From positions 1 to 63,038 of the forward strand of contig JBAYFY010000005.1 of assembly GCA_041666945.1 (NCBI GenBank): a stretch of 63,038 bases of DNA. The letters are read 5' to 3'. Source of the DNA: Candidatus Buchananbacteria bacterium (GTDB lineage: Bacteria > Patescibacteriota > Patescibacteriia > 2-01-FULL-39-33). The position numbers were made by a program, and so were the translations under genes. Of the stretch, positions 1 to 63,038 are shown one piece after another. The notes under the pieces were generated by a model that had not been told where the DNA came from, ran no database searches, and saw nothing but the letters and a program-made list of their open reading frames with translations. Position 1 is the first letter of the stretch; each line of letters begins with the position of its first letter.

Positions 1-368
<368 letters not shown>

Positions 369-655
369 ATGAATGGAAGGGTTCCTTATCAACACCGAAG
401 TGAGATAAAGAAATTTCATTCAACTGGCTTTGCAACTAGATTACGATCAGTTGCCAACCGTTTTTTTCTCCATGACCCGCGCTAAGGGCGCGACGGCGAA
501 CCGTTGTCATGAAGTTGGATTGAAAGTATTGAATTCGCTTTACTCCGCGGGGGCGGAAACGAATTCATAATAAACTCAAAAAGTTTAATTTTTTGGTTTG
601 GTGCTTTTTACCACTATTCAGTTGTCAAAATACTTTTCTCTTAACCGCCATCCGC

Positions 656-755
656 CTTGTCATTCCCGCGCAGGCGGGAATCCAGGTTTTATGGATTCCT
701 GATATTTTTGTTTCGGCCGTTAGGCCTTAACACAAAAATTCAGGAATGACAGGGT
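656..755. repeat. nested GC-rich palindromic element in the 16S leader (contains ATTCCCGCGCAGGCGGGAAT)
   Basis: cttgtcattcc (656-666) pairs with ggaatgacaggg (744-755). Inner inverted repeats are attcccgcg/cgcgggaat-like at 662-681 and ggaatcc/ggattcc at 677-699. Confidence 0.6.
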
Positions 756-998
756 GAGGAAACGGCTGATTTTTGAGTTAAGAAAAAACAGAGGGATCCG
801 ATTTGACGAACTCCGCCTCTGCCGATTGGCAGACCGGGGAATTCACTTCAGATACCACTGTTTTCCCTTAAAACTATGATTTAGATTATTTTCCTTTTGG
901 CCGCTCCCGACTCCAGATTAGGAGTAACAGGAACAAAAAAAGGATCTAGTTTTATTGATGGTTTGGGAAAGAGTTTGGTGTTTAGTTTTTACCTTCTA

Positions 999-1027
999 AT
1001 TTTATCTTAATTTTTAAAGAATGTCAA
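999..1027 (-). promoter_or_regulatory. candidate sigma70-type promoter facing the 16S gene
   Basis: On the minus strand: TTGACA (1027-1022), 17 nt spacer, TAAAAT (1004-999). This would give a ~620-nt rRNA leader. Confidence 0.35.
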
Positions 1028-1102
1028 GGATAATAAAGGGCTAACAGTTAAAAGCTTACAATTAAATAATAATTGGCTAAATTTAGATAAAATTAGTAAA
1101 AT

Positions 1103-1133
1103 AAAAAACCGCCGGCAAAACCGGCGATTTTTA
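1103..1133. terminator. bidirectional intrinsic terminator
   Basis: Stem ccgccgg/ccggcg with an A-run before and a T-run after. It lies downstream of the minus-strand trmD unit. Confidence 0.6.
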
Positions 1134-1185
1134 AACAGTTTCATTTATACACAGTATTTGCACAAAGCTGATGTTATCCAACTGC

Positions 1186-1347
1186 TTATTCGGCGGATTC
1201 TTCAGCCGGGGCTTCTTCAACAGCTTCCGGAGCGGCTTCTTCAACTGCGGCTTCAGCAGCCGGTTCAGTTGTTTCTTCAGTAGCGGCGACCTCTTCGGTC
1301 GGGGCAACAACAACGTTATCGTCGTCGCCAAAAAATTGAAATGACAT
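1186..1347 (-). CDS. small acidic low-complexity protein (53 aa, MSFQFFGDDDNVVVAPTEE...), hypothetical
   Basis: Hand translation gives an ATG-to-TAA ORF below the track size cut-off. Its composition resembles the acidic tail of RpsP in this window. It competes with the track ORF 1131..1331 in another frame. Confidence 0.25.
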   Translation of the reverse strand: MSFQFFGDDDNVVVAPTEEVAATEETTEPAAEAAVEEAAPEAVEEAPAEESAE

Positions 1348-1402
1348 GTGTTTGTTTTATTAGTTAGTTATTCGTTAATCATACGTTACAAAAATCATTC
1401 TG

Positions 1403-2086
1403 TCAATCGCGGCCGGCGGTCTGTTGTTTTTTGCTTTTTTTCCGACGCCATTTTTCCACCTCGCCATGATGGCCGGACAGGAGTATTTTGGGCACCCTTA
1501 GTTTTTTGCCGCCAGCCATAAAAACTTCCGGCCGGGTATAATGCGGGTGCTCCAAATAGCCGGTGGTCGCGTGCGATTCTTTTTCCACTGATTCCCGTTT
1601 GCCGACAAATCCCGGCAGGTGACGGCAAACGGCCTCAATAATTACAGCCGCGGGCAATTCACCGCCCGCTAAGACATAATCGCCGATGGAAATTTTTTCA
1701 TCAACTAATTTCTCCACGCGGGCGTCCGCGCCTTCGTATCTGGGACAGATAAAAATCAACTGATCATATTTAGCCAGACGCACGGCATCCTTTTGCGTAA
1801 ACCTCTTACCGTTAGCCGCCGTTAGGATTATTCTGACTTTTTTCGTTTTGGCCTTTTGTTTTATGGCTTTGAGCGCTTTGTATATCGGTTCAATCTTAAA
1901 CAACAAGCCGACTCCGCCGCCATAGGGCTTATCATCAACTGTTTGATGGCGATCGGCCGTCCACTGCCGCAGATTATGCGTCTTAACGACAAACAACTTA
2001 TTTTTTTGCGCGCGTTTAAACAGGGACTCATTAAAATACGATTCCAAAATTTCGGGAAAAATTGTAATAATGTCAAATCGCTTCAT
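1403..2086 (-). CDS. trmD: tRNA (guanine37-N1)-methyltransferase TrmD
   Basis: 227 aa with MKRFDIITIFPE.., ..DDKPYGGGVGLL.., ..YTRPEVF..VPKILLSGHH, typical of TrmD. Confidence 0.95.
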   Translation of the reverse strand: MKRFDIITIFPEILESYFNESLFKRAQKNKLFVVKTHNLRQWTADRHQTVDDKPYGGGVGLLFKIEPIYKALKAIKQKAKTKKVRIILTAANGKRFTQKDAVRLAKYDQLIFICPRYEGADARVEKLVDEKISIGDYVLAGGELPAAVIIEAVCRHLPGFVGKRESVEKESHATTGYLEHPHYTRPEVFMAGGKKLRVPKILLSGHHGEVEKWRRKKSKKQQTAGRD

Positions 2087-2168
2087 ATAATTGTCTCAAA
2101 CAGTTTAATTATAACAGATAATTTAAAAACCGGCCAAAAGACCGGCAAAAGAACTGTTAATGATTACC

Positions 2169-2693
2169 TTAATTTATTGTTGCCGGCTGATCCAGAGTTT
2201 CTCGCAGTTTGTCAAGTTCATTAAAAAGATGGGTAACAAGCACGATTTCCGGATAACCGTCAACAGTATGAAAACCTTTTATTTCAAAACTTGTTTCACT
2301 TAGAGGGAGCAAATCAGTATGGCCCTCCCGATTAACTTTTTGAAATTCAAAGTTGACAAAAAATTCTTGATTGGGCTTTACCCCGCCGTAAAGAAGCCAG
2401 ATGCTTAAAGCGAGATGCCTGACACCGAGGAATTTTTTTGACGTATTTAATCTGATCCTGTACCCGCCATCATAGAATCCTGAACTGTTGTCGTCGTTTG
2501 GTTTCATTTTTCGGGGTTCATTACTTAAAAACCGTTCTATTTCCTCTTCTGTTTTATTATCCAATGATTCCAGCCATACTTCAATTGCGGGATCTTCAAG
2601 CAACTCCCGCAAATCAGGAATAGAGTTAAAGTATCGCAAGCTAAGCAGGCACTCTTTAATGTCGATAGCAACTGTTTTAAAATCAACTTTCAT
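2169..2693 (-). CDS. hypothetical protein
   Basis: 174-aa ORF with its own minus-strand TTGACA-N17-TAAGAT promoter at 2786-2758. No recognisable motif. Confidence 0.55.
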   Translation of the reverse strand: MKVDFKTVAIDIKECLLSLRYFNSIPDLRELLEDPAIEVWLESLDNKTEEEIERFLSNEPRKMKPNDDNSSGFYDGGYRIRLNTSKKFLGVRHLALSIWLLYGGVKPNQEFFVNFEFQKVNREGHTDLLPLSETSFEIKGFHTVDGYPEIVLVTHLFNELDKLRETLDQPATIN

Positions 2694-2793
2694 GGCCGGA
2701 TCCTCCTTTGTTGGTTTTTATTGTTTAAAGCTCCTCTATTGTTAAAGAACCAAGTAAATCTTAAGCCAAAAACTATAAACTGTCAAATATAAA

Positions 2794-2813
2794 AACCGGC
2801 CAAAAGACCGGTT
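2794..2813 (-). terminator. intrinsic terminator after 2829..3443
   Basis: aaccgg/ccggtt stem followed by a T-run on the minus strand. Confidence 0.55.
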
Positions 2814-2828
2814 AAATGTGCTTGACAA

Positions 2829-3443
2829 TTATTCTGCCGGCTTCTCCGCTTCCGCCGGAGTTTCGGTTTGAGAAGCTTTTTCCTTCGCCAACAACAATGC
2901 CTGCATGGCTTGGAAAATTTCTTGCGCCGATTGCTTTTTTGCTTCGTCGGTAAAAGTAAAAAGAGCTTCTTCGGAAAAAGTCGCTTTAGTCAATGACTCA
3001 TTGATAAACTCAGGCAAACGCGAGCCCGAGCAAATACTCAAGTAAAGATCAAAAATAGACCAATCCTTTTCAACCAACTGAAAAACACCAATTTCCACCT
3101 GGCCGGTTTTTTCCATGCTTTCCATGTCCGATAGAATGGCAACCATGGCGCCGTAATTTTTGCCTTGATATTTGAATCGAGCTCCGACAGCCACGCCGTC
3201 CGGTCGCACTAAACCCAATAAATCTTTTTCTTCCAACGCAAATTCGTCCGACATACTAAAAATCAGGGAAAACATTTTACGCGCCAAGTCCTTGGTAACC
3301 GGAACCGCTTTAAGCCCGGAAGCGCTCAATGATTTTTCAAATTCTTCGTTCTCCGCCTCAGTCACCGCTTCAAGGGAAACTTCGGCCGGGATTTCTATTT
3401 CCGCCGCTTTAGTTCCACTGGTGCCATCCGTTTGACCATCCAT
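2829..3443 (-). CDS. hypothetical protein with acidic termini
   Basis: 204-aa ORF with no motif recognised. Confidence 0.55.
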   Translation of the reverse strand: MDGQTDGTSGTKAAEIEIPAEVSLEAVTEAENEEFEKSLSASGLKAVPVTKDLARKMFSLIFSMSDEFALEEKDLLGLVRPDGVAVGARFKYQGKNYGAMVAILSDMESMEKTGQVEIGVFQLVEKDWSIFDLYLSICSGSRLPEFINESLTKATFSEEALFTFTDEAKKQSAQEIFQAMQALLLAKEKASQTETPAEAEKPAE

Positions 3444-3550
3444 AATCTATTCCTCCTTTTTGGTTGAAACCGTAACAATTGATACCGATTAAACATTTAA
3501 AGAACTTTTTCTTTCCCGAGTATACCGTAAAAATCAAAATTTGTCAAATA

Positions 3551-3583
3551 CAAAACACCGCCCCGAGTGAGGCGGTGTTTTTA
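3551..3583. terminator. bidirectional intrinsic terminator
   Basis: acaccgcc/ggcggtgt stem with an A-run before and a T-run after, just downstream of the KH gene stop. Confidence 0.6.
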
Positions 3584-3599
3584 TGTTGTGATGGCTTTA

Positions 3600-3911
3600 T
3601 TAGATGCTCAAGTCATCAACTACATCGGTGTCAACCGGGCGGGAAGCGCGAGGACCTCTGGAACCTTCCGGTTCGTCGATCTTTAAGTTGACTCTGGCGT
3701 TGTTTTTAGCGCCGATGATTTTAGCCAAAGTTCTAATCGCTTTGGCGGTCTGTCCCTGGCGGCCGATAACGTAACCGATATCGGTGGGGGCAACGTGGAG
3801 GGTCAAAAGGACGCCTCTTTCGTCGACTGTTCTGTCGACTTTGACATCATCGGGGTTGGCAACAATCGCCTTGACGATGGTTTCTACAAACATTTGGTCT
3901 TTTTCAGCCAT
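3600..3911 (-). CDS. KH-domain RNA-binding protein (YlqC/KhpA-like)
   Basis: 103 aa with the KH GxxG loop VIGRQGQTAKAIRTL. This family normally sits between rpsP and trmD. Confidence 0.85.
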   Translation of the reverse strand: MAEKDQMFVETIVKAIVANPDDVKVDRTVDERGVLLTLHVAPTDIGYVIGRQGQTAKAIRTLAKIIGAKNNARVNLKIDEPEGSRGPRASRPVDTDVVDDLSI

Positions 3912-4026
3912 ATTCTTTGCTTAATAATAAACCGATAACCCTTTCACAAATTCCGATAAATTAAGGAATAACTGCGAAAATAAGTTATCAAGGTTCTTGG
4001 GTTTTTCCACCCTTCACCTGTGTATA

Positions 4027-4055
4027 ATTATAGCAAATCAAAACCAACTTGTCAA
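4027..4055 (-). promoter_or_regulatory. promoter for the KH gene
   Basis: Minus strand: TTGACA (4055-4050), N17, TATAAT (4032-4027). Confidence 0.55.
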
Positions 4056-4078
4056 GAGGATAAAAAATCAAGTATAAT
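4049..4078 (+). promoter_or_regulatory. promoter for the PilB-like gene
   Basis: TTGTCA (4049-4054), N18, TATAAT (4073-4078). It overlaps the divergent KH promoter. Confidence 0.45.
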
Positions 4079-4136
4079 AACATAAGGAAAGCAAAAAATA
4101 CGCTTTAAATTCTAATTACTACGGTAACAAAAATAT

Positions 4137-7100
4137 ATGACTGACAATCTGGGTCCATCGTTGGAGGATTTGATGGCGGGAGAGGCGGTTGAGGAGGAAT
4201 CGGCGGGCGGCAAGCTGCAACAGAAATTAGCGCAAATAAAAATTAAAGAAAAAGAGGATGAGGTGGCCAAAAACGCCGACGCTTTAGGTTTGCCTTACAT
4301 AAACTTAGTCGGCTTTCCTATTTCGCCCGATGCTTTAAGTTCCATTGACGAGGCCGCGGCCAAAGCCGCCCAAGCCGTCTGTTTTTTTAACAACGGTTCA
4401 GAACTGCGCGTGGGCTGCGTCAATTACAATGACGAAATTAAAAAATTAATCGCTGATTTGCAAGAAAAATTCCATGCCCATGTCCTGCCTTATCTTATTT
4501 CCCGGCACAGTTTTGATCGTTCGGTGAAATTATACGATTCCCTGCCTAAAATCACCCGACTAATCGGCGGAGTAGAAATAAAAAAAGAGGATATTGAACG
4601 TTTTGAAAAGGAGATAACTACTTTTAAAGACCTGAATGAAAAAATCAATAAAGTCAGTATTACGGATGTAGTGGCGATTATTCTGGCTACCGGCCTTAAA
4701 GCCGAGGCCTCGGACGTCCATATTGAGGCCGAAGAAAAAGGCATCATGGTGCGCCTGCGCGTGGATGGCGTCTTGCATGATTCGGCCACGATTAACAAAG
4801 ACAAGTGGAAAAAAATCATTGCCCGCCTCAAGGTTTTGGCGCGGGTCAAAATCAATATTGACGATAAGCCGCAAGACGGCCGTTTCACTATTTTTTTAGA
4901 CAATGACGCCGTGGATGTCAGAACGTCTTTCTTGCCCACCAACTTTGGCGAAAGCGTGGTCATGCGCCTGTTGCATTCCCAGTCGGTTGCCCTGTCTTTT
5001 GAACAATTAGGTCTTTTACCGCCGGCATTCAAGGTTTTGCAAGCGGAAATAAAAAAGCCCAACGGCTTGATTCTGACTGCCGGCCCGACCGGCTCCGGCA
5101 AAACCACCACGCTTTACGCCGTCTTGAACAAGCTCAATCAATCGGACGTAAAAATCATCACTTTGGAAGATCCGATTGAATACCGTCTTAAAGGCATCAA
5201 CCAATCGCAAGTGGATCCGAAGAAAGATTACACTTTTGCCAAAGGCCTGCGTTCCATTCTGCGCCAGGATCCCGATGTGGTAATGGTGGGTGAAATCCGC
5301 GACAATGAAACGGCCGACATTGCCACTCAAGCGGCTCTGACAGGCCACTTGGTGCTTTCTACCGTCCACACCAACGATGCGGCCGGAGTTATTCCCCGCC
5401 TGATGGATATGGGCATCAAACCGTTCTTCATCGTACCGTCCATCAACGCGGTAATCGGCCAGCGTTTGGTGCGCAAACTCTGCGAAAAATGCAAACAACC
5501 GCATCAACTAACGGAAGAGGAAAAAATCACGGTGGAAAAAATCTTAGCGACTATTTCGCCCAAATCAGGCATTAACGTGCCGGCCAACTTGCCGCCAATG
5601 TATGAACCGGGTCCGGGCTGTGAGGCCTGCGGCGGCATCGGCTACAAGGGACGCATCGGCATTTATGAAATCTTCACCATGACCGACAATATTAAGGAAC
5701 TGACCATGGCTGGCGCGGCGGCTTTTGAAATTCTCAAGCAAGCGATTGAAAACGGCATGATTACCATGCTTCAGGACGGCATTATCAAATCCTTAAACGG
5801 CATTACCGACGTGCAAGAAGTTTTCCGGGTTATCGGCAAATTGGATTATGTGGAAGAATTATATGATATTGTTATTTCTCAAACCATCGGCCGCGGCATT
5901 AACTTGACCGCCAAAGAATTAACCAGGGGCGAGGAATTATCCAAAAATTTAAAACAAATCCAAGGTGAATTGGAAGATTTGCCGGCCAAAGAATTAACGG
6001 CTTTGCTGATGGCCACGGCGCTTAAGGCGGATGCCGGCGATGTGCATATTGAACCGACCGATGCCGGCGTCAAGGTGCGTTTCAGAGTTGACGGCATCCT
6101 GTATGACATGGCTACTTTAGACAAAGGACAATATCTGCCGGTTTTATCCAATTTAAAAATATTGGCCGGCATGCCGACCAATATCAAAAAAGCGGCTTGG
6201 GACGGACGCTTCGGCATTTTCACGCCGCAAGCCAAATTGGACTGCCGCATTTCCATTATTTCCGGCGGTTATGGCGAGACCATCGTCATCCGCATCCTGT
6301 CGGCGCAAGCGGCCAGTTTGAAGGTTGAAGATTTGGGCATGCGCGAATACGCCTTGAAGCCGTTGCGCGAATCTATGGAAAAAACCAAGGGTATTATTGT
6401 CACCACCGGCCCGACCGGCTCCGGCAAAACTACCACGCTTTATGCTTTGCTTAATCAGCTCAATAAGCCGGACATTAAAATCATTACCGTGGAGGATCCG
6501 ATTGAATACCACTTGGAGGGCGTGATGCAAACGCAGATTGACGAAGCCCAGGGCTACACTTTTGCCGCGGCTATGCGATCCTTGTTGCGCCAAAACCCCA
6601 ATATTATGATGATCGGGGAAATCCGCGATATTGAGACCGCTAAAACGGCGATTGAAGCGGCTTTGACCGGCCATCTGGTTTTATCCACAATCCATACCAA
6701 TTCCGCAGCCGGCGCCTTTCCCCGTTTTTTGGGCTTAGGCATTGAACCGCACATCTTGGCTAACTCATTGGAATGCACAATCGGCCAACGTTTGGTCAGA
6801 AAAATCTGCCCGTATTGCCGCAAGCCGGCCGAACTTGACGCCGAAACAGCCCGGGAAGTGGCGGGAATAATCAAAGATATTAATCCTGAATCAGGAGCCA
6901 AAATACCTAAGAAACCGACTTATTTTAAAGCGGTCGGCTGTGAAAAATGCGGCGGTTTGGGTTATAAGGGGCGATTGGGAATTTATGAAGTCATACCCAA
7001 TACCCCGGAAATGCAAAAAATCGTGCAGGGACCAGCAGTGACTAACCTGGAAATTGAAGAACTGGCCGTCAAAGAAGGCGCCGTTTTAATGATCCAAGAC

Positions 7101-7163
7101 GGCATCCTTAAAGCCATGGCCGGCGAAACCACCGTGGAAGAAGTATTCCGAGTAGCTAAGTAA
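4137..7163 (+). CDS. tandem-duplicated GspE/PilB-family secretion/pilus ATPase (two complete ATPase modules in one 1008-aa chain)
   Basis: Each signature occurs twice. Walker A GPTGSGKTTTLYA; Walker B DPDVVMVGEIRD and NPNIMMIGEIRD; His box TGHLVLST(V/I)HTN. The tetra-Cys motifs are CEKC..CEACGG and CPYC..CEKCGG. A T2SSE_N-like N-terminus is present only in module 1. Confidence 0.9.
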   Translation: MTDNLGPSLEDLMAGEAVEEESAGGKLQQKLAQIKIKEKEDEVAKNADALGLPYINLVGFPISPDALSSIDEAAAKAAQAVCFFNNGSELRVGCVNYNDEIKKLIADLQEKFHAHVLPYLISRHSFDRSVKLYDSLPKITRLIGGVEIKKEDIERFEKEITTFKDLNEKINKVSITDVVAIILATGLKAEASDVHIEAEEKGIMVRLRVDGVLHDSATINKDKWKKIIARLKVLARVKINIDDKPQDGRFTIFLDNDAVDVRTSFLPTNFGESVVMRLLHSQSVALSFEQLGLLPPAFKVLQAEIKKPNGLILTAGPTGSGKTTTLYAVLNKLNQSDVKIITLEDPIEYRLKGINQSQVDPKKDYTFAKGLRSILRQDPDVVMVGEIRDNETADIATQAALTGHLVLSTVHTNDAAGVIPRLMDMGIKPFFIVPSINAVIGQRLVRKLCEKCKQPHQLTEEEKITVEKILATISPKSGINVPANLPPMYEPGPGCEACGGIGYKGRIGIYEIFTMTDNIKELTMAGAAAFEILKQAIENGMITMLQDGIIKSLNGITDVQEVFRVIGKLDYVEELYDIVISQTIGRGINLTAKELTRGEELSKNLKQIQGELEDLPAKELTALLMATALKADAGDVHIEPTDAGVKVRFRVDGILYDMATLDKGQYLPVLSNLKILAGMPTNIKKAAWDGRFGIFTPQAKLDCRISIISGGYGETIVIRILSAQAASLKVEDLGMREYALKPLRESMEKTKGIIVTTGPTGSGKTTTLYALLNQLNKPDIKIITVEDPIEYHLEGVMQTQIDEAQGYTFAAAMRSLLRQNPNIMMIGEIRDIETAKTAIEAALTGHLVLSTIHTNSAAGAFPRFLGLGIEPHILANSLECTIGQRLVRKICPYCRKPAELDAETAREVAGIIKDINPESGAKIPKKPTYFKAVGCEKCGGLGYKGRLGIYEVIPNTPEMQKIVQGPAVTNLEIEELAVKEGAVLMIQDGILKAMAGETTVEEVFRVAK

Positions 7164-7180
7164 ACCAATAAACTATATCA

Positions 7181-7210
7181 AAAAACTCCGAATTGCTTCG
7201 GAGTTTTTAT
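7181..7210 (+). terminator. intrinsic terminator after the PilB-like gene
   Basis: actccgaa/ttcggagt stem followed by TTTTT. Confidence 0.7.
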
Positions 7211-7256
7211 ATTTTGTCCTATTTTAGATATTTTTTAATAATTGTGAATAAACCAC

Positions 7257-7285
7257 TTGACAAATTTATTGATGTATACTAAAAT
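7257..7285 (+). promoter_or_regulatory. promoter for 7472..8077
   Basis: TTGACA (7257-7262), N17, TAAAAT (7280-7285). Confidence 0.5.
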
Positions 7286-7324
7286 AATAAATCAAATCAG
7301 TTCATTAAAATATAATAAAGCTAT

Positions 7325-7379
7325 TTGAGACGAGTACCTTAAATATCAGAATTACTGATTTTTAAAACGCTCGTCTCAA
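7325..7379 (+). promoter_or_regulatory. long nested hairpin in the 5' leader of 7472..8077
   Basis: ttgagacgag (7325-7334) pairs perfectly with ctcgtctcaa (7370-7379). An inner hairpin atcag/ctgat sits inside. Confidence 0.4.
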
Positions 7380-7471
7380 TTTCGAGGCAAAGTATAAACT
7401 GAGAGTGTGTTCCCACTTTTTTCTAATTGCCTTAATAAATCCTAACTAACAAAGAAGGGGATAAAATCATA

Positions 7472-8077
7472 ATGGATACAATCCTATTTAAAGAAACTCG
7501 CGCTCAAAAAGATTCCCGTAAAATTATGGGCAAAAACTTCTTTGGTATCAAGGAAGCAGTAAGGTGCTTGGGTGTCCATCCCACCAGAGAAGATCTCGCC
7601 AACCTATCTAAGATTTATTACCCTCGAGATTTGTTGGAAAAATGTAAAGATACCCATATTTTGGTTGCTACCTTTCCATTATGTATCGCTGATATCCGTG
7701 AAGCAACTAAAGGTAAGCCAGTATTCCACTATAATGCATACTTTCAAAGTGGTTATTCCGAGGGCGCGGGAAGGGTTCGTTGGATTCTTGTGCGGAAAAC
7801 ATCTGTTGTCGATTCAAGAAATAAAAAATTTAAAGAGCAGGAAACATTGCTTGGCCACAGAGAATACATACCGACATTACAAGTGATGGTTTACACAATT
7901 ATCGGGCATTTCCTATCGACTAATGAAAGATTATTTAGTAATGAACTCGTCCGTGTATCAACAACAGATGCATACTACCGAATGCACGTAGGTTACTTTC
8001 GCTCGGAGGGTCTCATGATAAATGATGATGATGAAGAAAAACCCTATTATAATATAGGTTTGTCATCTGCAATATAA
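7472..8077 (+). CDS. hypothetical protein
   Basis: 201-aa ORF with SD-like aagaagggg upstream. No motif recognised. Confidence 0.5.
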   Translation: MDTILFKETRAQKDSRKIMGKNFFGIKEAVRCLGVHPTREDLANLSKIYYPRDLLEKCKDTHILVATFPLCIADIREATKGKPVFHYNAYFQSGYSEGAGRVRWILVRKTSVVDSRNKKFKEQETLLGHREYIPTLQVMVYTIIGHFLSTNERLFSNELVRVSTTDAYYRMHVGYFRSEGLMINDDDEEKPYYNIGLSSAI

Positions 8078-8174
8078 AGCAAGTAGATTAGCATATCGTC
8101 CCGTACGATTCTTTGGGAAGTCCCAAACGACATTGTGCGGGGCTTTTCTTTTTCAAAATTTTAGTTACTAAAAC

Positions 8175-8699
8175 CTAATCCATGTGGATTATTCTTTTCG
8201 GATTATAACTCGGCTTTTTGCCGTAAACCGCTATGCCGTGATTGATTATCTTCTTGCCTTTCTCTTGGGCATGCCATCTATCTTTAAGCTCTTTATATGA
8301 CAAATACACATAGGAGAAAGAATAAGGATCTTCAAAAAATATTTTGTCCTTGTTATGCCCGATAGCAACTGCCCAATGGCCGTCTTGATAATTATCAGTA
8401 TAATCAGTTTTTTGATAACCCCAGGCTTGCAGCAATAACATAACGGGGATTTTCCTGTCAATATACCTTTTCAATTCTTTAATGGTTATATTTCGCGAAT
8501 CGGTTTTCAGTCCGTATTTTTTAAAAACTGACAAAAGATTATTTATTAGTGTTCCTTCTTTTTCATTGGTTTTGGCGTATTTAATAAGCGCCTCTTCACG
8601 CACTTCTATGCCATAATAAAGCAAAATCGCCTGTAACGCTTTAGCGCCGCAATCATATTCATAGGTCTGCATAACCCTGGGAAAATTTAATTGCTTCAT
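8175..8699 (-). CDS. C39-like papain-fold cysteine peptidase domain protein
   Basis: QTYEYDCGAKALQ provides the catalytic Cys context and DGHWAVAIGH the His. The start was moved to MKQLNF (8699) to avoid overlapping panD. Confidence 0.6.
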   Translation of the reverse strand: MKQLNFPRVMQTYEYDCGAKALQAILLYYGIEVREEALIKYAKTNEKEGTLINNLLSVFKKYGLKTDSRNITIKELKRYIDRKIPVMLLLQAWGYQKTDYTDNYQDGHWAVAIGHNKDKIFFEDPYSFSYVYLSYKELKDRWHAQEKGKKIINHGIAVYGKKPSYNPKRIIHMD

Positions 8700-8706
8700 A
8701 AAAAAA

Positions 8707-9042
8707 TTAAAGATTTTTAATAAATTTATTATTTTTATCAACTAAAATAATTTTTGATTTGATTATTTTTTTCGACCACTCAAAAGCCATAATAATAACT
8801 TCTTCTCCCGCCTTAATCAAATGAGCTGCCGCTCCATTCATACAGATTTCTCCCGCCCCACCTTTAATCACATAAGTTTCTAAACGGGCTCCGGTAGTAT
8901 TGCTAGTCACTAATACTTTTTCGCCCGGCATAATGCCGGCTCTTTTTAATAATCCTTCATCAATAGTAATACTGCCCATATAAGAAACATCGGCTTTTGT
9001 AACAATTGCTTTATGAATTTTAGCATGTAAAAAGCATTTCAT
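8707..9042 (-). CDS. panD: aspartate 1-decarboxylase
   Basis: 111 aa with LHAKIHKAIVTKADVSYMGSITIDE, including the pyruvoyl-forming G-S site. Confidence 0.9.
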   Translation of the reverse strand: MKCFLHAKIHKAIVTKADVSYMGSITIDEGLLKRAGIMPGEKVLVTSNTTGARLETYVIKGGAGEICMNGAAAHLIKAGEEVIIMAFEWSKKIIKSKIILVDKNNKFIKNL

Positions 9043-9051
9043 GTCTTTGGA

Positions 9052-9489
9052 TTAACTAACCTTAATTTCTCTTTTATCGTCTTTTAATATTTTAAATTCT
9101 ATTTTGATCATTTTCTTCGGCCAAATATCGCGAACCCGATCAGCCCATTCAATTACCGTTACGCCGTCTAGATCGGACAAATAATCAAGCGCGCCGATAG
9201 CCGCGAGTTGTTCGCCGCCGGTTAAGCGATAAGCGTCAATATGCGCCAAATATTTGATTTTGGATTTTAAGGATTTTTTATTTTCAATCGGATAATTTTT
9301 CATCAGGACGAAAGTCGGACTGGTAATGATGCTTTTAATTCCCAATCCCGCCGCCAAGCCCTTGGTAAAAGCGGTTTTGCCGGCGCCCAAATCGCCGATC
9401 AAACACAAAACTTCTCCTCCCCGCAATTGTTTGGCGAATTTCTTGGCAAAACCATAGGTCTTTTTTTCTGATTCAGAAATAAATTTCAT
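9052..9489 (-). CDS. tsaE: tRNA t6A biosynthesis ATPase TsaE
   Basis: 145 aa with the GDLGAGKT P-loop and SPTF motif, adjacent to tsaD. Confidence 0.9.
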   Translation of the reverse strand: MKFISESEKKTYGFAKKFAKQLRGGEVLCLIGDLGAGKTAFTKGLAAGLGIKSIITSPTFVLMKNYPIENKKSLKSKIKYLAHIDAYRLTGGEQLAAIGALDYLSDLDGVTVIEWADRVRDIWPKKMIKIEFKILKDDKREIKVS

Positions 9490-9526
9490 AAAAACTTTGG
9501 TTGGGGTGGTCTTCTGACTTTACCGA

Positions 9527-10558
9527 TTAAACTAACTCCCAATTCGGATTGGCTTTGGTTTTTTTATAATTATCCAAGGGGATCTTCTTCTTGGCCGACA
9601 AGTAATAAGCGGCTACGCCGACCATAGCGGCGTTATCAGTGCACAGTTTTGATTCCGGCGCGATAAATTTAAATCCTGAAGCTTCGGCTTGCGTTTTCAA
9701 TTCTTCTCTTAATCTCTTATTGGCCGCCACGCCGCCGGCCAACATGATTGTTTTGGCTTTATACTTCCTGGCCGCCTTAATTGTTTTAGCCGTTAACACT
9801 TCCACTGCCGCTTCCTGAAATTCATAAGCCATGGCCGATTTGAATCCATTGTCAATATGGCGAATATTCTGCGTGGCGTATAATACTGCGGTTTTCAACC
9901 CGGAAAAACTAAAATTAAAATCATCGGACTTCAACATGGGCCGCGGCAAATTAATTTTGGGATACATTTTTTTACTGCCGACATGCTCTTCGGCTAAACG
10001 AGAAACCGCCGGCCCGCCCGGATAGCCCAAATCTAGTAATTTGGCCACCTTATCAAATGCTTCGCCCGCCGCATCGTCAATTGTCTGGCCAACCTTGGCG
10101 TATTTATGATAACTGTCTAATACCACTATTTCCGTGTGGCCTCCGGATACCACCAAACAGGCCGCGGGGAAAGCCAGGCGCGAGTCCAAAAAATTGGCGG
10201 CGATATGAGCGTACATGTGATTAACCGCCAAAAGCGGCTTGCGCCAAGCCAAAGATAATCCCTTGGCAGTTTCTATTCCCACTAATAAAGAAGTTACCAG
10301 CCCCGGCCCGGAAACCACCGAAAGCAGATCAATGTCCTGCGGTTTGACATTGGCTTCAGTCAGGGCTTCCATTATCACCGGCAAAATATTTTTAATATGA
10401 TGGCGAGCGGCCACCTCCGGCACTACGCCGCCGTATTTTTTATGGATGTTGATTTGAGAAGAGACAATATTAGACAGCAACAGCAATTCGCCGCGATTGT
10501 CTTTGACTACCGCGGCCGATGTTTCATCGCAAGATGTCTCTAATGCTAAAATTTTCAT
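9527..10558 (-). CDS. tsaD: tRNA N6-adenosine threonylcarbamoyltransferase TsaD
   Basis: 343 aa with MKILALETSCDETS.., ..VVPEVAARHH.., ..VSGGHTE.. (Kae1/TsaD signatures). Confidence 0.95.
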   Translation of the reverse strand: MKILALETSCDETSAAVVKDNRGELLLLSNIVSSQINIHKKYGGVVPEVAARHHIKNILPVIMEALTEANVKPQDIDLLSVVSGPGLVTSLLVGIETAKGLSLAWRKPLLAVNHMYAHIAANFLDSRLAFPAACLVVSGGHTEIVVLDSYHKYAKVGQTIDDAAGEAFDKVAKLLDLGYPGGPAVSRLAEEHVGSKKMYPKINLPRPMLKSDDFNFSFSGLKTAVLYATQNIRHIDNGFKSAMAYEFQEAAVEVLTAKTIKAARKYKAKTIMLAGGVAANKRLREELKTQAEASGFKFIAPESKLCTDNAAMVGVAAYYLSAKKKIPLDNYKKTKANPNWELV

Positions 10559-10639
10559 AAACTTACTTTAAATCTACCCTAAAATTAGCATTTTGGCAAT
10601 GTTTAAGGTATAATTTAAAAATAAACAACATCCATTATC

Positions 10640-10681
10640 GTCATCCCTGCCTGCCGTCAGGCAAAGCGCGCGGGAATGACG
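10640..10681. repeat. GC-rich palindromic element (TGCCTGCCGTCAGGCA core)
   Basis: cgtcatccc...gggaatgacg arms flank tgcctg/caggca. It is related to the CCTGCCTGCCGNCAGGCAGG family. Confidence 0.5.
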
Positions 10682-10689
10682 AAAATTTT

Positions 10690-11829
10690 ATGTCAAAAAA
10701 ACACCAAATCATTTTAATAATCGGCATATTCATTATTGCTATTTTAATAGCTATTTTTTATTTTTTACCGCGCTCTGCGGCTAAATCACAGCAAGTTGCC
10801 GGAGAAAATGAGGCAATAGTAATCAAACCGTTGCCCACACCAAAAAAAGTCAAGGGGATTTACATGACTGGTTACGCTTTCAGCAGCGCCGATTTCCGCC
10901 AACGGTTGATCGGTTTGGTGGAGAGTACCGAGCTTAACGCTTTAGTGATTGATTTCAAAGATCCGTCAGGAAAACTAATGTTTCCGCCGCAAGACGATAT
11001 ATTAAAAAGTTGGCCGATTTCTAAGGCGTCGCTGACTTATGATAATTATCAAAAAATTATTACTGATTTGCAAGACAGGAATATTTACACCATTGCCAGA
11101 ATCACCGCTTTTCAGGATCCGACGGCTGCGGCGGCTTTTAAAAGTTTGGCTTTAAAAAACACCAGCGGCGGCGTTTGGCTGGATCGGCGAGGTATTTCCT
11201 GGTTGGATATGACCAATGAGGGCTCTTGGGATTTAGTGGTCAGACAATCCCGGGAAGCCAAAAATATTGGTTTTGATGAGATCCAGTTTGATTATATCCG
11301 TTTCCCCTCCGATGGCAATATTAAAACAATCAGTTACAGCAATTTCCTGCCGGAGAAAAAGCGTTTTGAGATATTGAATGACTTTTTTTTCTATTTAAAA
11401 AATCAACTCAAAGATATCGGTATCCCTCTTTCCATTGATTTATTCGGTCTGACTTACTGGCAAAGAAACGATCCGGATTACGATTTGGGCATCGGCCAAA
11501 GGGTGGCGGATGCCGCTAAGTATTTTGATTACATCTCTCCTATGGTTTATCCGTCGCATTATTATTCCGGCATTATGGGTTTTGACAATCCGGCGGCCCA
11601 TCCTTATGAGATAGTGAATAAAGCCATGCAAGACGGCAATATTATGATTGCCGCCGCTTCTTCCACGGCGCAAAGCCGGCCCTGGTTGCAGGATTTTAAT
11701 ATGGGAGCGACTTATGATGCTAATATGATTAAGGCGCAAATCAGAGCGGCTGATGAAAATTTCGTTTCCGGCTGGCTATTGTGGAATGCGGGCAATAAAT
11801 ACACCTCCGGCGCCTTATCCAAAGAGTAA
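10690..11829 (+). CDS. membrane-anchored putative glycoside-hydrolase-like protein (DUF4015-like)
   Basis: 379 aa with an N-terminal TM helix. VKGIYMTGY...LNALVIDFKD...IQFDYIRFP fits a TIM-barrel GH-like pattern recalled from memory. Confidence 0.5.
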   Translation: MSKKHQIILIIGIFIIAILIAIFYFLPRSAAKSQQVAGENEAIVIKPLPTPKKVKGIYMTGYAFSSADFRQRLIGLVESTELNALVIDFKDPSGKLMFPPQDDILKSWPISKASLTYDNYQKIITDLQDRNIYTIARITAFQDPTAAAAFKSLALKNTSGGVWLDRRGISWLDMTNEGSWDLVVRQSREAKNIGFDEIQFDYIRFPSDGNIKTISYSNFLPEKKRFEILNDFFFYLKNQLKDIGIPLSIDLFGLTYWQRNDPDYDLGIGQRVADAAKYFDYISPMVYPSHYYSGIMGFDNPAAHPYEIVNKAMQDGNIMIAAASSTAQSRPWLQDFNMGATYDANMIKAQIRAADENFVSGWLLWNAGNKYTSGALSKE

Positions 11830-11834
11830 ACACC

Positions 11835-11863
11835 TTGACAAAACAAGAAAAGTAGATTATACT
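11835..11863 (+). promoter_or_regulatory. promoter for tRNA-Glu
   Basis: TTGACA (11835-11840), N17, TATACT (11858-11863). Confidence 0.55.
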
Positions 11864-11895
11864 GGAAGGGTATCTAAAAATTTCAGGCAAATTTT

Positions 11896-11967
11896 GCCGC
11901 CATCGTCTATCGGTTAGGACAGCGGGTTTTCAATCCGTTAAGCGGGGTTCGACTCCCCGTGGCGGTA
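11896..11967 (+). tRNA. tRNA-Glu (UUC)
   Basis: Hand-folded cloverleaf: acceptor gccgcca/tggcggt, anticodon loop TTTTCAA, T-arm cgggg-ttcgact-ccccg. Confidence 0.85.
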
Positions 11968-11970
11968 CTA

Positions 11971-12008
11971 AATAAAAATACAGGATTAAACGTCCTGTAT
12001 TTTTATTT
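11971..12008. terminator. bidirectional intrinsic terminator
   Basis: tacagga/tcctgta stem flanked by aaataaaaa and tttttattt. Confidence 0.65.
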
Positions 12009-12010
12009 AC

Positions 12011-12046
12011 TGTTGCGGGGAGTCGAACAGGACAGAAGTGAGATAT
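12011..12046 (+). repeat. truncated third copy of the 5' part of the tRNA-linked structured element
   Basis: gcggggagtcgaacaggacagaagtgag aligns with 44213-44240 and 39345-39372. 12016-12028 is the perfect reverse complement of the tRNA-Glu T-arm at 11947-11959. Confidence 0.6.
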
Positions 12047-12089
12047 GAGCAAAATTGGAAAATTTTTAGAATAATCAAATGCCTTTCCC

Positions 12090-13967
12090 TTAATTTAATA
12101 TGTCGGCTGAAACTTCCGAGGTCGTAGTCGCGGCAACTCCGACTAAGCACACCGCTTGCCATGGTTTATAGTAAGAAGAAAAAGTAGTGGTTGATGTTTG
12201 GCCATCAGAATAATTGACAATGTAATTAAACGACGAGCTAACCCCTTTATGGGATGTTTCGGTGCATTTCTTTTCTCCCGGCTTTAAATCAACACTTTCA
12301 ACTATCTTGGTCGGAAGCGGGTCTTTCCAACCCCAAACTTTTGGCTTAGTCCTGGTGGCGGTACGGCCGTCTTTAATCCCCCAAAAATCAAAAAATAATT
12401 TATCACCCTCTATTCTGGTCTGGATTAAAATATAATTGCCGGTATCATTCTTAAATCTTAAATCCGGCTTAGGATCATAAATTGTGGCGTCCACTCCCGG
12501 CAAACCGCTCTCTAAATAATAAGTTACGTTATAAGAATGGTTCTGTCTTTCTAAAATAGGCAAACCGGAAGCTAAGGCGGCGCGAAAAACCGTAGTGCCA
12601 ATCTGACATAATCCGCCGCCATACTCCGCCGTAGTTTTATTGCCTTTAATCACTAATTCTGGAAAATAACCATTAACCGCATCCACCGGTAGCAGCGCCT
12701 TAACCAAGGAAAATTCCTCATCCGGCTTAATTAATAAGCCATGCAGTTTGGCGGCGCCGTTTCTGATATTTTTGCGGCGGTTGGTCGGGCTGCCGGTAAA
12801 TGACGATTGCCCCGTACCGATAATTTCTTTAATACCCAAATTATTGACCTGATCGGTGGTTACTTCCGGGTAAACATCTTTAGTGGTTATAATTATTTGA
12901 TTACCGGTAAAATCATGGTTGATTATTTTTTGATTAAAACTGTCGTAGGCCTTGTCTTTATCGGCCTCCTGGCCGTTCTGATGAGCGGATAATTTATTTA
13001 CTTTTCCATCTCTTATTTCCAGGGAGGCGTTTTTTGCCGGCTTATCCAACTCCGAGCCGATATTTAATTTAAACCAGTCAAAAAATTTCTCCTGATTTAT
13101 TCCGACGATTATTTGCTTATTGTTTTTTTGGAACTCTAACAACTGACTCAAGCTTTTTTTACTCAAAACCCATTTTTTATCCTGATAAACAAACTCTGTG
13201 CTGGAGGCGGCTAAAATATTTTGTATTTCATTTTGTTTGTCGCCCGCATCGGCTTGTCTGATTTCCGGTTGCGAAACAGTGGGGATTATTTTTATCGGTT
13301 TGTTTTCCAGTTGATTAAGATTATTTTTTAACTCTTTAATCACGGCTTGATAATCAATGCTTAACCCCTCTTTGGCCGGCAAAACCGTAATTTGGCAATT
13401 ATTTTTTTCACATTGGATATCAGGTCGGGCATTTATTGCCGGCTGTTCTAAAAATCCAAATTGCTGTTTTAACAGTTTATTTAAAAGTTCTTCGTTTAAT
13501 CTGTAAGCGGCTGATAATTTCTTATGTCCCAGAATTATATCCAATTGCTGGATGACATTAAGAAAAAAATTATCGCCGTGGCCGAATTGAAAATTACCAT
13601 AAACAGTTTGATGGATATCAAAAGATAATAAATCAACTCCGGAAACATCGGGATCGGCTGGAATTTCCAGAGGTGATATTTTATCTTGCTGGTCGCTCTG
13701 ATAAATAAAACTAAAGCCGGCTTGGCTTGTTTTATTGGCTTTGCTTTCTATTTTGTCCAATGCCTTACTGACAGTTAAATTCGATAAATCAGTTGAACCG
13801 ATGTAACTGCGGGGAAAAAATTTAGCGGCGTAAATAAATTCAAATGAAACAAAAAAAATAAATACAGTTAAAAAAATAACGGCTGTAACGGTTATTATTA
13901 ACCAGCGGCCGCTTAATTGTTTATTAATCTTACTGGTCTGTATTTTATTCAATAAAGTTTCAAGCAT
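12090..13967 (-). CDS. VanW/YoaR-family membrane-anchored protein
   Basis: 625 aa with an N-terminal TM helix. The C-terminal ..GGGLCQIGTTVFRAALASGLPILERQNHSY.. is the VanW signature. Confidence 0.8.
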   Translation of the reverse strand: MLETLLNKIQTSKINKQLSGRWLIITVTAVIFLTVFIFFVSFEFIYAAKFFPRSYIGSTDLSNLTVSKALDKIESKANKTSQAGFSFIYQSDQQDKISPLEIPADPDVSGVDLLSFDIHQTVYGNFQFGHGDNFFLNVIQQLDIILGHKKLSAAYRLNEELLNKLLKQQFGFLEQPAINARPDIQCEKNNCQITVLPAKEGLSIDYQAVIKELKNNLNQLENKPIKIIPTVSQPEIRQADAGDKQNEIQNILAASSTEFVYQDKKWVLSKKSLSQLLEFQKNNKQIIVGINQEKFFDWFKLNIGSELDKPAKNASLEIRDGKVNKLSAHQNGQEADKDKAYDSFNQKIINHDFTGNQIIITTKDVYPEVTTDQVNNLGIKEIIGTGQSSFTGSPTNRRKNIRNGAAKLHGLLIKPDEEFSLVKALLPVDAVNGYFPELVIKGNKTTAEYGGGLCQIGTTVFRAALASGLPILERQNHSYNVTYYLESGLPGVDATIYDPKPDLRFKNDTGNYILIQTRIEGDKLFFDFWGIKDGRTATRTKPKVWGWKDPLPTKIVESVDLKPGEKKCTETSHKGVSSSFNYIVNYSDGQTSTTTFSSYYKPWQAVCLVGVAATTTSEVSADILN

Positions 13968-14187
13968 TGTTTGTTTGAAAAATTTTCTTTAATAAATTTT
14001 TAGCTTGGTCTTCCGGAAAATCATTTTTGGCTTCCTGACGGGAAACAATTATTTTTATCCGGTCTCCCTCCCGTACCTCCCAATCAATAAATTTTTTAGA
14101 CCAAAGCAATTCCCGTCCATCGCTGAATTTTATCACTAAAAAATCTTCCCCTATTCTTTCCACCACGCCCTGCTCTGGATTGATCAT
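13960..14187 (-). CDS. small DUF3006-like protein
   Basis: 75 aa, with an 8-nt overlap with the downstream VanW gene. ..VVERIGEDFLVIKF..REGDRIKI.. follows the DUF3006 pattern. Confidence 0.5.
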   Translation of the reverse strand: MINPEQGVVERIGEDFLVIKFSDGRELLWSKKFIDWEVREGDRIKIIVSRQEAKNDFPEDQAKNLLKKIFQTNNA

Positions 14188-14190
14188 AAA

Positions 14191-14652
14191 CTAATCATTT
14201 ATTTGTTTAATTTTTATCCCTGTTGTTTTATATTTTTTGGGAAGTTTTATGGTCAATACGCCATTTTTCAAATTAGCATCTATTTTTTTCTGATCTACCT
14301 CGCGCGGCAAGACAATTGAACGGGAAAAAGCCCCCCAATAACATTCTTGAGAATAATAATCTTCTTTATTAATTTCTTCCTCTTGCCGGCGCGATCCGCG
14401 GATAGTTAATAAATCATTGGAAATGGATATATCCAGATCTTCGGGTTTAACTCCGGCAACAGTCGTTCTGACGACAATATCGTTTTTTGTCTCATAAACA
14501 TCACAGGATAATTGCGCTTCACCGTCAAACCATTGGCTGCTATTTAGAGTGTTATTTGGAGTGTTATTGCCAAAATACCCGATAAAATCGTTATTTTCCT
14601 TGATTTTTACGCTTTTAGGATTATTTTTTGTTTTAATAAAAGAATTAGTCAT
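14191..14652 (-). CDS. Hsp20/alpha-crystallin small heat-shock protein
   Basis: 153 aa with ..DVYETKNDIVVRTTVAGVKPEDLDISI..LTIRG..GAFSRSIVLP..NGVLTIKLPK. Confidence 0.85.
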   Translation of the reverse strand: MTNSFIKTKNNPKSVKIKENNDFIGYFGNNTPNNTLNSSQWFDGEAQLSCDVYETKNDIVVRTTVAGVKPEDLDISISNDLLTIRGSRRQEEEINKEDYYSQECYWGAFSRSIVLPREVDQKKIDANLKNGVLTIKLPKKYKTTGIKIKQIND

Positions 14653-14763
14653 ACATCTATATTATAACAGAATATTAAAAATAAATGAACTATTAATGCT
14701 TGACTTTACCATATTTTAATCTTAAAGAAATTGTTATATAATATATTTAATTAACAATCCTTT

Positions 14764-15186
14764 ATGTTCAAAGAAAACCAGCCATTAATAAATGAGACAG
14801 ACACTATTATCGGTCCATCAGTAAAAGTCGAGGGTGATTTCATTACTGAAGGCAATATTATTGTTGAGGGTATGATTTGCGGCACCATTAAAACGAGTAA
14901 AAATCTTAAAGTCGGTCCGGATTCAAAAATATTTGCCAATATTGGAGCGGAAAACGCTTTAGTTGCCGGGGAGATACAAGGCAATATTAATATAAAAAAC
15001 AAATTGGAATTAACTTCCACTGCCAGAATTTACGGCGATATTAAGACGGGAATATTATCGGTGGCCGGCGGCGCCTTAATTAACGGCAAATGCACAATGA
15101 ACGACAATAAAGACCGTACCCCTAAACCGGAATCAACCAAACAGAAAAAAATGGAATTAAAGCCGCTAATAACCGATAAACAATAA
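14764..15186 (+). CDS. bactofilin-family cytoskeletal protein
   Basis: 140 aa of repetitive beta-helix pattern IGPSVKVEGDFITEGNIIVEGMICGTI.... Confidence 0.8.
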   Translation: MFKENQPLINETDTIIGPSVKVEGDFITEGNIIVEGMICGTIKTSKNLKVGPDSKIFANIGAENALVAGEIQGNINIKNKLELTSTARIYGDIKTGILSVAGGALINGKCTMNDNKDRTPKPESTKQKKMELKPLITDKQ

Positions 15187-15194
15187 ATTACTTT

Positions 15195-15225
15195 ATACCC
15201 GCGGTTGAAACGCGGGTATATTTTA
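15195..15225 (+). terminator. intrinsic terminator
   Basis: atacccgcg/cgcgggtat stem followed by a T-run. Confidence 0.65.
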
Positions 15226-15232
15226 ATCAGTT

Positions 15233-15988
15233 ATGTATTATTACATTTACGATAATTATTTAAATGAGGCCAAATACAGGAATACTTTATCAAAAATAGA
15301 GTCGCGACTGGCTGATTTTGGCATTAATGGCAAAATAACCAGGATTTCTCCCTTAAAAAACCTTAAATTGACTTTGCGCGATGATTTAAACCAAGGCGTT
15401 AAAACCGTGGTGGTAGTGGGCAATGATAAAACCTTAAACCAAATAATCAATCTCTTGCCCAATCTATCGCCGACTCTGGGTTTTATACCGATCGGGCCGA
15501 ATAATAATTTATGTAATATTTTTGGCATTCCGGAAGGTGAGGAAGCATGTAATATTTTATCGCAAAGAATAATAGAAAAAGTAAATCTTGGTGTTATTAA
15601 TGACCATTATTATTTCATTTCCTATCTAGAGATGTCCGGGGATAATATTTATATTAATTGCGATGATGATTATTATATCAGTATTGATAAAAAAGACAGT
15701 GTTATAACCATTAGTAACCTTTATTACGGCGACTATACCAATAAAATACCTTTAATAAATAATAAGAGTTGGCTTAATTTAGTGATAAAAAACGTCAATA
15801 AAAAAATATTTTCTCCTCAAAAGGAATTTTTTAGTTATTTTAAAGCAAAAAAAATAAAAATTGACAGTGACCGATCAATTCCCATACTTTTGATTGATGA
15901 AAAAAGAATTATTAAAAATCCAATAAAAATAAATCTCTCGGCAGAAAAAATAAATTTAATTGTAGGTAAAAATAGGAAATATAATTAA
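15233..15988 (+). CDS. diacylglycerol/lipid kinase catalytic-domain protein (YegS/BmrU-like)
   Basis: 251 aa with ..VVVVGNDKTLNQIIN.. and ..LGFIPIGPNNNL.. (DAGK_cat pattern). Confidence 0.65.
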   Translation: MYYYIYDNYLNEAKYRNTLSKIESRLADFGINGKITRISPLKNLKLTLRDDLNQGVKTVVVVGNDKTLNQIINLLPNLSPTLGFIPIGPNNNLCNIFGIPEGEEACNILSQRIIEKVNLGVINDHYYFISYLEMSGDNIYINCDDDYYISIDKKDSVITISNLYYGDYTNKIPLINNKSWLNLVIKNVNKKIFSPQKEFFSYFKAKKIKIDSDRSIPILLIDEKRIIKNPIKINLSAEKINLIVGKNRKYN

Positions 15989-16020
15989 AAAAACCCTCCC
16001 AATTTAGGGAGGGTTTTTTT
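15989..16020. terminator. bidirectional intrinsic terminator
   Basis: ccctccc/gggaggg stem between convergent genes. Confidence 0.7.
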
Positions 16021-16022
16021 AA

Positions 16023-17165
16023 TTACTGCCTGATCGGCATAATCAAATAAAGATAATTATCATCTTCTCCCCTGATAATGCAAGGATTATTGGGATCAGT
16101 AATGGAGAATTCTATTTTTTCAGAAGTTAAGGCCTGTAAACCGTCTAATAAATATTTATAATTTAAAACAATTTCACCGCCCTGGCCATTTTTTTCCATT
16201 TCTACCACTGATTCATTTTCCCCTGTTTGAGAAGAAGAAGAGGTAATTATCAATTCATTGGGTGATTTATTATAATCCAATTTAATATCAAAAACCCCGT
16301 TTTTTACGAACAAACTGGCGGTTTTTACCACTTTAACCAATTCACTGACATTAACTTTTATTTTATTGGGACATTCCGCAGGTATGATTTGATTGTAATC
16401 GGGATATTGCCCGTCTATTAAACGGGAGATTAATTCTACCCCGTTATAAACAAACATGATTTGATTTTCATTGGTATAAATTTCTATATTCTCCATTATT
16501 TCCAAATTATTATCATCCTTAAAAACACCTAAAATGCGAGAAACTTCCTGCAATGACTTAACGGGAATAATGACTTTCTCATTATTATTGTTTAATTTGG
16601 AACTTTTATTATTCTCAATGTAATCAATTTTTATTTCTGCCAAGCGGTAACTGTCAGTCGCGGCTAAAATCAGCTTATCAGCGGAAAAATCCATTAACAC
16701 TCCGGATAATTCCGGCCTTAATTCGGAGTTAGCCGCTGAAAAAAATACGCTATAAATCGCATCGCGCAGTTTTTTAGCGGAAATAATATAAGGACTATCC
16801 TTTTCAATTTTTGGTATTAAGGGAAAATCCGAGGCATTCTGTCCTTTAATCTTAGTTTTTTGTTTTTGGCATTGGATTTTCAATTCCTCATCAGCCGATT
16901 CCAAATCAATCCTGTCTTTAGGTAATAAAGAAATATAATTATTAAGCAATTTGGCATCCACTGAAAATTCCCCGTCATTTTCCACTTTACTTCTAATATT
17001 AACAGTTACCCCGACTTCCAAATTAGTGGCTGACAATGTCAGATTTTTATTTTCCGCTTTAATTAGGATGTTGGCTAAAATAGGCAAGTTAGAATTTTTT
17101 CCTGCTATATGAGATACTACATTAATCGCCTGATTAAGATTTTCTTGAGTACAAGATAATTTCAT
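16023..17165 (-). CDS. dnaN: DNA polymerase III beta sliding clamp
   Basis: 380 aa, MKLSCTQENL..LPILANILI.. layout, directly downstream of dnaA. Confidence 0.95.
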   Translation of the reverse strand: MKLSCTQENLNQAINVVSHIAGKNSNLPILANILIKAENKNLTLSATNLEVGVTVNIRSKVENDGEFSVDAKLLNNYISLLPKDRIDLESADEELKIQCQKQKTKIKGQNASDFPLIPKIEKDSPYIISAKKLRDAIYSVFFSAANSELRPELSGVLMDFSADKLILAATDSYRLAEIKIDYIENNKSSKLNNNNEKVIIPVKSLQEVSRILGVFKDDNNLEIMENIEIYTNENQIMFVYNGVELISRLIDGQYPDYNQIIPAECPNKIKVNVSELVKVVKTASLFVKNGVFDIKLDYNKSPNELIITSSSSQTGENESVVEMEKNGQGGEIVLNYKYLLDGLQALTSEKIEFSITDPNNPCIIRGEDDNYLYLIMPIRQ

Positions 17166-17407
17166 ATGAGTATTTATATTATATAGTATATAAATTAATA
17201 ATAGTAATAAGGGACTGGTTAAAGTGCAAAACCACCTTAATTTTTTAATTTTCTATGGTTTATCAAGATTTTACTTGTTGATAAGAAAGACCTAAACCAA
17301 TTTTATTATTTTATAAGTTGGGTAAAATTTCCAATTAAATTATTTTTCCACTTTATACTTTAATTAAACCACTCTTTAGGAACTTTTAAATCACTCTTTA
17401 ATTTTTA

Positions 17408-17487
17408 TTATCACCAAGTTATCCTGAAGAGGAAAAAATGAGGATAAAGTTTTTCAACTGTTATAATTATTTATCACCAAGTTATCC
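17408..17487. promoter_or_regulatory. DnaA-box-like direct repeats in the AT-rich dnaA-dnaN spacer
   Basis: TTATCACCAAGTTATCC occurs at 17408-17424 and again at 17471-17487. Confidence 0.5.
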
Positions 17488-17500
17488 CCCGAATAATTAA

Positions 17501-18919
17501 TTAGACAAATAATTTTTGTTTAAGTATATTCACATCCTGCCTGATTTTCTCATTTATTTTAATCAAATTTATGATTTTATCGCAAGCATGAATAACCGTG
17601 GTATGATCGCGCCCCCCCAATTCTTGGCCGATCACGGGGTAAGACAGTTTAAGCTCCTCCCGCATTAGATACATAATAATCTGGCGGGGTTCGGTCAGAT
17701 TTTTTTTACGGCACGGACTGATAATATTATCAATGGTTATATCGTAGTATTCTGACACTAATTTGATTATATTTTTAGGCGTCAGATTGTTTTTTTGGTT
17801 ATTACTGATTGTAGCCGCGGTGATTTGTTTGACTTCTTCCAAAGAAATAGCGCGATTTTGCAGTTGAGTCAAGGCGATTACCCGGTTTAAAACCCCCTCT
17901 AATTCGCGGATATTATTCCTAATCGACCCGGCTAAGTATTCAATAATATTATTTTCCAGAGTCGCATTTTTTTCTTTTAATTTTTCTTGAATAATAGCGA
18001 TTTTTGTTTCTAAGTCAGGAATGGAAATATCAACAATCATCCCCCATTCAAAACGGGAAATTAAACGCTGTTCAATATCAGGGATGGCTTTTGGCGGCCG
18101 ATCTGAAGAAATAATCAGTTGTTTATTGCTTTGATGCAATTCATTAAAAATATTGAAAAAAACTTCCTCTGTCCTTTCTTTATTGGATAAAAATTGAATA
18201 TCATCAATCAAAAGAACATCTAAAGTCCTATATTTATTATTAAATTCTTCCATTGAGCGTTGGCCATTGCCGGAAAGGTTCCTGACTGCCGCCAGATAAT
18301 CATTGGTAAAATTTTCGCAAGTCGTGTAAAAAACCTTCATTTCCGGATTATTTTCCAATATTTTATTGCCAATAGCATGCATTAAATGGGTTTTACCCAA
18401 TCCAACACCGCCATAAATGAATAACGGGTTATAAGCTACACCGGGAGATTTTATTACCGCCAGTGATGCGGCATGGGCTAAATCATTATTTTTTCCTACG
18501 ATAAAAGTGTTTAAGGTATATTTATAATTTAAGCCGTTTTTATTAGTGTTTATTAATTTTTCATTAGCTACTCTATTAGTTGATTCAAACGTTTCTTTGA
18601 CGGCAATTATTTTTTCATTAACAACAGCGCTTTCTATTGGTTTAATGAAAGCGCTTTTATTCTGAATTGATGATTCTATTTTATACTCAATTTCTTTTAA
18701 ATTTGGATTATTGGTAATATTTCTGATGGCCTTTAAAATGGCGCTATGGTATTTTTTGGCTAAATATTCCTTAGTAAAAATATTAGGCACATTAATCACC
18801 ACTTTATTATCGTCATAAGTGACAATATTAGTATGTCTAAACCAAGTGGTAAAATTAGCTTTAGATAAAAGAGTTTCTAATTCTCCCAAAGTGGCCTGCC
18901 AGAGTTCTTGTGGTGTCAT
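17501..18919 (-). CDS. dnaA: chromosomal replication initiator DnaA
   Basis: 472 aa with the Walker A GGVGLGKTHL, the DDIQFL box and a C-terminal DnaA-box-binding helix ..GGRDHTTVIHA... Confidence 0.97.
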   Translation of the reverse strand: MTPQELWQATLGELETLLSKANFTTWFRHTNIVTYDDNKVVINVPNIFTKEYLAKKYHSAILKAIRNITNNPNLKEIEYKIESSIQNKSAFIKPIESAVVNEKIIAVKETFESTNRVANEKLINTNKNGLNYKYTLNTFIVGKNNDLAHAASLAVIKSPGVAYNPLFIYGGVGLGKTHLMHAIGNKILENNPEMKVFYTTCENFTNDYLAAVRNLSGNGQRSMEEFNNKYRTLDVLLIDDIQFLSNKERTEEVFFNIFNELHQSNKQLIISSDRPPKAIPDIEQRLISRFEWGMIVDISIPDLETKIAIIQEKLKEKNATLENNIIEYLAGSIRNNIRELEGVLNRVIALTQLQNRAISLEEVKQITAATISNNQKNNLTPKNIIKLVSEYYDITIDNIISPCRKKNLTEPRQIIMYLMREELKLSYPVIGQELGGRDHTTVIHACDKIINLIKINEKIRQDVNILKQKLFV

Positions 18920-18993
18920 ACTAAAAATATTAATTAAATAATCGCCGATTATTTAAGATGATTTTGATTTAAGTTAATAACATTTTATCATAA

Positions 18994-19059
18994 TTATCCA
19001 CAATTGAAAACCGGTCAAAAAAGTAAAGCGAGTCAAAACTGTTTATAACTTGTGGATAA
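18994..19059. promoter_or_regulatory. oriC core candidate with consensus DnaA boxes
   Basis: TTATCCACA at 18994-19002 and its inverse TGTGGATAA at 19051-19059, in the AT-rich dnaA/rpmH divergent spacer. Confidence 0.7.
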
Positions 19060-19131
19060 TAATTTTTATTGACTTATAACAAAAAAAATGTTACTTTTAT
19101 CTTAGTTATTAGTAATAATTTTTAATATTTT

Positions 19132-19287
19132 ATGGCAACTAAAAGAACTTACCAACCTCATAAAATCAAAAGAGTTAAAAAACACGGTTTTAGAGCTAAA
19201 AGCCGCACCCACACGGGAAAATTGGTTCTAAAGAGAAGAAGAGCTAAGGGAAGAAAAAAATTAGTAATTTCTGCCAGATCAAAATAG
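19132..19287 (+). CDS. rpmH: 50S ribosomal protein L34
   Basis: Hand translation gives [51 protein letters not shown] (51 aa, below the track cut-off). Confidence 0.9.
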
Positions 19288-19311
19288 TCATAATTTGGCT
19301 AAATTTACATT

Positions 19312-19650
19312 ATGTTGGCCAAAAAATACCGCATTTCACAAAAGCAGGAATTTGATAAAATCTTTAAAAACGGCAAAAAGGCATCAAGTCAGAATTTTAT
19401 TATTAGATTTATGAAAAATGGCTTAGAAAATTGCCGTTTTTCTATTATTGTTAGCAATAAGATTAGTGGAAAAGCCACTGAAAGAAATAAAATCAAGCGC
19501 CGAGTTAAAGCCATTTTAAGTAATAATTTATCTAATTTTAGAGAAAATATAGATTTAGTTATAATTGCATTAGCCCCATGTAAAAAACTTGATTTTTCCA
19601 GTGTTAATGATGATATGATTAAGTTGTTAACAAAAAGCAAAATTATATGA
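19312..19650 (+). CDS. rnpA: RNase P protein component
   Basis: 112 aa, basic, in the conserved rpmH-rnpA position. Confidence 0.85.
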
Positions 19651-19901
19651 GTTTTTTGTCTAATTTTACAAAATATTTTGTTTTAAAATTAATTAAGATT
19701 TACCAAAAAACACTATCTTTTGATCATGGGTTGCCTAAATTCCTATTTCCTTATGGTTATTGCCGATTTTATCCGACTTGTTCTGAATACGGCTATCAAG
19801 CCATAAATAAATATGGAGTGACAAAAGGAGGATTTATGGCTTTTTATCGTATTCTAAGATGCAACCCATTCTCTAAAGGCGGTTTTGATCCAATAAAATA
19901 A
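19647..19901 (+). CDS. yidD: membrane protein insertion efficiency factor YidD
   Basis: 84 aa with ..[30 protein letters not shown]. Confidence 0.9.
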
Positions 19902-19912
19902 ACCAATAAAAT

Positions 19913-20659
19913 ATGATTAGTTTAATTGTAAATATTTTTAATTTAATTTGTTATCAACCATTATTCAATTTATTAATCTTTGTTTATGATATCGTCCCGG
20001 GCCATGACATCGGTTGGGTGATAATCATTTTGACTTTATTGATTAAATTAGCTTTGTATTTGCCGTCACGCAGCACTATTAAGGCGCAACAAGCATTGCA
20101 GGAATTGCAACCGAAAATTGATGAGATGAAAGAAAAATATAAAGGCGATAAAGAGCGGCAAGCTAAAGAAATGATGAATTTGTATAAAGAACATAAGATT
20201 AATCCCCTATCTTCTTGTCTGCCTTTGCTTATTCAGTTGCCTTTTTTAATCGCTATTTATCAAGTGTTTAATGCGGGTTTAACCAACGGTAGTTTGTCTT
20301 TGATTTATCCGTTTATCACTAATCCCGGGCATATTAATTCTTTAGCTTTCGGTTTTATTGATATGGCCAAACCCCAATGGATTTTAGCGATCTTGGCTGG
20401 CGCCGCGCAGTTCTGGCAGACATCCATGATGATGGCTAAGCGTCCGGCTATCAAAAATAAAGACAGTAAGGATGAAGATATGTCGGCCATAATGAGCCGC
20501 CAAATGACGATTATGATGCCGCTTATGACTGTAATAATTGGTTGGAATTTGCCCAGCGGTTTGGTGTTTTATTGGCTATTATTGACGGTTTTCACTTCAT
20601 TGCAACAATTAATCACCAAGAAAAAACCATTGCCCGATAAGGTGGAAGTTATAAATTAG
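19913..20659 (+). CDS. yidC: membrane protein insertase YidC (short form)
   Basis: 248 aa with multiple TM segments and the ..KINPLSSCLPLLIQLPFLIAIY.. motif. Confidence 0.9.
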   Translation: MISLIVNIFNLICYQPLFNLLIFVYDIVPGHDIGWVIIILTLLIKLALYLPSRSTIKAQQALQELQPKIDEMKEKYKGDKERQAKEMMNLYKEHKINPLSSCLPLLIQLPFLIAIYQVFNAGLTNGSLSLIYPFITNPGHINSLAFGFIDMAKPQWILAILAGAAQFWQTSMMMAKRPAIKNKDSKDEDMSAIMSRQMTIMMPLMTVIIGWNLPSGLVFYWLLLTVFTSLQQLITKKKPLPDKVEVIN

Positions 20660-20666
20660 AACAATT

Positions 20667-20696
20667 AAAAAACCCGGAAATTTCCGGGTTTTTTTG
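20667..20696. terminator. bidirectional intrinsic terminator
   Basis: aacccggaaa/tttccgggtt stem between convergent yidC and the PBP gene. Confidence 0.7.
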
Positions 20697-20700
20697 ATTA

Positions 20701-23568
20701 CTATATTTTTATTTTTAATTTAGCTGATTCGTATTTTTTATTATTTAAATTAAAAATATTAGCGTAAATGATGTAATTACCGGATCCGGGAGATTTTTTC
20801 CAACTGAAATTAAAATTGTCGCTTTGCGGCCTGATGGTGGTGATGAAATTTTCTTTTGTACTGGTGGTTGATGAGTAATAAATGTCAATTTGTTTTATCC
20901 GATCAAAGTTAGTTAAGTCGGCTTTTAGAGATAGGGGAAAATTTTCAATGACGGCGCCGTCAATCGGCGATGTCCAATCAAGACGCGGTAAAGGATTGGC
21001 GGCCACTAAATTGAAATCAATTGACTTAGAAGCGGTGTTTTGCAGATCATCCTTTATTATGACGGTCAAAGTATGGTAGCCATTGGTTAATTCCGATAAA
21101 TCCAAGATTTTTTTCGTGGTTAAACCGCTTGCCGTGTCAATTAATTGATTGTCAATCAGATATTCTGTTTTTTGGACGCCGCGAGCGGCCGAACCTTGCA
21201 AATCAACGGTTATGAAACTGTCTTTAATGGTTTGTTTGTCGCCGGGACTGATAATATTAAGTTGCGGCTGATCGCCGGCCAAATGAATATCGTCGTAAGC
21301 TGTCGGTATGGGTTGGCCGCTGGTGATAATATTGTTTTTTTCCGCCCAGGTCTTCACGCCGGCTTCCCAACTGTAATATTGCGGATCGTTTTCCGGATGA
21401 GCGGGGATTGAGCCCCGCGGATTATCTTTATCCACATAATACAGAATGTCGTGAACTTCACCAGTCGCTATTTCTTTAGTGGTGCTTAGCGGCGTGTATT
21501 GAGTGGCTAATTTGCCTGACATGGTATCAATTTTTACCATTAAGCCGGAATTGGCAATGCCGTCTAATACCGCTTTGCCGGTAGTAACCTGTTGGGGGTC
21601 AATGAATTCTTCCGCCGCCTGGCCCTTGAGCGCTTCAGTCATGTAAGCGTTCCAAATCGGGGCGGCAATCACTGATCCGTCCGCGCCCGCCTTCATGGCC
21701 GCATTATCGCTATTACCCACCCAGACACCGCAGACCAGCGACGGCGTGTAACCTAAAGTCCAAGCATCATGAAAATCATTAGTGGTGCCGGTTTTGGTCG
21801 CTACCGGCCGCCCTGATAAAGTTAAACGGCTGCCAGCGCCAAAAACATAAGCTCTGGCTGAATCATCGGATAAAATATCAGTCGTCTGCCTAGCGATTTC
21901 TACGTCCAAAACCTTTTCGTTTTTATCTTTAAATTCTTCAATCACCTTATTATTTTTATCTTCAATTTTTAAAATCGGATTAACCTCGTGTTTAACCCCT
22001 TCGGTGGCCAGAGTGGCGTAAGCCGAGGCGTGTTCCAACAATTTCACTTCCGCTCCGCCCAAAACGATAGACAAGCCAAAACGACTGCGGTCGTTAAAAG
22101 TGGTGTAACCGAACTTTTCAGCCAAATTTAAAATATTGTCCATGCCGGTAAGGTAGGTTAGTTTGACTGCCGGGATATTTAAAGATCCGGCCAAGGCCTG
22201 ACGCAAAGTTACCGGGCCGTTTTCGTCGTTATGATAGTTGTGGGGCTCGTATTTTTTTTCGCCAGTAGTGTCAAAGTTGGTTACCGTGTCGTAAATAATA
22301 GTACTGGGGGTATAACCTTTGATGAATGACGCCGTGTAAACTATCGGTTTGAAAGAAGAACCGGGTTGGCGAGGACGCAAAGTAACATTGACTTGCCCGT
22401 CTATTTCCTCGTTAAAATAATCGGCTGAACCGACCATCGCTAAAATTTGGCCGGTTTTAGTATCCAAGGATACCAGCGCGGCGTTGGTAAAACCGTACTT
22501 GGCGCCGTTAGTTTCCACGCCTTTGACAACCGCCTCCTCGGCGATTTTTTGTTTATCCAAATCAAGCGTAGTGTAAACTTTTAAACCCTCTTGATTAATA
22601 AAATTCTCTCCGTATTTTTCTGATAATATCTCCTTGATATACATGACGAAGTGCGGGGCGATAATTGATTCCTTTAACGGCTTGAAGGTTAATTTTTCAT
22701 TTTTAGCCGCTTCCGCTTGTTCTTTGGAGATGTAATTTAACTCAACCATGGAATCAAGAATATATCTTTGGCGTTGCAAGAGCTTATCCTTATGATTGCC
22801 ATAAGGCGAATAATAAGTCGGAGCGTTGGGTATGGCCGCCAGAATAGCGGACTCGGCCAAGGTTAGATCTTTGGTTGGTTTGCCGAAGTATGATTGGGCG
22901 GCGGCTTCTACGCCGTAGATTACCGAGCCGTAGGGAATCTCATTCAGATACATGGACAAGATCTGATCTTTAGTGAACTTGCTTTCAATTTGGTAGGAAA
23001 TCAACAACTCCTTGATTTTTCTGGTATAGGTTTTTTCGTTGGTTAAAATGGCGTTTTTAACAAACTGTTGAGTCAAGGTAGAGCCGCTGACTTTGCTGCC
23101 GGTTGTAATATTGACCAAAATGGAGCGGATAATGCCGGTTGGAGAAAAACCATGATGCTGATAAAAATCCCGGTCTTCGGCAGTAATCACCGCTTGTTTC
23201 AGGTAGTTAGGAACATCGGTTAAAGGAATAACAGTGCGTTTGATGTTGCCATGAATATCATAAAGCACGGTTTGACCGGTGCGATCATAAATTTTAGTTG
23301 AGACGGTTACATTGCGCTTAAGCACGCCGTCGGCCGTCGGCAAATCTTTGGAAATCCAAAACAAAGCGGCTGCCGCAATCAAAGCAAAGAAAAGAATGCC
23401 AATTGCCAGTATCGGCATTAGGACCTTAAACATCCGTTTCCATAAATGACGCCGACGTTTTCTGACGGTTTTAGCCGGGCCGGAAGAAAAAGATATTTTT
23501 CCTCCCCGGGACTCGCGTTGATGCACGGGCGTAAGTTTTTGCGGATCGCGCCAGTTTATATTAGGCAT
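20701..23568 (-). CDS. class A penicillin-binding protein (transglycosylase + transpeptidase) with C-terminal beta-rich extension
   Basis: GT51 motifs ..AVITAEDRDFYQHHG.., ..GSTLTQQ... Transpeptidase motifs SSFKP and KTGTT. The start was moved to MPNINW (23568) because the longer track ORF overlaps ruvC. Confidence 0.9.
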   Translation of the reverse strand: MPNINWRDPQKLTPVHQRESRGGKISFSSGPAKTVRKRRRHLWKRMFKVLMPILAIGILFFALIAAAALFWISKDLPTADGVLKRNVTVSTKIYDRTGQTVLYDIHGNIKRTVIPLTDVPNYLKQAVITAEDRDFYQHHGFSPTGIIRSILVNITTGSKVSGSTLTQQFVKNAILTNEKTYTRKIKELLISYQIESKFTKDQILSMYLNEIPYGSVIYGVEAAAQSYFGKPTKDLTLAESAILAAIPNAPTYYSPYGNHKDKLLQRQRYILDSMVELNYISKEQAEAAKNEKLTFKPLKESIIAPHFVMYIKEILSEKYGENFINQEGLKVYTTLDLDKQKIAEEAVVKGVETNGAKYGFTNAALVSLDTKTGQILAMVGSADYFNEEIDGQVNVTLRPRQPGSSFKPIVYTASFIKGYTPSTIIYDTVTNFDTTGEKKYEPHNYHNDENGPVTLRQALAGSLNIPAVKLTYLTGMDNILNLAEKFGYTTFNDRSRFGLSIVLGGAEVKLLEHASAYATLATEGVKHEVNPILKIEDKNNKVIEEFKDKNEKVLDVEIARQTTDILSDDSARAYVFGAGSRLTLSGRPVATKTGTTNDFHDAWTLGYTPSLVCGVWVGNSDNAAMKAGADGSVIAAPIWNAYMTEALKGQAAEEFIDPQQVTTGKAVLDGIANSGLMVKIDTMSGKLATQYTPLSTTKEIATGEVHDILYYVDKDNPRGSIPAHPENDPQYYSWEAGVKTWAEKNNIITSGQPIPTAYDDIHLAGDQPQLNIISPGDKQTIKDSFITVDLQGSAARGVQKTEYLIDNQLIDTASGLTTKKILDLSELTNGYHTLTVIIKDDLQNTASKSIDFNLVAANPLPRLDWTSPIDGAVIENFPLSLKADLTNFDRIKQIDIYYSSTTSTKENFITTIRPQSDNFNFSWKKSPGSGNYIIYANIFNLNNKKYESAKLKIKI

Positions 23569-23608
23569 AGATAAATAATATTTATAACATTCAAAATAAC
23601 GTAAGCGA

Positions 23609-24118
23609 TTAGCGGTTAATCCGAGAGTTGAGATTATTAATGCCGGCGCCGCAGACGGCCATAGCCAAAGCGTCAGCGGCATCATCCGGCCGAGGGATTA
23701 TTTTAAGATTAAGGATGATCTTTACCATTTGTTGGATTTGTTTTTTGTCGGCTTGGCCGTAGCCGGTCAAGCCCTGTTTGACTTGCAAAGGGGTTAATTC
23801 AACCAACTGAATTTTATGTTGGGCTAAAGTCAGAAGAATTATGCCGCGGGCCTGGCCGACGATTAAGGCCGTTTTGACATTGGCGCAGAAAAATAGTTGT
23901 TCTACCACCGCCAATTCCGGCTGATATTGATTAATTACGGCTGACAATTGACGTTGTAAATCCAATAGTCTCAAAGATAATTCTTCTTTCTTGTTGGTTT
24001 TGATTGAACCGTAAGCAAGCAATTTAAGTTGGCCGTGATTTTCTTCAATCACGCCAAAACCGGTATCGGCGATACCCGGATCAATGCCTAAAATTATATG
24101 CGGTGAATTTTTTACCAT
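23609..24118 (-). CDS. ruvC: Holliday junction resolvase RuvC
   Basis: 169 aa with ILGIDPGIADTGFGVI.. and a C-terminal ..DAADALAMA... Confidence 0.9.
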   Translation of the reverse strand: MVKNSPHIILGIDPGIADTGFGVIEENHGQLKLLAYGSIKTNKKEELSLRLLDLQRQLSAVINQYQPELAVVEQLFFCANVKTALIVGQARGIILLTLAQHKIQLVELTPLQVKQGLTGYGQADKKQIQQMVKIILNLKIIPRPDDAADALAMAVCGAGINNLNSRINR

Positions 24119-24840
24119 GAAGCGTTGGTATAAACATTAGTCACATCATCCAGATCGTCAATTGCGCCATACAGTCGCTCGATTTTTTCGCGATCCGTAT
24201 CAGCAGTGATATTTATTTCATCCTTAGCTTGGTAAATAATGGCGGTTTCTTTTATAGCCAGTCCCAACTCCTTAGCTTTATTGGCGACTTGAGACAAAAC
24301 CTCAACCGAAGAGTTGATTTCCGCTTCGTTCGTTAACGGTATTTTTTTGACGTCTTCCGCTCCGGCATCAATCAGCTCCAATTCCTGTTCCTCGCTTAAA
24401 TCAGCCGAACTTATAATTACGGAACCCAGCCGTTTAAAATTCCAAGAAACGCTGCCGGAGGCGCTTAATTGTCCGCCGTTTTTATTGAGGACTGATTTCA
24501 AATCGGCGACTGTGCGATTTTTGTTGTCGGTTACGGCTTCAATAATAAAGCCGGAGCCGGCCGGTCCGACCGCTTCGTAAATCACTTCTTCAAAATTGGC
24601 GCCGTCTTTATTGGTTCCCGCTCCTTTGGCGATCGCCCGCTCAATATTATCTTTAGGCATGTTAGCTTCTCGGGCCTTGTCAATTGCTAAACGCAATTTA
24701 AAATTGGCTTCCGGATCTCCGCTGCCTTCGCGAGCCGCGATAGTTATCAAATTAGCCAGCTTGGTAAAGATGGCTCCTTTCTTGGCGTCAGCCGCTGATT
24801 TTTGGCGATGAGTCGTCGCCCACTTGCTGTGTCCAGACAT
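24112..24840 (-). CDS. yebC: YebC/PmpR-family transcriptional regulator
   Basis: MSGHSKWATTHRQK.. is the canonical YebC N-terminus. The start was placed at this Met. Confidence 0.9.
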   Translation of the reverse strand: MSGHSKWATTHRQKSAADAKKGAIFTKLANLITIAAREGSGDPEANFKLRLAIDKAREANMPKDNIERAIAKGAGTNKDGANFEEVIYEAVGPAGSGFIIEAVTDNKNRTVADLKSVLNKNGGQLSASGSVSWNFKRLGSVIISSADLSEEQELELIDAGAEDVKKIPLTNEAEINSSVEVLSQVANKAKELGLAIKETAIIYQAKDEINITADTDREKIERLYGAIDDLDDVTNVYTNASW

Positions 24841-25014
24841 AAATCTTTGAAACAATAATTTTTGATATTTACTTTTTATATTATAATAATAAAATGGTTA
24901 AAAATCAAGCTTTGATTGGTGGTTAATTTTCACTTGACAATTATAAAATTTATGCTATCATATTATGATAACGTGTACTTTAAAATAATGAAAGAGCAAC
25001 TTTAGGAGGTATTT

Positions 25015-26388
25015 ATGCCTGAAAAAAATGACTTGGAACGGGAAATAATTGAACGGGGTAAAAGCGCTGCTAACGAGGTTGAAGAAACAAATAGCCAGGA
25101 AACATCTCCGGAAGATTCAAGTGAGGCCTCTCAAACCCTAAGAGAGGATATTGCCAAATTAAAACAAGAGATGGGCGGCGGCGATTTGTCAGAGATAATA
25201 AAAGTGGCTATCCTTAGAGCGGAAATGACGCTTAAAAAAAATGAACTGCCGGTGAATATTGTTTGGAATTCCTTGCTTAGCGGTTTGGCTCTGGCTTGTG
25301 GCGGCCAGGCGGAATTAATCCGCCGGCTGTTAACCCTAAAAAATCAACAAGAAGACGTTTCCGCGGGAAAATTTGTTTATGGGCAAGAAACAATAATGTC
25401 CTGGTATTTGTCGGCTAAGTTCCCCATTCAGGAAATATTTGTTTGGTTTGAGGAAGCCGGATCAAAAGACGATGAAACAGTCGCCGCTTTGGTTTTATCT
25501 TTGCCTTGGAACGGCGATGATTATGACGGCCTTGACGACTTGGATATCATAGAATATATTCTGGCCAGCGGTTGGGATCAGCCGCGACAAATGGCCGCTA
25601 TGATTAATAACAACATGATTACTCCCGGCACTATCGTGTTTTTAATTAATTCTTTCGGGGGAGATAGTAATGTTGTGGAATTAATCGGCCGTTGCGGCCG
25701 TTTCAATGAAAATACTTTTAGAGCGGTTCAATCCATTTACGGTCCCAGTAAGAAAGAACCACCAAAAAGAGTCATACAATGGTCTAAAAGAAGGATTTGG
25801 TACGTTTGGGATAAATTAGGGATAGCCAACGAACAAAAGGTATCTTTATTTTATCAGGCCCTGGGCCGGACATTGGGAGCCGAAAAACTGGTTGAATTTT
25901 TGCATACTTTGCCTTTGGAAGATGAAGAAATAATCACTCATTTATTGTCCATAGGGCTATCTTTGGGTAAGATTGCCGATATTTATGCGCCTAAAGTTGT
26001 CCAGGAAAGCAATGCCGGCATGGAATTTCAAGATATTCCAATGGATAACAAACAACTATCTCCTGAATTTGTGACAATTTTACAGAAGTGGGGCAAAACC
26101 GATCAGGAGATAGTCCGGCTCTTAGTGGATTATGAGTTCACACTCTATATGATTACTACCAGTTTAACTTGCGCGAATTGGGAGCCGACAAGAATCTTTA
26201 CCGCTTTATTGGCGGCCGGTTGTGGCATAGTTTTAATTTCTCGGATGGTTGAGGCGGCGGCCCAAGGATTCAAAGAAGGGAACAATCTTGTTTGGAAATC
26301 GGCAATGGCCGCGGTTTGGAGAAAATTATTGAAAGACAAAATGGAAGAATTGGCCGATTGGGAAATTTTTGGCCAACTCAAGCCGTGA
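25015..26388 (+). CDS. hypothetical protein
   Basis: 457-aa ORF with SD GGAGG and a TTGACA-type promoter upstream. No motif recognised. Confidence 0.55.
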   Translation: MPEKNDLEREIIERGKSAANEVEETNSQETSPEDSSEASQTLREDIAKLKQEMGGGDLSEIIKVAILRAEMTLKKNELPVNIVWNSLLSGLALACGGQAELIRRLLTLKNQQEDVSAGKFVYGQETIMSWYLSAKFPIQEIFVWFEEAGSKDDETVAALVLSLPWNGDDYDGLDDLDIIEYILASGWDQPRQMAAMINNNMITPGTIVFLINSFGGDSNVVELIGRCGRFNENTFRAVQSIYGPSKKEPPKRVIQWSKRRIWYVWDKLGIANEQKVSLFYQALGRTLGAEKLVEFLHTLPLEDEEIITHLLSIGLSLGKIADIYAPKVVQESNAGMEFQDIPMDNKQLSPEFVTILQKWGKTDQEIVRLLVDYEFTLYMITTSLTCANWEPTRIFTALLAAGCGIVLISRMVEAAAQGFKEGNNLVWKSAMAAVWRKLLKDKMEELADWEIFGQLKP

Positions 26389-26412
26389 TTATCGTTCTTT
26401 ATTAATAACAAA

Positions 26413-26446
26413 AGCGTCCTCGCTTAACGGGACGCTTTTATTTTTT
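26413..26446 (+). terminator. intrinsic terminator
   Basis: agcgtcc/ggacgct stem followed by a long T-run. Confidence 0.7.
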
Positions 26447-26491
26447 ATTGGAAATCGTTTTAATGTTTCTCCTTTTGGGTCAGGATTGATT

Positions 26492-28969
26492 TTATAGCAA
26501 TGTAACATTGGCTACCGTGTCTTTTTCTTCTTTAAATCTCATTACTCTGACGCCTTGCGTATCACGGCCTAAAACGCTAACGGTCTTGATGGGTAGGCGG
26601 ATAACCTGGCCATGGTTGGAGATTATAATCATATCAGCGGCATCGTCGTAAATCAGCTTGCCGGTAATAATATCGCCGGTTTTGGAAGTGATTTTGGCCG
26701 TTTTGATTCCCGATCCGCCTCGGCCCTGGACTTTGTAATATTTCAGCTCGGTTTGTTTGCCAAAGCCGTTAGCCATGATAATCATCAGTTTGGCCACTTT
26801 CTCGTCTTTAGGGTCAAAAACGGCCATGCCCACCACTTTATCTTTGCTTTTCAGACGGACGCCTCTGACGCCGGAAGAAGCGCGGCCCATGGAACGGACG
26901 TCGGACTCCTTGAATCTGATGGCCTGACCCAATTGAGTGACCAAAATAATGTTTTCCGCGCCTTTGGACGGTTGGACCCATTGCAAGTCGTCATCGTTTT
27001 TTAATTTGATGGCAATTAGCCCCGAACGGCGAACGTTTTTGAAATCCTCAATCTTGGTTTTTTTGATGGTTCCGTGATTAGTCACCATAACCAGGAATTT
27101 GTCGTTTTCAATTTCCGTGGAAGGCAGGATAGCCGACACCTTTTCATTGGGCGCCAATTGCAGGAAGTTGACCAGGGCCTGGCCTTTAGCGGTGCGCGAG
27201 GATTGGGGCACGTCATAGCCCTTAAGCTGGAAGACGTGTCCGCGATTGGTAAAGAACATTAAATCGGCGTGAGTGGAAGTCAGGAAGAAATGCTCCACCG
27301 AATCCTCTTCTTTGGTGGTCAAGCCGATGACTCCTTTGCCGCCGCGTCCCTGGGTTTTGAAAGTGTCCGGCGGTAGGCGTTTGATATAGCCGTCATTGGT
27401 AACCATAACGATCATTTCTTCGTCAGGAATCAGATCTTCGGTTTTGAAGCTGTCCACGCCATGAGCGACTATCTGGGTGCGTCTGGGTTCGCCGAATTTT
27501 TCCTTCAGTTCCAATATCTCCGCTTTAATCAAAGCCAAAATCTTGGCCGGCGATTTGAGCAGGGTCTCCAGCTCCTTGATCAATTTCATTTTTTCTTTCA
27601 ATTCGGTTTCAATTTTTATCTTTTCCAAATTGGCCAGCTGTTGCAGTTTCATTTCCAAAATCGCCACGGCTTGCCTTTCGCTTAATTTGAATTTTTTGAT
27701 TAAATTCAATTTGGCATCGTCTTTGTCTTTGGATTTTTTGATGGTGGTGATTATTTCGTCAATATGGGCCAGGGCCATGACCAAGCCCTCCAAAATATGA
27801 GCGCGATCCTTGGCTTTATCCAATTCAAATTGGGTGCGCCGCGTAATGACTTCCTGACGGTGCTTGAGGTATTCTTCCAGAACCATTTTTAGGTTCAAGA
27901 CCTTGGGTTGGATGCCGTCCACCAAAGCCAAAACATTAAAGTGGAAGGTATCCTGCAATTGAGTGAATTTGAACAGCTGGTTGAGGATTTTTTGCGGGTA
28001 AGCGTCTTTTTTGATTTCAATTACGACGCGCACGCCGTCTTTGTTGGATTCGTCGCGTAAATCTTTGATGCCCTCAATTTTTTTGTCCTTAACGAGTTCG
28101 GCGATTTTTTCCAGCAGGGTGGCTTTGTTAGTTTGATAGTTTACTTCTGTGATGATGATGCGGTAAAGGCCGGACTTGGTTTCTTCAATATCGGTTTTGG
28201 CGCGGCAGACCACGCCGCCTTTGCCGGTGAGGTAAGCTTGTTTAATGTCGTTGACATTATAGATAATGCCGCCAGTGGGAAAGTCAGGGCCCTTGATGAA
28301 TTTGGTCAGATCTTCTACTTCACAATCAGGATTATCGATCAAATGCACTACGCCGTCGACTATTTCGCCTAAATTATGCGGCGGAATATTGGTCGCCATG
28401 CCCACGGCAATACCTTGCGTACCATTAATTAGTAGATTGGGCAGTTTGGCTGGCAGGACTTGAGGTTCTTTGTGAGCGCCGTCGTAATTGGGTATGAAGT
28501 TGACCGTGTTCTTATCAATATCAAACATCATTTCTTCCGCAATAGCTGATAGCTTGGCCTCTGTATAACGCATGGCCGCGGCGCTATCCCCGTCCATGGA
28601 TCCGAAATTTCCTTGGCCTTTAACCAAAGGATGGCGCAAAGAAAAATCCTGGGCCATGCGGACCATGGTTTCATAGATAGCCGCATCGCCGTGCGGGTGG
28701 TATTTGGCCATGACTTCTCCGACTACGTTGGCGGATTTGCGGAATTTGGCGTTGGCGCGCAATCCGATATCCCACATCGCGTACAGGACGCGGCGATGCA
28801 CCGGTTTTAAGCCGTCGCGGACATCAGGCAGGGCGCGGGAAACGATTACCGACATGGCATAATCCAAATAACTTTGCTGGACTTCCTCGCTGATCAAGCG
28901 GTCGGTGATGGCCTGCGGATTGGTATTGAAATCAAGATATTGTTGGCTTCGATCTTCTTTTTTTGGCAT
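26492..28969 (-). CDS. gyrA: DNA gyrase subunit A
   Basis: 825 aa with ..[16 protein letters not shown].., ..[10 protein letters not shown].. (active-site Tyr region) and C-terminal beta-pinwheel repeats. Confidence 0.97.
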
Positions 28970-28994
28970 AAACGAAAATTAATGACTGGAAAAT

Positions 28995-29807
28995 TTAAAT
29001 TATTTTGATACTGCTGATGATTAAGTCCGCTGTTTGATCGGAAACAATGTCATCGCTTCGTCCCAGCACTTGGATTTCATAAACTTTGTCCGCGGTTTTC
29101 AGATAAATCCGCCGATCGATTTCCCCGGCCGCCGAAACGGTGCGCGTGTAATATAAAACGTCGGTACCGGTGGAATTAAGAGAGGTTTCGTCAAGCGAAT
29201 AATCTTTCAGGTCTATTTTATTGCGGGAAAACCAAGAAAAAAGCGATTGTTTGCGGCTGTTATTCTGGGCCGTAATGGTTATCAGGGTAAAGGTTTCGGG
29301 AATATCGCCGGTCAAATCGTAATCGGTTAAGCGCAGGGTATTCTGGCTCTCATCCATTTGCCAAGCCGGTGGCAGGCGGAAAATCAAACCGAGAATGGGG
29401 GAAGTTTTTTCCGGCCACAACTCCGGTTCGTTTTGCTTGATCTCTTTGATTACACTTTCTTTTATGGCCGCCAAATCATCCGGCGACACCAAAGGCGTAG
29501 TGGAAGCGACATTGCCGGACAAGTCAAATTTATTTAAGGTCAAATCAATTTCTTTTTTTATTTGTTCCAGATTGAGGCCCCTGGCTTCATTGGCGATGCT
29601 TCGCGATAAAGATAAAAACCAGCAAAATAAAACCACAGCCATCAAAGCAATGATTATCAGCCACATCAGCACGGCTTTTTTCTCCGCTGACGGGGCATTA
29701 ATGTTAACATAGCGCGGTTCCGCCGGCTGGCCGGCAGATTTTGAGGTGTGTTTTTTGCCGCCTCCCGATTGTTTCCGCCGCGGGGCGGAAGATTTTGTTT
29801 GACGCAT
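28995..29807 (-). CDS. membrane-anchored hypothetical protein
   Basis: 270 aa with a basic N-terminus followed by one TM helix. Confidence 0.55.
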   Translation of the reverse strand: MRQTKSSAPRRKQSGGGKKHTSKSAGQPAEPRYVNINAPSAEKKAVLMWLIIIALMAVVLFCWFLSLSRSIANEARGLNLEQIKKEIDLTLNKFDLSGNVASTTPLVSPDDLAAIKESVIKEIKQNEPELWPEKTSPILGLIFRLPPAWQMDESQNTLRLTDYDLTGDIPETFTLITITAQNNSRKQSLFSWFSRNKIDLKDYSLDETSLNSTGTDVLYYTRTVSAAGEIDRRIYLKTADKVYEIQVLGRSDDIVSDQTADLIISSIKII

Positions 29808-29834
29808 GGGAAAAGTTCAGAAAAATATCTTTAA

Positions 29835-30473
29835 TTAAATTGTCAGGACAATTACTTTAGTATCTTCGGCGAGCAGATCTTTTTTGACCACCCGCAGTTT
29901 TTCCTGGGTTTCTGATTTCAAGCCGCAGTGCTTGAGATAATTGCCGGCGTCGGCTAAGTCGGTTTTTTGTTCGCCGGTCTTATAGTGCAAAGGAATGATT
30001 ATTCTCGGCTCCAGTTGCGAGGCCACCTCCATCGCCTTTTTATCGTCTAAAACGCCATTGCCACCAACCGGCAGAAGCAGGATGTCAACGTTGCCCAACT
30101 GGTCAATTTGTTCGTCGGTTAGAATCTTGTCTAATCTGCCCAGATGCGCGACGGAAATATCCTCGGCAATGATTTTGTAAATCGTATTCTGATTTTTTTC
30201 CTTGCCGGAAGAATTGATGCCGGAAATGCCGTAAATAAAAATACCGCGAGTTTCGTATTCGCCGGGATGGACTATGGCAAACGGTTCGCCGCGGATGGCC
30301 TCAAAATTGGCATGTTCTTTATGGTTGCTGGATGCCGTAATAATATCAGCTTGAAAACGCGGCATTTTAAGTGAACCCTCATCGGCAAACGGATCAAGGG
30401 CGATTACCAAATCCTCGCCTTGCCCCTTAGTTTGGATTTTTACGGCTGATAAGCCCAACCATTGAATTATCAT
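29835..30473 (-). CDS. MBL-fold metal-dependent hydrolase (UPF0173-like)
   Basis: 212 aa with MIIQWLGLSAVKIQ....ALDPF.. and ..LLLPVGG.. pattern. Confidence 0.7.
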   Translation of the reverse strand: MIIQWLGLSAVKIQTKGQGEDLVIALDPFADEGSLKMPRFQADIITASSNHKEHANFEAIRGEPFAIVHPGEYETRGIFIYGISGINSSGKEKNQNTIYKIIAEDISVAHLGRLDKILTDEQIDQLGNVDILLLPVGGNGVLDDKKAMEVASQLEPRIIIPLHYKTGEQKTDLADAGNYLKHCGLKSETQEKLRVVKKDLLAEDTKVIVLTI

Positions 30474-30620
30474 AATTTTTACTGTAAAATTGATTTGAGA
30501 CGCATTATCTTATTAAGAAATCTGTCTTAATTATACAGAATTTTCACTTGGTAATCAAGAGGATATTTATTGTTAAAAAATATCAAAACGGAAGCATATT
30601 ATCTCTCTCGGATTAAACGC

Positions 30621-30692
30621 GCCCCCGTAGTTCAACGGATAGAACAAGGGACTCCTAAGCCCTAAATACAGGTTCGATTCCTGTCGGGAGCA
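30621..30692 (+). tRNA. tRNA-Arg (CCU)
   Basis: Hand fold: acceptor gcccccg/cgggagc (one C-A mismatch), anticodon loop CTCCTAA, T-arm acagg-ttcgatt-cctgt. Confidence 0.75.
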
Positions 30693-30702
30693 AATGATAA
30701 AA

Positions 30703-30727
30703 GCAACCCTATCCGGGGTTGTTTTTT
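30703..30727 (+). terminator. intrinsic terminator after tRNA-Arg
   Basis: aaccc/ggggtt stem followed by TTTTTT. Confidence 0.55.
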
Positions 30728-30886
30728 AATTCCTCGCTGCTTAGCCAGGCGATATCAAAAACCATTCTCATGGATCCGGCTAAGTCAGCTGACTCGATAA
30801 TAATGGCAAAGGGATTTTTTTCAAAAGCAGTTATAGCTATTTTATTACCATAAACCGAGATTTTTTTTGGCCTGTTTATTAGTCAT
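30709..30886 (-). pseudogene. remnant of a regulator C-terminal domain (TrmB-like ..ISVYGNKIAITAFEKNPFAIIIESADLAGSMRMVFDIAWLSSEE), frame broken at an A8 tract
   Basis: ATG at 30886 gives MTNKQAKK, then stops. Shifting one nt at the homopolymer 30861-30868 opens a 55-codon frame ending at 30709. The N-terminal HTH part is absent. Confidence 0.35.
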
Positions 30887-30892
30887 GGTTTT

Positions 30893-30916
30893 AATGTCCG
30901 GACATGTCTAGACAAT
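30893..30916. promoter_or_regulatory. 24-bp double-palindrome iteron, copy 1 (AATGTCCGGACATGTCTAGACAAT)
   Basis: Two abutting TGTCnnGACA palindromes. It recurs at 30969 and 31128. Confidence 0.7.
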
Positions 30917-30968
30917 GGAAAAATTATTTGTTTAATTTTAAACAAATATTTTTTATAAAAATAAAAGT

Positions 30969-30992
30969 AATGTCCGGACATGTCTAGACATT
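30969..30992. promoter_or_regulatory. 24-bp double-palindrome iteron, copy 2
   Basis: AATGTCCGGACATGTCTAGACATT. Confidence 0.7.
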
Positions 30993-31099
30993 ACTTTTTG
31001 TTTTCCGTTTTGTGTACCATTGATGTTTATAAAATTTTATAAAAATAACGTTTTTGTTTAAATTTAGATAAAAAACATATAAACGCCATTGTTTAAATC

Positions 31100-31128
31100 T
31101 GTGGATAACCTGTTGTTATGTGGGATAA
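31100..31128. promoter_or_regulatory. DnaA-box-like pair away from oriC
   Basis: TGTGGATAA at 31100-31108 and TGTGGGATAA at 31119-31128. Confidence 0.4.
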
Positions 31129-31151
31129 ATGTCTAGACATGTCTAGACATT
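31128..31151. promoter_or_regulatory. 24-bp double-palindrome iteron, copy 3
   Basis: AATGTCTAGACATGTCTAGACATT. Confidence 0.7.
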
Positions 31152-31407
31152 GCGGCCAAAGTTGATAATTATTTGGCTAAATTTAAACAAATTAGCTAAA
31201 TTTAGCTAATTTGTTTTGTTTAAAATTAAAAAAATTAACTGTTTAACGTGAAAAGAAAAACTGTTTTCGGAGTATTGAAATTAAATTTAAAATATGATAA
31301 AATCAATTATCAATGATGCCAAAATAGCAAATAAAAGAAAGTTGGAACATTAATAATTAGTAGTGTTATGTCCAGTCGGCGACCTTAATTAAAAAAGGAG
31401 ACAAAAG

Positions 31408-31935
31408 ATGAAAAAGGTTGTTTTTTTGATTTTAGCGGTCGTTTTTGTAACCGGTTTCCTATTAACCGGTTGCGCCACCGGCAATAATAATCAGGTTGAT
31501 GTTATTGGCCACCCTGTCTATTTTTATGTGGAATCCGCTAAATTAAGTAATGATTTACCTGATATTTATGAGATTATTGTTATCGGCTTAAGCCGATCAG
31601 ACGCCATAAAAAAGGCAGAAATTCATGAAAAAATAATGAAACGCCTTTCAATCGTGTCAAATAAACGTCAAGCCATAAATGAAGGAAACCCAAAAGAATT
31701 ATTAAAATGGGGGAAAGAGTTTAAACGTGAAAAGAAGGCGGTAGATCGCCTTTATAATGATTTTTTTGCCGTTAGTGGGCCGAGTAAGACAATCACTCTA
31801 TCCTCAAATGAAGCATTGTTTTTGAGTCCGGGCATGGTGTTAAGAGGGGATTTTATTAAGGAAGAGGTTATAGACAATGGCGGGATGATTAAAGTTACGA
31901 GAAATAACTTTTATCGCTGGACTATTGTTTATTAG
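31408..31935 (+). CDS. lipoprotein, hypothetical
   Basis: 175 aa with a signal peptide and the lipobox LLTGC. Confidence 0.65.
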   Translation: MKKVVFLILAVVFVTGFLLTGCATGNNNQVDVIGHPVYFYVESAKLSNDLPDIYEIIVIGLSRSDAIKKAEIHEKIMKRLSIVSNKRQAINEGNPKELLKWGKEFKREKKAVDRLYNDFFAVSGPSKTITLSSNEALFLSPGMVLRGDFIKEEVIDNGGMIKVTRNNFYRWTIVY

Positions 31936-31954
31936 ATATATTGCACTTTTAATC

Positions 31955-31980
31955 AACCCGGATAATGTCCGGGTTTTTTG
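31955..31980 (+). terminator. intrinsic terminator
   Basis: acccgga/tccgggt stem followed by a T-run. Confidence 0.65.
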
Positions 31981-32000
31981 TTTATTGGAAGTCCTTCAAA

Positions 32001-32020
32001 CCTGCCTGCCGACAGGCAGG
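32001..32020. repeat. GC-rich 20-bp palindrome CCTGCCTGCCGACAGGCAGG
   Basis: Perfect arms. The same palindrome occurs at 41909, 45652 and 50446. Confidence 0.8.
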
Positions 32021-32134
32021 TTTGAATATCCAATGCAGCTGCCCCAATACCCCAACCGTTTGGCGACGGGGTCAACTTCATAATAAAATCCCCCGAATAC
32101 CATGTTTCGGGGGATGTGTGATTCCAGCGACTAT

Positions 32135-32449
32135 TTAGGCCCAGTAGTTATCAACACCCCAGTAGTCATCATCTGGGTCGTATTTGGCTAATGTCTCGCC
32201 ATATTTTTTTTCTAACTCTTTCTGTTTTTGTCTTAAACCCCCTGTCCAGTTCAAAAGTCCTCGCGGATGGATGTCCAGCTTGACAAAAAATACTTTCTTT
32301 TTGCCCTTGAACTGTATTTTGGTTTCCGTAACCCGAGCGCGTCCGCCGGTACATTCCGGACCAGGCCCAACATATATAATTTGACCTATTGCCGGGCATC
32401 GCGGCGGTTTCGGTAAAAGAGCCGTTTTTTTCCTATTGGCCATAATCAT
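32135..32449 (-). CDS. hypothetical protein
   Basis: 104-aa ORF with SD-like aggagaa upstream. Confidence 0.45.
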   Translation of the reverse strand: MIMANRKKTALLPKPPRCPAIGQIIYVGPGPECTGGRARVTETKIQFKGKKKVFFVKLDIHPRGLLNWTGGLRQKQKELEKKYGETLAKYDPDDDYWGVDNYWA

Positions 32450-32648
32450 TCTCCTTGCCTGCTATAGGCGGTTGATTCTAAAGATCTGCGTTCGTGATTG
32501 GCTAACACATGATTATATCATACTGATAAATCTATGTCAATAAAAGTCAGGTCTCTAAGAGAAAATATAAAGTTGCCGCGATAAAAGGAAAAGCATCGAA
32601 ATGATTTTTAATGGAATGATCTTTAATAAAATTTTAAAACTAAATAAA

Positions 32649-32666
32649 TTGGCTAAATTTAGCCAA
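32649..32666. promoter_or_regulatory. perfect 18-bp palindrome TTGGCTAAATTTAGCCAA (candidate operator)
   Basis: Half-site TTGGCTAAATTTA recurs at 1073, 19295, 31173 and 33431. Related palindromes lie at 31193 and 54875. Confidence 0.5.
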
Positions 32667-32809
32667 TTTATTATATTAAGATTAAACTATTGCTGTTATT
32701 AATAACCAGCTATTGATTTTCCTGATGGTATAGATCAATTAAGCAAATAATGTTTATTAATTTCAAACATACTCAATTCGTGAGAATTGCAATAAACTCA
32801 TGGAGTTTT

Positions 32810-33208
32810 TCAGTTGTTTTTCCGATTCTCCCGCTCCATTTCACCCCAGGGATGCGGTATTTCTTTAGCTTTTATCAACTCTCTCCAGTGAACTCTGCCG
32901 TCTTCAAAATAACGTTCTATTTTCTCTCTGCCTCCGCCGCGATTTTCAGAATGAACATTAAGCTCGCCGATGCCTTCAAAAATCTCGGGATGAGTTTCAG
33001 TAATCCACTTTGCTATTTCCCAACCCTCCATCTTTCCTTCCCCTAAATCATTATCAAAATCCAAAGATTCTATTTTTTCACCGCGAACAAGGGCCTCTTC
33101 AAACACTTGTTTAAACTCTTTAAAATCCCGCACGCCAATGAAGCCATCAGGAACTTGACGATTAGGCATTCCTGGTTCATTCATTTGGTCGTCTAAAAAG
33201 ATTTTCAT
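32810..33208 (-). CDS. receiver-like (cREC-type) domain protein, phage-associated family
   Basis: MKIFLDDQ....SLDFDNDLGEGKMEGWEIAKWI....NVHSEN pattern. The start was set at MKIFLDD because the longer track ORF runs into tRNA-Ala. Confidence 0.5.
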   Translation of the reverse strand: MKIFLDDQMNEPGMPNRQVPDGFIGVRDFKEFKQVFEEALVRGEKIESLDFDNDLGEGKMEGWEIAKWITETHPEIFEGIGELNVHSENRGGGREKIERYFEDGRVHWRELIKAKEIPHPWGEMERENRKNN

Positions 33209-33238
33209 ACTTTTCAGTTCTAATGAAGACATTCTTAG

Positions 33239-33309
33239 TGGACCTACAGGGAGTCGAACCCTGACCTCGTCCATGCCATGGACGCATTCTACCGCTGAAC
33301 TATAGGCCC
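33239..33309 (-). tRNA. tRNA-Ala (GGC)
   Basis: Revcomp folds as GGGCCTA..TAGGTCC with the G3-U70 identity pair, anticodon loop ATGGCAT and T-arm caggg-ttcgact-ccctg. Confidence 0.85.
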
Positions 33310-33385
33310 TTAATTATTGATGATAAGCACTAAAAACTATAATTAACGATGTAATATATTATAAAGCATTTTTGATAAAGTTTCA

Positions 33386-33413
33386 AGTGGGGAAAAGATT
33401 GAAGGGTGGATAG
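33386..33413 (-). repeat. diverged, inverted copy of the cassette-boundary repeat (R7)
   Basis: agtggggaaaagattgaagggtggata resembles the revcomp of the R consensus (..GGAAAAATTGATTGGGTGGAAT). Confidence 0.35.
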
Positions 33414-33445
33414 GAAAAAATAAGATAATTTTGGCTAAATTTAAA

Positions 33446-33475
33446 TAAAAACTCCGAATAATTTCGGAGTTTTAT
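33446..33475. terminator. bidirectional intrinsic terminator
   Basis: actccga/tcggagt stem, the same stem family as 7185-7204. Confidence 0.6.
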
Positions 33476-33501
33476 TAAAGTACTGAATAATGCGTTTAGG
33501 A

Positions 33502-34215
33502 TTAAACAGCAGTTTTAGCCGCTTTTATTTGATCCCAGGAAGTCATAATTTCGTCGGCAAAACCCCAATCAACGGTTTCTTTGGCCGTAAGGAACACATC
33601 GGCTTTTTTCTCCATTTCTTTTTCAAGAAAAGCGCGAATCGCGGCCTTAGTCCAAACTTTTTTATCTCGGAATTTTTTGCCGTGTGTCGCATTTTCCGTG
33701 TAAACATCAAGCATGAACTTGTCAAAAAATTCCTGGCAAAATTTGATATTACTGTAAGCCGTTCTCATTTCCGCTTCTATGCCGATAGATCCGCCATGAA
33801 ACATGAAGTGAGAATGGGGCAGCATGAAACGCACATCGGCGGCCTGCAGGATGACGGAAGACATGCTGCGCGCATGCGTATGATTAATCATAATCACCCT
33901 GAAAGGCATTGATTTGATCATATCATATATGGCTATGCCTTCTTCAACCATACCACCATTGGTATGCAAGTGAATGATCACGGGCTCTCTCTCGGAAGTC
34001 CAACGAAGCAGTTCCAAATTCTTTTCTAATCTGGTCGACATCATATATTCTACGCCCGGTTCAACTCCGGCTACGGACGGATCTATTAAATCCAAGGGCG
34101 TACCATGGATCCAAATTTGCCGTGAAGGAACATGAATGCAGTGATTATGCAGCCCCTCTAAAGCATAAGAATCTTCCGCGGTAAAATTACAAGCGATCGT
34201 TTTTTTTCTGGACAT
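33502..34215 (-). CDS. ClpP-family serine peptidase (phage/accessory type)
   Basis: 237 aa with ..IIHLHTNGGMVEEGIAIYDMI..HARSMSSVILQA..MFHGGS.. (S14 Ser/His context). Confidence 0.75.
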   Translation of the reverse strand: MSRKKTIACNFTAEDSYALEGLHNHCIHVPSRQIWIHGTPLDLIDPSVAGVEPGVEYMMSTRLEKNLELLRWTSEREPVIIHLHTNGGMVEEGIAIYDMIKSMPFRVIMINHTHARSMSSVILQAADVRFMLPHSHFMFHGGSIGIEAEMRTAYSNIKFCQEFFDKFMLDVYTENATHGKKFRDKKVWTKAAIRAFLEKEMEKKADVFLTAKETVDWGFADEIMTSWDQIKAAKTAV

Positions 34216-34312
34216 AATCCCTCCCTCCCTTGTAGAGTTGTGACTGTTTAAATCAAATTATTTTAAAAGTTCTATAAGAAGCTTAATGGTTTAATATTTT
34301 TCTGTCAATATT

Positions 34313-35752
34313 TTAGAGTATTTCGTTATCATGGCTGCCCGATTCCACGCGGCTGGCTTCAGTGATGCGGATGAACTGGCAATCGCGCAAATCATCAATT
34401 TTTTTGGCATTACCATAACTCATGCCGGAACGCAAGCCGCCGACATATTGGTCAATAATATTGGTTACGGAACCGCGATAAGGGACACGCGCTTCAATGC
34501 CTTCGGGCGTAATTTGCTGGATTGATTCCTTGGCATTGGGCCGGGATAAGGCGGCGGTCAGCGAGGCCATGCCGCGAGAGATTTTGTATTGCCGGCCCTG
34601 GTAGGTGATAACCGGTCCGGGCGCTTCCGCGGTGCCGGCGAACTGCCCGCCGATCATTACCGTGTCGGCGCCGGCGGCCAGGGCCTTGACCACGTCAGCC
34701 GGTTGTTTGACGCCGCCATCGGCAATAAGCGGCACCTGGTGGCGCTGGCAAACCGAAGCGATATTGAATATGGCAGAGAGTTGGGGCACGCCGAAACCGG
34801 TGGTGATGCGGGTGGTGCAAATGGAACCGGGGCCGATGCCCACCTTAACCGCGTCCACGCCGGCATTAATCAAGTCCAGCGCGCCTTGCGCCGTGGCAAT
34901 GTTGCCGCCGATAAGTTCAACGCGCGGAAATTTTTCTTTTATTTTGCAAATCGCGTTAAGCTCGTTGAGCGAATGGCCGTGCGCGATATCAATCACAATC
35001 ACATCGGCCTCGGCTTCTATTAGCGCCTGGGCGCGTTCCATGAAATCATCGCCGGCGCCTACGGCCGCGCCCACCAATAAACGGCCTTTGGCATCCTTGG
35101 CCGTTTCCTGATTGCCGTAAATCAATATATCTTTTTGCGTTATCAACCCTTTGACTTTAAAATCAGCATCCACTAACGGCAGTTTTTCCACCTTATTTAA
35201 ACGGAAAACCTGGCGCGCCTGTTCCGGCGTGATGCCGGGACTGGCTACGATCAGCTTGGTCTTCGGCGTCATAATGGCTTCAATCAGCACACTGTCGTCG
35301 GCGATGAAATCCGTGTCGCGCCGGCTGACAATGCCGACCAAATTATTTTCCTTGTCCGTCACCAAGAATCCGTTGCACCCCGATTCGGCGATTTTGTTTT
35401 TTAGTTCGCCCAAGGTAGCCCAAGGGGAAATGGTAAAGGGATGGTCAATAATTACATGCTGTTTGCGTTTGACCTTGGTTACCTCCTTGACTTGGGTTTC
35501 CAAATCCAAAAAACGATGGATCACGCCGATGCCGCCTTTAAGCGCCATGGCTATGGCCATTTGGCTTTCCGTAACCGTGTCCATATTAGCCGAAACCAGC
35601 GGAATCTTGAGTGAGATGTTCCGTGTCAGCCGGGTGGAGGTGTCCACGTCGCGGCGGGAAACGATGTCCGACTTCTTGGGCAGAAGCAGGACGTCATCAT
35701 AGGTCAGGGCTAAGGGGATGTTTAGCATAGTTTTAGCTGGATGGGTTAACAT
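34313..35752 (-). CDS. guaB: IMP dehydrogenase
   Basis: 479 aa with [11 protein letters not shown], a CBS pair, [11 protein letters not shown] (catalytic Cys loop) and GGQFAGT. Confidence 0.95.
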
Positions 35753-35906
35753 TAAACCTCATAAATTCTACACAAAAATATAGTTTATCGCAAATATTGA
35801 CAAGGGCGTGAATAATCTATAAGATTAAGCCAAGCGAAAATGGAGGTGAGCTTATCTCTGTTCTTTAAAATAAACCATAAATAACAACTAGGAGGGTGAG
35901 AGAACC

Positions 35907-37058
35907 ATGGCCTACAAAAAGTGCAGTAAGCATCCGGGATACAAGGGTATACGACGGCCGACTAGAGGATGTCAGGAGTGTATGGATTATTATAATTTAT
36001 TAAATCCTGATCCTGCCATGAGCGTTGATTTGGATTTACAGAACGAAAAAAGTCGTGTTGCCGTTAGCAAGTCCAATGCTAAATATCGTGAAGCGATCAA
36101 GCGTTTAAAGGAGCTCGAAGCTCAATTAAGTATAATCAATGCCATTAATTCTGATCATTGCGAGGCAATTGCCATTAAAGCCAAGGGACCATTCAAGAAG
36201 ACGCATCATTCGCAGGCGGTTGCAGTAATCAACTGCAGCGATTGGCATGTTGGCGAATTAGTTGATCCAAAAACCGTTAACGGAAAAAACAGCTTCAATG
36301 TTGATATTTGTCGCAAGCGTGTTAATTATTTGAGTCAAAATGGATTACGATTAGTTGATATGTTCGCGCAAGATGTGACCATTGATACCATTATGTTGGC
36401 GTGCTTGGGGGACTTTGTCACCAATTACTTGCATCCTGATAATAATGAAACGAATACTTTAGCTCCGGCGCCAGAAGTTGTTGAGGCCTATCGGTTGCTC
36501 AAAAAGTTGATTGTTTTCTTGCTTGACAATAGCAAGTATAAGATAGTTATTCCATGCTGCTTTGGCAATCATGCACGTATGACTGATAAGAAGCGCAACG
36601 CCAATATGGTTGGTACTTCTTCCGAATACATAATTTATCACCTCTTGGCTGATTATTTCGAAAATGAACCTCGGGTTCAATTCGACATCGCAGAAGGTAT
36701 GCACCTCTATGCTAGTGTTTTTGGTATGAAGTTACGACTGCATCATGGTGATGGCATTAATTTTTATGGCGGTGTTGGCGGTTTAGAAATCCCGTTGCGT
36801 AAATCACTGGCGCAGTGGGATAAGGTCGAACGAGTTGATTTTGACTTCTTGGGCCATTGGCATCAGACAAAAGTTGACTGGAACAAGTATGCTGTCAATG
36901 GGTCACTTATTGGTTGGAATGCTTTTGCTTTAAAAATAAAAGCAGATTATGAACCGCCTCGTCAGACCCTTCTTTTACTAGATCGCGATCGTGGGTTAAC
37001 CGTTGTTTGCCCGATTATTCTTAGCGAAGTTCAACGTCAGATTTATTCATTAAGTTAA
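35907..37058 (+). CDS. calcineurin-like metallophosphoesterase with N-terminal Cys-rich segment
   Basis: Ordered motifs CSDWH (DxH), LGDF (GD), FGNHAR (GNH), LHHGD, LGHWH (GHxH). Confidence 0.75.
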   Translation: MAYKKCSKHPGYKGIRRPTRGCQECMDYYNLLNPDPAMSVDLDLQNEKSRVAVSKSNAKYREAIKRLKELEAQLSIINAINSDHCEAIAIKAKGPFKKTHHSQAVAVINCSDWHVGELVDPKTVNGKNSFNVDICRKRVNYLSQNGLRLVDMFAQDVTIDTIMLACLGDFVTNYLHPDNNETNTLAPAPEVVEAYRLLKKLIVFLLDNSKYKIVIPCCFGNHARMTDKKRNANMVGTSSEYIIYHLLADYFENEPRVQFDIAEGMHLYASVFGMKLRLHHGDGINFYGGVGGLEIPLRKSLAQWDKVERVDFDFLGHWHQTKVDWNKYAVNGSLIGWNAFALKIKADYEPPRQTLLLLDRDRGLTVVCPIILSEVQRQIYSLS

Positions 37059-37073
37059 ATCAGTTCTTTCAAT

Positions 37074-37105
37074 CCCGCCCCGACTTGCGTCAGGGCGGTT
37101 TTTTT
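37074..37105 (+). terminator. intrinsic terminator
   Basis: ccgccc/gggcgg stem followed by TTTTTTT. Confidence 0.7.
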
Positions 37106-37190
37106 GACTTTTAATGTTGTTTTGGCTAATATACGGCTAATAGGACTTTTACAATATAAAATAGCTTTACCAGGGAAAGGAGAATTAACC

Positions 37191-37868
37191 ATGGTAATAT
37201 TCATCTGTGGCGCTAAAAGCGGGGACTTGGAGAGTGATCAGAGGAAATTTGACCTGATTGAGGTCTGGCTGAAAGAACAGGGCTTGGACGTCGTGAATCC
37301 GATAACCTTTTTGAATGACCAAGAAGTGCAATTGCGCTTGGCGGATAAAGATACGGATCTTGATAGGGAATTAATTAATAGATATGGTGACGAGTCCAGA
37401 CGTTCATTTATTCAGGAGTTTTCACTCGTGGCTCGCCTTGTTTCTAAATGCGACGCGATTTTTTTGGAATATGATTGGCAGGATGATCCCATGTCCGTTG
37501 TGGAATATATGTTCAGCCAATATTTCGGTTTGCCGTCTTTGATGAAAATCAACGGGCAGTTGGGGCAGGTGGAAGTCAATTCCATAAGTTTGACCAAGAC
37601 ACTTCCTTCATTTTTGCCCGATTCCGCCATAACGGTTTTAACCAATGGCCCGGTTCAGAATCAAGGGTATGAAGAAGAGACGAACTTTTGTCCCGATGGA
37701 CAGGATATTGATGCCGACACTGATTTAGTTAATAATGTGGAAGATCTATTGGCCTCGCCGGAACAAAAGAAGACGGGGGACTGGCTGGAAATTCAAATGA
37801 ACCCCGGCGGCATTAGAAGAAGGATTGAAGATAAAGACAGCGCGAAAAAAAGACAGAGAGGCAAGTAA
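37191..37868 (+). CDS. DUF4406/nucleoside-deoxyribosyltransferase-like protein with acidic C-terminal extension
   Basis: MVIFICGAKSGD....LKEQGLDVVNP pattern. SD GGAAAGGAG lies upstream. The start was set at the ATG at 37191 rather than the TTG at 37104. Confidence 0.5.
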   Translation: MVIFICGAKSGDLESDQRKFDLIEVWLKEQGLDVVNPITFLNDQEVQLRLADKDTDLDRELINRYGDESRRSFIQEFSLVARLVSKCDAIFLEYDWQDDPMSVVEYMFSQYFGLPSLMKINGQLGQVEVNSISLTKTLPSFLPDSAITVLTNGPVQNQGYEEETNFCPDGQDIDADTDLVNNVEDLLASPEQKKTGDWLEIQMNPGGIRRRIEDKDSAKKRQRGK

Positions 37869-38524
37869 TGGAAAAGAACAAACTAACCAACATCTTGATT
37901 ATTTTTTTAAAAACCGTTTTCAGTTTCAGTTTGGGCGTCGGTCGTTTTTTAAAAAGTAATCTGCCTAACATCATAACTTCTTTTCGTTTGCTTTTGACGC
38001 CTTTGGCTATGGTTTTACTGATGTCTATTTCGGCCGCATCCTTGGCCTGGTGCTTATTGGTAGTGGCGATTATAGAAATAACCGATTTATTGGACGGTTG
38101 GCTGGCTCGCCGCCTTAACCGGGTATCCAATTTCGGCAAGTTATTTGATCCTTTTTGCGACATGACTTTTCATTTGCTGATGTTTCTTTGCCTGACTGTT
38201 TTAGGCGTCCTGTCAATATGGATTATGACGATATTTTTGCTGCGCGAGATGACAGTGTGGTTTTTGCGCTTTCATTGCGCCGCTCGCGGAATAATTTTGG
38301 GCGCTCGGCCTTGGGGCAAACGCAAAGCCAACTCCCAGACCGCGATGCTGATTGCCATAATCGCCGCTTTGGGCGCTCATCTTTGGGGCGTGCCCTTGGC
38401 GGTTGACGCCGGCCTTATGGCCCTGTCCGTTCTCCTGACTTTAGTGGCCGTAGTGGTAACTATTATTTCTCTTGGCGACTATCTTTACCATATAATCAAA
38501 GAAATTCGCCATATCGCACGTTAA
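37868..38524 (+). CDS. CDP-alcohol phosphatidyltransferase (PgsA-like)
   Basis: DLLDGWLARRLNRVSNFGKLFDPFCD matches DG-x2-AR-x8-G-x3-D-x3-D. TAATG overlap with the upstream gene. Confidence 0.85.
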   Translation: MEKNKLTNILIIFLKTVFSFSLGVGRFLKSNLPNIITSFRLLLTPLAMVLLMSISAASLAWCLLVVAIIEITDLLDGWLARRLNRVSNFGKLFDPFCDMTFHLLMFLCLTVLGVLSIWIMTIFLLREMTVWFLRFHCAARGIILGARPWGKRKANSQTAMLIAIIAALGAHLWGVPLAVDAGLMALSVLLTLVAVVVTIISLGDYLYHIIKEIRHIAR

Positions 38525-38568
38525 CCGGTCATTAAGACCGGTTTATTTTTGCTTATTTTTGTTTCATC

Positions 38569-38597
38569 TTGACTTTTCTCGTTCTATATGCTAAATT
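38569..38597 (+). promoter_or_regulatory. promoter for rpsP
   Basis: TTGACT (38569-38574), N17, TAAATT (38592-38597). Confidence 0.5.
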
Positions 38598-38660
38598 ATT
38601 GATTAGTCAGAGTGCTCGTCATAGGGCAAAAAGCCCGTTTTTTAATCATTACGCATTATT

Positions 38661-39146
38661 ATGTTATCAATTAAATTATCTCGAACAGGCAAGAAAAAGC
38701 ATCCTTTGTATTCCCTGATCGTCGTGGAAAAATCCAAGGATCCGTGGGGCGATAACGTGGAGAAGTTGGGAACTTATAATCCTCATACCAAAGCGTCGGA
38801 AATTAAAGCTGACCGTGTGGCTTTTTGGATTGGTAAGGGCGCTCAACCGACCGCGACCGTCCATAACTTGTTAGTCAATCTGGGTTTGATTAAAGCTGAA
38901 AAAGTCAGAGCCGGCAAGACCCAGCCGGGCAAAAAGCGCGCCGCGCAATTGGCAGCTGACAAGAAAAATGAAACCGAGGCCCAGGCCAAAACGGAAGCCG
39001 ACGCCAAAGCCGCGGAAGAAGCAGCCAAGGCCGGCAGTGAAGCGCCGGTTGTAGAAGAAGTTGTAGAAGCTCCTACTGGAGTAGCTGCTGAACCAGTTGT
39101 TGAACCGACTGCCGAAGTTTTGACTGAAGAAACAAAAACCGAATAA
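38661..39146 (+). CDS. rpsP: 30S ribosomal protein S16 with ~80-aa Ala/Glu/Lys-rich C-terminal extension
   Basis: MLSIKLSRTGKKKHPLYSLIVVE..GTYNP.. is canonical S16. The remainder is low complexity. Confidence 0.9.
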   Translation: MLSIKLSRTGKKKHPLYSLIVVEKSKDPWGDNVEKLGTYNPHTKASEIKADRVAFWIGKGAQPTATVHNLLVNLGLIKAEKVRAGKTQPGKKRAAQLAADKKNETEAQAKTEADAKAAEEAAKAGSEAPVVEEVVEAPTGVAAEPVVEPTAEVLTEETKTE

Positions 39147-39215
39147 ATTTTTTACAATCCCTTCACCCTCTTTTTTCTCTATTAATCAATATAGGAAGAG
39201 TTAAAAGGGGTTTAA

Positions 39216-39289
39216 GGATCGGTAGCTCAGTTGGTTAGAGCGCTGCCCTGTCACGGCAGAGGTCGCGGGTTCAAATCCCGTCCGATCCG
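39216..39289 (+). tRNA. tRNA-Asp (GUC)
   Basis: Acceptor ggatcgg/ccgatcc, anticodon loop CTGTCAC, T-arm gcggg-ttcaaat-cccgt. Confidence 0.9.
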
Positions 39290-39292
39290 CTT

Positions 39293-39333
39293 AAATAAAA
39301 ATAACCCAGATTTACTCTGGGTTATTTTTATTT
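39293..39333. terminator. bidirectional intrinsic terminator
   Basis: aacccag/ctgggtt stem flanked by aaataaaaat and tatttttattt. Duplicated at 44160-44200. Confidence 0.7.
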
Positions 39334-39344
39334 AAGTAGAATTG

Positions 39345-39512
39345 AAGTCGGGATTTGAACAAGACAGAAACGAGACGAGCTTTGAGCCGGAAGGCGAAAA
39401 GCAAAGTCGAGTGTCGCCGATGTGCCAGTGACACATCGGCGCTGTCTCTGGACGAAACGACGAGTCCGCTTTTGGCGGACGAGGAGTGAGGGATGTTTCT
39501 CGCCCGATCCGC
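39345..39512 (+). ncRNA. candidate structured RNA / small tRNA-linked element, copy A
   Basis: Four-helix arrangement whose differences from copy B (44212-44373) are compensatory. G-U pairs fit the plus strand. A TAGAAT hexamer at 39337-39342 lies upstream and a terminator at 39522-39546 lies downstream. Confidence 0.5.
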
Positions 39513-39521
39513 ATTTTCTAG

Positions 39522-39546
39522 AAATCGCCTTATTGGCGATTTTTTG
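39522..39546 (+). terminator. intrinsic terminator
   Basis: atcgcc/ggcgat stem followed by TTTTT. Confidence 0.6.
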
Positions 39547-39579
39547 GTATAATAAATACATCATACCAATAATAAAATT

Positions 39580-39963
39580 ATGCCTGAGGAAAAATCTGAG
39601 ACAAAAAAAGAAAAAATATCTTATTTTAAGATTTTTCTAATGATTATCGGCATTATTACTATTATTTTTATTTTTTTGGTTATTTTACTATTTATTTATC
39701 TGGTAATTTCCAGACCTCTAGGCATAGACATCAATCCTTTTAATACGACCGGCAGTAGTAACTACGACCATCCGTTATTATCTCCCTCGCAAGAAAAAAT
39801 ATTGCAAACACTAGGCGTGGATTTGGAATCCATACCTACTACTATAACTCCGGTCCAAGAACAGTGCTCGGTGGAAGTATTGGGACAGGATAGAGTAAAC
39901 CAAATCAAATCCGGAGCGGCGCCCTCGCTCAATGATTATTTGAAGGCTAAAAGTTGTTTTTAA
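39580..39963 (+). CDS. small membrane-anchored hypothetical protein
   Basis: 127 aa with one strong TM helix. TATAAT lies 30 nt upstream. Confidence 0.5.
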   Translation: MPEEKSETKKEKISYFKIFLMIIGIITIIFIFLVILLFIYLVISRPLGIDINPFNTTGSSNYDHPLLSPSQEKILQTLGVDLESIPTTITPVQEQCSVEVLGQDRVNQIKSGAAPSLNDYLKAKSCF

Positions 39964-40023
39964 TATATTTAATTAAATTATTTTATTGGCGCCTCATGGC
40001 CCAATAAATCAAAAGGAGAAATT

Positions 40024-40770
40024 ATGAGAAACAAAATTTTGTTAATCGTTATAATAGCGGTCTCTTTCGCTATTGCCGGTGGCGCCTATGCCATCGTCAG
40101 AAGCGGCAGCAACGTAGCTAATAATCAGGTCCAACAGCAGGTCCAGACCGCCAATCAAGCTGAGGGCAGCCAAGTCCAAATCCAGACTCAAACCCAGACT
40201 CAGATTCAAGCTCAGCAACAATTACAGGATGGAAGCGGAACAGAAGCTCAGGTCCCAAACCAGAACCAAATTCAAAATCAGGGTGAGACGGCTCAAGTCC
40301 AGAATAGAGAACAGGAAGGAACTCAGAGCCAAACAGTAACGGCTTCCGCTGCTGTTGAGCAAAGAAAGAGCCAGGTAGCAAACGCTGTGCAGGAAATGTT
40401 ACAGGTAGCCGATAGGAACGGCGACATCGGCCAGCAAGTGCGAGTTATTGCCCAAGCCCAAAATCAAAGCCAGGAAAGATTGGAAGTCAGCCTGCAGAAA
40501 GTCCAGGGCCGGGGTGGGGTCGCCAAATTTTTCATCGGTCCGAATTATGACGAGATAAATAGTGCAAAAAGAATACTACAGCAGAATCGCGAACAGATCA
40601 GCCGATTAAAACAGCTCCAGAACCAGCTGGCCAATCAGGGCGACCAACAGCAATTAACACAGCAGATACAGCTTCTTGAACAAATCCATATGGGAATGGA
40701 GAGTTCCTTGCAGGCGTCCGAGAAAGGTTTCAGTCTGTTGGGTTGGATGTTCAAGTTATTTGCTAAATAA
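40024..40770 (+). CDS. secreted/anchored Gln-rich repeat protein, hypothetical
   Basis: 248 aa with an N-terminal hydrophobic helix, QTQTQTQIQAQQQ repeats and SD GGAG. Confidence 0.5.
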   Translation: MRNKILLIVIIAVSFAIAGGAYAIVRSGSNVANNQVQQQVQTANQAEGSQVQIQTQTQTQIQAQQQLQDGSGTEAQVPNQNQIQNQGETAQVQNREQEGTQSQTVTASAAVEQRKSQVANAVQEMLQVADRNGDIGQQVRVIAQAQNQSQERLEVSLQKVQGRGGVAKFFIGPNYDEINSAKRILQQNREQISRLKQLQNQLANQGDQQQLTQQIQLLEQIHMGMESSLQASEKGFSLLGWMFKLFAK

Positions 40771-40797
40771 TCAAACACTACTGGAAATATAAACAGG

Positions 40798-40829
40798 GCT
40801 GCCGTAACACTGCCAACGGCAGCTTTTTA
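40798..40829 (+). terminator. intrinsic terminator
   Basis: gctgccg/cggcagc stem followed by TTTTT. Confidence 0.65.
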
Positions 40830-40846
40830 TTTAAATATAATATTAC

Positions 40847-40893
40847 TTAATTCTACCCAATCTATTTTTCCAAAATCACCCCGTAAGCCCCGC
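40847..40893 (+). repeat. cassette-boundary repeat R1
   Basis: ttaattctacccaatctatttttccaaaatcaccccgtaagccccgc. Confidence 0.8.
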
Positions 40894-40975
40894 CCACGAA
40901 GAACGCCTCATAACCGGGGTGTTTTTTAATACCGAGAATGGGACGATGGAATCGATTGAAGATTTATGCAAATTG

Positions 40976-41008
40976 AAAACACCGAGAATTTTTTTGTTCT
41001 CGGCGTGT
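40976..41008 (-). terminator. conserved terminator-hairpin module T1
   Basis: aacaccgaga/tctcggcgtgtt, with a T-run on the minus strand. It follows the stop of 41022..41657. Confidence 0.6.
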
Positions 41009-41021
41009 TTGTGTTTATTGA

Positions 41022-41657
41022 TTATCGAACTACTATGCCTAACTCTTTCAATTGTGTCACTACTTCTTGCGTCCTAGAGGTAATGGCGTTAAAGGTTCTT
41101 GTATTTATTCCTATATTAGGAATCACAACTAATGATTGGATCAGCTCTATCTCCGGCCGAGGAATCACACGCATTCGCGGTATTACATCAAGCATCCAGG
41201 GCGTTTTATGAGGTGGGTTACTAAGCGCAACTTCAATAACACCATCATAATCGTGCATTCCACCTTGATAGCCACGGTTCTCCAATAGAGAGCAACACGC
41301 ATCAATGGCTCCGACAAGCATATCTTCATCTGAGGCATCTAACGCCTGCTTGGCTGTATCCTCGGGGTTGGGATCATTCCACTTTCTGTGATGGTATTGT
41401 TTCCTATGTAAATTTAATGCCGGCAAAATATATGTCGTAAAATCGACTTTTGGGTTTCTATATTGCAATGCAAAACATTTGATAATATCCCAGTCAAATT
41501 TATTACCAACGCCGGTCAGATCGTGTGGTCTCTCTGGGTCAAAGTTACCCAGCGTTAGTTTTTCCAGAAAGTATTCTACGTGACACGAGTGCTGAATGGT
41601 TGATAATAGCCATTTGATAATCTCTTCTCTTGTTGGCAACAAATTTTCTGCTGACAT
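41022..41657 (-). CDS. hypothetical protein (possible DUF5662-like His-rich helical protein)
   Basis: ..RPHDLTGVGNKFDWD....LHRKQYHHRKW... The start was set at MSAENL (41657) because the promoter -10 at 41744-41739 leaves the upstream ATG at 41735 essentially leaderless. Confidence 0.45.
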   Translation of the reverse strand: MSAENLLPTREEIIKWLLSTIQHSCHVEYFLEKLTLGNFDPERPHDLTGVGNKFDWDIIKCFALQYRNPKVDFTTYILPALNLHRKQYHHRKWNDPNPEDTAKQALDASDEDMLVGAIDACCSLLENRGYQGGMHDYDGVIEVALSNPPHKTPWMLDVIPRMRVIPRPEIELIQSLVVIPNIGINTRTFNAITSRTQEVVTQLKELGIVVR

Positions 41658-41738
41658 TATTCTTTCCCTTTCGTTGTTTGGGCTTCCACCAAAATTATCC
41701 ACCTTGTTAAAGACCGATTTTGTGATTACTAACATTGC

Positions 41739-41767
41739 AGTTTATCATAATGATTTTATCTTGTCAA
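41739..41767 (-). promoter_or_regulatory. promoter for 41022..41657
   Basis: Minus strand TTGACA (41767-41762), N17, TAAACT (41744-41739). Confidence 0.5.
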
Positions 41768-41856
41768 GGACTGAGTCTATGTTTTCTATAATCTTTATTA
41801 CAATTATCAATTCAAGTTCTAATATCGTCTATTACCCTCCGCAGAATGGAACGATA

Positions 41857-41990
41857 TAAAAAGGCCTATTTTTGTAGGTTTTTTTGGTTGATTTATGGTT
41901 AGGGCGGACCTGCCTGCCGACAGGCAGGCGGGACGGAGAGTATTTTCGAAAAATTAAAACGCCGAGAACTTCCTTGTCCTCGGCGTTGTT
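41857..41990. repeat. ~135-bp intergenic module M1 (contains 20-bp palindrome 41909-41928 and terminator hairpin T2 41958-41987)
   Basis: Aligns over its whole length with 45602-45733. Confidence 0.75.
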
Positions 41991-42009
41991 AAGTACGATT
42001 ATTGATGGT

Positions 42010-42474
42010 TTAAGATGTTGCCAGCTCGCCATCAAAGTGATGGTAATTCAGTTCTATGTAGGGCAGAGTGGCACAGGTTTGGGCGAAACGTTCAAAAGTA
42101 TTTTTGTCCATTAAGAGGACACAGGAAGGCAGTTCCTTGATCAAATCTATCAGGCCTTCTTCTGTTTCTTGCCCAGGTGTCTCATCAATGGAACACGTCA
42201 TTATTTGTCCCCGTCCCGACTCAAAGACAAAAATCTCCCATCTTTTAACGCCGTCATCTCCAATTGCGTTGGGCTCGCCTCGAACTACCTTGAAGGGGTT
42301 GATGTAATTTTTATCTTTAGGTCGCAAATGCAAACAGCCAAATCGACTGGAAATTCCACTCAGCTTAGAGCGGGGAGCTTGACTATCTATCATAAATTTG
42401 AAACTGTAAACGCCAGTTTCTTTAATACTGGTTCCAGTAATCACAAACAATTTGGTGCGCGCTTCATCAGTCAT
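42010..42474 (-). CDS. hypothetical protein
   Basis: The start at MTDEAR overlaps the upstream stop (aATGACTGA), indicating translational coupling with 42467..43084. Confidence 0.5.
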   Translation of the reverse strand: MTDEARTKLFVITGTSIKETGVYSFKFMIDSQAPRSKLSGISSRFGCLHLRPKDKNYINPFKVVRGEPNAIGDDGVKRWEIFVFESGRGQIMTCSIDETPGQETEEGLIDLIKELPSCVLLMDKNTFERFAQTCATLPYIELNYHHFDGELATS

Positions 42475-43084
42475 TAGTCCCCTCACTTTCCTTTGTGTTG
42501 GTGGTTTTAATTTGATAATACGACATAACCAAAAGCATAATAGACACTAATGTAATTGTTCGGATAGAATATACTGCCGCCAGTATGTTGCCGCCCACAA
42601 TTGATGGGTAGAGTGCCAGCATACCAGTAAGAAGCCCACCAGTCCAGGTGACAAATGATTCAGTATTCCGCTTCTCCTTAATTAGGTTGTGCACCGTCGG
42701 AATGTAGCCGATGCTTATGAGTACTTGGGTGAAGATGTTTGAACTCCAGGCATCTCCGGTCAATACACCATAAACAATCACCAAGCCGATTCCCACCAAG
42801 TACCATTTCTCAAATGGTTTGAACTTCAGTCCTCGTTCGCCTCCGATCACAAGAGTGAGTAAAATAATGATGCACACGCCCGTGTCCATGGTGTTGAGAA
42901 CTCCGGATTGAAAATCGTGATGTTCAGCAATAGCATAAGTGGCCAAACTTAGACCTGTTCCCAGAACGAAAATAATCCAGGTAGATAGCGCCGGGCTAAT
43001 CTTCCGCCTGTGGATTTGGACTATATACCAAGTTGAATCGAATAGCATCACGGCTATCACTAGAAGAACAAAAAATTCTTTCAT
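42467..43084 (-). CDS. six-TM membrane protein with two internal repeats (PQ-loop/SWEET-like?)
   Basis: 205 aa. Two similar segments: YIVQIHRRKISPALSTWIIF..G..L..Y and YIPTVHNLIKEKRNTESFVTWTG..L..Y. Confidence 0.55.
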   Translation of the reverse strand: MKEFFVLLVIAVMLFDSTWYIVQIHRRKISPALSTWIIFVLGTGLSLATYAIAEHHDFQSGVLNTMDTGVCIIILLTLVIGGERGLKFKPFEKWYLVGIGLVIVYGVLTGDAWSSNIFTQVLISIGYIPTVHNLIKEKRNTESFVTWTGGLLTGMLALYPSIVGGNILAAVYSIRTITLVSIMLLVMSYYQIKTTNTKESEGTND

Positions 43085-43145
43085 CTACCAGACCCCCCAT
43101 TGTTGATATATTTTTTGATTGGAAAGTGCAAATCCTTAATATGAC

Positions 43146-43174
43146 ATTATAGCATATCAAATTATTTTTGTCAA
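43146..43174 (-). promoter_or_regulatory. promoter for the 43084-42010 two-gene unit
   Basis: Minus strand TTGACA (43174-43169), N17, TATAAT (43151-43146). Confidence 0.6.
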
Positions 43175-43185
43175 ATAGTGAGAAT

Positions 43186-43222
43186 TTAATTCTAATTCCA
43201 CCCAATCAATTTTTCCAAAATC
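43186..43222 (+). repeat. cassette-boundary repeat R2 (3' part missing)
   Basis: ttaattctaattccacccaatcaatttttccaaaatc. Confidence 0.75.
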
Positions 43223-43267
43223 TCTACTTTAGTAATTTTTTTTATAAAAATGAGACACATCATGACT

Positions 43268-43960
43268 TTAATCATATATGCCATCAAAATAGTATATAAT
43301 TTTTCCCGTCATTGCATCAACTATTGTCTCATCAAGTGATCCACCCAATTTTAAAAAAGGGCTATCAGCAGAATCTTCACCACCATTGTTTTTGTTATTC
43401 CTAGTAATCATCCAAACCAATTGGTATTCTTGTATATCCTTACCTTGGGATAAATATTTATCTCTAAAGCCTAGTTCAGCGCTGAAGTCGTTTAATTCTA
43501 ATTTATATTTACGTTTAATCTTAATGACAGCTTCTTCCGGTGAAATTTTAGGCTCAAGAGAGTCTATGTCAACATGAGCCACATCACCGACTAAGTAACG
43601 AATGAGCCCATCTTTTCTAAAATGATAATATAGGTCACTATAAAAAATAGTCAAACCATTATATAATTGTAGGGCTTTAATTACATGTCCGTCATTGTCG
43701 TTTCCTTTTAAATCATAAATCCATAAATCTTTATTAAAGTCTTCACTAATATTGTTTTTGTCAAAAAGTTCTTTTGCCTTAATTAGTTCTGCAGTTGATA
43801 AATTATGGTTAGTGTGGGGCTGAATTACTTCAACAGTTATATTATCTAATTGTAGATCTGGCTTAAATAATTTATTCCTGATATTACCTTGAAAAATAAT
43901 AAATAATGCAACAAAAATAACAATAAAAATGATGGCAGTTACTATTATTTTTTTGTTCAT
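43268..43960 (-). CDS. membrane-anchored protein with PepSY-like C-terminal region, hypothetical
   Basis: 230 aa with an N-terminal TM helix, ..ISPEEAVIKIKRKY.. and ..VDAMTGKIIYY... Visibly more AT-rich than its neighbours. Confidence 0.5.
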   Translation of the reverse strand: MNKKIIVTAIIFIVIFVALFIIFQGNIRNKLFKPDLQLDNITVEVIQPHTNHNLSTAELIKAKELFDKNNISEDFNKDLWIYDLKGNDNDGHVIKALQLYNGLTIFYSDLYYHFRKDGLIRYLVGDVAHVDIDSLEPKISPEEAVIKIKRKYKLELNDFSAELGFRDKYLSQGKDIQEYQLVWMITRNNKNNGGEDSADSPFLKLGGSLDETIVDAMTGKIIYYFDGIYD

Positions 43961-44110
43961 AATTTTATCTCAATAAGTAATAAATTAATTTCATTATGTC
44001 ATATTAATAAAAAGAAGTAAATAATTTGTTAATTTTTCAATTAAATTCTTCGACTGGCCGTAATTCTGAATCAAATCCATTTCCCATGTTTTTTATAATG
44101 GGACACTTGT

Positions 44111-44157
44111 TTAATTTTTCCCAATCAATTTTTCCAAAATCGCCCCGTAAGCCCCGC
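44111..44157 (+). repeat. cassette-boundary repeat R3
   Basis: ttaatttttcccaatcaatttttccaaaatcgccccgtaagccccgc. It abuts the duplicated tRNA-Asp terminator. Confidence 0.8.
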
Positions 44158-44159
44158 TT

Positions 44160-44200
44160 AAATAAAAATAACCCAGAATAAATCTGGGTTATTTTTATTT
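44160..44200. terminator. duplicate of the tRNA-Asp bidirectional terminator
   Basis: 44158-44220 equals 39291-39353 except for 3 loop positions. Confidence 0.65.
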
Positions 44201-44211
44201 AAGTAGAATTG

Positions 44212-44373
44212 AAGTCGGGACTCGAACAGGACAGGAGTGAAATAAGATTTTTGGCGGAAGACAAAAATCGCAGTTGAGTGTCGCCAATCATTGATAATGA
44301 TTGGTGCTGTCCCAGGACAAGAGAGGTCGTTGCGTTTTGGTGACGACTGAACGCGGAAGTCCCGCCTGTCCGC
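44212..44373 (+). ncRNA. candidate structured RNA / small tRNA-linked element, copy B
   Basis: Same helix order as copy A with compensatory substitutions. TAGAAT lies at 44204-44209. Confidence 0.5.
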
Positions 44374-44401
44374 CTTTGGCAGGCCCATTCAGTAAAATGA
44401 A

Positions 44402-44429
44402 AACGCCGAGAGTATTTCATCTCGGCGTT
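44402..44429 (-). terminator. conserved terminator-hairpin module T3
   Basis: aacgccgaga/tctcggcgtt, with a T-run on the minus strand after the stop of 44440..45384. Confidence 0.65.
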
Positions 44430-44439
44430 GAATGAATGA

Positions 44440-45384
44440 TCAACCATTAACAAAACATTGTCGCGCTACGATCCCAAGTAAGCGCATCAGTTGCTCTTTA
44501 TTCCAGGCGTGGACTTCAAGCTCAAAGGATATTTCAGCATTTCCATGCCAGTTGCTGCCATCCCAGTAGGTATTGTTGTATTCATCGACTGTGACCGCTC
44601 GGAGTTGTTTTGTTTCAAATCCATTCGGGGCTTGAATCTTGATTGAATAAACGCGCTTGCGAGGCCCGAGCTTAATTGTGTTGTTGCCAAGTTTGAAACA
44701 GTACCATGGCTCATTTGCCGCGCCGCAGTATTCATTCGGGACTTCCTCGCGGGCGATGCTTTCGACGCCAAGGTTGTTGGCCAATTCCGTGAAGACATGG
44801 TTGAAAAAGTCGTCATGCCGGACGCGAATCGGGTCGGACGGTTGAGTCAGTACAAGTGTTTCTTCCCGCGGTACCCACCGCCAAATACCAGCAGATGTCT
44901 GTACATAGCAAGTGATTCCTTCTGGCATTTGCGCCGGAATGGGTGGGCATTCAAATCCCACTGGAATACGATAGCTATGTTGAGTGTAGAGTTCATCAAA
45001 AATCTTTCTCCATTCCTCGTGTTTGTCTTCTGGAACATCCTCACCTTTTGTGCCAATCGGCAGATCTAACTTCTGACAGGCACTCTGCCAGCAAGCTTCT
45101 TCGAGCGGTTTTCGCGCTTGTTTGATTTTTTCCCAACGCGCTCGCCACGTCGGCAAGACCGTTTTGTTTACCCAATCAATCGCTGATTGCGGTATGTGGT
45201 CGCTTTTCTCATTCGGAATAATGAAGATGTTTCCGCCGCCGGCCGATATGAATGTCGATATGCCGCCACAGGCGAGGCAACGCATTCCACGCTGTTGAAG
45301 TTCTGATCCAAAGTATCCGCCGTGATCTTGCCAATCGTTTTTGCCGCACACGCAATTCGGCGTGCTTTCCATTCCTGTTGCCAT
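44440..45384 (-). CDS. hypothetical protein with N-terminal Cys-x-Cys...Cys-x2-Cys ribbon
   Basis: 314-aa ORF with CVCGKNDW...CLACGG. Confidence 0.5.
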   Translation of the reverse strand: MATGMESTPNCVCGKNDWQDHGGYFGSELQQRGMRCLACGGISTFISAGGGNIFIIPNEKSDHIPQSAIDWVNKTVLPTWRARWEKIKQARKPLEEACWQSACQKLDLPIGTKGEDVPEDKHEEWRKIFDELYTQHSYRIPVGFECPPIPAQMPEGITCYVQTSAGIWRWVPREETLVLTQPSDPIRVRHDDFFNHVFTELANNLGVESIAREEVPNEYCGAANEPWYCFKLGNNTIKLGPRKRVYSIKIQAPNGFETKQLRAVTVDEYNNTYWDGSNWHGNAEISFELEVHAWNKEQLMRLLGIVARQCFVNG

Positions 45385-45601
45385 AAGCTGTCTCCTTTCG
45401 TTGGGGTTGGATTGATGGGTTAAATACTCTTAAATGTTAATGTGCTCTTTTGTAATTAGACACTTATTGACTAATAAGACACTATATATTTATATTATTT
45501 TGGGTAGTTTGTCAAATATTTATTTTTGGCATTTCAAAACCCCCCCCCACCCACTCAGGTAGGTTCTAACATCGTCCAAAGCTCTCCGCTTTAGAATGAT
45601 A

Positions 45602-45733
45602 CAAAAGGCCTAATTTCATAGATTTTTTTATTGATTTGCGGCTATGGCGGACCTGCCTGCCGGCAGGCAGGCGGGACGAAGGAGATTTTAGGAAAATGAA
45701 AACGCCGGGGACATCATTGTCCTCGGCGTTGGT
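45602..45733. repeat. ~135-bp intergenic module M2 (palindrome 45652-45671, terminator hairpin T4 45701-45730)
   Basis: Aligns with 41857-41990. Confidence 0.75.
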
Positions 45734-45736
45734 GTG

Positions 45737-46537
45737 CTATAGAATCTCGCTGGCTTTTCCGATGGCCTCCCTGGTTTCCAAAATAAAGTCCAGAATGGCT
45801 TTAATTGCCACAGAAAGAGTCCGAGCTTCATCTACCTTAATCCGGAACCAAACGATATCAATCATATCGAATATCTCTCGTGTGGCCTTAAACACGCGCA
45901 AATGGTGTGATTGCTGGGAGGGGCAATATAGTTCAATGTGTTTCTTGCAATCTTTTTTGAACTCTTCAACCAATTGTTTGGCGATTTCAGTGGCTTTTTG
46001 CAGATCTTCTTTCTTATTTTCGCCGACAACGTCACGAATCTCCAGAAAGCTGTCAAAGTCGAGTGAAGCGAATGGTAAATTTTTTGGAGAAAAAATAAAC
46101 AAATGCAGGAAATCAATCAACTTGTCTATTTGTTGGTTAAACCTTGCATACCAGATGAAAAATAGTAGCAAACCGGCCGGTTCAGGTTGATTACCCAAGA
46201 AAAAACTGGCGCGACGTTTGTGGGGATCGAAAAATCCAGTAAATTGTAGACAGTCATTGGGATCAAACATTCTTATTCTGGTGAAATGATTACATTCGCA
46301 CTCATGAGACATGAATTTATCTTGCTGGATGAATTCCAATTGCACACAGCCAGGATTTTCGGTTAGTCCTCGATGATAGCTGTCCCAACCGAAGACAACA
46401 CTCTTATTCCCTTTGCTAAAATAAAGTGTTTCACCTAGGACACAGAATTTCTGCCAGTCCCAGATTGATGGGCAGTGATCCGGTATGAACAGCTTGGCCT
46501 CCAACTCTTGTTTGCGCTTGTCGTCTTCAGAAGTCAT
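45737..46537 (-). CDS. hypothetical protein
   Basis: The start was set at MTSEDD (46537), which is preceded by a strong SD AAGGAGGAAG. The track ORF extends to 46612. Confidence 0.5.
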   Translation of the reverse strand: MTSEDDKRKQELEAKLFIPDHCPSIWDWQKFCVLGETLYFSKGNKSVVFGWDSYHRGLTENPGCVQLEFIQQDKFMSHECECNHFTRIRMFDPNDCLQFTGFFDPHKRRASFFLGNQPEPAGLLLFFIWYARFNQQIDKLIDFLHLFIFSPKNLPFASLDFDSFLEIRDVVGENKKEDLQKATEIAKQLVEEFKKDCKKHIELYCPSQQSHHLRVFKATREIFDMIDIVWFRIKVDEARTLSVAIKAILDFILETREAIGKASEIL

Positions 46538-46710
46538 TAGACTTCCTCCTTTCCTGTGTTGTTTATGGTTTAAGGAACCAGTCGCATTAGCGACCATTGG
46601 CCACATAGCCAATGATTTAGGTTATCATACGCTTGATAATTTTGTCAAGGCCAATTTATCTATAAGTAAATAACTTATCTAATCTTAGGTAATTTATTAA
46701 ATCAGTCATC

Positions 46711-46755
46711 GATTCCATCCAATCAATTCTTCCAAAATCACTCCGTAAACCACGC
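46711..46755 (+). repeat. cassette-boundary repeat R4
   Basis: gattccatccaatcaattcttccaaaatcactccgtaaaccacgc. Confidence 0.75.
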
Positions 46756-46765
46756 ATATAAAAAA

Positions 46766-46802
46766 GAAAAACTCCGTAAGACATAATGCTCGCGGAGTTT
46801 TA
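46766..46802 (-). terminator. intrinsic terminator after 46813..47874
   Basis: actccg/cggagt stem followed by a T-run on the minus strand. Confidence 0.6.
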
Positions 46803-46812
46803 TTTAGTTCAT

Positions 46813-47874
46813 TCAGAGTTTAGTTGCGATAACCGTAGAGGCAGGAAATAAACTGCCATTATCCGCCTCGTGCGCGCCGCTACCAGCGTTATCGTATGAT
46901 GTGCTATTAATGGAGAGTTTGATTGCCCCCGCACTTTCTAAATCCTTGAGATATTCATATGCTTTTTTCATTCTTTGCTTTACATCTCCTCTATCGTGAT
47001 TACATGATCTCTCGGAGGAGAAGAAGACATCCAAGACGCCGCCCGTCGATAGAGCCCCGATACAACCACGGATAACCAAATCACTGAAAGCAACGTACCT
47101 GGTGGCCACATTAGAAAAAATATAATCAATTTTTCCTTGTAACGCCAGCGGCATTCTTTCCAAGAAACATACAACCTGAAAATCAACGTCATAGCAGCCG
47201 TATTCTTCATCCCTGGTAGCATTATAGGTGATTAGCTCAGGATGGAGTATCTTGGCATCATGTAATGCAGTGCCCACTCCCCCGCCAAGATCCAAAATAT
47301 TCAGTTCATGTCTTCCAGTATTTTCTTGGATTCTTCTGATGACTTGAGTGAATTTCTTAGCGGAACTGAACTTATCATAATCCTTGAGTGGACGGTAGCC
47401 CATTTTAGAAATTGGCGATGATTTCAATCTACGGGTCCAATAAACCTCTAGATTTTCAGGATCGCTTAAGAAGGCGATTTTTTCCTCTGGAGTCATTGGC
47501 TTGAGATTCTTCGGGATTACTGTCCGAGGGCTCACTGAAAGCAAACTTAGGCCATTTCGCCCGTTAACATCAGATACCAAAAAACACTCCGTTGATAAAA
47601 ATTCTCTACTGTAACCTTTATTCAGATCGTGCAGTAAGCACTCTATCATATCTGCTTTTAGAAAATCTTCCTCGGCGTTAGTTAGGGCAACCAAGGGATC
47701 AAAAGAGAAATACCGCTGATTAACTAAATTGGCAATTTCTTCTTTTGAAAAAAGTTCTTTTCTTCCAGCCAACACCGCCCTGGCCATTTTTTTTATCGGA
47801 TTATTATTATCAGTAGCGTATTCCTTACCCGGAATAATACCTGCGGTTGTGCCTGCTGTCGGTAGTTGATTCAT
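46813..47874 (-). CDS. class I SAM-dependent methyltransferase domain protein
   Basis: 353 aa with motif I ILDLGGGVGTAL and SD AAGGAG. Confidence 0.7.
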   Translation of the reverse strand: MNQLPTAGTTAGIIPGKEYATDNNNPIKKMARAVLAGRKELFSKEEIANLVNQRYFSFDPLVALTNAEEDFLKADMIECLLHDLNKGYSREFLSTECFLVSDVNGRNGLSLLSVSPRTVIPKNLKPMTPEEKIAFLSDPENLEVYWTRRLKSSPISKMGYRPLKDYDKFSSAKKFTQVIRRIQENTGRHELNILDLGGGVGTALHDAKILHPELITYNATRDEEYGCYDVDFQVVCFLERMPLALQGKIDYIFSNVATRYVAFSDLVIRGCIGALSTGGVLDVFFSSERSCNHDRGDVKQRMKKAYEYLKDLESAGAIKLSINSTSYDNAGSGAHEADNGSLFPASTVIATKL

Positions 47875-48067
47875 TATTATTTCTCCTTTATCCTTGTTTG
47901 GCTTAAATTCCTAATTTTAAACCCGGAATATTTTGTTAATGTTCTGTTTGTTTGACTTATTACCCTAACAAATAATCATTTTTTTGTCAATATTTTTATT
48001 CAATCATTTGTTTTATTTTACTTTAAATTAGCCAAATTTAGACAGAATTATCTAAATTTTAATGAAA

Positions 48068-48111
48068 GCTCCACTCAATCCATTTTTCCAAAATCACCTC
48101 GTAAGCTCCGC
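48068..48111 (+). repeat. cassette-boundary repeat R5
   Basis: gctccactcaatccatttttccaaaatcacctcgtaagctccgc. Confidence 0.75.
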
Positions 48112-48225
48112 TTGCGCGTGTTACAGTAGTATTTTTATCTATTAAAACAAGTGTTTGAATTGAGATGTTTTTATGGATAATTATAAAAATTAGCTATTTA
48201 ATGTATAATACCAATAGATAAATTT

Positions 48226-50262
48226 ATGGGCCACAATCATCATAAATACGAACAAACAAGTCATTTTTCGTCCATGACGAAGATGAAGCATAATAACGGT
48301 CGGGAAGATTATGACAAACATGCCGGCCATTCCATTGAAAATTTCAAAAGAAAATTTTACATTTCTTTGATTTTGACTTTACCGATTTTACTTCTCTCCC
48401 CTTTCATTCAAAACATCTTGCATATCTCTTTCAGATTTTACGGTGATCAGGCAATCTTATTTTTGCTCTCCTCGTTTATTTTTTTATTTGGCGGCAGCCC
48501 CTTTCTTATCGGCGCGATGAAAGAGATCAAGCATAAGGCGTTGGGGATGATGACGCTTATCTCTCTGGCCATTAGCGTGGCATACTTTTACAGTTCAGCG
48601 GTAATTTTGGGACTTAAGGGCGAAGTATTCTTTTGGGAACTGGCAACCTTGATTGACATTATGCTTTTGGGACATTGGCTGGAAATGGAGTCGGTAATGG
48701 GAGCTTCGCAAGCTTTAAAAAAATTGTCCCAACTTATTCCCGATAAAGCCCACCTTAAAAGAAACAACGAAATAACCGATATTGATGTCAAAGAACTTAA
48801 CAAAGGGGACGTATTCTTGGTAAAACCGGGTGAAAAAATCCCAACCGATGGAGTGGTGATAAAAGGAGAAAGTTTTATTAATGAATCAATGCTTACGGGC
48901 GAAGCAAAACCGGCTTTGAAAGAAATAAATTCTAAAGTTATCGGCGGATCTATCAACGAGGAGGGTTCGTTGGAAATACGCGTAGAAGCGTCGGGCGATG
49001 AAACCTATCTTTCCAAAATAATAAAATTAGTTAAGGATGCCCAAAGCTCAAAATCCGAAACGCAGCTTTTGGCTGATCAAGCGGCGTCTTGGCTAACTCT
49101 CGCCGCCCTTGCTGTCGGAGCAATAACATTCGTAATCTGGCTGGTTTTAGGCAAAGACGTCGCCTTCGCCATTGAACGAACGGCCACTGTCCTTATTATC
49201 GCCTGTCCTCACGCTTTAGGACTGGCAGTTCCCTTGGTAGTGGCAATCTCCACCACGCTTGCCGCTCAAGCCGGGCTTCTCATTAGGAACAGAACCGCCT
49301 TTGAAAACGCAAGAAAGATTACAACGGTAATTTTTGATAAAACGGGAACATTGACGAAGGGAACTTTTAGCGTAAAAGAAATACATGTCTTGGATAATAA
49401 TTATGACGAAAATGGAATTTTGCAAATAGCCGAAGCTTTGGAAAGAAACTCGGAACATCCGATTGCCAGGGCGATATTGATGGAAGCTGAAAAAAGAAAA
49501 ATCAAAAAAAAGGAAGCAGTTAGTTTTAAAGCAATAAAAGGCAAGGGCGTAGAAGCCGTAATGGAAAATAAAAAAATAATAATTTCCAGCCCCGGGTATT
49601 TGAAAGAGTTAAGATTAACTGTGCCGGATATATCAGATCAAACAGAAGGAACGTTGATATTCATAGTAGTTGAAAATAATGGATTGGCTCTGATTGGGGC
49701 CATAAATCTTTCCGACACAATTAGGGATGAGTCGTATGATGCCATTGAACTGTTAAGAAAAGAAGGGATTAAGATGTGGATGTTGACGGGGGATAATGAA
49801 AGTTCTGCCAAAAGCGTATCCAACGAATTGAAATTGGATGGATATTTTGCCAACGTTCTGCCGCATCAAAAACAAGAAAAAGTCAAAGAACTACAAGCTA
49901 AGGGAGAATATGTGGCTATGGTGGGAGATGGGATAAACGACGCTCCGGCATTGGCTCAGGCGAATGTGGGGATTGCTATCGGCAGTGGAACGGATATTGC
50001 CGCAGAAACTTCAGATATAATCTTAATCAACAATAATCCTAAAGATATCGCCACGCTGATTATTTTTGGCAAGGCGACTTATGAAAAAATGGTGCAAAAT
50101 TTGGTTTGGGCAACCGGATATAATATAGTGGCGATCCCCTTGGCGACAGGAATTTTAGCGGGCTTAGGAATCCTGCTTTCGCCGGCTTTGGGAGCTGTTT
50201 TTATGTCATTAAGCACTGTGATTGTTGCAGTAAATGCCAAAATGTTAAAAATCAAAAAATAA
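48226..50262 (+). CDS. copB: P1B-type heavy-metal (copper) transporting ATPase, CopB-like
   Basis: 678 aa with a His-rich N-terminus MGHNHHKYE..H, the CPH motif (IACPHALG), DKTGTLT and GDGINDAP. Confidence 0.85.
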   Translation: MGHNHHKYEQTSHFSSMTKMKHNNGREDYDKHAGHSIENFKRKFYISLILTLPILLLSPFIQNILHISFRFYGDQAILFLLSSFIFLFGGSPFLIGAMKEIKHKALGMMTLISLAISVAYFYSSAVILGLKGEVFFWELATLIDIMLLGHWLEMESVMGASQALKKLSQLIPDKAHLKRNNEITDIDVKELNKGDVFLVKPGEKIPTDGVVIKGESFINESMLTGEAKPALKEINSKVIGGSINEEGSLEIRVEASGDETYLSKIIKLVKDAQSSKSETQLLADQAASWLTLAALAVGAITFVIWLVLGKDVAFAIERTATVLIIACPHALGLAVPLVVAISTTLAAQAGLLIRNRTAFENARKITTVIFDKTGTLTKGTFSVKEIHVLDNNYDENGILQIAEALERNSEHPIARAILMEAEKRKIKKKEAVSFKAIKGKGVEAVMENKKIIISSPGYLKELRLTVPDISDQTEGTLIFIVVENNGLALIGAINLSDTIRDESYDAIELLRKEGIKMWMLTGDNESSAKSVSNELKLDGYFANVLPHQKQEKVKELQAKGEYVAMVGDGINDAPALAQANVGIAIGSGTDIAAETSDIILINNNPKDIATLIIFGKATYEKMVQNLVWATGYNIVAIPLATGILAGLGILLSPALGAVFMSLSTVIVAVNAKMLKIKK

Positions 50263-50311
50263 TAGTCGGTGGACAACTCAAATATTGAATAATAACATAG
50301 TCCAAACAAAA

Positions 50312-50338
50312 AACGCCGAGAGCCCTTGCTCCCGGCGT
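50312..50338. repeat. terminator-hairpin module T5 (same family as T1-T4)
   Basis: aacgccgagag/ctcccggcgt. The A-run lies on the plus-strand 5' side, so it is oriented like the minus-strand copies although it follows plus-strand copB. Confidence 0.5.
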
Positions 50339-50445
50339 ATATGTTCGTTAGAGACGGATCGCGCTTACTAATGCGCGACTATTCATTTATATTAAAAGCG
50401 CGCTTTGTTATAATGAAGTTAATCTCGCCGCAAGCGGCGAGAGTA

Positions 50446-50465
50446 CCTGCCTGCCGGCAGGCAGG
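50446..50465. repeat. GC-rich 20-bp palindrome CCTGCCTGCCGGCAGGCAGG
   Basis: Perfect palindrome, the fourth full copy in the window. Confidence 0.8.
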
Positions 50466-50507
50466 GTTGAGATACTTCCAATAAAAACACGATTAACATA
50501 ATAAAAT

Positions 50508-51134
50508 ATGAATCGCCGAGGAAAATTTGTTTTATTGAATCGGGATGAATTCAAGGACTGGTTGTTTTCCGCTAACATTAAAAGACGGATCAAACTGATC
50601 CAGAATCATCACACTTGGCTTCCGGATTATTCCCGCTTTAAAGGAGACAATCATTTTCAATTGCTGGAAGCAATGGACAGATCCCACGTTAGTCGCCGGC
50701 TGGGCGGCATCGCCCAGAACATAACCACTTTCAGCGACGGTTTGATTGCGCTCTGCCGTTCTTTTGAGCGGACGCCGGCCGGAATTAAGGGCGCGAATCA
50801 GGGGGCCGTCTGCCTGGAAAACTTAGGCAATTTTGATTTGGGTGGAGACGAAATGTCCGATGAACACAGACAAACCATAATTTTCGTCAACGCCGCGCTC
50901 TGCCGTAAATTCAACCTTCCGCCCGATACCGATTCCATCGTTTACCATTATTGGTATGATTTAAAAACAGCCGAAAGAATGAACGGATCGGGATCAACCA
51001 AAAGCTGTCCGGGAACGAATTTTTTCGGCGGCAACTCGGTTGAATCAGCTGAAGAAAATTTTATCCCTTTGGTTCGGACTGAATTAGGCAAGCTCGGTGG
51101 TGTTGCCGACCCCAAAGCAATTGGTTTATATTAA
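50508..51134 (+). CDS. N-acetylmuramoyl-L-alanine amidase (Amidase_2/PGRP-type)
   Basis: 208 aa with ..IQNHHTW.., ..CLENLGNFD.., ..VYHYWYD...KSCPGTNFF. Confidence 0.7.
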   Translation: MNRRGKFVLLNRDEFKDWLFSANIKRRIKLIQNHHTWLPDYSRFKGDNHFQLLEAMDRSHVSRRLGGIAQNITTFSDGLIALCRSFERTPAGIKGANQGAVCLENLGNFDLGGDEMSDEHRQTIIFVNAALCRKFNLPPDTDSIVYHYWYDLKTAERMNGSGSTKSCPGTNFFGGNSVESAEENFIPLVRTELGKLGGVADPKAIGLY

Positions 51135-51224
51135 TATCGGCTGTATTTTTACGAGATATAAATAAAAGCCGTCGGGTCAATGCGACCGGACGGCTTTCTC
51201 AATGTTCTTTATTTAATGATTATG

Positions 51225-51758
51225 TCACTTAATGATTATGGCAAACCGGAAATCGTTTTCAACGGTTGCGTTGTCGGGTATGGCTTTTTTTTCATACCCC
51301 CTCTTTGTAACCGTCGCGTATTTACCGTCCTCCTTACCGCCAATAATAACTAAATCATCTTCGTCTTTCAACAGGTCGGGATTTTCCGACCAGAATTTGT
51401 ATAATTCTTGGTGGGTTGCCAGGCGGCAACCGTTCGGCAGGCCGGTATCTAAGTCGGAGAATAATTTAGTCGTCAAGCCATGAAAATTAATTGGGATTCG
51501 GTCGTTGTTCGCGTCACTTATCCAAACTGTACTTCTTAATTTTCCGGCTCTAACCACGACTTCCGCGACACGCCGCAAAATTTTTTCATCTCTCAAGAGA
51601 CAAAAATATTCGTCTCTGCCACCTTGTGTTCTGATTTGGTGGAGCAGATTTGCCGCGATCTTTAAGATCTCGGACCCACATCCACAGGCATGGATTAAAC
51701 CTCCGTTACTCATCTTATTTTCCCTTTCTTTTTTTGGCTTACTTTCTATCAGCGTCAC
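51225..51758 (-). CDS. hypothetical protein
   Basis: 177-aa ORF. A possible alternative start is MSNGG at 51713. Confidence 0.45.
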   Translation of the reverse strand: MTLIESKPKKERENKMSNGGLIHACGCGSEILKIAANLLHQIRTQGGRDEYFCLLRDEKILRRVAEVVVRAGKLRSTVWISDANNDRIPINFHGLTTKLFSDLDTGLPNGCRLATHQELYKFWSENPDLLKDEDDLVIIGGKEDGKYATVTKRGYEKKAIPDNATVENDFRFAIIIK

Positions 51759-51868
51759 AAGACACTGATTATAAGCTTACCAACCTAAAGAACCATAGAT
51801 GCATGATCATATCGTAAAAGAAATTTCTTGTCAATAGGCGATTGCCGGCTATTGCTGAATGAGGCGTT

Positions 51869-52213
51869 TTACGAAGTCCTTTTCTTTTTCAACGGCCAAG
51901 GCATTTTAATCAGGACAAAGCCGATAAAAGCGATCAGAAGACCCAGCCAGTTCACCAGCGAAGGATCGCGGGTCCGGTCCAAAAAAGAAATAGTGATAAG
52001 CTCGGCGGCGGTCAAGGAAACGACAAAAAGCAATTCGTCAAAAATAAGATTTTTTGAATATTTGCTGATAAACGGCCAAAGCGGCGCAATATTGATGATT
52101 ATCAGGCCGAGAAAGAATCCCCAGCTTTGAGTCAAACTGCTATGCAGGGAAAAATAACTCATGGCCATGCCGTCAATTATCGTCAGCGGTATCAGCAGCC
52201 CGTAAACAATCAT
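51869..52213 (-). CDS. small 4-TM DMT/EamA-half-like membrane protein
   Basis: 114 aa, ending ..NWLGLLIAFIGFVLIK... Paired with the similar upstream gene. Confidence 0.55.
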   Translation of the reverse strand: MIVYGLLIPLTIIDGMAMSYFSLHSSLTQSWGFFLGLIIINIAPLWPFISKYSKNLIFDELLFVVSLTAAELITISFLDRTRDPSLVNWLGLLIAFIGFVLIKMPWPLKKKRTS

Positions 52214-52223
52214 TTTTTCCTCC

Positions 52224-52550
52224 TTAGAGCTTCATCAGCAGGAAACCGATGATCACGATTGCCACACCCAGCCAATTATGGCGTTTGAATTGAACGGCCA
52301 TACCCAGCGTCACTAAGGTTAACGTCAGAGTCAGGGCCATAATGGTGTCATAAAGCAACATGTCAAAAGCCAAATTTTTGGAGTCGGGGGCGACAAACGC
52401 CCAAAGCGGTATCAGATTAAGAACGATCATCACCATTAACAGTTTTTTGTTTTTGGCCTCATTATTTTTTTTGGAAAAGTAGGCGGTGATTGCGTAGAAA
52501 ATTATTTCTGCCGGTATCCAGATCAGATAAGTGATGGTGGTAGGAAACAT
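52224..52550 (-). CDS. small 4-TM DMT/EamA-half-like membrane protein
   Basis: 108 aa, ending ..NWLGVAIVIIGFLLMKL. Paired-gene arrangement like ArnE/ArnF-type half transporters. Confidence 0.55.
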   Translation of the reverse strand: MFPTTITYLIWIPAEIIFYAITAYFSKKNNEAKNKKLLMVMIVLNLIPLWAFVAPDSKNLAFDMLLYDTIMALTLTLTLVTLGMAVQFKRHNWLGVAIVIIGFLLMKL

Positions 52551-52687
52551 CTTAAACCTCCTTTAGTTGGAAAGAGCTTCAAAACAGCTTAGCGCAAATC
52601 GGTCTTTATGTCAATATGTCAATCTGATTAAAAAATCCGCTGCCAGTGGCAACGGATGATGGACAAATAATATGTAAACTCCCTGTT

Positions 52688-53743
52688 TCAGTCGGCACGC
52701 TTTAAGGCATTGATTCTTTTTGTCATATAATCGGAAAAGAACTCAAAAAAAGCTTCTTCGGAGGTGAAAACTTCGGTGGCGATATCCATAAACGGGCTGG
52801 TGTTTCCTTCAGGATAGATTACGAAAACATTCTTGCCGGTTTCAAAGCCCCTGGTGCATTCGTCGCTGACGCCCTTGGACAAAGTCGTTCCCGGGGGATA
52901 GTAAGCGACCTGATCGGAGGCCTCTGGGATATACCAATTCAAATCGCGATGAACCGTATGCCGGCGAATAACCAGCTCTTCTTGAGCGGAAAGACCGGCG
53001 CCCGACTCCATGTCAATCATTCTCGGATCAATCAGCGGCGTCGGCAAGCCGGTCAAGCGCCGGCCGAGCATGACAAGTTTTTCTTTAAACGCCGTGATCG
53101 CTCTATCCGCTTCGGAACTGGCATTGGTCATAGGCATCTGGAAATAAATCAAAAAAGCGCTGGCCAATAAACTTTCAATAATCAGCGGATCTTGTTTGCC
53201 GGGCAGAATATAATGCGGTTTGCCGAGATTGGAAGCCAATCCTTCAACCGTGTTCACTCCCACGTTCTGCCAGAGCGACAAATCGCGCAAACTGTGGTTT
53301 TGAGCCCGTCCTTGCGGCGTAGCCGTTTGCCGTTCCCTGATCGCTGACGGTTTTTCAATTAGCGTGATAAACAGATCGGGATTGAGTTTAGACAGGTGGC
53401 GCCAACTGTAAGCGTTAGTAAATATGTCATTCCAGAAGAATTGAGCGTGCATGTCAATGATCAGCCGGTCGTATTCTTCCTGGTCGCGGACAACCATGGC
53501 TAAAACCGAGTCAAACACCCTGTCTCCCAAAGCGCCCAGTAATTCCGGATTAAGATTAAGCAGATTTTCCGCCATTACCGGCGGTTTTTTCGGCGTCTCT
53601 TGGGCCAGTGCCAATAACATATCGCTTAGATGGTAACCTTTGTTTTCCAACCGGTTGAGATCGGCCTCAATATATTTGGCGCAAAATTCCTTGCTGCCGC
53701 CGCCAGGTATTCCCGCAACCACTATCTTCTTGCTTTTCGGCAT
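52688..53743 (-). CDS. hypothetical two-part protein (variant P-loop-like N-terminus GIPGGGSKE)
   Basis: 351-aa ORF. The motif match is weak and no confident family was recognised. Confidence 0.45.
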   Translation of the reverse strand: MPKSKKIVVAGIPGGGSKEFCAKYIEADLNRLENKGYHLSDMLLALAQETPKKPPVMAENLLNLNPELLGALGDRVFDSVLAMVVRDQEEYDRLIIDMHAQFFWNDIFTNAYSWRHLSKLNPDLFITLIEKPSAIRERQTATPQGRAQNHSLRDLSLWQNVGVNTVEGLASNLGKPHYILPGKQDPLIIESLLASAFLIYFQMPMTNASSEADRAITAFKEKLVMLGRRLTGLPTPLIDPRMIDMESGAGLSAQEELVIRRHTVHRDLNWYIPEASDQVAYYPPGTTLSKGVSDECTRGFETGKNVFVIYPEGNTSPFMDIATEVFTSEEAFFEFFSDYMTKRINALKRAD

Positions 53744-53815
53744 GTTTTTTCTCCTTTTTTCGTTGTAATGTTCAATAAGCTTTACTTGCCTTTTTTATCA
53801 TATTTTATGCAGCGT

Positions 53816-53853
53816 GTCAATTGATTTTTCCAAAGAAGACGCCGTAATGCCTC
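53816..53853 (+). repeat. diverged cassette-boundary repeat R6
   Basis: gtcaattgatttttccaaagaagacgccgtaatgcctc. Confidence 0.5.
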
Positions 53854-53864
53854 AATAAGCGCGG

Positions 53865-54800
53865 CTATAAGCCGAATCTTTCCGCTAATTTTTTTCTGGC
53901 ATTGTCCACAAACCAGACAATAGTGTTTCTCAATCCCTCGTCAATGCCAATCAGCGGTTCCCAACCGATTAATTCGCGAGCGCGGGAGATATCGGCTAAA
54001 GTATCATGCGGCTCAACTCTGGGCGGCAGATATTCGGCTACGCCGCCGATTTTTTGCGCGATGTCGTTGACCGAGTAATTTTGTCCTCCGCCGATGTTGA
54101 GCACTTCGCCTTGGCCGACGCGGTCGCTTTGCGCCGCTAAAACATTGGCGCGGACAATGTCGCCGACATAAGTGAAGTCGCGCGTTTGCGTGCCGTCACC
54201 GGTGATGGTCATGTTTTTGCCGTCGCGTTTCTGTTGCAAGAAAACGGCGATGACCGTAACGTAACCGCCGGACATGGCCAGGCGCGGGCCGTAAGCGTTG
54301 AAGTATCTTAAAGAGACGGTCGGCAAACCGTAGAGCAAAGAAAAATTTCTGGCGTAATGTTCGCCGACGTATTTCTGAACGGCATAAGGGCTGATGGGCG
54401 AAGGCAGCATGGTTTCTTTCAGCGGCATCGCTTCCTGATTGCCGTAAGCGGAGGAGGAAGCGGAATAAACAAGTTTTTTTATTTTGGCTTCGCGCGCCGC
54501 GGTTAAGACGTTAAGCGTGCCGTTTATATTGATGTCGTGCGAAGTGAGGGGATCTTCAATGGATAGCTGGACGCGAGGCAGGGCGGCCAGATGGAAGACC
54601 CAGTCCTGGCCGGCGAAAGCGGGACGGATAGCTTCTAAATTCCTGATATCGGCTTCAATCAGTTGGGCGGCCGGATTAATGTTTTCTTTCAGGCCGGTAG
54701 AGAGATTATCCAGAACGGTTACCTCGTGCCCCTGGTTGACCAATTCGTCAACTAAATTTGAACCAATGAATCCGGCGCCGCCGGTGACTAAGCATTTCAT
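53865..54800 (-). CDS. NAD-dependent nucleotide-sugar epimerase/dehydratase (SDR family)
   Basis: 311 aa with MKCLVTGGAGFIGSNLV and YxxxK context ..SPYAVQKY... Confidence 0.9.
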   Translation of the reverse strand: MKCLVTGGAGFIGSNLVDELVNQGHEVTVLDNLSTGLKENINPAAQLIEADIRNLEAIRPAFAGQDWVFHLAALPRVQLSIEDPLTSHDININGTLNVLTAAREAKIKKLVYSASSSAYGNQEAMPLKETMLPSPISPYAVQKYVGEHYARNFSLLYGLPTVSLRYFNAYGPRLAMSGGYVTVIAVFLQQKRDGKNMTITGDGTQTRDFTYVGDIVRANVLAAQSDRVGQGEVLNIGGGQNYSVNDIAQKIGGVAEYLPPRVEPHDTLADISRARELIGWEPLIGIDEGLRNTIVWFVDNARKKLAERFGL

Positions 54801-54829
54801 AAGTTTAAGGATTAACTGTTAATTTTATT

Positions 54830-54858
54830 ATCTTAGTACTATTTAGGGGCTGTGACAA
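54830..54858 (-). promoter_or_regulatory. promoter for the epimerase gene
   Basis: Minus strand TTGTCA (54858-54853), N17, TAAGAT (54835-54830). Confidence 0.45.
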
Positions 54859-54874
54859 GATTTTAAGGCAATTA

Positions 54875-54888
54875 ATCTAAATTTAGAT
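54875..54888. promoter_or_regulatory. perfect 14-bp palindrome ATCTAAATTTAGAT between divergent promoters
   Basis: It shares the CTAAATTTAG core with the TTGGCTAAATTTAGCCAA family. Confidence 0.45.
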
Positions 54889-54946
54889 GATTTTATCTTG
54901 ATTTTTAAGATTTTAATGATCAACCCGTTATACTTGACAGGAAAAC

Positions 54947-54975
54947 TTGACAAGAAGCGGCTGGCTTGGTAAGTT
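54947..54975 (+). promoter_or_regulatory. promoter for the Ubl-conjugation operon
   Basis: TTGACA (54947-54952), N17, TAAGTT (54970-54975). A second TTGACA..GTAAGTTAA arrangement lies at 55025-55057, and extra ACTTGAC repeats lie around it. Confidence 0.45.
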
Positions 54976-55095
54976 AATAAGTCAAGTTTTCCGATTTTTA
55001 AAGTCGTGGGCTTGGTACTGAACTTTGACAAAAGAATAAAAAAGCATTGTAAGTTAAAAGTAGGATGATCATAAAAAACATAAGAGGAGGAAAAA

Positions 55096-56577
55096 ATGTC
55101 AGAGACACCAGCAAGCAGTTGTTCCACAGGCGATACCAGACGGGGCAATAGAAGAAATGCCCATAAGGTCATAGTAGAAGATTGGAATGGATCTGCTAAT
55201 CCAGATAAGTTCAAAACAATCGCCAGAAATGTTTTATTGCCGGTTGTTAATAAAGATATTGTTATCAGCGTTCCCCACTGCCGGATAAAACCGCTGTCTT
55301 CTGATGGCAAGTTCCATATTGAAATTTGGTCATCGCCGGAAAAGCTTCTTCCCCTTGTTCCGCCGCCGAAAGAGATGTGGGGCCAAGAAGTGTCTTGTTA
55401 CGATTCCTTATATAGAGCTACCGGTTCAGGAGAAGCCATTATTGATGAAACCACCGGCTGGGCGGTAGCAGAGTTATTTCCTGACAATCTCTATATTCAT
55501 TTTGATATTTGTCATAATGGCGACCCTGAAGAATTGAAGATTTTTAAGCTGCTTTTGAAAAGAGTAGCGGAATTTTTGCAACTTTCTCCGGCTGATAAAG
55601 CCAAGTTGAAAAAACAAGATGAGGAAAAAATTTTAACTGTTAACAAAGAGAGATATGCGAAATTGCTTTTAACTTTTTCCCAAGATAAAAATTCAAGGGA
55701 CGATAGTAGAGAGCAAGTTGAAGAAATGGAGCGGCAAATCAAACAACACAGAGTCGCCTTGACTCGACTTTTATTTAGCCGGGAAGTAATCAATAGGAAA
55801 AGGGCGGATACTTCCTCCCGTTTCAGGAGTCGGGAAAAACTTTTAATTGAATTTGATCAATTGAGATCCATGCCTAAAATAAAAGACGTGACTGTTTATG
55901 AAGATGATGTTATCAGCGTGACCACTGACATTCTGTATTGTCGCAATAAAGTTACGGGACTGCTGTATGAAATCGGAGCTTTTCGCCTGGATATTAGGCC
56001 AGAATTGCCGATTGATGATGAGGATTTTCAAGATAACATCGCCTTCACCAATCTCACCAGAGTGATTAAAACTGGACTTTCTCAAACATCGCAACACCCC
56101 CACATTTTTAATACCAAAGACAATTTTTGTTTGGGTAATGCCGAAGAAATAATTCCGGAGTTACTGTCCGGATTGGAGATTAAAGCCCTAATCAGCGTGA
56201 TGATTCAGTTTATTGAATCAGTCAATCTTGACGATTCTGCCGGAAAAGAACTTTTTCTTTGGCCTTTGGCGCCGCTTAAAATGCAATCTCCCGCAGTCCA
56301 AGACGAATTAAAAAGATTGAGACAAGCTGGTTTGTGGGGGCGTAACCCTTTTAGTAAAGTTGATGACAGCCATTGTTCCAGTAACTTTATAAAAATAGCG
56401 AAAAGCAGCCCTAAGAATTCCGTTGTTGTTTGGCAGTTAGGTGGAGATCATTGGTGTTTAAACGGCCGAAGAGACGATCAAGTTTATACGGATACCTTGG
56501 CAAGATGGCTGAAAGTAACCGATGATTGGGTTTATGCCATTATGAGAGATTATTTTTTTGTGATATCGAATAATTAG
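55096..56577 (+). CDS. E2 (UBC)-like protein with large N-terminal extension, coiled-coil region and C-terminal tail
   Basis: 493 aa with strong SD GAGGAGG. ..IAFTNLTRV..QHPHIFNTKDNFCLGN.. contains HPH 334-336 and Cys345 (nt 56128-56130). It is followed by the helix EEIIPELLSGLEIKALISVMIQFIES, the E2 HPN-Cys-helix layout. Confidence 0.6.
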   Translation: MSETPASSCSTGDTRRGNRRNAHKVIVEDWNGSANPDKFKTIARNVLLPVVNKDIVISVPHCRIKPLSSDGKFHIEIWSSPEKLLPLVPPPKEMWGQEVSCYDSLYRATGSGEAIIDETTGWAVAELFPDNLYIHFDICHNGDPEELKIFKLLLKRVAEFLQLSPADKAKLKKQDEEKILTVNKERYAKLLLTFSQDKNSRDDSREQVEEMERQIKQHRVALTRLLFSREVINRKRADTSSRFRSREKLLIEFDQLRSMPKIKDVTVYEDDVISVTTDILYCRNKVTGLLYEIGAFRLDIRPELPIDDEDFQDNIAFTNLTRVIKTGLSQTSQHPHIFNTKDNFCLGNAEEIIPELLSGLEIKALISVMIQFIESVNLDDSAGKELFLWPLAPLKMQSPAVQDELKRLRQAGLWGRNPFSKVDDSHCSSNFIKIAKSSPKNSVVVWQLGGDHWCLNGRRDDQVYTDTLARWLKVTDDWVYAIMRDYFFVISNN

Positions 56578-56644
56578 TGATACCGAATCAGATGAGTGTG
56601 GCAGAAAGCGGCAAAACAAAACAAAATCAACCGGGAGAGAATAA

Positions 56645-57358
56645 ATGCTGAAAGCGAGAAAACCAGGCGCAAGAACGGGCGTTGCCCAGCCGACCAGACC
56701 CAAGGCGGCTTATTTTCGGCCGCACGCCTTTGAAAACAGAGTAACCGTAATCGGCGGTGGTGAACCGCTAATTATGGTTACGCCGGAAGTCCAAGAAGAA
56801 ATGTATCATATTACCGATCAGGCCAGAGCGGAGGCGGGCTGGTTGGGGACTGTTTCCGAACTTGCCCTCCGTACCTATCTGATTGACAGGATCTTCATTT
56901 TTAAGCAGAGAGTTGATGGGGTTACCAACACTTTGACCAAAGAAGGTTTGTCGGCGACGGGTATAGAGATACTTAAAGAACCAGGCGGCATGGAAACCTG
57001 GAACAGAATAAAATTCTGGGGTCACAACCATGGCACTCTGTCAACCACTCCGTCAATTCAGGATAATGAACAATTGTTTACGTTTAGAAAATCCGGCCAC
57101 TCCTATTTTATTCGCGGGATCATCAACCGAGAGGGCAGAATGGAATTTTCTATCATTTATTATGATCAGGGAATTTTAATTGAAGACGTTCCTTGGCAGG
57201 TTTTTAATCCCATCGGCACCAGCCGCGCCCCAGCCATTGCCAAAGAATTGGCAGAAAAAGTTACCTGGATTAAAGGCAGGCGCGCCTTTGGGAATTCAGT
57301 CGATATGGCTGCTTATTTTGCTGCAGCGGCAATGGCGCCAGGCGAACATTATGAGTAG
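56645..57358 (+). CDS. JAMM/MPN+ (JAB) metalloisopeptidase
   Basis: 237 aa with E63 and a complete H127-N-H129-x7-S137-x2-D140 motif (WGHNHGTLSTTPSIQD, nt 57023-57064). Confidence 0.8.
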   Translation: MLKARKPGARTGVAQPTRPKAAYFRPHAFENRVTVIGGGEPLIMVTPEVQEEMYHITDQARAEAGWLGTVSELALRTYLIDRIFIFKQRVDGVTNTLTKEGLSATGIEILKEPGGMETWNRIKFWGHNHGTLSTTPSIQDNEQLFTFRKSGHSYFIRGIINREGRMEFSIIYYDQGILIEDVPWQVFNPIGTSRAPAIAKELAEKVTWIKGRRAFGNSVDMAAYFAAAAMAPGEHYE

Positions 57359-58046
57359 CATTAACCCCACGCGCCATTTGCAGGTATTTTCTCCTCAAGA
57401 ATTTAACAAAGCCGGCTATAAGATTGACGTGATTGGTTGCGGAGCGACCGGTTCGCGCCTCGTGCTGTCTTTGGCCAAGTTAGGCATTACTAATATCCGC
57501 GTTTGGGATTTTGATAAGGTCCAAGCCCATAACATTCCTAATCAGGCCTTTAACTTGGCGACGGATATCAACCGGCTTAAAGTGGAGGCGATACGGGATG
57601 CGGTTTCGGCCGCGACTGGCACCACCATAGAGATATGCGATACCAAGGTGGACGGCAGCCAAGAATTAGGCGATATTGTCTTTCTCTTGACAGATACCAT
57701 GGCCTCGCGTAGAATGATTTGGGAAGGCGCTATTAAATTAAAGGCAGCCGTTCGGCTGATGGTGGAAACGCGTTTGGGCGTTGAATCGGGCAAGATTTAT
57801 ACCATTCATCCCGGGCGTCTTAGCCATATTAATGCCTGGGAAAGCACTTTGTGCGAAGATCGCGTAGCGACGCCCAGCGCTTGCGGAGCCGTTGTGTCAG
57901 TCGGAGCGACAGCGGAAATTATTTCCGGTTTTGCCCAATGGCAATTAATCAGATGGTTTCAGATTCAACAAGGAAAGGAGACGGATTTGGCCAACGAAAT
58001 AATTTTTTCTCTTCGCCCCCCCATGATATTGACGAGAAATTTTTAG
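57351..58046 (+). CDS. minimal E1-like ThiF/MoeB-family adenylyltransferase (231 aa)
   Basis: The ATG at 57351 overlaps the JAB stop (ATGAGTAG). It carries IDVIGCGATGS (GxGxxG), DFDKVQAHNIPNQ and LLTDTMASRR. The track ORF start at 57180 is an in-frame upstream artefact. Confidence 0.8.
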   Translation: MSSINPTRHLQVFSPQEFNKAGYKIDVIGCGATGSRLVLSLAKLGITNIRVWDFDKVQAHNIPNQAFNLATDINRLKVEAIRDAVSAATGTTIEICDTKVDGSQELGDIVFLLTDTMASRRMIWEGAIKLKAAVRLMVETRLGVESGKIYTIHPGRLSHINAWESTLCEDRVATPSACGAVVSVGATAEIISGFAQWQLIRWFQIQQGKETDLANEIIFSLRPPMILTRNF

Positions 58047-58131
58047 CAGTTTTTAATAATTGCAAACAGCAGAGCCGTGTGTTGCGGTTTTGCCGATAGT
58101 AATGCGGTACAACCAATAAGGAGGGTTAGTC

Positions 58132-58374
58132 ATGCCCGAAAAGAAAGTGTCCCAAGATAAAGGATTTATTGGTGTCAAGGTTGCCAAATTGCCAGGCCTG
58201 GTTAAGGAAATCGGCCTGAATGGCAGACGGACAGTCGCCGACGCGTTGGAAGGCGCCGATCTGGATGCGGAAGAAGGTTACGAGCTCCGCGTCAACAACG
58301 AAGTCGTGGGAACCGATCATGTTTTGTCCGACGGGGACATCGTGCTTTTGGTGGAAGAGATCACCGGCAATTAA
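58132..58374 (+). CDS. ubiquitin-like beta-grasp protein (ThiS/MoaD-like), C-terminus ..EEITGN
   Basis: 80 aa with SD AAGGAGGG. ..LRVNNEVVGTDHVLSDGDIVLLVEEITGN parallels the ThiS ..vNge.v....L.dGD.v.i...vgGG. Confidence 0.6.
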   Translation: MPEKKVSQDKGFIGVKVAKLPGLVKEIGLNGRRTVADALEGADLDAEEGYELRVNNEVVGTDHVLSDGDIVLLVEEITGN

Positions 58375-58415
58375 AGCCGGGCAGGAAAGTATGTTTTAGT
58401 TCATTAGCTTGTTAT

Positions 58416-58445
58416 AGCCGGATCGCGTATCCGGCTTTTTCTTTT
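58416..58445 (+). terminator. intrinsic terminator of the Ubl operon
   Basis: agccgga/tccggct stem followed by a T-run. Confidence 0.7.
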
Positions 58446-58537
58446 GGCGATTTCATATCCTTTACAAATCTTCAATAAGGTGCTAAGATAGTAGTGTTTT
58501 ACCGTTAGAATAAGTTCTGTTCCAGGTTTGAAATTAA

Positions 58538-58611
58538 GGGCAATTAGCTCAGTTGGTTAGAGCGTCTCGTTGACGTCGAGAAGGTCAGTGGTTCGAATCC
58601 ACTATTGCCCA
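58538..58611 (+). tRNA. tRNA-Val (GAC)
   Basis: Acceptor gggcaat/attgccc, anticodon loop TTGACGT, T-arm agtgg-ttcgaat-ccact. Confidence 0.9.
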
Positions 58612-58619
58612 CATAAAAC

Positions 58620-58646
58620 AAAAACAGCTTAAGTGCTGTTTTTTTG
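58620..58646 (+). terminator. intrinsic terminator after tRNA-Val
   Basis: aacagc/gctgtt stem followed by TTTTT. Confidence 0.65.
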
Positions 58647-58672
58647 TCTACAAAAAAAGCGCCAAGATGGCG

Positions 58673-59449
58673 CTATTCCCTTATAAAGATCTTGATGGGC
58701 TGTTCATCGTGTTTTTCTTCAGTTATAGCAACGGTAAAATAAAACCAATCAACCTGGCTTTCTCCGACGGGCCGCCAGATTTCCTCCTCGCCCTCTTCGC
58801 CTTCTCCGCTAAGGCAAATCACTTGGTAAGCGACGGCTTTAACGGCCACCAGATAACTGATGTCGCGGCTTCGGGCTCCGTCAGCTTTTTTGCCGTCATC
58901 CCCTAACCGGTCGTTGTCCTTGGGACAATTTTCCGGAGCCGGTCTTAAGAAGCCGTTTCGGAATTCTTCAATGTATAATTGTCCGTCCCCTCGGATGACC
59001 CAATGCCCGATTTTAGTGCCGCGGATGTCTTCCGGAATAAAGAAGGAATAATTTTTTTCTGCCGGGCGGATTTTGCCTTTGGCAACTAAGCGCGAATCGG
59101 CATAAACTTCCCAGTGCAGTTCAAATTCCAATCCTTCGTTTTTATACTCGGCCGTTACGCCGTAGTTCATGTCAATTCTCGCCTCAACGCGCTGGCAAGC
59201 GTCTTCCGGCGGCAAGAAGATTTTTTGGACTGAACCGAACAACCGTTCGGAATCGTTTCTTTTTCGCAAATCGTCATTGGTTTGATCGGCGTCGGTGCAA
59301 TTGTAGAAAAAAACCGGATGAAGGTTAAGGAAAGTGTAAATCTGATTTTCCATCAGGGGCAATTGGTTGCCCTGAAAAAAAATCATCTCCTCGGCGGCGG
59401 GCAAAGGGCAGAGCAAAAGCAAGCAGGCGAGCAGGGGCAGTAGTTTCAT
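58673..59449 (-). CDS. secreted hypothetical protein
   Basis: 258 aa with the signal peptide MKLLPLLACLLLLCPLPAAEE. Confidence 0.55.
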   Translation of the reverse strand: MKLLPLLACLLLLCPLPAAEEMIFFQGNQLPLMENQIYTFLNLHPVFFYNCTDADQTNDDLRKRNDSERLFGSVQKIFLPPEDACQRVEARIDMNYGVTAEYKNEGLEFELHWEVYADSRLVAKGKIRPAEKNYSFFIPEDIRGTKIGHWVIRGDGQLYIEEFRNGFLRPAPENCPKDNDRLGDDGKKADGARSRDISYLVAVKAVAYQVICLSGEGEEGEEEIWRPVGESQVDWFYFTVAITEEKHDEQPIKIFIRE

Positions 59450-59495
59450 GGCACATCCTCCTCTTGGTTGCGGTTTGAAAGAACTTAATTAACAG

Positions 59496-59662
59496 TAGGC
59501 CTGAATGGATTTGAACCATCGACATCTACCTTAATTCATTCCGTAAGTTTTTGCTTTGGCAAAAACGAAGGATAGCGGTCTGGCGTCGGCGGCGGCCGAC
59601 ACAAAAGGAATATAGCCAACCTGGTGTCCGGCGTAGCCGGACTTGGCTAATAAGGGTAGCGC
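59496..59662 (-). pseudogene. partial tRNA-Ile copy (positions ~22-76) interrupted in the anticodon loop by a ~114-nt hairpin-rich insert
   Basis: 59496-59534 matches the 3' half of the intact tRNA with 1 mismatch. 59649-59662 matches ataagggtagcgc. The acceptor 5' strand and D-arm are absent. Confidence 0.6.
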
Positions 59663-59678
59663 GAAAAATCTCTCTTAG

Positions 59679-59751
59679 TAGGCCTGGATGGATTTGAACC
59701 ATCGACATCTACCTTATAAGGGTAGCGCTCTAACCACTGAGCTACAGGCCC
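59679..59751 (-). tRNA. tRNA-Ile (UAU)
   Basis: Revcomp folds as GGGCCTG TA GCTC AGTGGTTA GAGC G CTACC CTTATAA GGTAG ATGTC GATGG TTCAAAT CCATC CAGGCCT A. Confidence 0.85.
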
Positions 59752-59882
59752 AAAAACAGCCGATTAAACGGCTATAGTAAGATATTAACACAATTTGGAG
59801 AGATTTTCAAGCATCAACATTGACTTTTTGTTAAAATTAAGCTAAAATTTATCTTCTATCCAATGTATTGTATAATGTAATT

Positions 59883-61406
59883 ATGGATAAAGCGACAGCA
59901 AAAATGAAAAATTGGCAAAAGGCGTCCTTGGGTCAGCCCGAGTTTTCGTTTATCAAAAAATTCAGCAAGCAGCACCCGGAAGCGAAAATTTACTTAGTCG
60001 GCGGAGCGGTGCGCGATATCTTGTTGGAACGGCCTACCAAAGATTATGACTTTGTCATCGCCGGCGCGCCGGCCGAAACGATGGAGAAATTTTTCAGCTC
60101 GCTGGGCGAAGTTAATCTGGTGGGCAAAAGCTTCGGCGTATTCAAGTTCATACCCGAGGGTTTTCATGTCGGCGACGATAATTTTGAAGCGATTGATATT
60201 GCTCTGCCCCGCACCGAAGTGGCGGGCATGAGCGGCGGCTACAAGGACTTTGAAGTCCAGAGCGATCCGGACTTGCCGATTGAGTCGGACTTGTCGCGCC
60301 GCGATTTCACCATTAACGCTTTGGCCTGGGATGTGACGGCGGAAAAAATAATTGACGAATTCGGCGGCTTGCAGGATTTAATGGCCAAGACGCTTCGAGC
60401 CATCGGTGATCCGGCGCAGAGATTCCAGGAAGATTATACCCGCATGTTGCGCGGCATTCGTTTTGTCTGCCAACTTGATTTTGTTCTGGAGCCGGCAACG
60501 CGAAAAATCATCAAAGCCAAAGCGGCCAAGATTAAAACCATCGCGCCCGAGAGGATCAATGAAGAATTCACCAAGATTATCATGTCTGCCGGCCCGGAAA
60601 AAGGCATCAGGTTGATGCAGGACATCGGTTTGCTTCAGGTTTTGATTCCGGAATTATCCGCCGCTTTCGGCGTGACGCAGAATTTGCATCATATTTATGA
60701 TGTGTTTGAACACAGCGTCAGGGCGCTGCAAGCCGGAGCCGATCGCGGTTATAAACTGGAAGTCCGTTTGGCCGCTTTGCTGCACGATATCGGCAAGCCG
60801 CAAACCAAAGAGGGCAATGGCCCAAAATCAACTTTTTACAACCATGATATTGTCGGCGCCAAAATCGCCGGAAAGATTCTGCGGCGCTTGAATTATTCCA
60901 ATGAGATTACCGGTTACGTTACCCATCTGGTGCGTTACCACATGTTTTATTACGCCCTGGACATCGTGTCCGACGCCGGCGTGCGCCGCTTGCTGGCGCG
61001 CTTGGGCAAAGACAATATAGATGATTTTATCGCTGTGCGCATTTGCGACCGCCTGGGCATGGGCCGGCCCAAAGCCAAACCCTGGAAACTGATCCAATTG
61101 GAGCGGAGATTTAAGGAAGTGCAATTGGATCCGATTACGCCCAAAATGCTCCTGCTTAAAGGCGATGAACTGATGCAACTGTTGGAGATTGCTCCCGGCC
61201 CGCGCGTCGGTTTGATTTTAAACGCTTTACTTAGCGATATTCTGGAAGATCCCAAGAAAAACAAGCATGATTATTTGGCCGAACGCGCCAAGGAATTGCA
61301 GAAGTTGCCCGATAAGGAATTAAAACGGCTTAATCCGGACGTGAAATTTTATGACGAAGAGAGAAAACGCAATTTACACCGCGCCAATTCCGATGATGAC
61401 GCCTAA
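59883..61406 (+). CDS. cca: CCA-adding enzyme / tRNA nucleotidyltransferase with HD domain
   Basis: ..IYLVGGAVRDILL..DYDF.., ..RRDFTINA.., HD region ..LLHDIGKP... The ATG at 59883 was chosen because the track start at 59868 is a TTG overlapping a TGTATAAT extended -10. Confidence 0.85.
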   Translation: MDKATAKMKNWQKASLGQPEFSFIKKFSKQHPEAKIYLVGGAVRDILLERPTKDYDFVIAGAPAETMEKFFSSLGEVNLVGKSFGVFKFIPEGFHVGDDNFEAIDIALPRTEVAGMSGGYKDFEVQSDPDLPIESDLSRRDFTINALAWDVTAEKIIDEFGGLQDLMAKTLRAIGDPAQRFQEDYTRMLRGIRFVCQLDFVLEPATRKIIKAKAAKIKTIAPERINEEFTKIIMSAGPEKGIRLMQDIGLLQVLIPELSAAFGVTQNLHHIYDVFEHSVRALQAGADRGYKLEVRLAALLHDIGKPQTKEGNGPKSTFYNHDIVGAKIAGKILRRLNYSNEITGYVTHLVRYHMFYYALDIVSDAGVRRLLARLGKDNIDDFIAVRICDRLGMGRPKAKPWKLIQLERRFKEVQLDPITPKMLLLKGDELMQLLEIAPGPRVGLILNALLSDILEDPKKNKHDYLAERAKELQKLPDKELKRLNPDVKFYDEERKRNLHRANSDDDA

Positions 61407-61411
61407 GAATT

Positions 61412-61436
61412 AAAAAACTCGGCCGAAACCGAGTTG
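61412..61436. terminator. bidirectional intrinsic terminator
   Basis: aactcgg/ccgagtt stem between convergent genes. Confidence 0.6.
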
Positions 61437-61457
61437 CTCAAAGAGTTGCTTAAAGAG

Positions 61458-61772
61458 CTATTTTTGCCCGAAGAATTTTTTTATTCCGGCCAGGCGTTGT
61501 TCCAAGGCGCGCTTAATTTTTCCCTCAATCTCTTTTATCACCGCTTGTTTGACTGCTTCCGGCACCACGTCGGTGGAATCAATGTTTTCCAGGGGAACGC
61601 TTTTGTCGGTATAGATTTTCCAGTCATGGATATTAAGGATATCGCAAATGTAAAGTCCGCGGGCTTGGTTGATGTTAGTAACCCAAAGGATATTGCCGGT
61701 TCGTTTGCCGGCATTAGTTTGAAAGTAGTGGCAGCCGATTTCAACCTCGAAATCCGGTGTTTGCGCGGGCAT
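61458..61772 (-). CDS. hypothetical protein
   Basis: 104 aa with SD GGAAAGGA 8 nt upstream and a terminator downstream. Preferred over the overlapping plus-strand ORF 61434..61796. Confidence 0.45.
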   Translation of the reverse strand: MPAQTPDFEVEIGCHYFQTNAGKRTGNILWVTNINQARGLYICDILNIHDWKIYTDKSVPLENIDSTDVVPEAVKQAVIKEIEGKIKRALEQRLAGIKKFFGQK

Positions 61773-61808
61773 GATTTATTCCTTTCCTATTTTTAACGAA
61801 CAATCTTT

Positions 61809-62855
61809 ATGTCAGATAATATTATTACAATTAATAAAGAAAGTCAAGGCCTGCGCCTGGACATCTTTTTGGTAGGCGAGTTAGGCCGAACCAGATCGCA
61901 GATTCAAAAACTAATCAAGTCCGGAGCGGTTGCGGTTAATGGCGAACAGCCGACCGTGCATCGGTTCTTAAAAGAGAATGACGCCATCACCATATCGGTT
62001 GAGTCCGAGGGGCAGGCGGGGAAATCTGAAGGCGATGAAAGGGATTCCTCCATTTCGCTTCGCTTCAGTCGGAATGACAAGGAGAAAGAAAACTTCAGTC
62101 GGAACAATAAGGAGAATGGCAAGGAGAAGAAACACCCCGATCGGAATAGCAAACAGTTGTGGTCGGAAATAAAAATCATTGATGACAATGACAATTATCT
62201 GATTATAGAAAAGCCGGCGGGACTTTTGGCGCATCCGACCGAACGGAATGAAACCAATACTTTAATGGACTGGGCGATTGCCCAATATCCGCAGATTAAA
62301 AAAATCGGCGAGGATCCGGCGCGCTCCGGCATTGTGCACCGTTTGGATCGCGAAGTGTCGGGACTGATGGTTATACCGAAAACCCAAGACGCTTTTGATT
62401 ATTTTAAAAAATTGTTCAAGACCAGGCAGCTGACTAAAAAATATTTGGCTTTGGTTTACGGCCGAGTCGGCCAGGACGTGGGCGAAATTAATTTCCGCCT
62501 CGGCCGCGGCAAATCCGGCGAAGGCAAATTCGCGGCTTTCCCCTTCGGGTCGGCAGCCGGCAAAGAAGCCAAGACATTGTTTGCCGCTAAGCAAAGATTC
62601 AAGAATTACACTTTGTTGGAGCTGGAGATTTTAACCGGACGCACCCACCAAATCCGTGTGCATCTTTTTGCTTTAGGCCATCCGATCGTCGGCGATAATC
62701 TTTACCGCAACAATCGCCTGAAAGAGAAACTTAATCCGGGGCGGGTGTTTTTGCACGCTTACTATTTGAGTTTTAAAAATCAGCAAGGCGACGAAAAAAT
62801 CTATCAATCCGAGTTGCCGGCAGGGTTGGCGCAAATATTGAAAAAATTGAAATAA
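61809..62855 (+). CDS. RluA/RluD-family pseudouridine synthase with S4 domain and a ~55-aa low-complexity insert
   Basis: S4-like N-terminus, HRLDREVSGLMV catalytic motif and ..GRTHQIRVH... A tandem 30-nt repeat at 62063-62122 encodes FSRNDKEKEN/FSRNNKENGK. Confidence 0.85.
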   Translation: MSDNIITINKESQGLRLDIFLVGELGRTRSQIQKLIKSGAVAVNGEQPTVHRFLKENDAITISVESEGQAGKSEGDERDSSISLRFSRNDKEKENFSRNNKENGKEKKHPDRNSKQLWSEIKIIDDNDNYLIIEKPAGLLAHPTERNETNTLMDWAIAQYPQIKKIGEDPARSGIVHRLDREVSGLMVIPKTQDAFDYFKKLFKTRQLTKKYLALVYGRVGQDVGEINFRLGRGKSGEGKFAAFPFGSAAGKEAKTLFAAKQRFKNYTLLELEILTGRTHQIRVHLFALGHPIVGDNLYRNNRLKEKLNPGRVFLHAYYLSFKNQQGDEKIYQSELPAGLAQILKKLK

Positions 62856-62886
62856 TTTTGGGTGATGACCGATCCCCCCCAACAGA

Positions 62887-62915
62887 ATGCCGCCGTAATT
62901 AAGGCGGCATTTTCG
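62887..62915 (+). terminator. intrinsic terminator
   Basis: atgccgcc/ggcggcat stem followed by a T-run. Confidence 0.6.
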
Positions 62916-63038
62916 TTTATTGGCTAGTGAGCGAGCGAACCAGCGCTTCAAAGCGCTGGATTCCGAGCGAGCGACGCCAATATAGTCAAATACTGCTCGG
63001 CTTGCCGAGCTGTTAGTACGCAAGTTCCACTATTACCC

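Follow-up and report, generated by a model that had tools for sequence, protein, structure and literature searches.

Copies A and B, a pair of repeats in the window (the whole stretch of DNA analyzed, 63,038 nt), may well be members of a large uncatalogued family of tRNA-gene inserts, gene-less units of about 250 nt which would be moved by a host-supplied activity and which have a structured core read from the plus strand; we give this reading an even chance. An earlier, sequence-only reading had placed copy A at 39345-39512 and copy B at 44212-44373, and both were confirmed there; they align end to end and their differences are concentrated in the helices. The proposal of a two-copy element did not survive: the Patescibacteria genome studied (1.08 Mb) yielded 12 copies with a covariance model, which detected more than 235 across 29 of the 34 genomes of the same family, with a maximum of 19 per genome, the other five carrying none. 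With regard to the candidate structured RNA proposed in that reading, the conserved multi-helix fold of the plus strand was retained, but not a discrete sRNA gene present in two copies with its own conserved promoter. From comparative evidence only, we infer that the element is or recently was mobile, without an enzyme gene and relying on host-supplied activity. A full-text literature search found no description of the element, and the family is apparently undescribed.

Anatomy of the unit and fold of its core

Homologues were gathered by BLAST in 100 relatives, in which they were found behind tRNA genes, and a 15-sequence alignment of them gave the covariance model. The complete unit consists, in this order, of a palindromic hairpin (H), an antisense arm, a ~135-nt core and, last, a sense copy of the tRNA end (Table 1). 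The core is organized as a three-way junction in which one hairpin has a GNRA cap; it also features tandem G-A pairs, and its GGAC junction is invariant. In copy A its parts are the enclosing helix P2, hairpin 1 (GGAA cap, tandem G-A pairs), hairpin 2, the GGAC junction, hairpin 3 and a GAGUGAG tail. Single-sequence folding (z-scores of -4.2 for copy A and -2.6 for copy B) recovered every helix described previously, in an order common to both copies; the enclosing helix and hairpins 1, 2 and 3 were reproduced in these folds as well as in the consensus fold of 15 homologues, and the tandem U-G/G-U of hairpin 3 in copy B also reappeared. The closing helix was present in the folds too, but it is made of an antisense and a sense copy of a tRNA 3' end.

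Table 1. Coordinates of the element copies and of the neighboring features in the window
Feature	Position	Strand	Evidence and remarks
Third, truncated family member behind tRNA-Glu(TTC)	11969..12050	+	covariance model 17 bits, E 0.008 (weak)
tRNA-Asp(GTC), host gene of copy A	39216..39290	+	ARAGORN; Rfam tRNA 74.5 bits
Hairpin H of copy A	39290..39336	.	sequence; 20-bp stem, A/T tracts around a CCCAG/CTGGG center, 7-nt loop
Spacer holding the TAGAAT hexamer	39337..39346	+	part of the nearly identical duplicated stretch
Antisense arm of copy A, GTCGGGATTTGAAC, 5' strand of closing helix P1	39347..39360	+	complementary to tRNA-Asp nt 53-66
Structured core of copy A	39361..39498	+	fold, consensus fold, covariation; covariance model 134.8 bits
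Sense arm of copy A, CCGATCCGC, 3' strand of P1	39499..39512	+	direct repeat of the tRNA-Asp 3' end with slight decay; 9 nt exact
Hairpin and T-run after copy A, likely terminator	39522..39547	+	read by eye; uncalled by a simple scan
Six accessory-gene ORFs located between the copies (127-248 aa)	39580..44110	.	ORF list, Pfam search
45-nt cassette-boundary repeat	44111..44157	+	last 16 nt resemble a decayed tRNA-Asp 3' end, 11/16
Hairpin H of copy B	44157..44203	.	sequence, alignment with copy A
Antisense arm of copy B, GTCGGGACTCGAAC	44214..44227	+	T-loop match to the genus-typical tRNA-Asp (TTCGAGT) and not to the genome's own (TTCAAAT)
Structured core of copy B	44228..44357	+	fold; 143.1 bits; 77% core identity to copy E3 of G003
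Sense arm of copy B, AGTCCCGCCTGTCCGC	44358..44373	+	decayed copy of the genus-type tRNA-Asp 3' end (compared with G001, G002, G003)
Terminator-like hairpin after copy B	44402..44429	-	terminator scan; just past the stop of minus-strand ORF 44440-45384

The compensatory changes first noticed between two copies were borne out at the level of the family, as they affect 29 of the 34 pairs in the consensus fold of 15 homologues, and double changes occur at all 34 pairs among 94 distinct copies. In the latter set, 91.9% of the cells pair, compared with 64.2% after shuffling and 28-42% when the partners were slid, and the covariation score (0.624 vs 0.204) was reached by none of 500 shuffles; covariation was also computed on a 46-sequence version. 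The predicted preference for the plus strand held as well: G-U and U-G combinations exceed A-C and C-A ones by 75 to 33, meaning that it is the plus strand that folds. Conservation is higher in unpaired core columns (0.72) than in paired ones (0.65), the GGAC junction is invariant, G-A and A-G juxtapositions are frequent at fixed places, and hairpin 1 is capped by GGAA in 26 and by GAGA in 4 of 49 copies. Such features characterize a folded single strand in plus orientation, and the conserved junctions and the GNRA loop suggest RNA. The folded core would serve as a recognition module, most likely as RNA.

A tRNA-like gene on the minus strand was considered and rejected, since ARAGORN finds none and both the G-U excess and the GNRA loop favor the plus strand. 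A coding region was ruled out by indels of 2, 4 and 5 nt between the copies, in agreement with the lack of a conserved reading frame reported before.

The core does not match any RNA in Rfam, as anticipated in the sequence-only reading, which could not relate it to SRP, 6S, tmRNA, RNase P or a riboswitch. The whole window compared with Rfam 15 at gathering thresholds gave no match on the core, and at E<=10 either copy produced only weak matches to the hairpin and the flanks; RtT (RF00391), group I and II introns, riboswitches and HEARO gave no match to the core at this threshold. A tmRNA or RNase P RNA was discarded as both are located elsewhere in the genome. SRP RNA and 6S RNA had no match anywhere in the genome, and a divergent form of either was rejected on the basis of copy number, truncation and differences in presence or absence.

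The absence of SRP and 6S RNA matches implies that a vacant role exists, which could be filled if A and B were two paralogs of a structured sRNA gene that stands alone, is driven by a promoter and serves a housekeeping-type function. The fold and its covariation are real, and each copy is followed by a terminator-like hairpin. The one behind copy A had been reported as an intrinsic terminator, and its hairpin and T-run are indeed visible by eye, although a simple scan leaves it uncalled; the one behind copy B, called on the minus strand, could stop plus-strand transcripts as well. Against this possibility, the genome contains 12 copies, some of them truncated, presence varies between sister species and the ends are tRNA-derived. 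The TAGAAT hexamer reported before both copies does exist, but it lies with no matching -35 box inside one nearly identical stretch and thus represents a single duplicated piece and not the independent conservation of a promoter; no sigma-70-like promoter was called by a promoter scan before copy A or B. The sRNA-gene explanation is largely refuted by copy number and insertion polymorphism, and we regard it as extremely unlikely. With respect to expression of the core as RNA, it was also observed that a strong terminator-like hairpin stands between tRNA and core and that no promoter was called, which weakens the case for it.

Matching arms and insertion at tRNA genes

Among 96 copies examined with their genomic context, 59 lie 9-57 nt behind a tRNA gene of the same strand, 7 follow another copy in tandem, 11 are immediately in front of a tRNA, 4 are at the edge of a locus and 15 are orphans; none of the 96 was found beside a tRNA of the opposite strand. 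The adjacent tRNAs span 17 amino-acid specificities, and the arms follow them. In most of the 59 tRNA-trailing copies the sense arm repeats exactly the last 16-17 nt of the tRNA, from T-loop nt 58 to the last base, and over this set its mean exact match is 13.2 nt to the cognate tRNA vs 5.2 nt to non-cognate ones. The antisense arm covers nt 53-65 (T-loop and T-stem), sometimes extending to nt 70-73, with a mean exact match of 10.6 nt to cognate and 6.2 nt to non-cognate tRNAs; that of copy A has a 12-nt exact antisense match to its own tRNA. A single imperfect palindrome with H at the tip is formed by tRNA nt 53-73 together with H and the arm, in which on average 16 of the 21 tRNA nucleotides are paired and, in several copies, 20 of 21 pair with spacer and arm; at the locus of copy A, nt 53-73 of tRNA-Asp form the left half of such a palindrome, the rest of which is provided by the hairpin and the antisense arm. 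Upstream of the copies the tRNA genes are intact, their 3' end being full and H following as a new terminator. Hairpin H of copy A resembles a bidirectional terminator.

The unit is positioned as if it had been inserted at T-loop position 57/58. At tRNA-Asp, the gene is joined directly to a terminator module in the sister genome G002 (empty site), and in G003 the same tRNA end and module enclose H, spacer, antisense arm, core and a 17-nt duplicate. H is absent from the empty and present in the filled site and is therefore part of the inserted unit, the old tRNA terminator being located behind the element. The right flank in this comparison is itself a repeated module, so that the two flanks are only putatively orthologous in the strict sense. 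Of seven sister genomes with an identifiable tRNA-Asp, five (G001, G002, G005, G006 and G008) have the site without the element.

Copies seem to have spread among different tRNA genes. The cores behind tRNA-Asp and tRNA-Gln(TTG) of G003 are 94% identical and their arms differ, each matching its own tRNA (with one mismatch in the 16-nt arm of the Gln copy). Similarly, two cores behind tRNA-Ser genes of G033 are 99% identical and have each their own sense arm, the antisense arms of this pair fitting their tRNAs poorly. Between genera, copies located at one and the same tRNA share about 75-80% identity. The near-identical cores and the truncated copies fit recent spread followed by decay and not a vertically kept gene; gene conversion could be an alternative source of near-identical cores within one genome.

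In the genome studied here, 13 of the 48 tRNA genes carry an insert or are linked to one by matching arms when truncated copies are counted. A listing of the regions downstream of the 48 genes showed full copies behind tRNA-Tyr and tRNA-Trp and truncated ones behind tRNA-Glu(TTC) and tRNA-Cys; the Glu copy in the window retains a hairpin, a matching antisense arm (GCGGGGAGTCGAAC) and only the first ~20 nt of the core. Three strong model matches are not beside a tRNA, yet their sense arms match one: two correspond to tRNA-Ser(GGA) and tRNA-Pro(CGG), each across a contig break, and the third to tRNA-Gln(CTG), from which it is separated by a 5-kb stretch with a gene for a large serine recombinase. 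Three copies of the genome are located at contig ends. Outside the family, among 150 further genomes taken from across the phylum, only 3 gave the element in a search with model R1 under stricter filters. Viral carriers were sought with a 17-nt core probe, which retrieved 97 stretches in IMG/VR, and no real model match was found among the 80 loci listed (758 kb). A single 22.8-bit model match was seen among these listed loci, away from the probe site.

These observations bear on the possibility that the element is a host-kept tRNA-trailer RNA like RtT of Escherichia coli tyrT, that is, a processed by-product or partner of tRNA transcripts spread by duplication and gene conversion, whose arms only close the fold or enable the refolding of a read-through transcript around the tRNA. 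In its favor, the element always has the orientation of the tRNA and is placed between this gene and its original terminator, tandem units end each in a copy of the tRNA 3' end as in tyrT, the core structure is under strong selection and, as read from its sequence, the sense arm of copy A retains T-stem pairing by means of two GC/GU swaps. On the other hand, presence at the same tRNA varies between sister species, copies at some tRNAs are truncated, five of the 34 family genomes have none, cores 94% identical occur at unrelated tRNAs with re-matched arms, a terminator-like hairpin precedes the core and RtT (RF00391) gives no match at E<=10. We hold this explanation to be quite improbable.

In the mobile insert preferred here, the antisense arm is complementary to the uninterrupted tRNA across 57/58 and thus spans 5 nt beyond its pairing with the sense arm; by covering the insertion point it may address an intact target. 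The 3'-end duplicate behind the core pairs with the antisense arm and closes the fold. A variant found at the D-loop has tRNA nt 1-19 and the region upstream of them duplicated in front of the core, a local GTCG..CGAC hairpin in place of the long-range helix, and a remnant of nt 21-30 after the enclosing helix, with the complete tRNA downstream.

The extension of the antisense arm 5 nt past the sense-arm pairing, over 57/58 of the uninterrupted target, also speaks for an intron-like, self-inserting RNA, in which this arm would act as an internal guide (its 5' part pairing with nt 58-65 and its 3' GAAC with nt 53-56) and the core would be a small ribozyme or would assist a host enzyme as its cofactor in inserting the element into tRNA sequence. 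The two guide parts are arranged as in the internal guide of group I introns, the D-loop variant has tRNA nt 1-19 upstream and nt 21-30 downstream of the core, and the core contains a GNRA loop and conserved junctions. Nevertheless, no intron or ribozyme model of Rfam matches the element and its junctions have neither a U-G wobble nor a terminal G. Reverse transcriptase is absent in G003 and G033 despite recent spread, leaving an RNA-to-DNA route without an enzyme, and splicing would be unneeded since the upstream tRNA is already complete. An intron-like origin is rated as very unlikely.

Units and cargo at tRNA-Asp and candidate enzymes

Alignment of copies A and B indicated that the repeat begins further upstream than described, at 39287 and 44154, respectively, with the last bases of tRNA-Asp, and that the nearly identical stretch includes both the TAGAAT box and a palindromic hairpin of 47 nt. 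Hairpin H is inverted between the two copies, its sequence in B being 98% identical to the reverse complement of its sequence in A. The arms of the two copies match different genes, those of B the genus-typical tRNA-Asp and that of A the tRNA-Asp of this genome. The only positions that distinguish the latter from its counterparts in G001 and G002 are nt 57, 59 and 69, which all belong to the 3' part.

Copy B begins directly after the 44111 copy of a 45-nt boundary repeat, which is found at 40847, 43186, 44111, 46711 and 48068; at 40892 this repeat abuts the terminator module that trails tRNA-Asp in G002. The six ORFs after copy A belong to no Pfam family above the cut-off and include no recombinase, and the cargo between A and B has no homology to that of the same locus in G001, G002 or G003. 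The region downstream of tRNA-Asp is hypervariable in the four genomes compared, and a search for right-hand synteny found only short repeated modules in common with G001, G002 and G003. Three copies alternate at tRNA-Asp of G003 with unrelated cargo (a radical-SAM-like protein, a nitroreductase and others), and the same pattern of copies and cargo occurs at tRNA-Trp of G001, with a decayed tRNA end before the distal copy. The cargo ORFs of these two genomes and those described here contain no recombinase domain.

A scheme can be proposed in which successive units landed at tRNA-Asp and each pushed the older ones downstream, so that A and B would each lead one block of accessory genes; copy B, with arms of the genus-typical tRNA-Asp, would be a displaced unit. 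The nearly identical segment from hairpin to arm may be the place where units recombined or were copied.

The unit itself contains no ORF, and none of the enzyme families tested as tracking the element does so (reverse transcriptase, IS110, TnpB, Y1, Cas1 and serine recombinase). RVT_1 is absent in G003, G007 and G033, which have 11-18 copies and recent spread, and present in the element-free G011, G025 and G026; large serine recombinases (Resolvase) are uncorrelated with the element; IS110, TnpB-type proteins and Cas1 are absent in five high-copy genomes and the Y1 transposase in three of these five. Phage_integrase was detected in 32 of 34 genomes, as a single copy in G000 and G003, and the source genome has one such gene, on another contig (C2). 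Being near-universal, this family is uninformative for correlation. A host Xer-type recombinase is a possible mover of the element.

The latter would be the enzyme acting in trans if the element were a recombination site made of folded single-stranded DNA, as in integron attC sites or the CTX phage. In this case the plus strand would fold as DNA, the pair of arms would mimic the tRNA duplex from nt 58, the tyrosine recombinase would exchange strands between the mimic and the tRNA gene, and cargo cassettes would ride along. The arms do make a duplex copy of the target, the fold is strand-specific, copies alternate with cargo blocks at tRNA-Asp both here and in G003, H of copy B is a flipped version of that of copy A and Phage_integrase is the sole tested enzyme present in nearly all genomes (32/34). 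Weighing against it, the arm duplex usually has just 8-13 bp, which is little for a recombinase core site, the sites used are other than dif, the near-ubiquitous recombinase yields no correlation signal, and the highest conservation resides in internal junction purines and the GNRA loop and not at the ends, as is typical of RNA tertiary folds. This alternative is considered quite unlikely.

A more specific version of the mobile insert was also contemplated: a unit without protein genes addressed by pairing of its antisense arm with the intact T-loop and T-stem over the insertion point, whose core either is a ribozyme or assists a housekeeping enzyme as its cofactor, with the tRNA being rebuilt, cargo blocks riding behind and tRNA genes of these ultra-small bacteria acting as integron-like capture platforms. 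In this complete form the proposal is tentative and rather unlikely.

Comparison with known mobile elements and structured RNAs

Patescibacteria have tiny genomes and few recognizable mobile elements. If the element is mobile without a gene of its own, it points to a novel host-driven insertion of DNA at a programmable address, which is relevant to the biology of mobile DNA and to genome engineering. It would also account for the stacks of accessory genes behind tRNA genes in these bacteria and, as a common unannotated repeat, it breaks assemblies and can mislead the annotation of sRNAs and tRNAs.

Islands and prophages with tyrosine integrases cross over in the T-loop of tRNA genes, and CIMEs are their non-autonomous derivatives flanked only by att sites. 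Like these, the element is inserted at the 3' part of a tRNA gene, which is rebuilt, leaves a partial copy at the far end (direct repeats of 16-17 nt), stacks at one tRNA and carries cargo. Direct repeats and an intact tRNA are thus found as in integrative elements that target tRNAs; an integrase within the element is not. In contrast to them, it comprises only ~250 nt with no integrase, has a conserved covarying core where they have arm sites bound by proteins, contains an additional antisense copy of the target, occurs at 17 specificities with matching arms and includes a 5'-side variant at the D-loop. In casposon-type integration, a Cas1-family integrase produces a 14-16-bp duplication at the 3' end of a tRNA. 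The size of the duplication and the site are similar in the element, although the five high-copy genomes have no Cas1.

A structured, strand-specific site of variable sequence that is recognized by its shape and served by a trans-acting enzyme is a feature shared with the attC sites of integron cassettes, as is its alternation with promoter-less or orphan cargo beside a fixed landing site. However, there is no IntI-type integrase beside the array, the landing site is a tRNA gene, and the element is a multi-helix junction with conserved loops instead of a single imperfect hairpin, with no R''/R' core sites evident. The ORFs flanking the array gave no Pfam match and the core-site consensus was not seen by eye, so that the array does not qualify as an integron. 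IMEX of the CTX-phage type, which use the host XerC/D, also have inverted target copies that fold into a duplex mimic and lack their own recombinase, and for both an integrated double-stranded form would be stable. The element differs in that its sites are tRNA genes and not dif, there is no phage genome and the core is far more elaborate than a forked hairpin.

The ends of MITEs and non-autonomous IS are fixed inverted repeats and those of the unit are target-derived, with IS110, TnpB-type proteins and Cas1 absent in five high-copy genomes. A retroelement (group II intron, retron or SINE-like) is at odds with the absence of RVT_1 in G003, G007 and G033, and a bacterial SRP RNA with the lack of an SRP model match and with a multi-copy, sometimes truncated and polymorphic element.

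Among RNAs, RtT (Rfam RF00391) is encoded in 178-bp repeats directly behind tyrT, each of which ends in a copy of the tRNA 3' end. The element resembles it in having repeat units behind a tRNA gene, with this same type of ending. The tyrT/rtT locus of E. coli is the background to this comparison (10.1101/2024.07.17.603846). The element differs in occurring at many tRNAs with an antisense arm and a polymorphic presence, and the two show no match in sequence or structure. The bridge RNA of IS110 and the guides of group I and II introns are set apart by the lack of an IS110 recombinase, of a correlation with reverse transcriptase and of an intron model match; the likeness is a functional analogy only, which consists in a structured RNA with a stretch complementary to its target across the point of insertion.

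tRNA-Asp as a probable landing site

The tRNA-Asp of the genome under study (G000) differs from that of the related genomes G001 and G002 at exactly three nucleotides (57, 59, and 69), all of them in the 3' part of the gene, as expected if an insertion had replaced that part. In three sister genomes, frames of 446-536 aa with a Resolvase domain (serine recombinases) were detected about 1 kb downstream of tRNA-Asp, the one in G005 being apparently split into two pieces; on this evidence, insertions in the genus apparently use tRNA-Asp as a general landing site.

Further downstream in the window, a 45-nt repeat ends in 16 nt that resemble a decayed tRNA-Asp 3' end and is adjoined, at position 40892, by a module composed of a terminator and GGGACGATGG. 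The same module lies directly 3' of tRNA-Asp in G002 and of tRNA-Ser(CGA) on contig C3 of G000. The entire repeat region has the appearance of stacked cassettes that landed at tRNA-Asp.

Features discussed in this part and their locations
Feature	Location	Remark
tRNA-Asp	window 39216-39290	compared with G001 and G002
Hairpin H, copy A	window 39290-39336	palindromic
Hairpin H, copy B	window 44157-44203	palindromic
45-nt repeat	window 40847-40891, 43186, 44111-44157, 46711, 48068	borders of orphan-gene blocks
Resolvase-domain frames	G005:C11; G006:C18; G008:C24	loci L078; L081; L082
Orphan copy and tRNA-Gln(CTG)	G000 C2:183359-188779	other contig than the window
Serine recombinase frame	G000 C2:185955-186389	459 aa
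Weaker member	G000 C2:159623-159755(-)	before tRNA-Gln(TTG)
Weaker member	G000 C11:7510-7643(-)	before tRNA-Pro(GGG)
Weaker member	G000 C6:58271-58387(+)	before tRNA-Gly(GCC)
Weaker member	G000 C10:18731-18881(-)	before tRNA-Lys(TTT)
Hairpin 2 motif	L040:204-370; L037:7664-7851	example copies
Viral-contig match	L167:8296-8431	22.8 bits
tmRNA	G000 C1:38960-39345	
RNase P RNA	G000 C2:188875-189275	

Copies at other tRNA genes

An orphan copy of the element carries a sense arm (the direct copy of a host tRNA's 3' end) that corresponds to tRNA-Gln(CTG), located 5.2 kb away, and the intervening DNA contains a serine recombinase frame, an arrangement that looks like the separation of the tRNA and its element by the arrival of an island. 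Four weaker members of the family are situated in front of tRNA genes, and in 4/4 a duplicated tRNA 5' part was found upstream of the element.

Hairpins of the element

The hairpins H of copies A and B differ only in the loop, and either loop, when reverse-complemented, matches the other apart from a single mismatch, which points to flipping, or to copying across the hairpin. Within the core, hairpin 2 of many copies bears a recurrent apical motif, UGCGACC-loop-GGGAGCA, with a tandem G-A flanked by C-G pairs; this motif also forms the leading hairpin in some of the copies that sit in tRNA D-loops.

Viral contigs and housekeeping RNAs

Among 80 viral-contig loci from IMG/VR, the covariance model matched only one, at a site distant from that of the 17-nt core probe; the contig concerned measures 416 kb and may be a mis-binned cellular fragment. 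Regarding known structured RNAs, neither SRP RNA (small or large bacterial) nor 6S RNA was detected at E<=1 in the whole G000 genome (96.6% complete), and tmRNA and RNase P RNA were both found in it.

Follow-up and report, generated by a model that had tools for sequence, protein, structure and literature searches.

What process is served by four adjacent genes of a Candidatus Buchananbacteria chromosome whose products resemble a ubiquitin-conjugating E2, a JAMM protease, an E1 and a ubiquitin-like protein (Ubl)? The genes (g1 to g4) lie in a 63,038-nucleotide stretch of contig JBAYFY010000005.1 (the window), which encodes DnaA, GyrA and PBP1 and is cellular chromosome. An earlier note, made from the DNA letters, had read them as a ubiquitin-like conjugation cassette and had named a sulfur-carrier pathway as the alternative. 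We think it likely that the operon encodes a complete, E3-less pathway for conjugating a Ubl to proteins, and that it belongs to a distinct family, large and unannotated, of which we found no published description.

The operon and its surroundings

The four co-directional genes proposed earlier are real open reading frames spanning positions 55096-58374 of the forward strand, and the overlap of g2 and g3 is 8 nt exactly (ATGAGTAG, 57351-57358) (Table 1). Shine-Dalgarno-like sites lie upstream of g1 (AAGAGGAGG), g2 (GGGAGAG) and g4 (AAGGAGGG). Position 54947, which had been taken as the start of the operon, falls on a TTGACA hexamer between genes, upstream of g1, and no gene begins there. This putative control region contains a tandem ACTTGACA[G/A]GAA repeat, a perfect 12-nt inverted repeat (54940-54951 and 54981-54992) and two promoter-like TTGACA..TAAGTT units (54947-54975 and 55025-55055), which are not among the best-scoring promoters of a consensus promoter scan; its TTGACA, TCAAGTTTT and ACTTTGACAAAA blocks are kept in a syntenic relative (L001). 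On the 3' side of g4, the hairpin at 58416-58436 (eight pairs, five of them G-C), followed by a TTTTTCTTTT tail, ranks first among the terminator-like hairpins of this region.

The tRNA gene reported beside the operon is present, but its adjacency is incidental, being found only in the window and in the syntenic relative. The description of the surroundings as an accessory tract is weaker than stated: the G+C content is unremarkable, and a relative labelled as a Patescibacteria MAG shares these flanks although its g1 is only 52% identical. Thiamine, molybdopterin and cysteine genes are, as had been observed, absent from the flanks of the operon.

Table 1. Features of the operon and its surroundings (positions in the window).
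Feature	Position	Strand	Basis
Putative upstream control region	54932..55055	+	Repeats and sequence inspection
g1, multidomain E2-like protein, 493 aa	55096..56577	+	ORF, SD site, 16 homologues, AF2 model
Predicted UBC-fold (E2-like) domain of g1	55822..56283	+	Foldseek, hhalign, hmmsearch, conservation
g2, JAMM/MPN+ zinc isopeptidase/peptidase, 237 aa	56645..57358	+	AF2 fold, invariant motif
g3, minimal single-domain ThiF/MoeB-type E1, 231 aa (counted from an internal ATG)	57351..58046	+	Pfam ThiF, family profile
g4, ThiS/SAMP2-like beta-grasp Ubl, 80 aa, ending EEITGN (Gly79-Asn80)	58132..58374	+	Pfam, family profile
Intrinsic-terminator-like hairpin and T-run closing the operon	58416..58445	+	Hairpin scan
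tRNA-Val(GAC), beside the operon	58538-58612		

Folds, families and conserved residues

The g1 protein, which has no match in Pfam, PADLOC, NCBIfam or PHROGs, consists of an N-terminal domain of unknown fold with an NLYIHxD motif (residues ~22-165), a coiled coil (~165-240), a predicted UBC-like domain (~243-396) and a C-terminal extension (~397-493). Its AF2 model has a pLDDT of 78.6 overall and of 61-67 in the active-site loop. When the full-length model was compared with the PDB using Foldseek, the best 12 matches were all UBC E2s (best E-value 0.016, probability 0.97, TM-score 0.45-0.48); hhalign aligned g1 with E2s at E-values of 8e-5 and 1.5e-4 (probability 51-61%), and an hmmsearch of the PDB retrieved UBE2A as its sole match, at an E-value of about 1. 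Each of these scores is individually borderline; all three methods give one register, which sets xPH against the HPN motif and pairs Cys345 with the catalytic Cys (in hhalign, PH on PN and Cys345 on Cys85 of UBE2D2), and the predicted secondary structure (alpha, four strands, helices) is congruent with UBC. The E2 layout that had been read in the C-terminal half of g1 is thus supported by a predicted UBC-like fold and by conservation at the putative active site: all 16 homologues share P335, H336 and C345, and in 30 much more diverse family members H336 and C345 are invariant as well. H334, the first residue of the HPH triplet (334-336) that the earlier note had paired with Cys345, is not conserved and is mostly Ala. 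P335-H336 occupies the position of the HPN motif, and Cys345 is the putative catalytic Cys. The E2-like domain family comprises ~3,800 clusters at 50% identity and has no Pfam model.

With eukaryotic UBC E2s such as UBE2L3, UBE2D2 and UBE2A, the domain shares the order of the core fold and the register of a YxxGxF strand, an [H]P[N/H] loop, a Cys 8-9 residues later and a D-rich "NxxD" helix cap; sequence identity is 14-18% when aligned by the fold search and about 20% when aligned by hhalign. It differs from them in that the catalytic-loop Asn is replaced by the invariant His, in its variable first His and in being embedded in a protein of 400-1000 aa.

The JAMM motif of g2 (E..HxHx7Sx2D), previously described as complete, is borne out by the fold and by the invariance of E63, H127, H129, S137 and D140 in 19 homologues. 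The AF2 model (pLDDT 82.5) has 167 Foldseek matches in the PDB at E<=1e-3, led by BRCC36 (8.5e-9), Rpn11, CSN5 and PfJAMM1, with TM-scores of 0.79-0.80 among the lead matches; Pfam Prok-JAB matches the family weakly (two of eight members, E-value 0.046). For g3, Pfam ThiF (1e-16) and the full-length match of the family profile to ThiF (residues 16-199; 7e-14) agree with the adenylating enzyme seen earlier. It has a GCGATG loop; D115 (in DTM), K77 and the crossover-loop Cys178, which aligns with Cys184 of ThiF, are invariant in the family. Asn64 replaces the canonical Arg of NLxRQ, and both the zinc CxxC motifs and the E2-binding UFD are missing.

That g4 is a ThiS/MoaD-like beta-grasp protein, as first proposed, is likewise indicated by Pfam ThiS, which matches it at 4.4e-4, just under the gathering score, and matches 14 of 23 family members (best 3.9e-9), and by the family profile, whose best match is PfSAMP2 (3.8e-6), followed by ThiS (8.9e-4), MoaD and TtuB. 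G79 is invariant in the family and N80 is conserved in most cassettes; this Gly-Asn is followed by 0, 1 or many variable residues and is kept at the internal junctions of poly-Ubls. In alignments, the Asn falls on the last Gly of ThiS and MoaD, and the Gly before it matches the next-to-last Gly of SAMP2. One sister clade has GG+C or GG+I in place of GN or GN+C, and sister clades ending in GG and GA have the same E2, JAMM and E1 set. The GN end covaries with Thr in the GxGATG loop of the E1 (48/49 versus 2/9; Fisher 9e-7, without phylogeny correction), a covariation that is confounded by clade structure. Judged from these sequences, the mature end of the Ubl is most likely Gly-Asn, not Gly; the Ubl of the window would therefore need no trimming, and the earlier suggestion that the JAMM protein removes the C-terminal Asn is probably a misreading. 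In Type II Bil, the JAMM protein trims the residue after the conserved Gly (PMC10557695), so by analogy the Asn of g4 may still be trimmed.

Distribution and competing explanations

The cassette is not specific to CPR bacteria. About 20 cellular contigs, from CPR, Melainabacteria and other groups, carry it, as do at least 282 viral stretches of IMG/VR, in which it adjoins phage replication genes; its cellular distribution is patchy, one peptide pattern finding four loci in 185,579 species representatives. The family is mainly borne by predicted phages and is sporadic in chromosomes. All four genes stand together in each of the first six contexts, whose flanks are unrelated; the same holds for further cellular contigs, among them a Saccharibacteria MAG in which the gene order is permuted, and for 52 of 62 non-redundant viral loci. 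Hallmarks of ubiquitin systems recur in relatives, namely tandem poly-Ubl genes (L022, L027, L028, L033), Cys-less E2 paralogs reminiscent of UEVs (L007, L022, L024, L028) and a tandem E1 resembling IAD-AAD (L007).

The earlier note had compared this parts list with those of Bil, Bub (6E) and CBASS. The parts are present, but membership in any of these systems was rejected because the defining features of each fail. It is unlikely that the cassette is a divergent Type I or Type II BilABCD system that tags phage structural proteins in antiphage defence, although the list of Ubl, E2, JAMM and E1 is identical (PMC11601596; PMC1779556, row 6d) and the patchiness among cellular genomes would fit. 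Type I Bil (operon type "6d" of Iyer et al. 2006) has, as here, separate genes for the four proteins and no E3, a JAMM protein expected to process the Ubl and to reverse conjugates, and Ubls that may carry several beta-grasp domains. Its E1, however, has an IAD-AAD-CYS architecture, whereas g3 consists of one adenylation domain of 231 aa that bears a crossover-loop Cys. Bil E2s lack the upstream His and use a downstream one (PMC1779556), whereas g1 retains xPH nine residues before the Cys and has an additional N-terminal domain and coiled coil. The residue after the Gly is conserved here in a Gly-Asn end, unlike in BilA (PMC10557695). No Bil protein was found among the PDB sequence matches or the top 50 fold matches, the PADLOC models, which may not include Bil-specific ones, match none of g1, g2 and g4, and the window has no defence-island neighbours. 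Most of the copies found lie inside replication modules on predicted phage contigs, the opposite side of the conflict.

Bub (6E/DUF6527) shares the bacterial Ubl/E1/E2 set, with or without JAMM, and BubCD is a distant E1 match of the g3 family profile (4e-7). It uses Ser/Tyr oxyesters and an E1 and E2 without catalytic Cys, whereas both Cys are invariant here, and its DUF6527 serine protease and Ubl-E2 and JAMM-E1 fusions are absent. Type II CBASS Cap2/Cap3 has E1 and E2 chemistry and a JAMM antagonist in common with the cassette; PADLOC E1-E2 models hit g3 in its Rossmann core (6e-10), and Cap2 stands at rank 23 in the g1 fold search. In Cap2, however, E2 and E1 are fused, and what it conjugates is a CD-NTase instead of a beta-grasp Ubl; CD-NTase and effector genes are absent here. 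Archaeal sampylation (UbaA E1, SAMP1/2, JAMM1) resembles the cassette in its minimal MoeB/ThiF-type E1, in Pyrococcus SAMP2, the best Ubl sequence match, and in PfJAMM1 (TM-score 0.8 to g2), the latter two both in PDB 5LDA. It does without an E2, and its SAMPs have a Gly-Gly terminus, whereas here a UBC-like protein strictly co-occurs and the Ubl ends in Gly-Asn.

A sulfur-carrier pathway is very unlikely. In it, g3 and g4 would play the part of ThiF/ThiS, MoeB/MoaD, TtuC/TtuB or CysO and form a C-terminal thiocarboxylate, g2 would serve to trim or recycle the carrier like QbsD or Mec+, and g1 would be an unrelated accessory protein. Such a pathway predicts sulfur-transfer neighbours, as the earlier note had pointed out; one homologous cassette (L003) sits downstream of SUF/NifU genes, but across about 20 cellular and 62 viral cassettes no cysteine desulfurase, rhodanese, ThiG, ThiH, MoaE, CysM or TtuA recurs. 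The nearest sequence relatives of the E1 and Ubl are ThiF, ThiS, MoaD, TtuB and SAMP2, and the E1 is of the minimal bacterial type without eukaryote-like insertions. Yet g1 strictly co-occurs with them and has an invariant Cys in its UBC-like fold, and poly-Ubl genes and phage carriage are a misfit for cofactor biosynthesis. To our knowledge, characterised thiocarboxylate carriers end in Gly-Gly, unlike g4.

About as improbable is MccB/PaaA-like chemistry, in which the E1 would adenylate the terminal Asn, whose side-chain amide would then form a succinimide ring, as with MccB on MccA, giving a modified protein, peptidyl-nucleotide or reactive succinimide and no lysine conjugate. The conserved Asn terminus speaks for this, as does the tendency of a C-terminal Asn to form a succinimide once activated, and the E1 profile matches MccB (1.5e-12) and PaaA (5e-12) nearly as well as ThiF, but these matches are limited to the Rossmann core (residues 11-103), g3 has no N-terminal peptide-clamp domain, export or immunity genes are absent, the GG- and GA-ending clades share the other three proteins, and the E2-like Cys and DUB-type JAMM are left unexplained.

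A proposed conjugation pathway and its possible setting

For the Ubl-conjugation pathway that we favour, we infer the chemical steps, the thioester relay and the target as follows. A dimeric g3 would bind the beta-grasp Ubl and adenylate its C-terminal carboxylate with ATP, and the Ubl would probably then be held as a thioester on Cys178. It would be handed to Cys345 in the UBC-like domain of g1, whose N-terminal domain and coiled coil presumably select targets or oligomerise, and from there to a target amine. The JAMM protein would cleave behind the conserved end in extended precursors or tandem Ubl copies and probably also reverse conjugates. Against this reading, g3 is without the NLxRQ Arg, the zinc CxxC motifs and the UFD, and the Asn of the E2 HPN motif is His in g1; the transfer from E1 to E2 is therefore hypothetical. 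Because the family is found mainly on predicted phages, our guess is that the likeliest biological setting of this conjugation pathway is phage-host conflict or phage takeover.

The four-gene operon in the window

Four ORFs on the plus strand within 55096-58374 encode, in this order, an E2-like protein (g1), a JAMM protein (g2), an E1 (g3) and a ubiquitin-like protein, or Ubl (g4), in agreement with the co-directional operon proposed in an earlier note on this DNA. The Shine-Dalgarno sites it described are present as well (AAGAGGAGG before g1, GGGAGAG before g2 and AAGGAGGG before g4), and so is the 8-nt overlap of genes 2 and 3: g3 starts within the last codons of g2, and the two have the octamer ATGAGTAG in common. 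Position 54947, however, which the note took as the start of the operon, is not a gene start; a TTGACA hexamer lies there, in the 295-nt intergenic region. This region 5' of g1 (54932-55055) contains a tandem ACTTGACA[G/A]GAA repeat, a perfect 12-nt inverted repeat (GGAAAACTTGAC / GTCAAGTTTTCC) with a spacing of 29 nt, and two TTGACA..TAAGTT units. It is partly conserved in the window's syntenic relative L001, a Patescibacteria MAG, in which the blocks TTGACA, TCAAGTTTT and ACTTTGACAAAA are kept. Judging by these sequence features, 54932-55055 may act as promoter and operator. In an Rfam search of the operon region tRNA was the sole match, and no riboswitch or known RNA was found upstream.

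The window also encodes DnaA, GyrA, PBP1 and IMPDH and is a cellular chromosome. A composition anomaly was sought across the operon, but its G+C is unremarkable, and a search of the operon for the defence-type context of CBASS found neither a nucleotidyltransferase nor an effector gene. The neighbouring tRNA-Val gene was considered as an integration site, an idea that we rejected because this adjacency is confined to the window and L001. The tRNA-Ile gene (TAT) found downstream in both is unrelated to the operon.

Coordinates of the operon, its surroundings, the parts of g1 and related cassettes (L numbers denote loci or contigs)
Feature	Position	Strand	Basis or remark
g1 (E2-like, 493 aa)	55096-56577	+	ORF
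g1 N-terminal alpha/beta domain	residues ~22-165 (window 55159-55590)	+	AF2 model
g1 long coiled coil	residues ~165-240	+	AF2 model
g1 helix / four-strand meander / helices domain	residues ~243-396	+	AF2 model, element order congruent with UBC
g1 C-terminal extension	residues ~397-493 (window 56284-56574)	+	AF2 model, poorly predicted
g2 (JAMM, 237 aa)	56645-57358	+	ORF
g3 (E1, 231 aa)	57351-58046	+	ORF
g4 (Ubl, 80 aa)	58132-58374	+	ORF
Terminator-like hairpin	58416-58436		after g4, strongest of region, plus a T-run
tRNA-Val(GAC)	58538-58612		downstream of operon hairpin
tRNA-Ile, TAT anticodon	window 59678-59751; L001 10391-10464	-	
Larger cassette, L022 (Ca. Obscuribacter)	7283-13304		
Larger cassette, L028	6365-12135		
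Larger cassette, L027	6779-11795		
Viral cassette, L083	4333-7593		
Viral cassette, L097	4579-7566		
Viral cassette, L056	1788-5657		
Cassette locus on 207-kb IMG/VR contig, L024	303-4808		
Xanthomonas phage PhiXhv-12 (L110, PV764601.1)	1736-5612		distant cassette: Ubl-like, 892-aa protein, E1
Flavobacterium phage FpV4 (L109)	1628-5639		Ubl-like gp53 (..KSGG), JAMM-motif gp51, E1

Predicted folds and conserved residues of the four proteins

The complete JAMM motif claimed for g2 is borne out by 19 homologues of 25-65% identity, in which E63, H127, H129, S137 and D140 (E...HxHx7Sx2D) are all invariant. When the AlphaFold2 model of g2 (pLDDT 82.5, pTM 0.73) was searched against the PDB, 167 matches were obtained at E<=1e-3; BRCC36 came first (8.5e-9), and Rpn11, CSN5, PfJAMM1 (TM 0.79-0.80) and the Caldiarchaeum Rpn11 homologue were among the top matches. 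On this structural evidence, g2 is predicted to be a deubiquitinase-type JAMM with an MPN fold. Its sequence gave no match in Pfam, PADLOC, NCBIfam, PHROG or PDB; two of eight relatives touched Pfam Prok-JAB (E 0.046), and g2 itself touched neither JAB nor Prok-JAB. The family is so divergent that it escapes current sequence models.

The assignment of g3 as a minimal ThiF/MoeB-type E1 likewise holds. It matches Pfam ThiF at 1e-16 (cutoff 28.1 bits), and a profile built from 16 family members (A7) aligns with nearly full-length E. coli ThiF at 7e-14, followed by Uba1, MccB, PaaA, Uba5, NAE1, MoeB, Cap2 and BubCD. In PADLOC, the best 25 of 31 matches of g3 were to Cap2-type E1-E2 models only. 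The protein is a single adenylation domain of the ThiF Rossmann type, a tandem E1 being found in one relative only (L007). The GCGATG loop, the putative Mg-binding residue D115 and K77 of g3 are invariant in the family, whose glycine loop, GxGATG, is unusual, and the invariant Cys178 aligns with the crossover-loop Cys184 of E. coli ThiF, as numbered by counting along the profile alignment. The Arg of the NLxRQ motif is replaced by an invariant Asn64 (HNIPNQ, versus NLQRQ in ThiF). Around this residue HN[IVL][PA]NQ is family-wide, a signature specific enough to retrieve 282 viral relatives.

Gene 4 had been described as a ThiS/MoaD-like beta-grasp protein, and the family profile supports this, matching Pyrococcus SAMP2 at 3.8e-6 and then ThiS, MoaD, Haloferax SAMP2 and TtuB. 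Pfam ThiS was matched by 14 of 23 family members (best 3.9e-9), g4 itself falling just under the threshold (4.4e-4). In the window's clade, the conserved part of every Ubl ends in ..[K/R/T/A]-G-N, mostly with K or R before the G-N. Some relatives continue beyond this point with C (L003, L013, L027), SSSY (L028) or 17 aa (L023), and in L007 with a whole second domain; tandem di- and tri-Ubl genes have G-N at every internal junction, then N, F, V, Q or others. Across a set of 62 viral loci, the Ubl stops at GN in 13 cases and continues for one residue in 15, two in 1 and at least five in 12; the residue directly after GN varies (V, Q, K, S, N, M, A, E, L or G). Ubls of sister clades end in GG+C or GG+I (L018, L019) or in GA, GA+C or GA+VA. 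When profiles are aligned, the Asn of the GN end falls where ThiS and MoaD have their terminal Gly (Gly66 and Gly81, respectively), and the Gly before it aligns with the penultimate Gly of SAMP2.

In the Ubls of Type II Bil, BilC removes the residues after a conserved Gly, which are themselves not conserved (PMC10557695); when the same logic of a conserved motif followed by dispensable residues is applied here, the mature Ubl end would include the Asn. In addition, the Ubl end and position five of the E1 glycine loop (Thr33 in g3) vary together: GxG[A/S]TG accompanies GN in 48 of 49 cassettes, and in 7 of 9 with GA or GG the position is taken by I, L or V (Fisher 9e-7, a statistic that ignores shared ancestry). 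The covariation probably reflects few independent events. Based on the conservation logic and the covariation, we favor activation of the C-terminal Asn as the probable chemistry; JAMM-dependent trimming of g4 Asn80 down to Gly, which is how the earlier note read this end, is possible but somewhat less likely.

The AlphaFold2 model of g1 (pLDDT 78.6) consists of four parts. P335, H336, C345, G347, N319, R322, W389 and P390 are invariant in 16 homologues retrieved by word index, and H336 and C345 are still invariant in 30 divergent members, in which H334 is not conserved and mostly Ala. In place of the HPN of E2s, the motif is [A/H/G]-P-H: Pro is nearly invariant, Asn gives way to His, and the first His is not conserved. 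In a Foldseek search with the full model against the PDB, the top 12 places went to UBC E2s, among them UBE2L3 and UBE2L6 (prob up to 0.97, TM to target 0.45-0.48, E 0.016-0.17); Cap2 ranked 23. These scores are borderline, since all 493 aa of the model served as query. hhalign of the C-domain against six human E2s, whose sequences were entered by hand (a caveat on the values), gave E 1.5e-4 with 15 sequences and 8e-5 with 30 diverse ones. The alignment spans 109-114 columns and pairs YEIGAF with YQGGVF, P-H336 with the P-N of HPN, Cys345 with Cys85 of UBE2D2, and SVNLDD with DPNPDD. When the same profiles were run against 177,635 PDB sequences with hmmsearch, UBE2A alone was found, at a non-significant E of ~1, in the same register and again with Cys345 on the catalytic Cys.

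Three independent methods, none individually strong, thus agree on fold and register, which is borderline evidence from sequence and model. Given this agreement and the invariant H336 and C345, the best reading of residues ~243-396 is a UBC-like E2 with an xPH...C active site. Of the E2 layout first proposed for gene 1, then, the UBC-like fold, P335-H336 and Cys345 stand, but a conserved His334 does not. The idea that the E2 His (for the Asn of HPN) covaries with the terminal Asn of the Ubl, as in substrate-assisted catalysis, was rejected because xPH..C is identical in the clades with GN, GG and GA ends.

Searches of g1 in Pfam, PADLOC, NCBIfam, PHROGs and PDB sequences returned nothing usable; a PADLOC LmuB match (E 3.3e-4, residues 114-256) and KaiC and YcaO matches map to the coiled coil and were set aside as effects of composition. 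The N-terminal domain, with conserved motifs VPHG..DGKFHI.IWSSP and NLYIHHD.xH, occurs in one to three copies per homologue and is repeated in the homologues P0003, P0007 and P0010. It has no detectable relative in Pfam or PDB: Foldseek gave weak matches to class-I glutamine amidotransferases (HisH, prob ~0.3), and its profile gave one amidase_3 match in the PDB (E 1.3). A degenerate E2 was rejected, as hhalign against E2s or the C-domain gave a prob of ~1%. The domain may be a target-recognition module or a second catalytic module. The C-terminal extension, which g1 shares only with the homologue P0002 and the L013 protein, was not accepted as an FHA domain (FHA_2 E 0.0099, PDB PNKP-FHA E 0.8, low model confidence).

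Distribution of the cassette in bacteria and phages

In six first look-ups, a g1 homologue was followed by a g2 homologue, a ThiF protein and a small protein. The flanks were unrelated, those of the window being shared with L001 alone; genes for Pol I, Pol III delta, RuvC/YebC, SUF/NifU and RsmB are among the flanking ones. One peptide pattern applied to 185,579 species genomes retrieved four loci, labeled Patescibacteria, Saccharibacteria (gene order Ubl-JAMM-E1-E2), 'bacterium' and a 'Flavobacteriaceae' MAG; the last label (L012, WGBX01000058.1) probably results from mis-binning. HMMs from the first cassettes found the full set in further metagenome loci, in Ca. Obscuribacter and on a contig from a cluster holding a Bdellovibrionales-labeled fragment.

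An E2-like domain profile run with HMMER against 1.84 billion cluster representatives matched 3,825 proteins at E<=1e-3 (2,144 at <=1e-10 and 507 at <=1e-30). The domain is duplicated in some of the family's proteins, all available names are 'hypothetical protein', and a Pfam search of ten long members detected no domain in any. Organism labels comprise Patescibacteria, Paceibacterota, Obscuribacter, a Planktothrix-labeled MAG and Bdellovibrionales. In sample S144, the same cassette sequence occurs in two MAGs with different taxonomic labels, L012 and L013 ('bacterium').

Three cassettes are larger (L022, L027 and L028). They encode di-Ubl precursors with GN ending each repeat, a JAMM of 450-496 aa (450 aa in L028 as called) with long low-complexity tails, and an active E2-like protein with duplicated N-domains alongside a second paralog without His and Cys. 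Such Cys-less paralogs beside active E2s (APYVF..AVSE in L022 and L028, YPMPGN in L007) are reminiscent of UEV-like partners.

The family is largely found on predicted phage genomes, where phage status rests on the IMG/VR call and replication-module neighbors. In IMG/VR, the E2 profile found four loci, on contigs of 180-395 kb, and two E1 family-specific peptide patterns found 313 stretches, 282 of which were confirmed. The best 80 of these (L029-L108), on contigs of 4.6-395 kb, were retained, and removal of near-duplicates left 62 loci. All four genes lie within +/-5 kb in 52 of the 62 (examples of cassettes in the table), in several orders, including g1-g2-g3-g4, g4-g1-g2-g3 and g4-g3-g2-g1. 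Flanking genes match a phage DNA polymerase (phrog_17), a DnaB-type helicase, a primase, SbcCD and a phage nucleotidyltransferase. The L024 contig is consistent with a huge phage; seven tRNA genes lie directly upstream of its cassette. In BFVD, uncharacterised phage proteins structurally resemble g1 (best 2.6e-6).

Among 50,697 GenBank phage records, tblastn of g1 and g2 gave no real match. The E1 is 27-30% identical to proteins annotated 'thiamine biosynthesis protein ThiF' in Xanthomonas and Erwinia jumbo phages and FpV4-like Flavobacterium phages. In Xanthomonas phage PhiXhv-12, the E1 neighbors a 140-aa Ubl-like protein ending in ..ASGG and an 892-aa protein; hhalign pairs the IHPH...SLCLGS segment of the latter with the E2-like profile (E 1.2e-4). 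Flavobacterium phage FpV4 was not accepted as a full cassette: no E2-like protein was detectable in it, gp52 included, and the link of gp51 to the JAMM is at motif level only. In both phages, the annotation of these genes goes no further than 'thiamine biosynthesis protein' or hypothetical. Since the Xanthomonas and Erwinia jumbo phages with such distant versions are in culture, the system is within reach of experiments.

Proposed mechanism and relation to known systems

In the best-supported model, the Ubl would be relayed from E1 to E2 to target, with the JAMM as both processing and erasing enzyme and without an E3. Poly-Ubl precursors, Cys-less E2 paralogs and the one tandem E1 (L007) are supporting parallels to the ubiquitin system. 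The model is weak in its borderline E2 statistics and low-confidence active-site loop, and also in the His for the oxyanion Asn, the loss of the canonical E1 Arg and the absence of a predicted E1-E2 interface.

The system would work similarly to Bil, or to sampylation with an E2 added. The parts list of Bil, 6E and CBASS cassettes to which the earlier note had likened it is present as the Bil gene set of Ubl, E2, JAMM and E1, yet other defining features of Bil, Bub and CBASS fail, which sets the window system apart from each. Membership of Bil proper is improbable, as E1 architecture, E2 motif, Ubl tail and model recognition all differ. g3 does not have the IAD-AAD-CYS architecture that defines the Bil E1 (PMC11601596), and, unlike in Bil (PMC10557695), the residue after the Ubl Gly is a conserved Asn, replaced by Ala or Gly in sister clades, and the sequences vary only from the next residue on. 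In PADLOC, v2 of which possibly has no Bil-specific models, g1, g2 and g4 had no match at E<=1, and Bil chains were absent from the PDB sequence searches and from the 50 fold matches listed. Bub has a DUF6527 serine protease, Cys-less E1 and E2 and fused genes (PMC11601596), whereas here E1 and E2 each keep an invariant Cys and none of the genes is fused; no DUF6527-type gene appeared in the precomputed Pfam lists of the cassettes' neighbors, and the oxyester chemistry of Bub does not fit. Type II CBASS has an E2-E1 fusion beside a CD-NTase and an effector, whereas here E1 and E2 are separate genes and there is no CD-NTase.

A sulfur-carrier pathway is less probable still. The beta-grasp similarity of g4 would suit it, yet, as against ThiS and MoaD carriers, g4 ends in Gly-Asn and no partner enzymes recur. 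Consistent CysM, ThiG/ThiH or MoaE-type neighbors had been named in advance as the sign of such a pathway; no sulfur-transfer or cofactor-biosynthesis neighbors recur across the examined cassettes, so this test was negative. Least likely, by a little, is MccB-like Asn chemistry, for although g4 ends in Asn like an MccB-type substrate, g3 has no N-terminal peptide-clamp domain and matches residues ~107-201 of MccB only.

The conjugation relay leaves room for a bolder proposal, which we put forward tentatively: that this is the first Ubl conjugation system with Asn as the activated C-terminal residue (mature Gly-Asn) and an E1 with a matching loop Thr, chiefly phage-borne (from ~25-kb genomes to 395-kb huge phages) and used, from a replication or early module, for tagging proteins of the host or the phage, the chromosomal copy in CPR having been captured or exchanged. 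If true, unusual chemistry could arise from the Asn end, for example by way of a succinimide intermediate or through iso-Asn linkages, and tagged lysines would retain Gly-Asn as a diagnostic remnant. A tag that ends in Gly-Asn calls into question the view that modifiers must end in glycine to be activated by an E1.

Type II CBASS, Bil and Bub are described as bacterial operons for which a role against phages has been demonstrated or proposed. To our knowledge, few prokaryotic ubiquitination-like pathways have been characterised experimentally, the only one beyond these three being the Caldiarchaeum-type archaeal system. The g1-g4 family would add a fourth bacterial lineage. No description of the cassette in CPR, Melainabacteria or phages was found in the full-text literature, which leaves subscription-only papers outside its scope, and the cassette goes unmentioned in a comparative survey of 224 jumbo phages published in 2021. 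Its interest comes from its size (~3,800 clusters of the E2-like domain at 50% identity, and the E1 on at least 282 viral stretches), its carriage by phages, its Asn terminus and its near-invisibility to annotation: of the four proteins, the ThiF/E1 alone is recognised by current models of Pfam, PADLOC, NCBIfam and PHROG, with the Ubl just under the Pfam ThiS cutoff. The classical-looking E2 loop, the poly-Ubl genes and the UEV-like paralogs are relevant to the origin of the eukaryotic ubiquitin machinery. The occurrence on chromosomes and phages, with its phage bias and patchiness, suggests a role in conflict. The chromosomal copy may either defend the cell or be a module derived from phages. 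Eukaryotic viruses make use of ubiquitin; because most copies of the cassette are on predicted phage genomes, Ubl tagging may here, too, serve the virus side of the conflict.
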